Of a stretch of DNA of 64,000 nt, positions 1 through 64,000 are shown in pieces; position 1 is the first letter of the stretch, and every line of letters starts with the position of its first letter. The notes beneath the pieces are model-generated. The model saw nothing but the letters and a program-made list of their open reading frames with translations, was not told the origin of the DNA and ran no database searches. Origin of the DNA: Cetorhinus maximus (Eukaryota); the NCBI RefSeq assembly GCF_964194155.1, contig NC_135902.1, forward strand, positions 49,228,001-49,292,000, given 5' to 3'. The position numbers and the translations under genes were made by a program.

Positions 1-362
1 TTAGGAGGAAAATTTGAGCCTATAATTATTGAAGTTTAAAAGAATGAAGGGGCTTGACAGGGTAAATGCTGAGAGGATGTTTCCCCTGGTGGGGGAAATC
101 TAGAACTAGGTGGCATTGCTTCAAAATAAGGGACACCCATTTAAGATAAAGGCGAGGGGGAATTTCTTCTCTCAAGCAGTTGTGAATCTACCGAATTTGC
201 TGCCCCAGAGAACTGTGGAGGCTGAGTTGTTGAATATATTCAAGGTTGAACTGTAAGGGAGTCAAGAGTTAATGGGGAACAGGCAGGAAAGTGGAGGGAC
301 ATAATGACACAACGTCATGATCTAGAGGCCATATGGCCTTCTCCTATTTCTTATGTTCTTAT
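1..362 (+). mobile_element. CR1-type LINE 3' fragment
   Basis: RT C-terminal remnant and TTCTTATGTTCTTAT tail shared with other copies in the window. Confidence 0.75.
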
Positions 363-965
363 AAACACTATGGCTACAAGAGCAGGTCAGAGGCTGGGAA
401 TTCAGAAGAAAGTAACTCATCTCATGATTCCTCAAAGCCTGTCCACCATCTGCAAGTCAGGAATGTGATGGAAAACTCTCCACTTGCCTGGATGATTGCA
501 GCTTCAACACTCAAGGAGCTCAACATCATCCAAGACAAAGCAGCCCCTTGATCAGCAACCCATCCGCCACCTTAAACATTCATTCCCTCTACCACTGGTG
601 CACAGTGGTAACACTGTATACCATATACAAGGTCCATTGCAGCAACTCAGCAAGTCTCCTTCAACACCACCATCCAACCTGGTGACCTCTATCACCTAGA
701 AGGACAAGAACAGCAGATGCATGCGAACACCAACGCTTGCAAGTTTCCCTCCAAACCACACACCACCCTGACTTGGAATTATATCACCATTCCTTCAATG
801 TTACTGGGTCAATACCTTCCTAACAGCACTCTGAGTGTACCTCTACCACACGGACTACAGCAGTTTAAGAAGGCAGCTCACCACCACCTCCTCAAGGACA
901 ATTAGGGATGGAGAATAAGTGCTGGCCTTGCCAGTGACGATCACACTCCATGAACAAATAAAAAA
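363..965 (+). mobile_element. LINE 3' fragment (second CR1/L2-like family)
   Basis: VMENSPLAWMIAASTLKELNIIQDKAA; same family recurs at ~29660-30400 and ~18040-18450. Confidence 0.65.
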
Positions 966-1074
966 GCTGACTAGTTGAATGCTTGTGAAACAATGGAACA
1001 TGTCAATTGTTCAAACAACAGAATAAATAGAGCAGGAGTCTTCATTTGTGAAATCAAATACATAAAAGATTGTA

Positions 1075-1395
1075 AAAGTAAAAAACTGCAGATGCTGGAA
1101 ATCCAAAACAAAAATAAAAATACCTGGAGAAACTCAGCAGGTCTGGCAGCATCTGCGGAGAGGAACACAGTTAACGTTTCGAGTCTGTATGACTCTTCAA
1201 CAGAACTAAGTAAAAATAGAAAAGAGGTGAAATATAAGCTGGTTTGGAGGAGGGCGGGGGGGCTGCACAGGACAGGTAGAGCTGGATAGAGGGCCAGTGA
1301 TAGGTGGAGATAGCCAAAAGATGTCACAGACAAAAGGACAAAGGGGTGTTGAAGGTGGTGATATTATCTAAGGAATGTGCTAATTAAGGGTAAAG
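1075..1395 (-). mobile_element. Penelope-like element 3' terminal fragment with hammerhead-like motif (1169-1207)
   Basis: Near-identical to the terminus of the GIY-YIG/RT element at 3648. Confidence 0.8.
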
Positions 1396-1940
1396 CAGGT
1401 TTTAGTAAACACCTTGTCAAACACCAGGAGAGAAATGGAAAGCAATGAAGGTGAACAAGGCAAAATAAAAGATTGTGCTTTTGAAAGTCAAAAATCAGAA
1501 CAGAGAAATGCTTTGGAAGCTCACAGAAAAGTTTTAAGTTTTGAAAAGACGTAGGATTCAGAAAACCTGGAGATATAAACTAGCGATTTCAACTCATTTC
1601 ATCTTCGCAAGCCTCCCATTATCTTACATAAATGCAAAGTTAGCATTGTCTAGTGCAATTACTACTCACTGCCACAGTACTGTAACATCTAGAATTAGTA
1701 ACACTACCTGTGTGCTGGACGAGGTCCCACTGTTCAGGAGACAGCAAACAAGGAGGGGATGCAGGTGACTTAGAACAAACAAAACTTTAACTGAAAGAAA
1801 ATTCATTTAATTCTTATTTTATACTCATCAAAACGTTCTGCAACTCATCATGGAATATCTTGGTAGGTACAACAAAGAATGAAAAAAATGGAATAAAAAA
1901 GAACAGTTCAAGATACTAAGCAATAATGTTACTATTGTAC

Positions 1941-2460
1941 CTTGCAGTAGATTAGGACGTAGTATAGTGCTCTCCTCCAATAAGTCTTTTAGTGAAGCAA
2001 CAATTTCTTCCTTAGTCAAGTCCTTGTTGCTTAATGGCACTTGCAATGCTGCAGTCTCTATCAGCCTCACTAACCTGTTGTCTGAACTCTGACACCTCAA
2101 CTTATGAGGTGTCGTCACTCCAAATACCTGTTCTCTAGATAATACCACCGAGTCCCACCACTTAGTAGCCAAGTTCTTTTTGAGTTCCATTCCCAAATGT
2201 CCATAATTGTACCAACCATTGATAAGAGCGTCTTGGGTAATTATATCTCCAGTTATAAAATGCCTACTCTGGCAAAGATCAATGAGCGTTTCAGCCAATC
2301 CAGAAAGGTCCGAAGAAGATTTATTGTATTTTCTTGACATCAGGCAAGGGCCAAAGACCTGCCAATCTTGTTGAAACATTTTACTGGAGACCTTCCATTT
2401 CTTCAAGAATGACTTAACAGGAAATTTCATAATCATCAATCCCATGATGGCAAGTTTCAT
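1941..2460 (-). CDS. POLG2: DNA polymerase gamma accessory subunit, first coding exon (gene continues beyond the left edge of the window)
   Basis: Translation LIDLCQSRHF...YGHLGMELKKNLATKWWDSVVLSREQVFGV...LRPNLLQG resembles the POLG2 N-terminus; donor CAAG|GTACAA at 1941/1940; acceptor TACTACAG| at 2537/2536; neighbours DDX5 and CEP95 as in mammals. True start may be Met at 2445 (GCCATCATGG, better Kozak context). Confidence 0.9.
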
Positions 2461-3426
2461 TTATAAGAATTCATAAAGGCAGAATTATCAGAGTGATCTG
2501 AAGTCATTTTAGAACAAGGTTGATGTCACAAAACATCTGTAGTAAAATAAACAGAATATGTAAATGCAAGTAAGCTTATCCATTGTAATAAACATGTTTT
2601 TCCCTTTGAGAATTCCACTTGAGTTAGTAGATTTCAGAACTACAGGTTCTCATATTTATTGATGCTGTAATCAGGTTATTCAGATTAGTTCAGGATAAGA
2701 ACAAGAACTATTAAATATGTTATAGCCCCTCTGCTAAGAGCTACGATAACATTTACAATAGTGTAGTACTACACTAAAGATTTTTAATTTGTACTTTGTG
2801 TTGAATTAGGTAAACTGAATAGAGGGGGAAAATTCTCCAAGGTTCCCACTCCTATTTGTTACCCAATTAACCATATTGGAAATTGTCCATACAGAGATCA
2901 GGCGAGGAAGAAATCAGTCTTTGCTGTAAATCCCCAGCAGCAGAGTTTCCCATTTTAGAACAGCAATTTAAAAACCACTGCAGTGCCCCTCTCACTACCC
3001 CTCTCCCTCGAATTTTTCCTTTTGCCATCCCCCTCAGCCCTTTCCTTCGACCCTCCCCTCAGTCTCCTCCTCTTCTACCACCCCTTCCCAGTCACTTCCT
3101 ATCTCTGTGCCCACTCCCCCCAGTCACCTTCCCTTCCAACCATGACCCCTTCCCTCAGTCACCTCCTCCCCATCCATCTCACCTTCCCTCAAGGCCATAA
3201 CCCTTTCACCAACACCACCACCTTTCCTCAGTCCCATCACCTTCCCCCTGCCCATTTACCCTCAACCCCACTTAGTTTTGTGCAACACAGCAGCAAACCC
3301 AATTACATAATATTTCATATATAAATCTCGGTAGTAGAAAACTCAACGGACAAAGCTGGGGGGGGAAGCCCCAATACACAGAGTGATAATAGCCAGAGTC
3401 CTTAATGTGATTGAAAGAAAATCTAC

Positions 3427-3530
3427 CTCGCACATGCTATCCTCCCTATTGCTGTGCTGACCGTTAAACCGTGCCGTTTAAATGCAGCTCGCGCCACTTC
3501 GAGCCGGCCTCGCGACTTTAATGACATCAC
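3427..3530 (-). other. POLG2: Putative upstream (leader) exon of POLG2
   Basis: CpG-rich stretch ending in donor CGAG|GTAGAT at 3427/3426, directly downstream of ETS/NRF1-like motifs; 5' end approximate. Confidence 0.55.
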
Positions 3531-3626
3531 TTCCTGGAAACCACCGATCAACCAAGCGCGCATGCGTAGTTGTGCGAACTGCCCCCTCCTTTTCCGCTTG
3601 GTAAAGGCATTGTTTTGGCCATCTTG
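3528..3626 (-). promoter_or_regulatory. POLG2 proximal promoter with ETS/GABP-like, NRF1-like and YY1-like motifs
   Basis: CACTTCCTG at ~3528-3536, GCGCATGCGT at 3558-3567, GGCCATCTT at 3617-3625; NRF1 and GABP are established regulators of nuclear-encoded mitochondrial genes. Confidence 0.6.
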
Positions 3627-3647
3627 GTAAAGGAGGTTTTGTTGAAG

Positions 3648-5970
3648 ATAAAAACAAAAAACTGCGGATGCTGGAAATCCAAAACAAAAACACCTGGAAA
3701 AACTCAGCAGGTCTGGCAGCATCGGCGGAGAAGAGCAAAGTTGACGTTTAGAGTCCTCATGACACTTCAACAGAACTAAGTAGAAATTGGAAAGGGGTGA
3801 AATATAAGCTGGTTTAAGGGGGGTGGGGGGGGTTTGTTGGGACAAGTAAGCAGTGATAGGAGGAGATAATCAAAAGATGTCACAGACAAAATACCAAAGA
3901 GGTGTTCAAGGTGGTGATATTATCTAAAAGAATGTGTTAATTAAGATTGGAGAGCAGGACAAGCAAGGTAGCTCTAGTGGGGGTGGGGTGAAATAAACCA
4001 TGGGTGGAATACATTTAAAAATAATGGAAATAGGTGGGAAAAGAAAAATCTATATAAATTATTGGAAAAAACAAAAGGGAGGTAGAAAAAACAGAAAGGG
4101 GGTGGGGATGGAGGAGGGAGTTCAAGATCTAAAGTTGTTGAACTCAATATTCAGACCGGAAGGCTGTAAAGTGCCTAGTCAGAAGATGAGGTGCTGTTCC
4201 TCCAGTTTGCGTTGAGCTTCACTGGAACAATGCAGCAAGCCAAGGACAGACATGTGAGCAAGAGAGCAGGGTGGAGTGTTAAAATGGCAAGCGACAGGGA
4301 GGTCTGGGTCATGCTTGCGGACAGACCAAAGGTGTTCTGAAAAGCGGTCACCCAGTCTGCGTTTGGTCTCTCCAATGTAGAGGAAACCGCATTGGGAGCA
4401 ACGAATGCAGTAGACTAAGTTGGGGGAAATGCAAGTGAAATGCTGCTTCACTTGAAAGGAGTGTTTGGGCCCTTGGACGGTGAGGAGAGAGGAAGTGAAG
4501 GGGCAGGTGTTGCAAATTTTGCGTTTGCATAGGGAGGTGCCGTAGGTGGGGGTTGAGGAGTAGGGGGTGATGGAGGAGTGGACCAGGGTGTCACGGAGGG
4601 AACGATCCCTACGGAATGCCGCCGGGGGGGTGAAGGGAAGATGTGTTTGGTGGTGGCATCATGCTGGAGTTGGCGGAAATGGCGGAGGATGATCCTTTGA
4701 ATGCAGAGGCTGGTGGGGTGATAAGCGAGGACAAGGGGGACCCTATCATGTTTCTGGGAGGGAGGAGAAGGCGTGAGGGCGGATGCGCGGGAGATGGGCC
4801 GGACACGGTTGAGGGCCCTGTCAACTACCGTGGATGGAAAACCTCGGTTAAGGAAGAAGGAGGACATGTCAGAGGAACTGTTTTTGAAGGTAGCATCATC
4901 AGAACAGATGCGACGGAGGCAAAGGAACTGAGAGAATGGGATGGAGTCCTTACAGGAAGCGGGGTGTGAGGAGCTGTAATCGAAGTAGCTGTGGGAGTCG
5001 GTAGGCTTGTAATGGATATTGGGGGACAGTCTATCACCAGAAATTGAGACAGAGAGGTCAAGGAAGGGAAGGGAAGTGTCAGAGATGGATCATGTGAAAA
5101 TGATGGAGGGGTGGAGACTGGAAGCAAAATTAATAAATTTTTCCAGGTCCCAACGAGAGCATGAAGCAGCACCAAAGTAATCATCGATGTACCGGAGAAA
5201 GAGTTGTGGGAGGGGGCCAGAGTAGGACTGGAACAAGGAATGTTCCACATACCCCATAAAGAGACAGGCATAGCTGGGGCCCATGCGGGTACCCATAGCC
5301 ACACCTTTTATTTGGAGGAAGTGAGAGGAGTTAAAGGAGAAATTGTTCAGTGTGAGAACAAGTTCAGCCAGACGGAGGAGAGTAGTGGTGGATGGGGATT
5401 GTTCGGGCCTGTGTTCGAGGAAGAAGCCGAGAGCCCTCAGACTATCCCGGTGGGGGAGGGAGGTGTAGAGGGATTGGACGTCCATGGTGAAGAGGAGATG
5501 GTTGGGGCCAGGGAACTGGAAATTGTTGATGTGACGAAAGGTGTCAAGGAATCACGGATGTAGGTGGGAAGGGACTGGACAAGGGGAGAGAGAAGGGAGT
5601 CAAGATAACGAGAAATGAGTTCCGTGGGGCAGGAACAGGCTGACACGATCGGTCTGCCAGGACAGTCCTGTTTGTGGATTTTGGGTAGGAGGTAGAAGCG
5701 GGCCGTCCGAGGTCGGTCGACTATCAGGTTGGAAGCTGTGGAAGGAAGATCTCCAGAGGAGATGAGGTCAGTGACAGTCCTGGAAACAATGGCTTGATGT
5801 TCAGTGGTGGGGTCATGGTCCAGGGAGAGGTAGGAGGAAGTGTCTGCTTCAGGAGGAAGGAGTCAGGAGGAAGGTTCTGTTGAAGTGTCATACGGACTCG
5901 AAACGTTAACTGTGTCCCTCTCCGCAGATGCTGTCAGACATGCGGAGTTTTTCCAGGTGTTTTTGTTTTG
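3648..5970 (-). mobile_element. Penelope-like retroelement (RT + GIY-YIG endonuclease), 5'-truncated and frameshifted, with an inverted terminal segment at 5873-5970
   Basis: RT motifs DVQSLYT, QIKGVAMGTRMGPSYA, RYIDD; GIY-YIG NLVYCIRCSQCGFLYIGETKRRLGDRFSEH. Confidence 0.92.
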
Positions 5971-6917
5971 GTAAAGGAGGGGCCATCTTACTCGTCAGAC
6001 TCGCAGGCCCCACCCAGCAAATTAAACTCTCGTTAAACACACACCTTATTCAGTTTTAGTGTAGTAACTATTATTCTCATAGAAGGAGAAACTGGATTTT
6101 TGTGAGTAAATATAATTTTGATCCTTATCCCGACATTTTTTGTTAATGTACATAGTGGGCGCTAATTTGGCAAGGGTGTGGGAAGGAGTTAGGAAGGAGG
6201 TACTATCCAGGGTGACCAACTCTGGATGGGAAAGATAAGGGACACTTCGCCGTGGGGCAAGGGGTGCTAACAATGAAGTAAGGTTGGGGGGTGGGGAATG
6301 GTGTTGACAACATTCTGGGAACAGGGCTGGGGAGTTGGCGGTGGGTGGGTTAGATGAAGAGCAGCTCATTGGAGCAGGGGAGGTTGAGTGCTGATGACAC
6401 CGTAGGGGCCGTGCCGGGTGAGGGGGGGTGCAGATGGCACAGTAGGGGGTTGGGAGGGGCTAACGACACTATTGGAGTGGTAGGGTGCTGATGAGGCCAT
6501 GGGAGGCAAATGGGGGAGTTCCACTCACCTCCCCTCATGCCTGCCTGGACCCCTCCTCCCCTTCATGCCTGTCTGGACCCCTCCTCCTCCTCACATCTTC
6601 CTGGATCCAACAATGTAGTCACTGTTGTAATGTAGGAAATGCAGCAGCTAATTTGCACACAGCAAACTCCCACAAACGGCAATGTGTAGTGACCAGATAA
6701 CCTGTATTTCTAATGTTGATTCAGAGCAGGTTCGATGGGTTGAATGGCCTGCTCCTGTTTCTTATGTTATGTTCTTATGAACACCTAGCAAATGAAAGAA
6801 TAGGACGAGGAGCTGAATTTAATCAGCAGTGACTGGCAGCTTATAATTTATTTTGAACAAAAACAAAAATACCTGGAAAAACTCAGCAGGTCTGACAGCA
6901 TCTGCGGAGAGGGATAC

Positions 6918-6956
6918 AGTTGACGTTTCGAGTCCGTATGACCCTTCATCAGAACT
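6918..6956 (-). ncRNA. Minimal type I hammerhead ribozyme motif
   Basis: Reverse complement AGTT-CTGATGA-A-GGGTC(ATACG)GACTC-GAAAC-GTC-AACT. Confidence 0.75.
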
Positions 6957-6972
6957 AAAAAGTATATTTTTT

Positions 6973-7011
6973 AGTTCTGATGAAGGGTCATACAGACTCG
7001 AAACGTCAACT
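6973..7011 (+). ncRNA. Minimal type I hammerhead ribozyme motif
   Basis: AGTT-CTGATGA-A-GGGTC(ATACA)GACTC-GAAAC-GTC-AACT: full core, stem II, GUC cleavage triplet, stem I. Confidence 0.75.
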
Positions 7012-8336
7012 GTATCCCTCTCCGCAGATGCTGTCAGTTCTGCTGAGTTTTTCCAGGTATTTTTGTTTTTGTTCTAGATTTCCAGCATCCGCAGTATTTT
7101 GCTTTTACAATTTATTTTGACAGGTGACAAGATAGAAGAGATGGCTTGACAAACTTGCAGCTGGCATTTGAAATCTAACATCCCCTTCTGTGACCCCATC
7201 AAGTTCCTCTCAACCCAGGAGTAGCAATTCTTCCTCCGCCTAGGAGATTAGAGGGCAGATCAAGGCTTGTGGTCCACCATCTCTAGTCAATCTCTTATTC
7301 TAGTGTCGTGGGCAGAAGGTCAGAATGACCTCTTGTTGGGATGAGATGCAGTTTATCTCAGCTGTCAGAATGTAGATTATAATCATGGTGATGACAGGTG
7401 TATGGAACAGACAACTAGCAAGGCTAAGTCCTGTTTACCAATTAAGTCAGAGCAGAGATCAGAAGGATATACTAAGAGGCTACAAGAGTCATGTCTCTGT
7501 CTGAAGAATTGTGCATGAATATTGCAGAGTAACCACCCTGAGAAGAGGAATCTACCAAGATCTTTTGAGGATAAAATGTGGAAATCTGCTCCATCCAGCT
7601 GCACCTAGGAAGACAACTGAACAAAATGGAACGTGGAATCACCGCATTGTGACCAGCTAAAGGACAATTAACCATATATTTCATTGATTGTTTATTTTCT
7701 TCACAAACTGTAAAAAAATCTTTACATCTATCCTCATGTTCTACCATCTGTACTAGTGTGTGGGGTGGAAGGGGTAGGGAATGTGTGTGATGTATGAATG
7801 AGAGTTATGATTTACCTCATTTTTTAAATTCAGGAAATAGGGTCAGTAAACTTACCTTGTTCTTTTATTTAAAGTCAGAAAACTGTTTGATGAATTCTTT
7901 ATAATCTGAAAGCGTACACAGTGAGATTCCTGCAGTATAGGCAAAGCACATCCTTGCTAAATTCACAACAGAATCTTGTCACAGCCAGAGCTGGAGTGGT
8001 AAGTTAAGGGACCTCTCCTGATGTGGTCCTAATAATATGGACGGAAAAAGTTAGATATAATAGGTTTTAAGCAACTGGAAGTGAGGAGGGTGGATAAAGA
8101 ACAAAAGGGAAAGTCTGTGATATGGCGGAAGGCAGGAGACATTAAATGACAAAATATTTGAGTGGTATTGGGACAAGCAAAGAAATAAAAGATGAGCCTA
8201 GAAAGGAGTGAATGGCAGAATCAGTTGCCATCCAAAAGCAAGAAGAGTACAAGTTAGAGAAACCAAAAGCAGAAAAGATGGAAACAAAATGGTGGTAGAA
8301 GTTACCATCTGAAATTGTTGAACTCAATGTCGAGTC

Positions 8337-10250
8337 CATAAGAACATAAGAGAGAGGAGCAGGAATAGGCCGCTCAGCCCCTCAATCCTCTTCCGCCCCT
8401 CGAGCCTCCTCCGCCAGTCAATAAAATCATAGCTAATCTGATTTGGGCCTTAACTCCACTTTCCTGCCTGCCCTCCATAGCCCTGGACTCCCTTGTAGAT
8501 CAAAAATCTGTCTAACTCAGCCTTGAATATATTCAATTACCAGCTTTCACTGCTCAATGGGGGAGAGAATTCCAAAGATGTATGACCCTCTGAGAGAAGA
8601 AATTCATCCTCCTCTCTGTCTTAAATGGGAGACCCCTTATTTTTAGGCAGTACCCCCTATTTCTAGACTCCCCCTTGAAGGGAAACATCCTCTCAGCATC
8701 TACCCTGTCAAGCCCTCTCAGAATCTTATATATTTCAATCAGAACATCTCTTTCTTCTAAACTCCAATGAGTATATGCCCAACCTGCTCAACCTTTCCTC
8801 ATAAAACAACCCTTTCATTTCAAGAGTCAACCTAGTCTTTGAACTGCCTCCAATGCAAGTATATACAATCTTAAATAAGGAGACCAACTGTACACTGTAC
8901 TCCAGCTGAGGTCTCACCAACGCCCTGTACAACTGTAACAAGACTTTCCTACTTTTATATTCTATCCACCTTTCAATAAAGGCCAATATTCCATTTGCCA
9001 TCCTAATTACTTACTGTACCTGCATAACTTTTTGTGATTTATGTACGAGATGTTCAGATCCCCCTGTACCACAATGTTCTGCAGTCTCTCTCCATTTAAA
9101 TAATAGTTTGCTTTTCTAATCTTACCACCAAAGTGAAAAAGCTCACATTTTCCAAATTTATACTCCTTCTGCCAAATTTTATGCAATCATTTAACCTATC
9201 TTGATCTCTTTGCAGAATCTTTGTGTTCCTCACAACTTGCTTTCCCTTTGTATCATCAGCAGTATACTTAGTCCCTTCACCCAAATCATCAATATAGATT
9301 GTAAATAGTTGAGACCCTAGCATTGATCCCTGTGGTTGCCCACCTGAAACTGACTCTCTGTTTCCTGATAGCTAACCAATCCTCTACCAATACTAATATA
9401 TTAAACCCAACACCATGAGCTTTTAAATTGCGTAATAATCTTTGAGGTGGCACCTTATCAAATACCTTTTGGGAATCAAAATATACTACATCAACTGGCT
9501 CCCCTTTATCCACCCTGCTGGTTACACCCTCAAAAGCTTTAATAAATTTATCAAACACAATTTCCTTTTCATAAAAACATGTTGACTCTGCCTAGTTGTA
9601 TTTTGATTTTCTAAATATCCTACTACTACTTCCTAAATAATGGATTCCAGCATTTTCCAAGGGACAGATGTTCGGCTAACTGGTCTATAGTTTCTTGCTT
9701 TCTGCCTTCTTCCTTTCTTGAATAGAGGTGTTATATTTACAGTTTTCCAATCCACTGGAACCTTTCCAGAATCTAGGGAATTTTGGAAGATTCAACCAAT
9801 GCATCCATTATCTCTGCAGCCACTTTTAAGACCCTAGGATGCAGGCCATCAGGTCCAGGGGACTTAGCAGCCCTTAAACCCATTAGTTTACCTAGAACTT
9901 TTCCTCAAGTGATAGTGATTGTTTCTAAGTTCCTCCCTCCCTTTGGCACCTTGATTTTCTAGTATTCTTGAGATGCTTTTTGTTTCTTGTACCATGAAGA
10001 CAGATGAAAATATATTTATTCAGTCTCTGCTATTTCCTTGTTATTATTAGCAATTCCCCAGTCTCACCCCCTAAGGGACTAATGTTTACTTTAGCTACTA
10101 TTTTCCTTTTTATATACTTGTAGAAGTTCTTACTGCCTGTTTTTATATTTCTTGCCAATTTACTCTTATATTCTAATTTTTTTTCCTTTTCCGTCATCCT
10201 TTGCTGGTTTCTAAAATTTTCCCAATCTTTAGGCCTACCACTAAACTTTG
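8337..10250 (-). mobile_element. CR1 LINE, degraded RT to 3' end
   Basis: [43 protein letters not shown]; CATAAGAACATAAG tail. Confidence 0.88.
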
Positions 10251-10251
10251 C

Positions 10252-11015
10252 AGAAGGCTGTAAAGTGCCCAGTCAAAATAGGGGGTAGTATTCCTTCAGC
10301 TTATGTAGAGTTCATTGAAACACCACAGGAGGCCAAATGCAGAAAGGCCAGAGTGGAAGCAAGGTAGTGAATTAAAATGACAGGTGACTAAAAGCTCATA
10401 GTCATACTTGTGGACTGAATGAAGGTGTTCAATCTGCATTTGGTCTCCCCAGCGTGGAGGAGATTGCATTGTGAACAGTGAATACAGTAGACTAAACTGA
10501 AAGTACAAGTAAGTCATTGTTTCACCAGAGTGGACTTTCTCAGCACACAACAAGAACAGAATTACCTGGAAAAACTCAGCAGGTCTGGCAGCATCGGCGG
10601 AGAAGATAAGAGTTGACGTTTCGAGTCCTCATGACCCTTCAACAGAACTGAGAAGGGTCATGAGGACTCGAAACGTCAACTCTTTTCTTCTCCGCCGATG
10701 CTGCCAGACCTACTGAGTTTTTCCAAGTAATTCTGTTTTTGTTTTGGATTTCCAGCATCCGTAGTTTTTTTTTTATCTATGGACTTCCTCAGGCCCTGGA
10801 CTGTGAGAAGGGAGGAGATTATAGGGCAGCTGTTGCATCTCCTGAACATTTATGGGAAGGTGCTGTGAGGAAGAGGTTTTGGGGGGTGATTGAGGAGTGG
10901 GCCGGTGTGTCACGGAGGGAACAGTCCCTTCAGAAGGCTGAAAGTGGAGCAGGGAAGATTTGTGTGGTGGTGGTATCACCCTGTAGGTGACGGAAATGGC
11001 GGAGGATGATTTGTA
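10252..11015 (-). mobile_element. Old Penelope GIY-YIG fragment, interrupted by a younger palindromic Penelope-terminus insertion (~10550-10775)
   Basis: Diverged match to 4160-4700; inner inverted repeat with approximate TSD TGGACTT(T/C)CTCAG at 10531-10543 and 10780-10792. Confidence 0.8.
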
Positions 11016-11019
11016 AAAG

Positions 11020-11830
11020 GCAGGTGATGCTTGCCTAATCTAACTGAATCTTTTCATGAAGTAACAGAGAAGGCTGATAAAGGGATGTGGACGTAGCATT
11101 GGATGTTGTCCACATGGATTTTAGAAAGCTTTTGGCAAACTATCTCATAAAAGACTGGTTAACAAAATTGAAGCTCATGGAATAGATCAATGTCAGCCTG
11201 GATGAAAAATTGGCTTACGTACAGAAACCAGTGAGTTTGTGCAAAAGGTTATTTTTGGAAATAAAAACAAAATGCTGGAAATACTCAGTAGTTCAGATAG
11301 CATCTGTGGAGACAGAAACCGAGTCATCGAGTCAACGTTACTGGTCCATGACCTTTTGTCAGAATTGGAGGATGGGAGACAGGGGTGTTCAGTGCTAGGG
11401 CTGTTAATACATATATATATATATATATATAGAATGGATGGACAAGTGGCAGATCATATTTAATACAGACAATTGTGAGGTGTTTCATTTTAGCAGAAAA
11501 CATTGGGAGAGGCAATATGGTCTCTAAGCAATGTTCAGGTACAGAGGGATCTGGGGTTCATGTGCATTATCTTTAAAGGTGACCAGGCTTATTCATAGAA
11601 TAATTAACAAAGTATATGAACTCTTGGGCCTGATAAATATCGAGTGCAAAGCAAGGAAGTTGTGCTGTACCTTTATAAAGCTTTGGTTAGGCTACAACTA
11701 GATGCGTGTGTCCAGTTGTGGTCACCACACTTTAGGAAGAATGTGAGGTCCTTGAGAGGGTGCAGAAGAGATTTACCAGAATGGTTCTAATGATGGGGGA
11801 TTTTAGCTTTATTAGGTTAGGCTAGGCTGA
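11020..11830 (+). mobile_element. CR1 LINE RT fragment, with a small Penelope terminus at ~11260-11370 and a (TA)n run
   Basis: Degenerate CR1 RT motifs readable at nucleotide level. Confidence 0.7.
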
Positions 11831-12449
11831 AGAAGCTGAAGGAACAGCATCTCCTATTTTGACTGGGCACTTTACAGTCTTCTGCAAGGATTAGTGGTAG
11901 GCCTAAAGATTGGGAAAATCCAGCGCTCTGGCTGAATTTGGCAGGCCTGGGGATGGAGGGGCAGGATCTGACAGCAGGCCTGAGCCAAGCGGAGGTTCCG
12001 GCAGCCTGAGTTAGGGGTATCCATCAACACAGCTGGGAGGGATCGATCTGGCAGCAGGCCTGAGCTGAGTATGGGGGAAGGGGTCTGGCTGCTGGCCCAA
12101 GTTGGACTGGGCGTCCGACAGCCCTACACTCAGTAGGATATCCAGTAAGCCTGGGGGTTGAGGGGGATGCTGATTGAGTGGGGGCATCAGCTTTGGGAAG
12201 AGCAGCTGCTGAGAGTTGGGGGATTGAGGTTGGAGAGAGGTGCTTCTGAGTATGTCTGTCGGGGGGAGGTAAGTTGGGCAGAGGTGTGTGTGTTGGGGAG
12301 CAGTGTGGAGCTTTGAAGAAGCAAATTGCAGTGTCAATAGGTTTGAAGAGGCAGACTATATGTGGAATGTTGTAAGGGCATAGTTTTTGTCTGGTCAACT
12401 CTTTTGAGCCTCATGGACACTGTTGATGTTGTGCAAGCTGTCATAATGA

Positions 12450-12702
12450 TGTTGGTTACAGAACATGTCTGTTAAAGAAGTCTTCGTAGTCTTCTGTATG
12501 TTAACAGCAAGTCTTTATTAACTACTTGTAACTATATACAAATATACAGTAAAGGGTACAAGCAAGGAGCTATCTCCATCTTCTCACGTCTCTGTTCAGC
12601 ACCACACTGACCCCAGGTCTGGGTCATGTGTGTTCATACATCACTGTGTGGGTGGTACAGTACTCCACATTAACTCCGTATATACCAGACTATTATACTA
12701 CA
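12450..12702 (-). mobile_element. LTR-like repeat (TG...CA)
   Basis: - strand begins TGTAGTATAA, contains AATAAA, ends TAACCAACA; diverged second copy at 13339-13538. Confidence 0.6.
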
Positions 12703-13338
12703 CCTGCCCCACAAGTCTTTATCCCATTGATATAGTTATTATATTAGTTTGCTTCTTACATTGTTATAAGTCTTATGCATTTACCCTTATTGTTACAGCT
12801 TTAATGCTATTTCAACATTATTGCTATTACTGTATTAGCACTATTAGAACATTCTCACTACCCCATCTATCCCCTTCAATTCCTTGAAGTTAGAGGTTCA
12901 GCTGGCCTGGAGTCCATATCACCCACAGCCTCACAAGAATGCGGAAAAACTAAGAAAAAGAAAATCTTCAACAGATTCAGAACTGAAAGAAGCTCCCAAC
13001 TGAAGCCACAGAAGCTGAGAAAATTTGCCAGAAAAAGCTCCAGACACAAGAGCCTGGAAGCTAAAGGCAGAAGTTTTACTGCAACAGAAGACTCCCATGA
13101 AGTCCAGCTTCAGTATGCAGAGGTCAAAGCCTGCAAGGGTGAGCTAAATCCTTTTAACCTCCAGACTGCAGCCAGTCCTGAGAAGCCCCTTTTACTAATT
13201 CAGTCAGAACTGCTGCTTGAATGAAGCCCATCGCTAATCCTGACCCTAGGCACAACATGTGGCCTCCAAGTTAAAGAGAAAAAAGAATAATTAACTTAGT
13301 CAACTCTCGGGAACCTTGCAACTGTCTGAATCCTTAAA

Positions 13339-13538
13339 AGCAAGTCTTTATTAATTACTTGTAACTATTTATACACACATACAATAAAGGGTACAGACAA
13401 GGACCTATCTCCATGTCTAAGTCTTAACATGTCTCTGGCCAACACCATACTGACCCTAGATCTGGGTCATGTGCCTTCTTACATCACTGAGTACTCAGTC
13501 CCACATTAACCCTGTATATACCAGACCCTTATACTACA
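13339..13538 (-). mobile_element. Second, truncated copy of the LTR-like repeat
   Basis: Direct repeat of ~12507-12702 ending at the same TACTACA boundary. Confidence 0.6.
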
Positions 13539-14239
13539 CATACTGTTCCCTCCAATCTCCCAGCCCCCATCTGCCTCAGGTCTCCAGTCAGGCTGTTTCC
13601 CTCAGAGTTAGTCACCCTGGTGTTTTATGACAGATTTGGATTAGGTAGACAAAGAAAAGCTGCTCCCATCCATTAGCTCGTGGTACAAGGACTGAGGGGG
13701 GACACAGGTTTATGGTTTTGGATACAAGGAGAGGGGGGGAACAACTTGTTTACGTGGCTGCGTTTTCTGCCAGCATCATGCTTGCGCAGTTGCACTATTT
13801 TACTCCCTGACAGCATTGCGACACTACAGTGAACTTAATCACAATCGTCAGGTAAACTCAAAACATTTAAGCAGATGCTTCGTCAAATAATCAGTTGAAA
13901 ATAAGCATTATGTACACTGCATATTGCTCCATATTTACTTTTTAAAATTAAAACAGACATTTAACCAACAAAAGACGATAGCATCTCTACTCTCGGCGGC
14001 CAGGGTGTTAATTTGATCTTGAATTTGCTTCTTGCTTCAGATTTGATCGCAGACTGAACTGCAATTTAAAAAAAAAAGAGACACATACTCAGTGTTGCTG
14101 CTTCCACCTTTGCCCTTTCAAAACAATCCGTGTTTAAGTGCTTATCAGCTCACTTTCAGCCGGAACCTGTGGCGAGGCTGGGGGGTGGTGGTGTGGTGTC
14201 CTTTAGCAAAATATTACCAAAACGACCCTTCCATTGGTG

Positions 14240-15327
14240 TAAAAACAAAAAACTACTGCGGATGCTGGAAATCCAAAACAAAAACAGAATTACCTGGAAA
14301 AACTCAGCAGGTCTGGCAGCATCGGCGGAGAAGAAAAGAGTTGACGTTTTGAGTCCTCATGATCTTTCAACAGAACTGAGTAAAGTTAGAAGAGGGGTGG
14401 TATAAGCTGGTTTAAGGTGGTGGTGGGAGTGGGGGGGGGGGGGGGGGTTAGAGAGAAGTTGGGGGGGGTGTTGTAGGGACAAGCAAGCAGTGATAGGAGC
14501 AGATAATCAAAAGATGTCACAGACAAAGGAACAAAGAGGTGTTAAAGGTGGTGATATTATCTAAGAGAATGTGCTAATGAAGAATGGATGGCAGGGCACT
14601 CAAGGTACAGCTCTAGTGGGGGTGGGGTGGAAAGACTGACAGGGCATTACAGGTATAGATTTAAAAATAATGGAAATAGGTGGGAAAAGAAAAATCTATA
14701 TAAATTATCGGAAAAAACAAAAGGGAGGGGGAAGAAACAGAAAGAGGGTGGGGATGGAGTTCAAGATCTAAAGTTGTTGAATTCAATATTCAGTCTGGAA
14801 GGCTGTAAAGTGCCTAGTCGGAAGATGAGGTGCTGTTCCTCCAGTTTGCGTTGGGCTTCACTGGAACAATGCAGCAAGCCAAGGACAGACATGTGGGCAA
14901 GAGAACAGGGTGGAGTTTTAAAATGGCAAGCGACAGGGAGGTTTGGGTCCTTCTTGCGGACAGACCGCAGGTGTTCTGCAAAGCGGTCGCCCAGCTTACG
15001 TTTGGTCTCTCCAATGTAGAGGAGACCGCATTGGGAGCAACGAATGCAGTAGACTAAATTGGGGGAAATGCAAGTGAAATGCTGCTTCACTTGAAAGGAG
15101 TGTTTGGGCCCTTGGACGGTGAGGAGAGAGGAAGTGAAGGGGCAGGTGTTGCAACTTCTGCGTGGGCATGGGGAGGTGCCATAGGTGGGGGTTGAGGAGT
15201 AGGGGGTGATGGAGGAGTGGACCAGGGTGTCCCGGAGGGAACGATCCCTACGGAATGCCGCCGTTGGGAGGGGGGGGGGTGGGGTGGTGAAGGGAAGATG
15301 TGTTTGGTGGTGGCATCATGCTGGAGT
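14240..15327 (-). mobile_element. Penelope-like element 3' part (GIY-YIG domain + terminus)
   Basis: ORF 14761-15090 NLVYCIRCSQCGLLYIGETKRKLGDRFAEH; near-identical to 3648-4670. Confidence 0.9.
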
Positions 15328-15547
15328 GTCTGAGGTACGGGGCATCCAGCACCTATAACTGGATGAACATCAATATTGGGAACAATGTACAAGACTACTG
15401 GGGATAGGGATGCCCGCCTTTTGAATACATTTGAGCCCAGCATGATCGGTTTTCTGTGTAGACATCTATCAGCGACCATCTCCCGTTCACAGGAGACTTT
15501 AGTTTACTGCGTAAAGACAATCCCCTCATTGAGGGAAGCGTGCAGCA

Positions 15548-15678
15548 ATTGGAAGTACTAGTCTGTCCAATAGAAATGCAGCCTCCTCACACTACCCAAT
15601 CAGGAGCTGCCTCCCTCTATCACTAGCAGGCATTTGTCCAGTAACAGCGGAGGCTTTAATCCAGAACTAGCCAATCAG
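15548..15678 (+). promoter_or_regulatory. TERF2IP promoter with multiple CCAAT (NF-Y) boxes
   Basis: ATTGG 15548-15552, CCAAT at 15567, 15596 and 15671, just upstream of the CpG-island exon 1. Confidence 0.6.
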
Positions 15679-15723
15679 AGCCTCAGTTTGCGCCCGCCAC
15701 TGGCCCGCTTCAAGTCGAACCCA

Positions 15724-16417
15724 ATGGCCGCCGACGCCGGACCTGCGGCCTCGGCTTCTAACCAGACCTTGTCCCACTCCCGGACTCTCTTCCTGGAAGA
15801 GGACGGCGTCCCGCTCCGCTTCTTCGTGCGCCCGGGGCCCACGAAGACCTCGCTGTTCCCGCTGATCGTCCACGGCGGCGGGGTGGTGTGCCGGCACCAG
15901 GAGCAGGGCGCCATCCTGCTGACGGAGCTGGGGGAGACGGGGCCGCTGCCGGCCGGCTACGTCCGGGCCCGCTACGTGCTGGACTGCGTGGAGAAGAACA
16001 AGCAGCTGCCGCTGGACGAGTACCGCCTGCGGACCTCCCGAGCCACCGGGGCGGCCGGCTCGCTGCCGTCCGAGGCCCCGGAGGTCGGGCCGGCCGACGG
16101 CGCTGGCAGGATGTTCTTCAGCAAGCTGGAGGACGTGGCCATCTTGATGTACGTGCGCTCTAATGCCGGCCCAAATAGCGGGCGCTCGGTACGCGGGACG
16201 AACCTGTGGAAGGAGATGGAGCGGATCCAGCTGACCGCCCACTCCTGGCAGTCCATGAGGAACCGCTACTTGCGGCACCTTTGCGGCCAGGAACATCTCT
16301 ACCAGCTGGACAGCCGCTCCGTCATCCCCACCGCCGTCTTTCACCAGGTGAAGCGACCGGAGGAGAGCAGCGCTAAGCGAGCTCCCAAACCAGAGGCAGC
16401 GGCTCAAGCGGCAAAAG
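15724..16417 (+). CDS. TERF2IP: TERF2IP exon 1 (BRCT + Myb), CpG island
   Basis: ATG in CCAATGG; donor AAAG|GTGAGG. Confidence 0.93.
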
Positions 16418-19400
16418 GTGAGGCCCTTCCTGCGCCAGGGAGCGACGACCGTTTGATTGCCGGCACCGCGGCGGGTACTGCGCGTGCGCTAGGCCGTCAG
16501 CTACTGTGCGCATGTGGGAGACCGTCAGCAGCTGGCCCCATGATTTTAAGGGAAGTGTAGGAAGATCTCTTAAAGGTTTATTTGTGAGGACTTGCATGCA
16601 GAATTGTTACTGTACAAGTATACCGAATAGTCCTTGTATTTCAAAGTAATTCATTGTGTGTAGAGTACTGTATAAATGCAAGATTTTTTTTCCTCCTGTA
16701 TTCATTATAAAATCGCAGTGGTCTCAAAACAGCTTTAAAATTTATTTGTGCAGAAAATCGAAGTGATTTTATAAAAAAAGTAGATGATTTTTTTTTGTCA
16801 GACCTGGCTCATTCAATTGCCGCTTTCTTTTAAATTACCAGAAGTGTTGGTGGAGTAACAATGGTTGAACATATCTGATAGGTAACAAGCCTGACAGTCT
16901 CCAGCATGTCGACTTGGAATCTAATGAGGTAGCTGCCTCGGTTGAACAAGTGTCTGATGTAAATTCAGAGGAGGAATGCTTCAACGTGTTTCCTGTCGCT
17001 ATCCGTGAATTTGAGGTAGGCGATAATTCTGGTTTCCATAATGAGGGTTTTTGTTTTGTTTGAGCCTTGTGCCTATTTTTACAGTTCTTAACAGTGTACT
17101 GGTGTTGCCATGTTTATTCTCTCCTTCCCAAGGCAACACTAACTTATTGGTGGAAAGGGTGCAAACAGCTGGAATCTCCTTGGTTATGATGGTGATTCAC
17201 CTCAACAGACTAGACACCCAATATTCCTAGTTTATATAAAAACACAACCCCACCTCCTCCAGTATAGCCTCCCTCCACCTCAGCTGACATGGGTTGCCTC
17301 CTGAAATGAACTGTGCGGTGGCAACATCAGTTGATGCAGAGGAGTGTAGAAAGATGAAGAGGACGATTTATCAAGTAATGGCTCTACATTGGAGTGTAAT
17401 GTTTAATACCTATGCCCCTAGCCAAGCTGTTCCAGTACAGCCACAACACTGGCATCTACTTGACAATGTTGAAAATCGCCCAGGTAGGTCCTGTCCATAA
17501 AACAGAACAAATTTTAATGTGATCAACTCCTGGCCCATTGGTTTACTTTTAATCATCAGGAAAGTGATGGAAGGTGTCATCCACAGCACTACTGAAATGG
17601 GACTGTATGAGTTTGTGGTGGGGTGGGTGTGTGGTAAGGTGTCATTTGAAATGCTGCACAAGCATTTTCATTTCACCAAATATTATTAACACTCCTATCA
17701 TTATTACATTCAATATCTACTTAATCTCTTTTTGCAGATGTCAGATCAGGGATCAGCAAGTGTTGGACAGAGCATGTTCTGATTTTACCATAAGGGATTT
17801 TTATGTCCACTGCAGCAGTCAGATGAGACTTGAGCATAACTATACCCTCATATCTCCTGATACTCTGGAGTGTGACCAATGTGAGCCTTACTGATTGTTA
17901 TCCAAGTTGTAATTGTTATGAATTATAATTTGCAAATTCTTTTACATTAAATAGTGGTATTTACACTTGACCCAATTAAAGACGCTCAGTGATTGCGATG
18001 TGGCCAGTGCTGGTGAGCCTGTGTTTTTACTGGTTCTGGTTGCCCTGAGATGATGTTGCTGGGCTGTCTTGAGTCACTAAACTTTGCTGGTGCTCACATT
18101 ATAATGTTGGGTGGGAAATTGCAGAATTCTGTCCCATTGACTACGAAGGGATGGCAGCATGTGTTTATATAAGGGTGTTGTGTATCTTGGGGCATTTGAA
18201 GGTGATGGTGTTCCCATAACACACTCCTTCGATGGAGTTTGAGTGGTTGGCAGATGTTGTAGTAAGCTTGAGAACTTGCAGTGTAAGTAAGTACTGCAGC
18301 CACAGTGCAATGATGATGGAGAGTTGATCATGCACACTACTGAGTAGTGTGAAGTTGTAATGGTACCCTTCTAGGTGACTAGAGTATTCCATCTCACACC
18401 TGACTTGGGCTTTGTAGATGGCGGGGCACTGAGGAGTCAGATTTCTCCCACTCTGACCTTTCTGTCCTTGGCCTGCGACAGTGTCCTAATGAAGTTTGAG
18501 GAACAGTGCCACCTCTTTCAACTGGGCACTTTAAAGACACAATCATGAAAGCAAAATGCTGCAGATGCTGGAAATCTTAAATAAAAATAGAAAATGCTGG
18601 AATGTTTCAAGTTCATATGACTTCTTCAGTTCTGAAGAAGTCAAATGGACTCAATGTTAACTATTTTTCTCTCTGCACAGATGCTGCCACACCTGCTGTG
18701 TTTTTCCAGAATTTTCTGTTACTTCTGGGTATAATATTGAGTTCAATATTTTGGATCATAACCTCTGCCCATTTTTGTTTCTTTTGTTAGTTTCGTCTTT
18801 TCTCGTTTCTTAATTTCTTTTCTTTTGCTTTCAGACAGCAACTATCCTGCCATTCACATCTCTAGATAGATCTTCTATTTCTTTACACGCCCCATTACCA
18901 CTCCCTTTGGCCTTGCCAAAGTAACTATTTTGATATTTTAATCACACATGCCCTCTGACCTATTATGTACCTTCCCCTTTGTTCTTCCCATCTTTCCCTT
19001 CCCCCACCAACCCTTTACTTGCTGAAAACCTATTACATTTGAAGTCATTGACCAGAAATGTTAGCTCTCCACGGATGCTGCCAGACCTGCGGAGCATTTC
19101 CTGCAGTTTGTTTTTATTAAACTGGGTTGGTAGTTTACTTGATTATAATACTCAGCATAGCCAGGTGATAAGAGAAGGGGAAAATTGATTGGGAGATATA
19201 AATTTGTCATCACCTGATTTGCCTATTCAGGAGCATTCTGAAATGAAACAGACCAGAGTTGATGGCTAGAGCACCTTCTACAAATGAGCTGTTTGCACCA
19301 TATCTAGTTGCTTTGTGATAAGTTGTTTACTCCAAATGACTGACTTGAAATTATTTTGTTCCTCATTCTAGGTTGAAGATGATACTCCTGAGCTGCTGGT

Positions 19401-19869
19401 AGAAGTCAGTGATGAAATGGGGACAGAAAAGGTCCCACGAGAGCAACAGATGGAGACTGACAAAGTGAATCCTGATGAGCATCGTACTAAGCATAAAGTA
19501 ACTTTGGCAGAGTTTGTCATGGATAACGAGCAATCAGAATTAGACTCTCAGACACCAGTGGATGAGTTATCCTCTATGCCTACAGCCTCCCAGGATGAGG
19601 TGGAATGTGCAATTAGAGCTATCAATACATTGATGCAAACTCATAATCTGGATCTCTGTGCAGCCACACAGTTGTTATTGAAAAACAATGGGGAGCTGAC
19701 AGCAGCGTTACATTTTATGGAGACTGGTCACCGGCCAGATGGTTATCCTATCTGGACACACCAAGATGACCTCGACCTGGAGGATGTTGACATCAAAGTA
19801 CAGGGGAGGTTAATCCAGAAATTTGGCTCGGAGAATTTGGCTAAACGCATCGCCTTTCGTAAAAGTTAA
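15724..19869 (+). CDS. TERF2IP: Telomeric repeat-binding factor 2-interacting protein 1 (RAP1, shelterin); 3 exons: 15724-16417, 16882-17015, 19372-19869; about 441 aa
   Basis: BRCT domain (HSRTLFLEEDGVPLRFFVRPGP...YVLDCVEKNKQLPLDEYRL), Myb domain (GRMFFSKLEDVAILMYVR...LWKEME...HSWQSMRNRYLRHL), RCT domain (LLKNNGEL...GHRPDGYPIWTHQDDLDL...KFGSENLAKRIAFRKS); exon lengths 694+134+498=1326 nt, frame continuous with GT-AG introns. Confidence 0.95.
16882..17015 (+). CDS. TERF2IP: TERF2IP exon 2
   Basis: Only in-phase AG found after the in-frame stop at 16866 (GATAG|GT); encodes ...EEECFNVFPVAIREFE; donor GAG|GTAGGC. Confidence 0.75.
18040..19120. mobile_element. Old LINE fragment plus degraded Penelope termini in TERF2IP intron 2
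   Basis: MEYS-type LINE remnant on - strand; GCAGATGCTGGAAAT terminus and inverted copy with CTGAAGA core at ~18548-18720. Confidence 0.6.
19372..19869 (+). CDS. TERF2IP: TERF2IP exon 3 (RCT domain)
   Basis: Acceptor TCATTCTAG|GTTGAAGAT; ends RIAFRKS-TAA. Confidence 0.93.
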   Translation, partial: VEDDTPELLVEVSDEMGTEKVPREQQMETDKVNPDEHRTKHKVTLAEFVMDNEQSELDSQTPVDELSSMPTASQDEVECAIRAINTLMQTHNLDLCAATQLLLKNNGELTAALHFMETGHRPDGYPIWTHQDDLDLEDVDIKVQGRLIQKFGSENLAKRIAFRKS

Positions 19870-22800
19870 CAGCAAATGGACATTTGGACTGTAACTTTAA
19901 GGAGGCAGGAGCTTGAACACTGTCCTTTTAGTCTCCAAGACCGAAGTTCACATCTGAATCTCACTGGATGGGATGCAAGTTTCTGCCAGTTGTACTCAAA
20001 TGAGTTGAGTAAAATCCCATTCATGAAACCGAAGTACAAAACTACCACTAGTTTGGCACAAATCTGGACCAGATATGGATTATCTCCTGTTTCCATATCC
20101 CATAAGAGCTGATCTAAAGAAGTTGAAGTGGTGATCTGAGTCTTGGGTTTTTTTTTAAATATAGGAAAAGGAATTTTGAGTGGTCATTCAACCTGTGCTC
20201 TGTCCAACTAAGTTGAGTTTGGAAGATATCAGCCAAGTATTAATGAATGTAACTTTTATTTTAAAAAAACTTTAATTTGGCCTGTGGAGTAGGGAGAGAA
20301 AGACCATGTAGCAGTAGTTTCAGGAAGGGATTGTGCCCCCCCCACAAGACCAAGGATAGGAATGACCAAAGGAACGAATGGTGATGTGGCTTTGCACAGA
20401 AAACCACCTTATTAAAATTTAAGAAGCACTGGTGATCTGTTTAACACTATCCAAATCTTCCTTTTGAGAAATTGAAATCTGCATTCCTGCAAATTCTACC
20501 ATTCAAACAACTGTTACACAGGTGCAGTTTCTGGGCCTACTGCCTGCTAGGATCTTAAACAAGGAAAATTTTAAACTTGTAGGACAAAGCCCCCTTATCT
20601 GTCCGTAACTTAGGGTCTGTTTGGCTGAAAACATTGTGACCTTAATATTAAACCCTACAACAGGCAGAAGAGGTTCAGGGATAGAGAGATTTTAGATACT
20701 GAATACCTAACATATAATTAGCCTTCCACAGTGCACTTGGAAGTCTGACTTCCTTGAGGAAACCTTTGGTTTCCCTTAGCCACCTGATTTCAGGCTCCAC
20801 CTCTTGCAATTGTGGACCTCTCTGACCTTCCAATTACTCAAACGGGTCTGCTGCTATGGCCGGCTCCTGGTGTACTTTCACACGCTCCAGCCTGTTCATT
20901 TGGCTGGTTCGTGGGCAGGAATTGGAGTGTAATAAAATCTTGTGACTTGCCTTTTTGGGTTCTTTGGCTGTTCTACCTCTCTTGAACTCTCCCCATAAAT
21001 ATCGGTCTTTGGGTTTTGTTTTGAAGCTAAATATGAAAAATTAGGTCTTATTTCAACTTGGTACAGTTCCAATAGTTGTTAAACTGGTGAGGGTATTCCC
21101 TGTACAGTTACTTCCTCCTCAAGCCCAGAGGATGCCACCAACATAGAGGCAACAGTCCATACCCTAGCCTGATGAGCTATGGTTCTTGTATTGTCCTGCA
21201 ATATGTTTAATTTATGCACTCCAATAAAATACACTAAGCTAATAACTATTGCAAATATCTATCAGTATGCAAAAATACATGAGGGATAGGTGGAAAAACA
21301 ACTGGGCTCTTGAGTGATAATGTCAGGAGATATGAGCACAATAGTACTCTGTCCCCAAAGCAGTAACAGTTATAAAACCTAGTGAAATATTTTACCTAAT
21401 GCTAGTACACTCATGCTTGCAAAAGTTGACCAATTTTGAGGTGATTATAGCTAGACCTACTCAGTTGTTTTCTCAGTCTTTGATCTTGTGTGGTGGTTAA
21501 AGGAAGACCATGTCTTCCAGGGCATCACCTTTCCCCTCAGGTGATTGCTAATAGAATAGGGTGCCTTTCGGCAAGACACCAAGCTCAGGGCAATGACACT
21601 TTAGTCCACCAGACATAGCAACTGGAATTAAGAACTGAAAATGCACTGCTTTTAGACCATAGTCCAGAGCTAGTTCCCAAGTATATTTACCTAGACTTGC
21701 CAATACATGGCATGTCATCAAAGCTTGCAATGACAAGTTGGAAATGTGGTTAATTGAGGATGAATAAACTTTGAGAATATCAACAGATTGGTGAAATGTT
21801 GGTGTCACCACACTCCCTTCACTTTATCTTCTCAACCTCACTGCAGCACATGACTCCCCCAAACCCACAGGTGTTGAAGCTGGGAAGAGTGGTGCTAGTG
21901 CTGCTCCCTGTGCATATGTACTGTGCTGGTCTAGGGTGTGCATGCACAGAAGCACAGGCACTAACCATGATTGGGCAGTGATGAGGAGAGAAATCTGGGA
22001 CGGTTAGTCACCCTAGTATCATCAAACGAAAACCTAGGTGCACATAATTGGAAGAGTCAGGTAGCACTAAAGTAGGAAATAGTAAGATATTAGTGGGGTC
22101 AGAATAAGAGGGAAAGTAATAAGGTCTAAATTTATGATTACTATGCATTATGCAAATGTGATAGATAAGATTGAGCTGCAGGCACGGATTGTCATGTGGA
22201 AATATATAGTGGCCATAACATCTAGCTCAGTAGTATTGGGTACAAAAAATTCCTGGCTACAAGGTGTTCAGGAAATAGAGGGAAATGAAAGGAGGGGTAG
22301 CAGTATTGAGGTGAATGTTAGTGCTGAACAGAGGATGGCTAAAGGGTTCAAGGACAGAATCAACTGATTAGGGTTAAGAAACAGTAGACGTTCCATTATA
22401 TTGCTGGGTTTAATTACAAGCCATCAGTGAGTGGAAATAACGTACTCTTGAAAATAAACCAATTAAAAAAAATGAAGAGGTAAATTAACTAACAGGGATA
22501 ACACCTTACAGCGGCACAGTAACTTAAGTTTCCTTTGTAGATTTGTTCTTTAAAAACACAAATCAAAACATTGGTTCTGGAGTGTAATGATGTACCGAAG
22601 GCCTAGTGTGCCAGCAGACACCACATGCTCCCTCTGCAGGGGCACCTGACCACAAGCATAGCTGCAGAAGAGGGGCAGTCAGGCTGGAGGAACCCATCAA
22701 CTGCCCACTGCCTGAACCTATTAATGGCCAACTTGACCAGGCCCAGGCTTACATCCAGAGATTGAACAGAAAACTTGTATTACAGGTTAGTCAAATATCA

Positions 22801-24942
22801 AACATGGTACCATCACATCTTTGGTAGCCAAATTGAGTATATACTGTCTCGAGGCAGTTGGTTATGCTATTGTTTGAAGGACAGAAAATGTAAAAGGTAA
22901 ATTAAGTTTAAACTACCCTAATTCAATTCATCCAGCCAATCAGGAGGCTCCCGCCTACAGAACTATCCAAAGGGAGTAGAAAGAATCAATTGCACTGCTC
23001 CCATGTAAAACGACACTTCCTGAGCTTAAGCACAGGCTAATTGCTTAAGGTTTCGGTACATGGTCTGAAAGAAATGCTGGTTGCTTTTCATACTTTTTGC
23101 ACTCTGGAATGTGATGGACAAAAAGGTCCCTTTGAGTTGCGCTGGATTTGCACCAATGATCCATGGGTTGCATATACATTGACTTAAATCTCCTGTAAAA
23201 TGTGGGTAATCTTGAGGTTGTTGGAAATTAGAGTGCTGCCTTTAAAATGCCAATTCTAGAGATTGCCACATAAAAAAGAGAGGGGAGCAGATGATGGGTT
23301 TAGACCTCTACTCCACTGTCAACTTACTGCACTGGATGGTTTATTGCCCACAAGAATGACCAATATTGCAGGACCTAGCACAGACAACTATAGAGAAAAA
23401 GAGAAACAGAGGAAAAACTCTTTGTCAGTGAGATCTTTCCAAACCCACTTCAAGGACAGGAGACAAATTAGTGAAATCCTCAAAACATGTATGATATATG
23501 GAAGGATTGGCAATAAGAGCCAACTCTCATACCAGAACTGTGTATTTCTATCAGCACTTGCAATGATTTGATTAGAGCAGGCAAGGTTAAAATGGCATGG
23601 AATTCCAAGACCCCAAATGTGATGCCTCATGCAACAAAGAATATCAGCAAGTCATCTAAAACAGGGTAGTGGTGAAACTGTAAAATGACTCAAATACCCC
23701 TTGACTGATACTTTGTGGAAGAATATACATGCATAATTTGGGCAGGATTGGACCCAGTTTAGATTGGCCCCTGTGGCCTATTCACCAGCTGACAGCCATT
23801 GTCTAAGTTTAATAGCCATTTTGTTTAATTACATTACAAATTTAATTCTAGCAATCATTTACTTAAATACAGCAAATTTAGAATTCCTTTATTACAAATT
23901 GTTAAAATACTAGCAAATCTAGTAAGTTGTACACAAGGAAATTTGACTCATTATTCCAATCTAGTTCATTGGTATCTATTAGTCCCACTTTAGCTTACTT
24001 CATATTATATCTTTCAATCACTTGTTTCAGAATCCCGCTTAATTGCTCCTGAAACATTTTTGATTCAATATCCTGGATCAACCTACCTCAGGAGCAAAAT
24101 CAAAATCAGTACAATTTATCTTTGCTTAAAAAGGGGACTTGACTTTCAATTTTCTGTCCCGATTCATGCTGGTGCATTCAAGCATTTAAGAACAGCAATT
24201 GTTCAAGAACAGAAGCAGATCTTTATCATTGGCTATTGAACCTTCCTGTCCTCACTGGATGTAAACGTTCAACATCCACTTCATATACTAGATCATGGGG
24301 GCTGCTTATGAGACTGATATTTATCTTCTGTTGGCCTAAATTACATATGACTGCACTCAGAAAAACTTTACTTTCAATTGTTATGTGCATAGTTAAATGC
24401 TGAGCTATTGATCAGTGGGAAAAAACTTCCTCATCACTGGTCTTAAACTTGCTTTCCACAATTTTTAGTCTGTGACCCTTGTCCTACAGCCATGGTTTAA
24501 TTGAAGTAGTGTTCTGGACATACATCTCCAATGGGAGGACCTCCCAGTTGAGACTTAAACCCAGCTGTTTATATCCTACCAGGGAACACTTTCATGGTTC
24601 TTCCCTGAACTGCCTTAGAGATGGTGACCAAAACAGAGATTATTAAGCATGGTCTGACCACAGCATTCTACGTTTAACCCAAGGGAGTAGCAATTACTTC
24701 AACATCTATAAATTTACCCATAAATTGGTCTGTATGATGCATGCACATATACACTGAAAAATCCAATAGCCTTCCAGAAGCAGTGGTGACTACACCACTA
24801 GTTTTAGCCCAAACAAATCACAAATTTTTTTTAAAATACCAACTACTCAGTATGGACATGCAACTAAGTGAACAATGTAAACTTAAGTGCATTCATTCAT
24901 TCATGCTCATGTATAGGCCCAGGAACCCATTTTTTTTAAATT

Positions 24943-24948
24943 TTTATT
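24943..24948 (-). terminator. Candidate DDX5 polyadenylation signal (AATAAA)
   Basis: AATAAA on - strand about 360 nt after the stop, downstream of a 3'UTR block (TGCAGTGCAGCAGT...GGTGCACTTTT) recalled as similar to mammalian DDX5. Confidence 0.5.
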
Positions 24949-25306
24949 TAAAATGACACTTTGGCAGTTACATACATACAGAACTCCAAGACTTTCAAAC
25001 TTCCTTACTGGAAGGACATGCATCTTTACATACGCTGTGGTACTTTTATGCATAAGTTAAACTTGTATAATATCAATCTGCCATTCTAATAGAAAAACAC
25101 TAACAAAAAATTTCCAAGGAATGTAAAGTAACAAAAAAAATTAAATAGTGGGGAAAAGTGCACCAATCCTACTGCTGCACTGCAGTCTTTCCTGGAATAT
25201 CAATGGTTTCTAATCTTAAAGAACTTTCTCATCCTCTCCTCAAACAAAAAAAAGGTACAGTACAAGTCAGAAGAGAATGAAAAAACTCAACACCTAGTTC
25301 AATAAG

Positions 25307-37812
<12,506 letters not shown>

Positions 37813-37815
37813 CAT

Positions 37816-38520
37816 TCAAAAAGCGAAGAGGAGAAAGAAAAAAAAAATGAGACGCCTGACGCTCGGATGTAGAGCTGTGTGTGAGAAAAGGGAGGAAGCC
37901 GGTTGAAAGCTGAAGCCAAAATGCCGGTTCCTTGTCCGCCTTTAGTCAAAGCCGGCAAGAGAGAGCCCGGAACTCATTCCGCATATCCATCCGCAATTCA
38001 AAAACTACGTCGCACCAACTCTGACCCAAATACCCCTTTCTCCCTTTCACCCGCTTGTCGTTTCACCCCTGCACTTTTAACCCCTCTTGAAAATGCACTT
38101 GATCCATTCTCCTCGCGTTAGGGTGCTTTTTAAACCACGATTCACCACCCATCTTCGATTTGACAGGACCTACTTCGTCTCGCTGATGACTACAAGTGAG
38201 CGAGGAAAGGCTTTCTTCCCCTTGACGACCGGATGACGTCAATCAAACGGCAGGGTGGAAAAGAAGCAAAATAAATAGATAATAATTAAAAAATAAATAT
38301 TCGCGGAGAATGCTGCTTATACATCGCGGGTGGGTGGATAGGGAAACATGTAGGGGATTTTGCTTTAATTAGAGAAAAATAAAACGGGTTTGGGGCGGAG
38401 CCTGAGCTTGTGACGCAGTTCCGCGGGTGGGCGGTTGGGAACGTCATGCTGGGAGCCAATCAGCGGCGAGAGACAGTTTAAATGTACAGGGCCCAGTGGC
38501 TATGGAAGTGAGCTGAGGGT
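37816..38520. promoter_or_regulatory. Shared (bidirectional) DDX5/CEP95 promoter region and 5' UTRs
   Basis: Start codons about 840 bp apart head-to-head; CpG-rich; CRE TGACGTCA 38234-38241, GC box GGGGCGGAG 38392-38400, CCAAT 38456-38460. Confidence 0.75.
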
Positions 38521-38653
38521 AAAATGGGTGAAGTATAGGCAATGTGAGGGATTGGCATTTTTATTTCGTTTTTAAAAATATCGTTAAAAGTTGTTCATTT
38601 CGTCGAAGGAGAGGGGGGGAAAAGAATTGTACCGTTTCCATTCGTGTGACAGG

Positions 38654-38675
38654 ATGGAGGTGCAGGATGAGAGAG
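38654..38675 (+). CDS. CEP95: CEP95 start-codon exon (MEVQDER)
   Basis: ATG...AGAG|GTTGGT, phase 1, joins to D-W of the next exon. Confidence 0.65.
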
Positions 38676-38910
38676 GTTGGTTCATGTTGACTTGTCTTCA
38701 GCAGTAGGCCAGCAATGACACTGGTAACTTTCCCAGCAAACTTTTCCAGTTTATTATTTTTTTAAAACCCCTTCAGCTGTCATGTCTTTTAATTTTTATC
38801 CTATTTATTTTTGTTTCCAGGGATTGTTGAGTTATGTCAACCAGGAAATGGTTTTGCCCTCCCCTCAGCTGTGTCGTCAGATAATTAGCCATGGTCCACA
38901 AAAGACCAAA

Positions 38911-38945
<35 letters not shown>

Positions 38946-41900
38946 TTAAAGAGAGAGGAAAATTGGTTACGTATAACTTGACGGGGGCATCACCCCTTAA
39001 GCGTAGGGCAAGGCGAGGCTATGAGCTACCATATCTGGTATGGCGATTGATACCGTTGGTGTCATTCTGTATCGCACTCTAACTCAAGTGTCACGGTAAC
39101 CAGGCACTTGTTTGTAGGCGCCAGTTGAAGCGGTTAAAATAATGGGTGGGGAGGGGCCGCCCTCCCAACTATTAATAAAATTGATTTCCAGTCTAATGCA
39201 GCAAATGACTATTTCAGTGTGTTGTATTCTCCATGTATCACTTTTATTTCGATGTAAGTTTTTTTGCTGTCTCTTCGCCCCCCCCCCCCCCCCCCGTAGT
39301 TTTAACTTGAGGGGATTAGTGTGATACCGGTAACAACTTCTTCTTTCGAAGCTTTTAAAAACATTAAAAGTATTAAAATGGAATTTCTATTGGCTTCGCC
39401 CTCTCTTGCCTTCGCGTAAGGTGGATGAGGGACTGCGCCTTCCGTGATGGTTGTCGAATCGAAAGTGCTGATGCTGATCTGTGGCGCAGCATATTCTAGC
39501 CAGGCTGTATTTTCCAGTGTTTTTTTCCAGTAATTTTTTTCCAATGCTTTGGTTTCTGCTCTTTTCCTCCGTACCTGCGTTTGACTTTAATACGATTTCA
39601 CTCATGGGGCTTGATTATATCTAATGGGAGCTAAAATATTTATTCAAAATAAACTATGGAGCTCCAAGTTGTCGTCCTGCTAGATGTTGTAACTAATTGC
39701 TATAATGTATTGTGAAATATTGAACCTTGGAGATATTGGTATATCAAGAACTTCTGGATTAAAAATCACTTGTACTTCTTGAAACCCTTGTAATTCATAG
39801 TGTAGCTACTTGTATGTTTGTAAGGCCTTGTAAAGTTCGCCTTGCATTTGTCAGTACTGGATCTTTGCAAACTATACTTCAGTATAGTGCTCGTAGAAAA
39901 TATTTGTTTAAATAAACTCCACCTTCTCCCGTAGAGTGACTCTTGCACAGTGTGTGCACCAAAAAGCCAACACAATTTTTTTTACCAGTCTAACATGTAA
40001 TTAGAATAAAGTGCGTATAACATTTGTGTGCTCTTTGGGATTTGCAATAATTAGTCAAGTAATAAATTGCTAAAACAGGACTCCTGAGTAGCTTTGATCC
40101 AATGCTCTTGAAATGTTTGGAATGAGTGCTTCCACCTGTTGTTCGTTTACTATTAGTTTTCTGCTTTCTGTCAAGGAGCAGTGGAGATGCAGGTGCCTTT
40201 GTCACCTGTCCTTGTGTCACCCCCTCTCCCTCCCCGGCATTTGATAAGATGCCACACAATAGACAAGATAAGGGCTCATGGAGTTTTGGGGTAATATATT
40301 AGCATAGTTAGGGGATTGGTTTATGGATAGAAAGCGAGTGGGCATAAATGGGGCCTTTTCAAGCTGGCATGCAGTGATTTGTGGACTGCCGCAAGGATCT
40401 GTGCTGGGTCCTCAGCTATTGACAATCTATATTAATTACTCTCGGTCTCTTCATCTAAGTGATATATAAAAGTTTGCTGATGATACCAAGCTAGGCGGGA
40501 AAGTAAGCTGAGGGAGGACACAAAGGCTGCAAAGCGATCTAGACAGGTTAAATGAGTGGGGCAACAAGATGGCAGATGGAGTATAATGTAGTGAAGTGTG
40601 AAGTTAGCAACTTTGGTTGAAAGAATAGAAAAGCAGAATTTTTTTTTAAGTTATGAAACTTGTAAGTGTTGGTGTCCAAAGAGACTTTGGTGTGCTTGTA
40701 CAAGGAATGCAGGAAGTTAGCATAAAAGCAAAAAACTGCGGATGCTGGAAATCCAAAACAAAAATAAAAATACCTGGAAAAACTCAGCAGGTCTGGCAGC
40801 ATCTGCGGAGAGGAACACAGTTAACGTTTCGAGTCCGTATGACTCTTCAACAGAACTAAGTAAAAATAGAAGAGAGGTGAAATATAAGCTGGTTTAAGGG
40901 GGCGGTGGGACAGGTAGAGCTGGATAGAGGGCCATTGATAGGTGGAGATAACCAAAAGATATGTGAACAAGGCAAAAGAGAGATAAGGAAATCCTGTCGG
41001 AGAGAAGAGCAATACTTCTTCAAGGTAGGCATTCCTTGAAGAGAAGTGGCAGTCAATTAAACACTAAGATAAAAGCAAAAAACTGCAGATGCTGGAAATC
41101 CAAAACAAAAATAAAAATACGCAGCAAGTTAGCATGTGGGTGCAGCAAGCAATTAGGAAAGCAAATGGCATGTTGGCCTTTATTACAAGGGGATTGGTGT
41201 ATATACGTGTTGCTGCGGTTGTACAGGGATTTGATGAGACCACATCTGGAATACTGTGTGCGGTTCTGGTCTCCACATTTAAGAAAGGATGTACTTGCAT
41301 TGGAGGCAGTACAGTGAAGGTTCACCAAATTGGCCCCTGGGATGACGGGGTTGACCTATGATGAGAAGCTAAGTAAATTGGTCTTATATTCTCTGGAATT
41401 TAGAAGAATGAGAGGTGATCTAATTGATACCTACAAAATTCTGAGGGGGCTTGATAGGGTAGATGCTGAGAAATTGTTTCTGCCAGTTGGGGAATCTAAA
41501 GCATAGGCACAGTCTCAGGCTAAGGGGCCAATCGTTTAGGACTGAGATGATGAGGAGAAATTATTTCATTCAAAGGGTGGATGCTCCATCATTGAATACA
41601 TTTAAGGCTGGGTTAGAAAGATTTTTGATGTCTCAAGGAATTTGAGAGGCACCAAGGACGAGATAAGGGTTTGGTCTAACTCTCAATTATACTCTTTTTT
41701 GTCCTCAGTGTCTCTTGAAGTCTTCTACACCTTCACTCTGTTTAGACCCCTTTATTTTTTTTTATATAATCCAAAACCTCTAGATTTCTCTCAACTAATC
41801 ATTGATTTACAGCCATCACCTTGGCATTACTCAGGCACCTAGTTTGGATTCCTTTGGGAATGTAGCTGCCTCTGATTGCTGTTCTGTTCTATTCTTAATA

Positions 41901-44900
41901 GCAGGTTCCCCATTAACTGTTCTCTTTTACTGATTCCCAGTTCTCCTACTATACGTTCCGTAATACATGCAAGGCATAATGAAATTTTTTTTTAAATGTT
42001 AATACAAATGAAAAGCAAAACCTTCAGAGCTTATGGTTATTCTTGTAGCAGTATGCTAATTAAGTACCTATCTTAATCTATAACAAGTGAATATACTTCA
42101 GGACTCCAAGATTAACAATCTCTAAGGTTCATGACCACTGCCACAAAGCGATAGCTTTGGGTGCTTAAGGTGACATTTTCATGAGTCTTGAGGACCGTGA
42201 GATGATCTGATATTGCCAAAGCTCTGAAAACAGTATGGGATAGATGCCTGGCAGTGCATGTGGATGTGGATAGTATTATATAAGCGTTAACTGTAATTTT
42301 CTGTCATCAACTGGATTTTATTACTTAATATGTAATCATTAATCCTTAGGACATGACTTGCTTAGATTTAGACTTAGTCCTTTCCTGTGCCACATGGCAC
42401 ATGAGGCAAACAAAGACATGCTTATTATGTCTGTTTCTATGGCTAGATTTTTTTGGAACAGGTCAGTTGCTGTCAGTGTTCACTTTTAGCAACACTGAAC
42501 TTTGCCACAAATGACTGAAAATGTTTGAAACTTCAATACACTGGAGTGGCTTCAAGGATGTAATCTCAATTTAGGATTCAGATGACACACTGCACTCATC
42601 CTCTTACTGCCTTTTAATTAAATTAGGTGTTGGCCTCAATTCATTGTGGAAAAACTCTCACCTCTGTGTCAGTGAGGTGTGGGTTCAAGCCCCACTCCAG
42701 ACACTAGAGTCACGATCTTCTAGGCTATCACTCCAGTGCACTACTGAAGAAGTAGTAACAATAAACTGAGGCCTTGTCTGCTTTCTCAAATGGATGTAAG
42801 TTCCCATTCTTCTTATCGACTTCTCTGCCTGACCCACAGTGCTGCGATCTCCACCACTGATAGGGCAAGGAGGCAGGTCCTGAATCTACCCCAGCCAGAA
42901 GGGGATCAAGCACCAATCTGATCCACACTGGCTGTCCAGCCAACTGAGCCAACCAGCCTCCCAGAGTCTGAGTTGCTGTGGCAACATACACTTTTACAAG
43001 TACATTGTAGCCTGGAGCTATAGATAGAAATGTTAGAGGCTCCAATTTATGTTCATCACATAGCTGACCTAGGAACATCTCCTGCTCTTAATGCCTATCA
43101 TTGGTGTACATTGGAAGGATTTACAAGTTGATACTTGGCCTGTTTGGCCGCATTATCACCATAGTAGGACTTGAACCGGAAGCTTTTGGCTCAGGGGCAG
43201 GGATGTTGCCCGCTGTGCCTCAAGTTCCTATGACTCTATTCAAAGAAGAGCAAGGAGTTCCTCCCTACTGCCTTGGCCAGTATTTTACACCTCTACATTA
43301 GTCATATTATTTAGTTATTATCTCATTCCTGTTTGTGAACCTTCCTTTCTGCAAATTGGCTACCACGTTTCCTACTTTGCAACAGTGACTACGCCATATG
43401 GGGAAACCTAGGGCGGAATCTTGCGAAGCACCTGGGAGTGGGAAATGAGGCGGGCAAGGGCACTTAAGTGAGCAGAAGGTCAAATGTTAGCTTTCTGACA
43501 GCGGGATGAAAGTTGGTTATTAAGTTGGCAACAGATTGAGAGCAGATTGTGCTGCCCAAAAACTGGCAGGAACCATTCAGTAGTGGTGCTACCAAGCCAC
43601 TCTTCGTGATGGGCATTGAAGTCTCCCACCCAGAGTACATTCTGTGTCTTCATGGGGTCCTGAGCTGATGTTGAGCACTCCTCGGGCAACTCCCTCCTGG
43701 CTCTGTACCACTTTACTGCTACCTCTGCTGGATCAGTTCTGGTCTGTCAGGATATACCCAGGGATGGTGATATGATTCTGTGAGTATGACTATGTCAGGC
43801 TGTTGCTTGTTTCCTGATTTTTGCAGGACTTTGCAGGATTGACAGGGCTGAGTTTGCTGTTGTTGTTTGTGGGGCCTAGGTCGATGCTGGGAGGTATGTT
43901 CAGTTTCGTTCCTTATTGACTTGTTTTTAGCGGTTTGATACAACTGAGTGGCTTGCTAGGTCATTTTAGAGGGCATTTAAGAGTCAACCACATTGCAATG
44001 GATCTGGAGTCGCATGTAGGCCAGACCAAGTAAGGACAGCAGGTTTCCTTCCCTAAAGAACATTAGTGAACCAGATGGGGTTTTATGACAATGTTTCATG
44101 GTCATCATTAGACTTTTAATTCCAGATATTTATTGAAATCAAATTCCACCATCTGCCTTGGTGAGATTTGAACCTGGGTTCCCAGAGCATTACCCTGGGT
44201 CAACACACTATGCCACCACCTTCCTGTAGGTACAGCAGACTTCCGTAATTTTGAGCCAGGCAATCCTACAGCAATTCTAGGGCACTGTTTAGCCAACTGG
44301 TTTATCTCATTGATAGGATTGGAGATGTACACCTTGACTGGGAGCTTCTTATATGACTGGCTTCTTATTACTTAGCTGCAGGAAGATGCAAAGCTAGTGC
44401 TCTTGTATTGGCTAGAAACTTACAGGTCTTTGTGCTGGTAAATCACTTGGCTTCAATTTTGCCTGGTTGAAATCCAGGAATATCTTGTGTGGGGAAGGCT
44501 AGTAAAGCTTCAGTGCCATCAAACCCTGGGCATTAAGGTTTTAGTCTCTACATTGGACAAACTGAAACTCTAATTGTGTGAATTGTCCAGTAATTTGGCT
44601 TGAAGCAAAGTGTCATGCCAAGAAGGCATAAAAGAAAAATAATTCTCAAAGAAATTTGTTTTTCTTCCATATTCTTTTGTTTTAAATTCTTCTTTCAAAA
44701 TGGACAATTGCTGGGCTGTGAAATGGCAGCAGCTTGTCACATGCAGGTAGTTTTGTGAAATTCTGACCAATTTCAATGTTCAAAAATGAGCTCCCCAACC
44801 TCCTGGAATGTGACTTGTATGAATATTCTAGCCAAGCCAACACAAAAGGCCAGTAGATGAGAGATCTGCCCCAGCCAGCACTGGACAAAGGCAGCTATTT

Positions 44901-47900
44901 GCCACTCCTCATCTCCAATGTAGTGTGAATGGTTCCACAGTTACCTACTCAGAATACAATGGGTTTTAATGAGCAGACCTTAAAGTAGAATGGCTCGACC
45001 CAAAACACCCTGTCACTTGATTCTGACTTGAGCTGTTTGAATTGCTTTAATTATACAGCTTTCGGATTCCATCTTCAGTTGCTGTTCAACATCAGAAGAG
45101 ATAACAGGACTCCAGGCAATAGCAGCCTCCCTCTGACCTCTGTCTCTCTCAAAGCCTGGTATACAGAAAGAATCCTGCATTTCGCCTACAAAATGAACTA
45201 ACTCCCAGAATACAAGAATACTTTGCTGCATCTTCATCTGCCTCAGCCTTCAGCTGAGCTCCTAGGCAAAAGATCAGGTTTTCTGCCAGATGAAGCCAAC
45301 TGGAAGAACCTTTCTTGTCCAAAGACTTTTTTTTTGCAAAAATATACTTTATTCATAAAATATCTTCAACCACATTCCAAACCATTTCAAAAACACCATT
45401 ACAAGGGTACAATCTGGTTCAACTTTTACAAATTGTATCACCAGGTGCATCAGTACAAACAATATTACAGTCATTTACAGCCTTTCATTTTGAGCTGTAC
45501 AGCCCGAGGGGATTTAAACAGTTCCCAGTCCCTCGGTGCGCTATGGCAGAAAGGTCTTAGACAGCGACCCTTCCCCATTGCGCCTTTGCGGCAGCTGCCC
45601 CAAGCTTTAGTGCGTCCCTCAGCACGTAGTCCTGGACTTTGGATTGTGCCAGTCCGCAACACTCGGTCGGGGACAACTCTTTGTGCTGGAAGACCAACAA
45701 GTTTCGGGCAGACCAAAGGGCGTCTTTCACCGAGTTGATGATCCTCCAGCTGCAGTTGACGTTTGTCTCGGTGTGTGTCCCTGGGAACAGCCCGTAGAGC
45801 ACAGAGTCCTGTGTCACAGAACTGCTCGGGATGAACCTCGACAGCAACCACTGCATCTCTCTCCAGACCTTCTTTGCAAAGGCACAATCCACAAGGAGGT
45901 GAACAACGGTCTCGTCCCCACCACAGCCACCTCGAGGGCAACGTGCAGAGGGGGTGAGGCTCCTGGCGTGTAGGAAGGATCTGACGGGGAGGGCCTTTCT
46001 CACCACCAGCCAAGCCACGTCTTGGTGCTTGTTGGAAAGTTCTGGCGATGAGGCATTCTGCCAAATGACTTTGACAGTCTGCTCGGGGAACCATCCCACA
46101 GGATCCCCCCCTCTCCTTTTCCCTCAGGGCCTCTAAGACGTTACGTGCTGACCACTGCCTGATGGACTTGTGGTCAAAGGTGTTTTTCTGCATAAATTTT
46201 TCCACGAGGGACAGGTGGTACGGCACGGTCCAACTACTTGGAGCGTTCCGCGGCAGCGTGGTCAGACCCATCCTTCGCAACACCGGGGACAGGTAGAACC
46301 TCAGCACATAGGGACACTTGGTGTTTGCGTACTGAGGGGCTACACACCGCTTGATGCAGCCACACACAAAAGTGGCCATCAGTATGAGGGCGATGTTGGG
46401 CACGTTTTCTCCCCCTTTATCTAGAGGCTTGTACATCGCGTCCCTGCGGACACGATCCATTTTTGACCTCCAGATAAAGCGGAAGATGGCTCGAGTGATC
46501 GCCACCACGCAGGAGTGTGGAATGGGCCAGACCTGCGCCACGTACAGCAACAGCGAGAGTGCCTCACACCTGATGACCAGGTTCTTAACCCGCAATGGAG
46601 AGGGAGCGTCGCTCCCACATGCCCAGTTTCCTTTTCACCATAGACACTCGCTCCTTCCAGTTTCTAACGCATGCCCTGGTCCCTCCGAACCATATCCCCA
46701 GCACCTTCAGGCCGTCAGCCCTGACAGTGAAGGGGACAAAGGATCGATCAGACCAGTTCCCAAAGAACATGGCCTCGCTCTTCCCACGATTTACCTTGGC
46801 TCCCGAGGCCAGTTCGAACTGGTCGCAGATGTGGATCAGTCTGCGCACCGACAGCGGGTCCGAGCAGAAGACAGCGACATCGTCCATGTACAGGGAGGCT
46901 TTTACCTGAGTGCCTCCACTGCCTGGGATCGTCACTCCTCTTATGCCCAGATCCTTCCTGATGGACTCGGCAAAGGGTTCTATGCAACACACGAAAAGAA
47001 CAGGCGAGAGAGGACAGCCCTGCCTGACTCCAGATTTAATCGGAAAGCTATCTGTTTCCCACCCATTGATTGAGACTGCGCTACTGATGTTAGTGTAGAG
47101 CAGTTGGATCCAATTTCGAATTCCCTCCCCAAACCCCATTTTGGAGAGCACATCCACCAAGTAGGTGTGCGATATTCTGTCAAAGGCCTTCTCCTGATCC
47201 AGGCTGATGAGGCAGGTATCCACACCCCTGTCCTGTACATAGGCAATCGTATCCCTGAGCAGCGCGAGGCTGTCAGAGATCTTCCTGCCTGGCACAGTGC
47301 AGGTCTGGTCAGGGTGAATCACCAATTCCAGAGCGGATTTGACCCGATTGGCGATGACCTTGGACAGAATCTTATAGTCCACGTTCAACAGTGAAATGGG
47401 TCGCCAATTTCTAATTTCCTCCCTTCCCCCCTTGTGCTTGTAGATGAGGGTGATGATGCCTTTCCTCATGGATTCTGACATACTACCAGCCAGGAGCATA
47501 CTCTTGTACACTCCTAGCAGGTCTGGGCCGATCAAGTCCCACAGAGCCGAATACAACTCCGCCGGCAAGCCGTCGCTTCCGGGAGTTTTACTTTTCTCAA
47601 AGGACTCAAGGGCCTTAGTCAGTTCATCAGGAGTTAGCGGTTTGTCCAGGCTCTCCCGCGTACTGTTGTCTAAGACCTCTGTGATAGAGGACAGGAAGGA
47701 CTGGGAGGCCGTGCTGTCCGTGGGCTTCACGTCATACAAACCGGCATAAAAGGATTTGCTGATCCTCAAAATGTCGGACTGCGATGACTTTACTGAGCCG
47801 TCTTCTTCCTTCAGGCTGCTGATCACAGAGCTCTCTCTGTGTACCTTTTGGAAGAAGAAACGTGAGTACGTCTCATCCTGCTCCACGGAGCGGACTCTGG

Positions 47901-50900
47901 AACGGAAGATGATCTTGGAGGCCTCTGAGGCAAAGTGCAAGGCTTGCTGGCTCTTCACCTCTTGGAGTTCCTCCTTGACATCGACCCCCATCGACTGCAG
48001 CCGGAGCAGATTCTGCATGTTTTTCTGGAGTCAAGACATTTCCCTCTGTTCCTTTCTAGCTTTCTGGGTGCCTTTGAGGATGAAAAACCTCTTGATGTTT
48101 CCCTTGATCGCTTCCCACCAGTGTGTCAGGGACTCAAAGAGGGGTTTCACGGTTCTCCAACCTTTGTAATCCCTCTTGAGCTCCTCAATGTTCTCTGGGG
48201 TCAGCAGTTGCACATTTAGCTTCCATGCCCCCCTGCCCACCCTCAGGTCCTTCTCTAAGTGGCAGTCCGCCAGTAGGAGGCAGTGGTCAGAGAAAAACAC
48301 CGGCTTGACGTCAGTGGATCTGACTGTGAATGCACGGGACACAAACAGGAAGTCTATCCTGGAACGAATGGACCCGTCTGGCCGCGACCAGGTGTATCTA
48401 CGCTGCGCTCCGTCTGCAGGGTTGCTGAAGACGTCGTGCAGCTTGGCATCCTTAACTGTTTCCATCAGGGATCTGGACGTAGTGTCCAATCTGCTGTCGG
48501 CCCTGCTGGATCGTCCAGCCGCATCGATGATGCAGTTGAAGTCACCACCCAGAATGACTGGCCTGGAGGTCGCCAGCAGCAGTGGGAGCTGCTGAAAAAC
48601 CTCCAGCCGCTCGGCCCCTTGTGACGGGCCATACATGTTAATTAACCGGAGTGGAGCGTTCTTGTACATTACGTCTGCTACGAGGAGGCGCCCGCCCACC
48701 ACCTCCTTAACCTCGGAGACGGTGAAGTTGCCTCCCCGCAGCAGAATACCCAGGCCGGAGGAACGAGAGTCGTTTCCGCCCGACCAGATCGATGGCCCAT
48801 GGGACCACCATCGTGACCATTGCCTGTAGGAGCTGAAATGCGGTATCGCACACTCCTGCAGAAACAACAGGTCAGCTTTGACCTTGGCAAGGTAGTCCAA
48901 GGTCGCAACACATCGCGTAGTCCAAAGACTTACTGGACTCTGGACTCACATGAAACAATAATTCTTCTTTGTTTCCTGTGGTTTTGCCCTGTACCTCTTT
49001 CTTTTCCTATCCCTTTTATAATTGTGTGATTGTACTGGGGTTATGTAGCGACGCCCTCGTCTCACGTTTTGAGTGTGTGTAAGTTAAATTAAACCCCTCA
49101 TTTTATCCTAGCTCAAGTTTGCTGTGGGGCTATTAATAGAGGGTTAGGGAAATACACCACAACTTATAAATGGGGAAATCAAAAATCGCAAAACGCATTT
49201 CTGTTTACTGATGGGTGGTGAGAAAAGAAATTAAGGCTACTATAAATTAAACCCCCTCCCGTCTGTAACAATAGCATGAAGCTTTTGAATATGTCCCAGA
49301 CCATTTTGACCAGAAAAGTAAAACTGTCGCTGTTTGTAAATTCAGATGCATATAAATACACCATGGGTCACAAAACATTGTTTACATTTTTTTTTAAATG
49401 AACATTAAACCTTGGATATTTGGGCATGAGCAATTGGCATCAAGCTATAAACTATGTCCAAAGTGTTTGTATCCTTAAAGAAGCAGTGGAGGAATGTAAA
49501 GAGGTATCAGTCATTTTAAACTTTTTCAAAGATGGTCTTATTTCCTGGTCTGATTCTTGAAAGTGTAGTTACGCTCTCAAAAATACACTTGGCCCAGTGA
49601 ACTTCCATATTCTCATGGAAAATTATACATTGCATCTTATTAGTTTAATTTGACCTGTATCACTGTCTACAGGTTTGCCTACCACAAAAGATGTTATAGA
49701 CTAATTTTGCTCTGTTTTCTGGCCCTTATTGTAGATTGGATTACCGTTGCCAATAATCTCCTTCGCAAGTGCCACATTAATCAGAGGGTGACAAAGTTCT
49801 GTGACTGTGATGCAAGTGTATTTATTGCCCTTTATGAAGCTATTCTTGGTGAAAAGGTCCCAGGTAAGTGAGTCATAACTGATAATTTGTAATAAAGAAA
49901 TCCTGCTCAGTAATGTAATAGTTTCAAGGCTTGGCATGTTGTGCTGCTATATTTAATGAGAAAAGTTTATGTGTAACCTTTTAATCTATTACAGATTACA
50001 TAGCTATCCCCAAAAGTCAGGAAGACGATGCCCATAATGTGCAGGCAGTGATAGATTCATTGGCTTTGGACTACTTACAAATCAGTTTGTCGCATATAAC
50101 TGGTCAGTAATAAAATAAGGCAACTTTATGTCTCAAGATGGAAAATGTTTTGAAACAAAAGTTCACGCAGCTTCAATTCCAATGTGGAGATTGGATGATT
50201 TTTGTTGTGTTCAAATGTAAAGGCTGTGAGTGTTCAGAATTTGTTTTGAGTTCTAGGGCTGATTTTTTTTTTTGTTTTGTTTTTTCATTGCACTAGTATC
50301 AACACCGAAACAATTGTGCAAGGTTCTGCATGCACAACTGCTTGAGTAATGTTTGTGAGAGCTAACACTTAGAATCTTGTGCATAACAAAATAATTTTAA
50401 GGTGACACTGAAAAGTCATTTGCCTAAATTAATTTGTGTAAATTCATGTCTCTTTTTCCTCCTCCACTCTTGTCCAGGAGAGAATATTATTCAGAATGAC
50501 AAAGAAAGTATACGGAATCTATTAGAAATCTTTGATGGTTTGCTAGAATATCTCACAGAACAGATAAGTGAGGCTTCCTCACAGCATGGTAAGTAAGTTT
50601 ATAAACTGAGTTGAACTACAAGCTTCCTAGTTTGACTAATTTTCAAAGTTTTGCTTTATCCACTAATTAGTTAATCATCTACTGAACTTTAAAATGAAAC
50701 ACAGATCTGAACCTTAGCCTGCTGATGTATTTTTTGTAACTGCCCTCCCTGACAACGCTATGGGTATGCCTAACCATGCATTGCAGCAGTTCAAGAAGGC
50801 AACTCACCAGTGAGCACCAGCTCACCGTTCTCAGCAGAGGTGCAGAAGGTCTTTGCTTTCCCTCTACTGTACAGGCAAGGATTGAGCTATCTGCAAATGT

Positions 50901-53900
50901 CAGAGACTCTATGCAAGAGAAGGCTTAAGCTATAAAGAGCCACAGTCACATCACTCTGTGACATGCTTGCAGGGGAGACCTCCCCCAACTGCATAGGGGG
51001 GCACCTGCTGCCTGTAGCTCTGAAGTTTGCTGTTGTGTTCAACTTTGTATCTGGCGCCTTTCAGGCAGCCTGTGGAGATCTCAATGGCATCTCACAACCT
51101 GCCACAAAGTACTTTATCAAGGTATTTACTGATGCAATGTTCTGAAGGGCAGAGAATTACATCTCCTTCACACTGGATGTCCAAAGTCAACTGGATATAG
51201 CCTGAGGTTTTGTGACAATTGCAGGTTTCCCCAGGGTGCAGGGAGCCATTGATTGTGTACTTGTTGCCATAAAGGCTCCTGCTGGACAGCCCTGCTCTTC
51301 CTTCAACAGGAAGGACTTCCACTCACTGAACATCCAGCTAGTCTGTGATCATCATTGGTAGATCGTGCAAGTATACGCCAGGTACCTGAGCAGCAGCTAC
51401 AACTCCTTCATCCTTTGCAACTGACAGGTGCCAGACCTATTCAGCGGCCCTGATTCCTTGGATGGACGGGTCATAGGTGACGAGGGCTATCGATTGAAGA
51501 GATGGCTAACAACACCTGTGAGGGTGCCCAGAACTGAGGCAGAAAGGAGGTACGATGATAATCACAGAAGCACCAAGGATATCATCAAGCAGACCATTGG
51601 TCTTTTGAAGATGAGATTCTGATGCCTGGATAGATCTGGAAGAGCATTGCAGTATCCCCTCACATATGTCCCTGATCGTCGTAGTGTACTGCGCCTTCTA
51701 TAACCTCACTATCCAAAGAGGGGATCCTCTGGAGGATAAGGGCATGGCAAATAGGGGCCAATCCTCAGAGGTTGAGATAAGGGAACAAAGTGACATTCAG
51801 GTCGAAGTCCTTGGCTGTGATTGCGAAGATGGCCGTGATACCAGGGATGTCTTAATATGGTAGAGGTTACAATAGTCTCCAATATCCCTATCAGAAATGT
51901 GTGGTCGCCATCTGTACAATCCTTTGCCCATGTGCACTGAGCGAGTCCTGTCACTGTCATGTCCACACACTATCCACTTCCCAATATAAACACAAGTGTC
52001 CTCCTGCTCTGCACCAATATTATCAAGCTTTCCTCTACCTCAAGATTCAAATGCCACAGCTCATTATTAAAACATCAGCGTAAGGGTTTGTGAGATGTGG
52101 GTTTATTTGCAAACATGAAAGGAATATTAACAAAGACGACAAGCAACTCACCCATGTGTCTCGTTAAAAATTCTCCGCAATAGTCACCATGTTTACGGGT
52201 GCCCTGGTGCAGTGCTCCACTTGCTTGCTACGCTGGAGAGAGGCAGCTGATCGACCACCTCCACCTATCACTGGCCTTCTATCCAGCTTTACCTTTCGTC
52301 CCTCCCCTTAAACAGTATATATTTCACCACATATTTTTACTTCTCTTCTCTGAAGAAGAGTCATACGGACTCAATGTTAACTCTGTCTTTCTCTCCACAG
52401 ATGCTGTCAGACCTGCTGAGTTTTTCCAGCATTTTTTTGTTTCCATTTCAGACCACCCCCCTTACCCTGGATGACCCCAGTGAGCATTCTCTGCACTGCT
52501 GTGGCCTTGAGCGGCCCACCACTTTAGAAGACTCCTGCTGAGAGGCAGGAGAATGTTCAGTTGTTGTGTCTCTGCACAAGGACTATGTCAATGGCAGATG
52601 GACGGAGGAGATGCTGCCCCCAACAGAAGTGCCCTGAGAGCTGCTTCCAGATGGAGACAGCTGCTGCTCATCCTCTGCCTCAAGGACGATCTAGCCCTCC
52701 CTGCCAATCGGTGACCTTACAGGAATTGGGTATGCACCCAAGCTCCCAGTTCCCCTGGGCCCCTGAGCTCAGAGCCAGACTGATAGTGTACAGGTCTGTG
52801 CACATATCGACAATTGCATCCGCAATGCGCTAGATTTGCACCTCCAGGGCAGTCACCAGTCTGTCCATGGAGGAAGCTTTGTATTCCAAAGAGTGGGTAA
52901 TTGCAGTACACATGCCCTGGGTGGATACCTCCACAGCCTGGGCTAGAACACACAACCCCTCTGGTATACCCGCCAAATCTTCATGGACCTCGCACTGGAC
53001 ATTCAGTATCTGCCGTCCTTCTGGATGACTCCTGAGGCTCGTCATCCGACTCGGAATCAGTCTCCGATCACCCCAGACACTCCTCCGACTGTTTGAGGTC
53101 TTTTCTACCACACCTTTCTGGCAGCTGCACGTACGAATGTGAAGTGCCCTCTCCAGTCTGTGAATGTCCCCTGTCTGATGCATTAATTCCTGCTGAGGTG
53201 CCAGTATCTGTGATGGTGCTTAGTGCAGAGAGGATGTGATGTTGCATCCTCTGAGTGTGGTTCCTCCTCTGAGGGGAGTGATGGCACGGCATCTGGAGGA
53301 GGATGATCTAAAGAGGCTTATCCTGTGACAAAATGAGGAGGGGTTAATGGGCATCACTGACCTTGCCACATCAGCGAGCCACTATGACAACATGCTCAGC
53401 AACCTTACTCATCTCTAACATGAGAGATTAGATCTGCAGACACAATGCGCACTTGAAGGATAATCTGAAGCTTCAGATGATGAAGCTTGAGGGTTTCAAC
53501 GTTTGAACTAACATTAACAAGCTTCATTGAATCATGCTGCCCCCCCATTAATCTTGCACTTGCCCTGTCCCCTTTTTCTATTTGACTGAACCTTTTGCCA
53601 ACCCACCAGATGCAGGCCTTTCTCCAATCTTGCCTCTGCCTGGAGGACTCTGTCCGTGAGTGTCAGCCCGTCCTCCTTGAAGGAAACCACTACGATAAGG
53701 TTCGGAACTCCCCTGCCTGCATGGGCTTGCTCAAGGGGATTGTGGGTTTGCTTCTCCTGAAAAGATGTGTAAGAGTGCACTCATTAACAATTTCAGATTA
53801 TTAATGCTGCCTACCCATTTATTAGTAAAGTGTATGCCATCCTGGAGGCTGTGCTCATCCATCATATGCACATTCTGCCAACCACCCACCCCACAACTGG

Positions 53901-56900
53901 ACCAAAGCTCTAAAAGCACAATGACCATCGTCAATATGCCTTTGTTGCATCATGCTGCCTTTGAGCTCAAGCCAAACTCACTTTCCTCCTGCATTCGTGA
54001 GTGTGCCCTGTAGCACACTGGTACAAGATTGCCCATACTGAGGCCTTACCCTGGCCGGCCTCGTGAGATGAGATCACGAGCCTTTTCTGGCATTGGGAAT
54101 ATGTCCTTCTGATGAGCCCAATACTACCGACCTCCTTGGCCACCACCACCCAGGCTGCATGTGTCTAGCTCAGCATCCTCTTCCTATGGGTAGGCATCAG
54201 AGACTGCATGTAGGAGGGCTCGGAGGAAGTCCTCGTTTAATCTAGGGGCTGGTTTGACCCTTCTTCCCTGTCTCTCCCCTCGCCCCAATGGTGCAGACAT
54301 CTCTGGAAGAAAACAAGCAACAACCAGACAACTCCTGCCTACAAAGAATCAGTGAACTTGTTCAGGTTTAAAAAAAGAATGCCACCTCTGATCTGTGCCA
54401 AGGTTTGGAGACAGCAGAATTCAAAATAAAATGCACTGCCGTAGAAGCCTGCAGACTGCTCGACAAATTATCCTGGGAGGTTTGAAGTGATCCTGCATTT
54501 GCTGGGTCCCCAAAGCTGTCCCATGCCAGGGGTCCTGGCTGTGAACTTGTTTTGGGTCAAGGTCAATGACCCCTGAGGCCGTGCAACCCACCCTCCAACA
54601 CTGGGTGGGATGAAGGCCTCAAACTCGTCCTGGAAATTAACGAGCCCCAATTGATATTTTATCGGGCCTGGAAGTTGAAAGGCTGCTGACTTCCAGGTGC
54701 AGATACTGCTCTCGGCACCCCAGCATAGTGTTGAGCCCACCGTGTCTGTTATTTTTTTGATGGCAGTCTCCTTCATAAAAGGAATTTCCAATTGTAGCTT
54801 GGGTGGATTAGCCCACTTAGTGAAGTTTTGCTCGGGTGGGTAAGGAAAAGCACCAAGTCAGGAGCATAAACGCTGGCAATGACTAATTGAATGACCTGTT
54901 TCTGTGCTGTACTTGTTATCTGACGGTTTGCCAAAGTTTTTTTTGTAATTGCTGGGCACCACAGTAGATTCAATACAATACTGGACCAAATTTGTCTTTT
55001 TCTAATTCTAGATATTGGTTTTAAAGTTGAGCACAATATTTTTTTTTATTGCTAATGCTCTTTTGGGGCATCACATACAAATAGTAGTAGTTTTTGTGAT
55101 ACTGGCTTCATCTGCTGTTTCCCATTATCCGTCTCTTCTATACCATTTTGCTTCCAGCCAAGGTGCAAACTAATAGTTGATCCAAAATAAACTTTTCCAT
55201 ATTATGATCATCCAGTGACTTTTGATTTAAAGGAGTTCTGTAGCTTTGTATTTTGTCACTTATTTGGATGAAATCACAATCTCTCATTGCAAAAGAGGCC
55301 CTTCGGCCCATCAAGTCTGCACCAACACGTGAGAAACATCTGACCTACCTACCTAATCCCATTTACCAGCACTTGGCACGTCATAACATTCAAGGCTAAG
55401 TGCTCATCTAGGTACTTTTTAAAGGATGTGAGGCAACCCGCCTCCACCACCCTCCCAGGCAGTGCATTCTAGGCCGTCACCACCCTCTGGGTAAAAAGAT
55501 TTTTTTCCCCTCATCCCCTCCCTAAACCTCCTGTCCCTCACCTTGAACTTATGTCCCCTTGTGACTGACCCTGCAACTAAGGGGAACAGCTGCTCCCCAT
55601 CCATTCTGTCCATGCCCCTCATAATAGAACCATAGGAGGCCATTCAGCCCATCTTGTCCATGCCAGCCCGAGGACACCCAGGTGGCCTTTCTAATCCCAC
55701 CTTCCTGCACCCGGCCTATAGCCCTGCAGCTTGCAGCACTTAAGATGCAGATCCAGGTACTTATTAAAAGAGTTTCTGCCTCTACCACCAACTTGGGCAG
55801 TGAATTCCAGACACCCACTACCCTCTGTGTGTAAAAAATAAATAAATAAATAAATAAATTCTTCCTCATGTCCCCCCTATACCTTCTGCCACTTATCTTG
55901 CATCTATGCCCCCTGGTTCTAGAATTCTCCACCAAGGGAAACAATTTTATCCTGTCCACTCTATCTATTCCCCTCATAATTTTGTACACCTTAATCAAGT
56001 CACCTCTCAGCCTTCTTTGTTCAAAGGAAAATAACCCCAACCTATACAATCTCTCCTCGTAGCTAATCTTGTACACCTCGATCAGGTCGCCCCTCAGTCT
56101 TCCCTGCTCCAACGAAAACAACCCAAGTCTATCCAACCTTTCCTTCATAACTTAAATGTTTAATCCCAGGCAACACCCTGGTGAATCTCCTCTGCACCCC
56201 CTCCAGTGCAATCACATCCTTCCTATAATGTGGCGACCAGAACTGCACACAGTACTCCAGCTCTGGCTTCACCAAGGTTCTATATAACATGATCTCCCTA
56301 CTTTTGTAATCTATGCCTCAACTGATAAAGGCAAGTGTCCCATGTGCCATTTTTTACCACTAACATGCCCCTCCGCCTTCAGAGATCTATGGACACACAC
56401 ACCAAGTTCCTCAGAACTTCCTAGTGTCATGCCGTTCATTGAATACTTCCTTGTCAAATTACTCCTTCCAAAGTGTATCACCTCACACTTTTTTCAGGGT
56501 TAAATTCCATCTGCCACTTATCTGCCCATTTGACCATCCCGACTATATCTTCCTGTAGCCCAAGACACTCAACCTCACTGTTAACCACCTGGCCAATCTT
56601 TGTGTCATCCGCAAACTCACTAATCCTACCACCCACGTAGTCACCTGTGTTGTTTATAAATGACGAATAATAGGGGACCCAGCATAGATCCCTGTGGTAC
56701 GCCACTGGACACTGGCTTCCAGTCACTAAAGCATCCTTCTGTCATCACCCTCTGTCTCCTACATCTAAGCCAATTTTGAATCTAAATTACCCTGTATCCC
56801 ATGTGCATTTGCCACCTTTGTAAGTCCCCTATGTGGGAACTTGTCAAAGGCTTTGCTGAAATCCATATAAACTACATCAACTGCACTACCCTCATCTACA

Positions 56901-59900
56901 CACCTGGTCACCTCCTCAAAAAATTCAATCAAATTTGTTAGGCATGACCTCCCTCTGACAAAGCCATGCTGACTATCCCTGATGAAACCTTGCCTCTCCA
57001 AGTGGAGATAATTCTGAAGGAGAGAATCTTTCTCCAATAGTTTCCCTACCACTGACATGAGACTCACTGGTCTGTAGTTCCCTGGCTTATCTCTACAACC
57101 CTTCTTAAATAGAGGAACCACATTAGCTGTTCTCCAGTCCTCTGGCACCTCCTCTCCACCGCCAAAGAGGAATTAAAAATTTGGGTCAGAGCCCCTGCGA
57201 TCTCCTTCCTTGCCTCCCTCAGCAGTCTGGGACACAAATCATCCAGACCTGGGGATTTGTACACATTTTTAAGCCTGCCAACACCTCCAATACCTTGTCA
57301 CTCCCTATATCAATTTGCTCAAGAACCTTGCAGTTCCTCTCCCCGAGTTCCATACCTTCACCCTCATTCTCTTGGGTGAACACCAATGTGAAGTATTTGT
57401 TCAACACTCTAGTGATGTCCTCTGGCTCCACCCATAGATTGCCCCCTTGGTCCCTTATGGGCCCTACTCTTTCCCTGGTTATACTCTTCCCATTGATATA
57501 CATATAGAATATCTTGTGATTTTCCCTACTTTTACCAGCCAGAGCTTTCGCATATCCCTCTTTGCTCTCCTAATTGCTTTCTTAAGCTCCACCTTGCACT
57601 GTCTGTACTCCACTAATGCCTCTGCTGATTTGCTCCCCTTGTACCTGCTAAAAGCCTTTCTCATTTCCTTCTCATCGTAACCTGAATATCTCTGGTCATC
57701 ACCCTAAAGGGAACATGTTGAACCTGTACCATCCCCATTTCCTTGTCGAACATCCAACATCCCACCCCCACCCCCCTGCTCTTCTGAAGATTTCCCCACA
57801 AGTAGCTGTCTACCTTGGCCAGATCCTGCCTTATTTTACTGAAATCCACTCCCCCCACCACCCCCAATCCAAAACATTTTTTTGCAACTTGTCTATTTCT
57901 TTGTCCATAATAAGCTTAAATTGTACCATGTTATGGTCGCTATCACTAAAATGCTCCCCCACCACCACCTTAGCTACCTGTCTGGCTTCAATCCCCAGAA
58001 TTAGGTCCAGCACTGTATTGTCCCTTGATGGACCCTCTACATATTGACCTAAAAAGTTCACCTGTACACATTTCAAGAAATCCACTCCATCCAAGCCCTT
58101 AACACTATGTCTATCCCAATTAATGTTGGGAAAGTTGAAATCACCTAATATAATTACCCTATTATTGTTTTTACACACCTCTGCAAACTCTGCACATATT
58201 TGCTCCTCAATTTCTCGCTGACTATCCGGGGGTCTATAATAAACACCTAACAATGTGGCTGCCCCTTTTTTATTCCTGAACTCTACCCACAAAGCTTCAT
58301 TCAATTCCCCCTCCAAGATATCATCTCTCCTTACTGCAGTAACCTACTCCTTAACTAATAATGCAATGCCTCCTCCTCTTTTACCTCTCCCCTGTCTCGC
58401 CTGAAGATTCTATATCCCGGAATGTTGAGCTGCCAATCCTGCCCCTCCCTCAACCACATCTCTGTGATGGCTACTATATCACAATTCCACATGTCAATCC
58501 TTGCCCTTAATTCATCTGTTTTACCTATAATACTCCTGGCATTAATGTAGAGGCCATCTAGCCTTGCCTTACTCCCCTGAAATTTAATACAGCTGTACTC
58601 CCTCTGACTTGATTGTTTTACTGTATTATGATGTGTCCCTATTCTGCTAACATTGTGTCCCCTCCCCCCTGCCAAATTAGTTTAAATTCCTCCCAACAGC
58701 AAGGATGTTAGTCCCGCTCTGGTTCAGATGTAGACCGTCCCGCTTGTACAGGTCCCACCTTCCCCAGGAACGGTCCCAGTGATCCAGGAATCTAAAACCC
58801 TCCCTCCTGCACCAACTCTTAAGCCTTGCCTTCATTTGCGCTATTCTCCTATTTCTGTGCTCGCTTGCACGTGGCACTGGGAGTAATCCAGAGACTACAA
58901 CTCAAGAGGTCCTGCTTTTCAGTCTACTGCCTAACTCCCTGAAGTTTTGATGCAAGACCTCATCCCTCTTTTTACCTATGTCATTGGTGCCACCATGTAC
59001 CATGACCTCTGCCTTATCACCCTCCCCCTTCAGGATGTCCTGCAGCCGTTCAGTGACATCCCGGACCCTGGCACCAGGGAGGCAACACACAATCCTGGAG
59101 TCACATTGACGACCACAGTAGCGCCCATCTGTTCCCCTGACTATAGAGTCCCCTATTACTATTGCTCTTCCTTCCCTCCTGTACAGACAGATTGCTTGTG
59201 GTGCCAGAAGCTTGGCTCTGTCCGTGCTCCCTGGAGGAATCAGTGCCCTCGTCAGCCTCCAAAATGGAATACTGATTTGCGAGCGGGACCCCAGAGGACT
59301 CCTGAACTGCCTATTTCTCTTGGACTGCCTGGTGGTCACACATTCCCTTCCTTCCTCAAGTCCCTTCATCTTCAGTGTGACCACCCCTCTAAACGTGTTA
59401 TCCACGATGTTCTCAGACTTGTGGATGCTCCACAGTGTCCCCAGCTGCCATTCCAGCTCTGAAACCCAAGCTTCCAGGAGCTGTAGCTGGACACACTTGC
59501 TGCACATATGCTGGTCCCGGGCACTGGAAATGTTCCCGGCTTCCCACAAGGAGCACACCACGGCTTCGAGCTCTCCTGCCATGACTTATCCCTTTAAATT
59601 AAACCTTTTAAATCAATTACTCTTGGGCCCTTCTTTCCTGATCCTCGTTACTACAGAATATACAAACTATAAACCACAAAAAGACCTTAAAATATAAGCG
59701 ATAAAAGTAGTAAATAGTTACCCAACCTTGCCCACTACTTGCCTGTCATTTCTCTCCCTTGTAGCCTCTACTGCTGCAGCAGGGCAAGGCCACTCTGAAG
59801 ATTTAAGTAGTTGGATAGCAAAGAAAAAATGCAAAGAACACCTCTTCCCCTCTGCACTGTGCACCAAATTGTCAATACCCACGCTCACTCTGGCTCTGTC

Positions 59901-62900
59901 TCGCTCAGGATGAAATATATTCTGTTTTTACATACGCTGTCAAGGACTTATGCAGAACTATTTTTTCAAAAATCTATGATTTTGGCTGCATTAACTGACT
60001 TGTCCAGTAAGGTTCTAATTTTTCTGTACACTTGTTTCTTTTTGCACTTTCCCTGTACCAAAAGATGTTTGGAATTTGGGACTTTTTATCCAGTTAGTTA
60101 ATGAGTGATACTGACGGGAAAAAGATTTGAATCCCAATCTGCTCTGGTCAGTTATCTTATCTCTGCTGAAATGGCAAAAGGAATGGTACACTTGGCCTCC
60201 GTGCCCCGCTTAAGAAGTGGAAAATTGGTCCATGCCCCGCTTTAAGAAGTGGAAAATTGGTCATGCTGCTTGCTCGAAGTTGCTAACCAGCAACCCAATT
60301 GAGACCAATGTTGTTCTTACCCAGCTGTAATGGCCCATGTGGTGAGATAACCTGTCAAGGCTCACATGAATAGTGACCAATCGGGTAATATACTAATGCA
60401 TGACTTTAAAGTATGCAATTTTTCTTAACATGAAGTTGATTCCTTTGGGAGGGGAGGGGAAAAAAATTTGCCAGAGGAAATGTTGGCAAAACAATTTATT
60501 GCCTTTTTATTTTGGTAAATACAAAATCTGCACATAGTTTGACCATTTTTTTTCTCCTGTTTCTAATATTTTTATATTTTAAAATAGGTGATCCTGACTT
60601 GCTGTCCAGTGAAGCAATATCTGTAATAAGAGGCGTACTTCAAGAGGAACTCCGGGACCCATACAAAGAGAGGGGACCTGGACCAGGAGCACATCCATCA
60701 AAAGCGTAGAGTCTATTTTCTGAATTTATAGAGAACTTAAGTAAATTTTGTTTCCTGCATTCAAAGATGTGACTGAATTACTTCTGTTTGGCAAGCAGCG
60801 AACAATTACTTTGTGTCAGTTTGGTGTCAGTTGGTATCCTGTCTTCTGAGTTAGAAGGCAGTGGAGCAGAATTTGAACCCAAGGCATGGGTACACAACCT
60901 AGGCTGTCATTTAAAATGCAGCCCTGAGGAGGGCTGTGTTGTCAGACCTTTGTAAATTTATGTTAAAAAGATCCTCCACCAACTTGCACTACAGAAAAAA
61001 TGAGTACGGGTGATTTATTTGGGTGCATGGCTTCTTAAATTTTTTTTGCACGGCTGCACGCGCACATATCTTAAAGGGACCAACTTGTGTGCGGCCTGTG
61101 ATGGTGGCTGTGCAGCTTACAGGGAACATTGTCTCCTAGCCTCCCTGTTCAGGTAGATGTAAAAGATTGCATGGTACTATTTGAAAGGGGGTTGGGTGGC
61201 CTTCTCACAAATGATCCTGTCTGAGCTAGCATTTCTAATGCAGAAACTAAATTTGCAAATTGTCAATCATGCTTTAGGTTTTTCACCATTTTCTATAGGA
61301 TGGGGTGGGTGGTGGACAATATGTCTTGAACGATAAGTTATTGTTACAAGTAATTTTTTAAAAGCTGTTTTGAGATAGATATTAATGAGCTAGCCAGGCT
61401 ATGAAAAATATAAAATTTATTGGCTTGTCTCTAAATACCTACCTGTTATATTGGAAGTTTTTTGATTACTTTAACAAATACAGCAAAATTTTAAACATCT
61501 CTACAAAACAGTCAATCTTTTGTAATCGAACCTATAGCAGAGCCGGAAAGACTTTTTTCAAAAAGGCAAAGAACTTAATCAGTGGGGTGAATCATCTTTA
61601 TAAAGTAGGATAACTTGGCATAGTGTATAAACTGTTCGTTATTGCACAGAATAGGTTGTCAATTTGATCTGTGAATCTGATTGTAACCTGTTCTGCACAT
61701 TCATCATCGTACAAATAAAGCAGCTCAGTGATTCAAATCCAGCTTGCCAAATGCAACTCAATCTGGTTTTAGATTTAATTAATGTGAAAGTAACACTGAT
61801 ATCCACTGATATCATGACACAAGGGAGTTCTATTGTTGCACTCAAGATCCTGTTATGAGTGTATATTTATTTAGCAAATGCAAATCCCCAAAACCAAGCA
61901 AAAGCCTCAGGTGCTGAGTTTAAGGTGATTAGTCTGCCACTTGTCTGTAGAGGGGACACTCTTCGATTTATGCCTTTGCACAAATGCATAAGGGGTTTGT
62001 ACTGAGACCCCAGCAGTTGGCTACACAGGGGCCCTGGCCTGTCCTGAACCTATTTAGCAAGGACCACCATTGCCTAATGGCAGTTCAAAGCCTGCCATTT
62101 GACAGATGATGTTTGTTTGTCACTAAGAACTTGTTAGTGATTCCCATGTTTCCCTTTCCTTGATCCAAAGGATATCTGCTGGTAGATCTTGTTCAGGAAG
62201 GGTGCTCCATGTGGGGCACCGAGATGTCAGCAGTAGGTGGTTGAACAGGTCATCATGGTGTGATAAGTGACATGCAGCAAGGTTTCAACCAGATCGTGGA
62301 TTTCTTGTCAGCCGGCAGATGTGTGACGGAGTGATGTTTGCAAGAACGGGAAGTCTGGAAAATGGAGTTTAGTGGAGAGTTTAAGGCATATGGATATGAG
62401 GCTGTGCGAGATAATTCCTATCAAAATAAGAGGCTCTTGCCTTTTGAGAACAACTGATGCAACTGAATCCAAGACTGTAACTACAAAACGATCCCAAGTT
62501 TGTAACAATGTTCTCATCATGATAGCATTTCAAAACAAATTAATTGGCTGTGAAGTAATTTAGGGAGTCCCAAAGATGAGATGACTTTATATAAATACAA
62601 GTGTTTTGCTTTTACTATTGTTGCTACTTCTAACCCACTCCAATATTTTTTTAATGGGCTGTTGAAACTTGCACAAAGATGCAAATTATTTTGATCTGAA
62701 TTTTCTCATTTCATTAAAAAATATGTTAAAAAATAGATATTTTAATATATTTTTAACTGTTCTAGCTCCTCATCATCTTCTGTTCCCACCTGGGATGGGG
62801 ATGGATCTGAATCCACCAATGAGCTCATCCGGCTTGGTGAATCTGCCTGTACATACAGCCACAGAAAGAGCACAGGTAATCACTGATGAATCTTTTTAGT

Positions 62901-63242
62901 AAGAGAGTAGTATTGTGGTCTGTGGTTATGTTAGCCTTACCGTGTGCTTTATATTAGAAATTTCATTGCTTTTAAAAAGAAATCCATTGCTATGTCTGTT
63001 TCTATTATTACTTTTCATTGGAGCCTCAAATGCAACTTTGATGCTTTTTAAAATTTGTTTTTTGTCCTTTTACTTTTGTCTGTCTTTTCTTTCTTGAGAC
63101 TTGCCTGAATTTCATCGTAGTGTCAAGGAATCAGAACAGAAGTTGAAGATCTTGGACCAAGGAAAAAATGGGATATGCTCCTTTCTTTCTGGTTCTGCCA
63201 CTGTAGCTAATACTAATGAGGAAGAAATGCTACAACCAGGAA
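38654..63242 (+). CDS. CEP95: Centrosomal protein of 95 kDa, coding exons 1-7 (continues beyond the right edge)
   Basis: Exons 38654-38675, 49735-49863, 49995-50102, 50478-50588, 60588-60705, 62766-62875, 63099-63242 give [22 protein letters not shown]...[21 protein letters not shown]...[14 protein letters not shown]...[16 protein letters not shown], resembling CEP95; head-to-head with DDX5 as in human. Confidence 0.9.
38915..38942. repeat. (TC)n microsatellite
   Basis: Direct reading. Confidence 0.9.
40255..41645 (+). mobile_element. CR1 LINE RT/3' fragment
   Basis: [38 protein letters not shown]. Confidence 0.85.
40724..41120 (-). mobile_element. Internally deleted Penelope-like element with directly repeated termini, nested in CR1
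   Basis: Terminus repeated at ~40724 and ~41070; TSD GCAG(G/C)AAGTTAGCAT at 40709-40723 and 41121-41135. Confidence 0.85.
42620..43400 (+). mobile_element. Degraded tRNA-derived SINE(s), DeuSINE-like, with nested pieces
   Basis: B-box-like GGTTCAAGCCCC at ~42682; related remnants at ~6610-6720, ~33200-33560, ~60810-61190. Confidence 0.45.
43570..44225 (-). mobile_element. LINE endonuclease-region fragment
   Basis: [12 protein letters not shown] and [21 protein letters not shown] (APE-like endonuclease motifs). Confidence 0.7.
45329..48919 (-). mobile_element. L1/Tx1-clade LINE: nearly complete ORF2 (APE endonuclease, RT, C-terminal zinc finger) broken by one stop and two frameshifts
   Basis: LLFLQE, ILGGDFN, RIDF, FSDH; [45 protein letters not shown]; [19 protein letters not shown]; AATAAA + poly(A); TSD GTCCAAAGACTT at 45317-45328 and 48920-48931. 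Confidence 0.95.
49735..49863 (+). CDS. CEP95: CEP95 coding exon 2
   Basis: [15 protein letters not shown]...[17 protein letters not shown]; TAG| and |GTAAGT. Confidence 0.92.
49995..50102 (+). CDS. CEP95: CEP95 coding exon 3
   Basis: [36 protein letters not shown]; 108 nt. Confidence 0.92.
50478..50588 (+). CDS. CEP95: CEP95 coding exon 4
   Basis: [32 protein letters not shown]; 111 nt. Confidence 0.92.
50820..51870 (+). mobile_element. Harbinger/PIF transposase pseudogene (HARBI1-like DDE)
   Basis: [53 protein letters not shown]. Confidence 0.88.
52150..54300 (-). mobile_element. Harbinger second ORF (Myb/SANT-like DNA-binding protein) remnant, convergent with the transposase
   Basis: [21 protein letters not shown] fits the trihelix Myb/SANT-like pattern; position fits the two-ORF Harbinger layout. 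Confidence 0.6.
55295..59720 (-). mobile_element. Near full-length CR1 LINE (ORF1 zinc finger + SGNH esterase; ORF2 endonuclease + RT), decayed
   Basis: [26 protein letters not shown]; [27 protein letters not shown]; [32 protein letters not shown]. Confidence 0.93.
60588..60705 (+). CDS. CEP95: CEP95 coding exon 5
   Basis: Strong acceptor; donor GC|GTAGAG is weak but gives the phase needed for the next exon. Confidence 0.65.
62766..62875 (+). CDS. CEP95: CEP95 coding exon 6
   Basis: [31 protein letters not shown]; donor CAG|GTAATC. Confidence 0.85.
63099..63242 (+). CDS. CEP95: CEP95 coding exon 7
   Basis: Long pyrimidine tract then GAG|; open in phase; donor A|GTAAGT; 144 nt. Confidence 0.65.
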
Positions 63243-63455
63243 GTAAGTAGGAAAATAATGTTTGTTTATAAACAGCAGTAACCTATAGATGGGTGACAAA
63301 TTTGATTTTGTTTTGTTAATTCTTTTGCTTGCATGGAAATACTTCGAATTGTTTTTGTCTAGGAGTTTGTGAATTTGAATCCTGAGGCTGCTTTAGATTT
63401 TTTTTTTATCCACCCTGCAGCCTGGCCCCTTGTCTTTTGAGCAAAAGTAAGGACA

Positions 63456-63823
63456 TTATAAAAGCAAAATCTGGCAGATGCTGGAAATACTCTGCAGGTT
63501 AGGCAGCATTGTGGAGAGAGAAATGGAGATAATGTTTCAGGTGAATGACCTTTCATCAGAACTGGAAAAATGTAGAGATGTAAACTGGTTTTAAGCAAGT
63601 AGAGGCTGCGAAAGCTGGCGAGGGGAGAAGGGAACAAATGAGATGGGGTGGATGACAGGAATTATTAATTATAGAACAAAATGCATAATGATATTGGACA
63701 AAAGTTACATCTCTAAATTTTCCAGTTCTGAAGAAAGGTCATTGACCTGAAATGTTAGCCATGTTTCTGTCCCCACAGATGCTACCTCAGCTGCTGAGTA
63801 TTTCCAGCATTTTCTGTTTTTAT
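63456..63823. mobile_element. Older inverted Penelope-terminus dimer with hammerhead-like motifs
   Basis: Arms ~63460-63585 and ~63703-63823; cores CTGATGA (- strand) and CTGAAGA (+ strand); TAAGGACA at 63448-63455 and 63824-63831. Confidence 0.72.
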
Positions 63824-64000
63824 TAAGGACAGTCTATCTCCAGGGAAATGAAGTATAAATTAAACCAGCTCATCCAGTTTAAATCTAGTCACCTGAGGAG
63901 TCGTGTTGATGGCAATGGATCAATTTCTTTAGTGCTAGTGTGCTGTACCAACAACCTAAAGCAGTGTGATGCACACAAGTTGCTTGTCTCTTGCTTTGCC

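What the first reader, a model, noticed from the sequence alone, without database searches (positions are those of the whole stretch)
15548..19869. Intact, intron-containing TERF2IP (RAP1) lies between POLG2 and DDX5 rather than head-to-head with KARS1
Seen: a complete 3-exon RAP1 with BRCT, Myb and RCT domains, CpG island and CCAAT-box promoter; no lysyl-tRNA synthetase exons were recognised upstream. Known: in human POLG2 and DDX5 are direct neighbours, and TERF2IP shares a bidirectional promoter with KARS1 on another chromosome. Inference: either this is the ancestral jawed-vertebrate position, or a DNA-level relocation or a second RAP1 paralogue exists in this lineage. The introns rule out a simple retrocopy.
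Basis: partly seen in the sequence, partly recalled or inferred. Interest (0 to 1): 0.7.

Follow-up and report, generated by a model that had tools for sequence, protein, structure and literature searches.

The report
Telomere gene RAP1 relocated in sharks
This shark's only detected copy of the telomere gene RAP1 sits intact, introns included, between POLG2 and DDX5; it likely moved there in an ancestor of mackerel and ground sharks from an older site near MST1 and RNF123, not from KARS1, whose familiar pairing with RAP1 in birds and mammals is likely a separate, later move.

Summary
Observation confirmed. A three-exon, 441-aa TERF2IP/RAP1 (BRCT, Myb, RCT) with a CCAAT/CpG promoter lies head-to-head with POLG2 and tail-to-tail with DDX5. 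It is the only copy found in this genome; KARS1 is on another contig.

The position is derived. RAP1 shares the POLG2 chromosome in 5 of 5 lamniform and carcharhiniform sharks and in 0 of 10 rays and sevengill shark.

A published gene table puts RAP1 near RNF123 in gar and beside an MST1-family gene in bamboo shark, near HAP1/JUP in Xenopus, and beside KARS only in chicken. This genome keeps that older block without any RAP1 remnant.

Best reading: a DNA-level move out of the GMPPB–MST1 interval after carpet sharks split off. It is one of at least three moves of this single-copy gene in jawed vertebrates, and a rare genomic marker for Lamniformes+Carcharhiniformes. The mechanism of the move is inferred; exact adjacency is shown in one assembly only.

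The parts
1933..2460 (-). POLG2 first coding exon (left neighbour; head-to-head with RAP1)
   Evidence: tblastn of P0016, 98.9% over residues 1-176; all 14 named homologues of 16 hits are POLG2 or an unnamed-function S. torazame model
3430..3570 (-). Likely POLG2 promoter and non-coding first exon, about 12 kb from the RAP1 start
   Evidence: ETS-like and NRF1-like motifs at 3529 and 3558 (motif names recalled); start site not mapped
3642..5977 (.). Penelope-like retroelement pieces abutting the POLG2 promoter
   Evidence: repeat intervals; RVT_1 hit at 5093-5551; 86% match to the 14229-15327 element
11760..12470 (.). Mostly unique block that directly precedes the RAP1 promoter in two related species
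   Evidence: single contigs of organisms B (X5) and C (X11, X14) join 11760-12470 to 15326-17439
12471..15325 (.). 2.85-kb stretch absent from organisms B and C, holding a Penelope-like piece (14229-15327, GIY-YIG)
15548..15675 (+). CCAAT-box array (ATTGG 15548; CCAAT 15567, 15596, 15671): likely NF-Y promoter
15724..16417 (+). RAP1 exon 1 (BRCT and Myb), inside a CpG island; ends in phase 1
16882..17015 (+). RAP1 exon 2 (acidic linker); pyrimidine-poor acceptor; ends in phase 0
   Evidence: matches NCBI model P0001
19372..19869 (+). RAP1 exon 3, coding part (RCT domain) to the stop codon
   Evidence: match to the human RCT chain 3k6g_A, E 7e-25
21223..21228 (+). Candidate RAP1 polyadenylation signal AATAAA (one of several candidates; untested)
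25310..37240 (-). DDX5 coding exons (right neighbour; tail-to-tail with RAP1); first exon not mapped
49985..50593 (+). CEP95 exons (DUF5745), showing that the POLG2-DDX5-CEP95 block is otherwise kept

Best explanation
This is the shark's intact, only detected RAP1 gene, and it likely reached the POLG2-DDX5 gap as a piece of genomic DNA (promoter, three exons, two introns) that left an older site, likely between GMPPB and MST1, in a common ancestor of mackerel and ground sharks. Most likely a segment of a few kilobases was copied to the new chromosome and the source copy was later deleted; a one-step cut-and-paste would look the same today. The protein is predicted to work as ordinary shelterin RAP1, docking on TRF2 through its RCT domain. 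Shown: gene structure, single match in the genome, neighbours in this assembly, chromosome-level pattern across species, empty older block. Inferred: the exact ancestral slot, the timing, and the copy-then-lose route. The gene is small (4.1 kb from start to stop) and carries its own CpG/CCAAT promoter, which would let it work wherever it lands (inference). The KARS1 pairing of chicken and human and the HAP1/JUP site of Xenopus are likely further moves.
For: RAP1 and POLG2 share a contig in 5 of 5 lamniform and carcharhiniform species (Cetorhinus, Carcharodon, Mustelus, Scyliorhinus torazame, S. canicula) and in 0 of 10 other species with both values (Heptranchias and 9 batoids). RAP1 and KARS1 share one in 0 of 15 species. 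The method checks out on this genome: C25 and C6 lengths equal those given for its RAP1/POLG2 and KARS1 proteins. (2) PMC10972751 supplement 6 rows. Gar TERF2IP LG5:41.877 Mb, 125 kb from rnf123 and 190 kb from ip6k1; gar kars LG23, polg2 LG10. Bamboo shark TERF2IP chr18:62.651 Mb, 37 kb from an MST1-family gene; its KARS chr17, POLG2 chr24. Chicken TERF2IP 2.4 kb from KARS. Xenopus TERF2IP on XTR10 near hap1, jup and leprel4, with kars on XTR4. BAP1 and MST1 stay on the matching chromosomes in all four species. (3) This genome keeps MST1-GMPPB-RNF123(AMIGO3)-IP6K on C6:73.16-73.98 Mb with no RAP1 trace in 920 kb: best HMM E 2, best tblastn E 0.06, no blastn hit for promoter or exons. None in 320 kb around KARS1 either. 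(4) Intron 1 sits at the same codon in a skate read-through protein and, by eye, in a mammal-like one; a gar isoform lacks the segment that ends at the intron 2 site. (5) The protein groups with Carcharodon (100) and carcharhiniforms (95) (quick tree). (6) Two other species share the local flanks at about 96% identity.
Against: Exact adjacency to POLG2 and DDX5 is shown in this assembly only; for the other 4 sharks it is same-chromosome evidence. No laid contig bridges RAP1 to POLG2, and the RAP1-DDX5 gap has no read-level test. Heterodontus and carpet-shark RAP1 proteins were not recovered (searched only 406 aa and longer), so the dating rests on one bamboo-shark row, which cannot exclude an unlisted second copy. 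That the batoid, sevengill and chimaera chromosome is the MST1/RNF123 one was not tested. Heptranchias KARS1 was not recovered. Callorhinchus, gar and Pleurodeles contig lengths may come from different assembly versions. Gar mst1 is 7.9 Mb from gar TERF2IP, and no GMPPB row was seen for gar or bamboo shark, so the slot is pieced together from two species. Xenopus XTR10 also carries chicken-18-type genes (luc7l3) and its polg2 is unplaced. No junction signature was found or could be looked for properly. In the quick tree squalomorphs group with batoids (85), not with the other sharks.
Confidence: 0.8

Rival explanations
1. The move is real but older or staggered: RAP1 was duplicated to POLG2-DDX5 in the galeomorph stem, and carpet sharks kept the old copy (or both) while mackerel and ground sharks kept the new one.
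For: Copy-then-lose needs a two-copy stage. No horn-shark or carpet-shark RAP1 protein was seen. The bamboo-shark table lists annotated family members only.
Against: The table gives exactly one bamboo-shark member among the 5 rows of the family, on chr18, away from POLG2 on chr24. No named species showed RAP1 on two contigs of one assembly.
Confidence: 0.1
2. A retroelement carried the gene: an unspliced transcript or a Penelope-type capture moved RAP1 with its introns.
For: A Penelope-like piece ends about 220 bp upstream of the first CCAAT box and others lie next to POLG2. Intron-retaining Penelope copies are known (recalled, from no call).
Against: The adjacent piece is missing from two related species, so it is younger than the move. 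Such pieces cover 2-7% of the three regions examined. The upstream promoter would not be part of a normal RAP1 transcript.
Confidence: 0.05
3. POLG2-DDX5 (or KARS1) is the ancestral jawed-vertebrate site and the other lineages moved away.
For: Xenopus TERF2IP is on XTR10, which also carries chicken-18-type genes. Chicken has it beside KARS.
Against: Gar and bamboo shark, on opposite sides of the bony/cartilaginous split, both have it in the RNF123/MST1 block. 10 of 10 outgroup chondrichthyans have it off the POLG2 chromosome and 15 of 15 off the KARS1 chromosome. The Xenopus neighbours are hap1, jup and leprel4.
Confidence: 0.03
4. The placement is an assembly error.
For: 73% of 3600-15325 is repeat and no laid contig spans it.
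Against: Four other species put RAP1 and POLG2 on one contig. The window has no N. The RAP1-DDX5 gap is only 7% repeat. Relatives share the flanking pieces.
Confidence: 0.02

Closest known systems
Human and chicken TERF2IP/RAP1 (shelterin subunit; PDB 8rd4_D, 7oz0, 1fex, 3k6g)
   Same: BRCT-Myb-RCT order; full-length match to human RAP1 at E 1e-77; three exons (human structure recalled; intron 1 site supported).
   Different: Neighbours are POLG2 and DDX5, not KARS1. It has its own promoter about 12 kb from POLG2's, not a short shared spacer.
RAP1-KARS bidirectional gene pair (Tan, Wei and Price 2003, PMID 14659874; seen only as a cited title and one passage in PMC5663575)
   Same: Head-to-head orientation to a housekeeping gene; CpG-rich promoter.
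   Different: Different partner and distance. The pair is absent from gar, Xenopus, hagfish and the 15 cartilaginous fishes compared, so it looks amniote-derived rather than vertebrate-wide.
DNA-mediated single-gene transposition (relocation with introns, copy then loss); concept recalled, from no call
   Same: Introns and promoter kept, both flanking blocks left in order, source site empty.
   Different: At least four sites are occupied by this one single-copy gene among jawed vertebrates, so at least three moves; no carrier element is identified.
Processed retrocopy
   Same: New chromosomal site for an old gene.
   Different: Introns are present, intron 1 at the inherited position, and no parent copy was found.

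Membership tests
TERF2IP/RAP1 (vertebrate shelterin subunit) | N-terminal BRCT domain | tested here: met
   PF16589 E 6e-10; 7oz0 match E 6e-24
TERF2IP/RAP1 (vertebrate shelterin subunit) | Rap1-type Myb domain | tested here: met
   PF08914 E 9e-18; 1fex match
TERF2IP/RAP1 (vertebrate shelterin subunit) | C-terminal RCT domain | tested here: met
   PF11626 E 9e-9; 3k6g_A match over residues 348-440
TERF2IP/RAP1 (vertebrate shelterin subunit) | Orthology: nested among chondrichthyan RAP1 proteins, single copy | tested here: met
   trees (quick method); 1 match among 9 and among 12 scored candidates
TERF2IP/RAP1 (vertebrate shelterin subunit) | Binds TRF2 and localises to telomeres | not tested
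   inferred from RCT conservation only
RAP1-KARS1 bidirectional pair | Head-to-head with KARS1 across a short spacer | tested here: not met
   KARS1 on C6, RAP1 on C25; a Penelope-like repeat starts about 125-175 bp upstream of the KARS1 start codon
DNA-mediated gene relocation | Introns at inherited positions | tested here: met
   skate read-through diverges at the same Gly codon as intron 1; support for intron 2 is weaker (one gar isoform)
DNA-mediated gene relocation | Outgroups carry the gene at a different, shared site | tested here: met
   gar and bamboo shark in the RNF123/MST1 block
DNA-mediated gene relocation | Source block intact but empty of the gene | tested here: met
   920 kb of C6 with one 200-base gap, no remnant
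DNA-mediated gene relocation | Defined insertion junctions against an outgroup empty site | not testable with these tools
   no outgroup shark DNA for the POLG2-DDX5 interval can be fetched
Processed retrocopy | Loss of introns | tested here: not met
   two GT-AG introns
Penelope-mediated capture | Element ends as old as the move flanking the gene | tested here: not met
   the upstream piece is absent from organisms B and C; no such piece downstream before DDX5

The most novel reading that the evidence does not exclude
RAP1 is a serially mobile single-copy gene that keeps settling head-to-head with a housekeeping promoter: GMPPB in the jawed-vertebrate ancestor, KARS1 in amniotes, POLG2 in mackerel and ground sharks, and a fourth site in frogs. 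The RAP1-KARS1 bidirectional promoter would then be a late co-option, and the outward-facing CCAAT array still upstream of shark GMPPB the abandoned half of the ancestral shared promoter.
Probability: 0.2. Interest if true: 0.65.

Novelty: new member of a known kind. Interest (0 to 1): 0.45.

Why it matters
It gives a presence/absence genomic character for Lamniformes+Carcharhiniformes. Several mitochondrial and nuclear studies grouped Lamniformes with Orectolobiformes instead (passage in PMC7995966); a recent phylogenomic preprint supports Lamniformes+Carcharhiniformes and puts shark inter-ordinal splits in a rapid Early-Middle Jurassic burst (passages). So the marker agrees with the current view and is independent of sequence models, but it does not overturn anything. 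It also shows that the RAP1-KARS1 promoter pair is not vertebrate-wide, which matters to anyone using synteny to call RAP1 orthologues or assuming co-regulation with KARS1 is ancient. A single-copy, intron-containing gene at four or more sites among jawed vertebrates is a usable case for studying how genes move in slow-changing genomes. The protein itself is ordinary and already annotated.

Tried and rejected
Source at KARS1: my first reading; rejected.

RAP1 remnant searches: none in 120 kb or 320 kb around KARS1, or in 200 kb and 920 kb around MST1. In some searches DNA hits fell in intronic or intergenic repeats.

Promoter homology RAP1 vs GMPPB: best of 12 promoter/strand tests, 6 of 300 shuffles reached the score, but the aligned piece is not collinear with the CCAAT arrays. 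Not counted as support.

RNA support: no RNA holder listed among full holders. Splicing rests on the sequence and the NCBI model. Run X1 may be the assembly's own sample and was not counted as independent.

Pfam RKP_N found nothing anywhere; RNF123 was located with short recalled motifs instead. MST1 versus HGF rests on a recalled C-terminal motif and on position. No Pfam hit for the DDX5 last exon or for an 862-aa frame 100 kb upstream of KARS1.

Papers: no description of this position in searches for terf2ip+synteny+kars (1 unrelated), terf2ip+polg2+ddx5 (5 unrelated), shelterin+shark+synteny, rap1+kars+bidirectional promoter, terf2ip+zebrafish+kars, fish mapping (none of 25 listed holds terf2ip), terf2ip+gmppb+rnf123 and gene transposition. 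PMC8653790 main text has 0 hits for synteny, KARS or shark; its supplements were not read. Supplements of PMC7269912 and PMC8302630 (file 4 not searched) had no hit. PMC10115646 gave skate Kars and Adat1 on chromosome 17 but no TERF2IP row (file 2 cut, file 1 unreadable). PMC10972751 file 6 is cut, and ddx5, cep95, smurf2 and tex2 were not in the stored part; a position-prefix search failed. These unseen parts may bear on the ancestral site.

Earlier scan notes: nothing on this locus; 5 unrelated RAP1 notes.

Of 10 bony-vertebrate RAP1 proteins looked up, only gar and Pleurodeles had a KARS1 comparator; both differ. Species with only one of the values were left out of the counts: Heterodontus, two Chiloscyllium, Hemiscyllium, Stegostoma, Rhincodon; Pristiophorus had no contig length.
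Full report
The gene. The window holds an intact RAP1 (TERF2IP) on the + strand. Exons 15724-16417, 16882-17015 and 19372-19869 splice through GT-AG introns to 441 residues with no internal stop. The model equals NCBI protein P0001, labelled TERF2IP of Cetorhinus maximus, a lamniform shark. Pfam finds BRCT, Rap1 Myb and Rap1 C-terminal domains, and human RAP1 structures match all three. Exon 1 lies in a CpG island behind 4 CCAAT boxes, where shuffles give 0.33.

The neighbours. POLG2 lies to the left on the - strand, first coding exon at 1933-2460. DDX5 lies to the right on the - strand from 25310, followed by CEP95 exons. RAP1 is therefore head-to-head with POLG2 at about 12 kb and tail-to-tail with DDX5 at 5.4 kb between coding ends. 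That POLG2 and DDX5 are direct neighbours in human is recalled.

One copy. Searches of the genome with exon 1 and exon 3 each returned only this locus (1 of 12 and 1 of 9 scored candidates). KARS1 is on contig C6 at 129.6 Mb with ADAT1 downstream. Upstream of its first exon, where birds and mammals have RAP1, a Penelope-like repeat begins, and 320 kb around it hold no RAP1 trace. A quick tree places the protein with Carcharodon and then with carcharhiniforms.

Across cartilaginous fishes. The protein tools report the length of the contig that encodes each protein, which serves as a chromosome fingerprint. It checks out here: C25 and C6 have the lengths listed for this species' RAP1/POLG2 and KARS1. 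RAP1 and POLG2 share a contig in 5 of 5 lamniform and carcharhiniform species and in 0 of 10 others with both values, Heptranchias and 9 batoids. I expected the outgroups to carry RAP1 with KARS1. They do not: 0 of 15 species with both values share a contig. Heptranchias KARS1 was not recovered, and the Callorhinchus pair may come from two assembly versions.

The older site. The gene table behind the hagfish genome paper (PMC10972751, supplement 6; I saw matching rows and one 10,000-character part) lists TERF2IP for 5 species. Gar has it on LG5, 125 kb from rnf123 and 190 kb from ip6k1. Bamboo shark has it on chr18, 37 kb from the next-numbered gene, a member of the MST1/HGF/PLG family that I read as MST1 because BAP1 and MST1 share the matching chromosomes in gar, chicken and frog. 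Bamboo-shark POLG2 is on chr24 and KARS on chr17. Chicken has it 2.4 kb from KARS. Xenopus has it on XTR10 near hap1, jup and leprel4. Hagfish has it on chr7, apart from KARS1 (chr4) and POLG2 (chr14). Newt RAP1 is also off the KARS1 contig by length.

The empty slot. In this genome the old block survives on C6: MST1 (73.16-73.25 Mb and beyond), a 111-kb satellite of a 16-base unit, GMPPB (73.44), RNF123 with a nested AMIGO3-like gene, and IP6K (73.97) (MST1, RNF123 and AMIGO3 names rest partly on recalled motifs and position). Gar gives the RNF123 side and bamboo shark the MST1 side, so the GMPPB-MST1 interval is the likely ancestral slot. No RAP1 remnant was found in 920 kb by HMM, tblastn or blastn.

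How it likely moved. Intron 1 sits at the same codon as in a skate read-through protein; a gar isoform is consistent with intron 2. Both flanking blocks kept their order. This fits transfer of a small genomic segment, most likely copy then loss of the source. The Penelope-like piece beside the promoter is not the carrier: single contigs from organisms B and C join 11760-12470 straight to 15326-17439, so the piece is younger than the move. Because bamboo shark keeps the old site, the event falls after carpet sharks branched and before mackerel and ground sharks split; a preprint dates these splits to the Early-Middle Jurassic (passages).

Limits. Adjacency is shown in one assembly; four other sharks support it at chromosome level. 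No laid contig bridges RAP1 to POLG2, and the RAP1-DDX5 gap has no read-level test. No horn-shark or carpet-shark RAP1 protein was recovered (one search was limited to 406 aa and longer). The batoid and chimaera chromosome was not shown to be the MST1/RNF123 one. I could not measure how rare three moves are.

A bolder reading. The GMPPB promoter carries 4 CCAAT boxes facing away from GMPPB, toward the empty slot. If RAP1 once sat head-to-head with GMPPB, it has been paired with housekeeping promoters at three sites. Sequence homology between the two promoters was not shown, and orientation in outgroups is unknown.

Novelty. The protein is annotated and ordinary. Eight paper searches found no account of its position or moves; the library lacks most subscription papers. 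The shelterin evolution paper PMC8653790 has no main-text hit for synteny, KARS or shark. The RAP1-KARS paper was seen only as a citation. The finding is a new instance of a known process, useful as a marker for Lamniformes+Carcharhiniformes, a grouping some earlier studies contradicted (PMC7995966 passages), and as a correction to the idea that RAP1-KARS1 pairing is vertebrate-wide.

Noticed in passing
window 3649 and 15327; G000:C6:129632104 and 129561763-129561895: Penelope-like pieces lie within a few hundred bases upstream of the POLG2, RAP1, KARS1 and ADAT1 promoters, but none was seen at GMPPB, RNF123 or DDX5/CEP95; 5-15% of background positions lie within 300 bp of such a piece. Possible insertion preference for promoter edges; noticed after the fact, start sites unmapped.
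   Followed up: partly
G000:C6:73438539-73438638 (L075): Four CCAAT boxes upstream of GMPPB point away from it, toward the inferred old RAP1 slot; no collinear homology to the RAP1 promoter.
   Followed up: partly
G000:C6:73273394-73384468: A 111-kb satellite of a 16-base unit fills much of the MST1-GMPPB interval; MST1 introns also hold 21- and 37-base tandem arrays.
   Followed up: partly
G000:C6: One 158-Mb contig carries both the MST1/RNF123 block (73 Mb) and KARS1/ADAT1 (129.6 Mb), which are on separate chromosomes in bamboo shark, gar and chicken: a likely fusion. In Rhinoraja, POLG2 and KARS1 share a contig.
   Followed up: no
window 16857-16951: The RAP1 exon 2 acceptor is pyrimidine-poor; two more in-frame AGs lie at 16933 and 16951, and a Narcine isoform lacks the matching stretch.
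   Followed up: partly
window 45474-48945 (-): Long LINE with endonuclease and reverse transcriptase frames, broken into several pieces, between DDX5 and the CEP95 exons.
   Followed up: no
window 51425-51619 (+): DDE_Tnp_4 transposase fragment, far from RAP1.
   Followed up: no
G000:C6:59539520-59587323; G000:C14:29.99-30.36 Mb: Two APEH_N matches in opposite orientation and two tandem multi-kringle clusters, plasminogen-like by recall: possible local duplications.
   Followed up: no
G000:C6:129734403-129736988 (L039): 862-aa glutamine-rich frame about 100 kb upstream of KARS1, no Pfam hit; perhaps an NFAT5 exon (recalled).
   Followed up: no
proteins P0078, P0093, P0098, P0103: Some amphibian-clade RAP1 proteins reach 934-1428 aa, P0078 with repeated Myb-like units; batoid RAP1 carries a repeat expansion in the last exon. 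Hagfish TERF2IP is listed with 11 introns.
   Followed up: no
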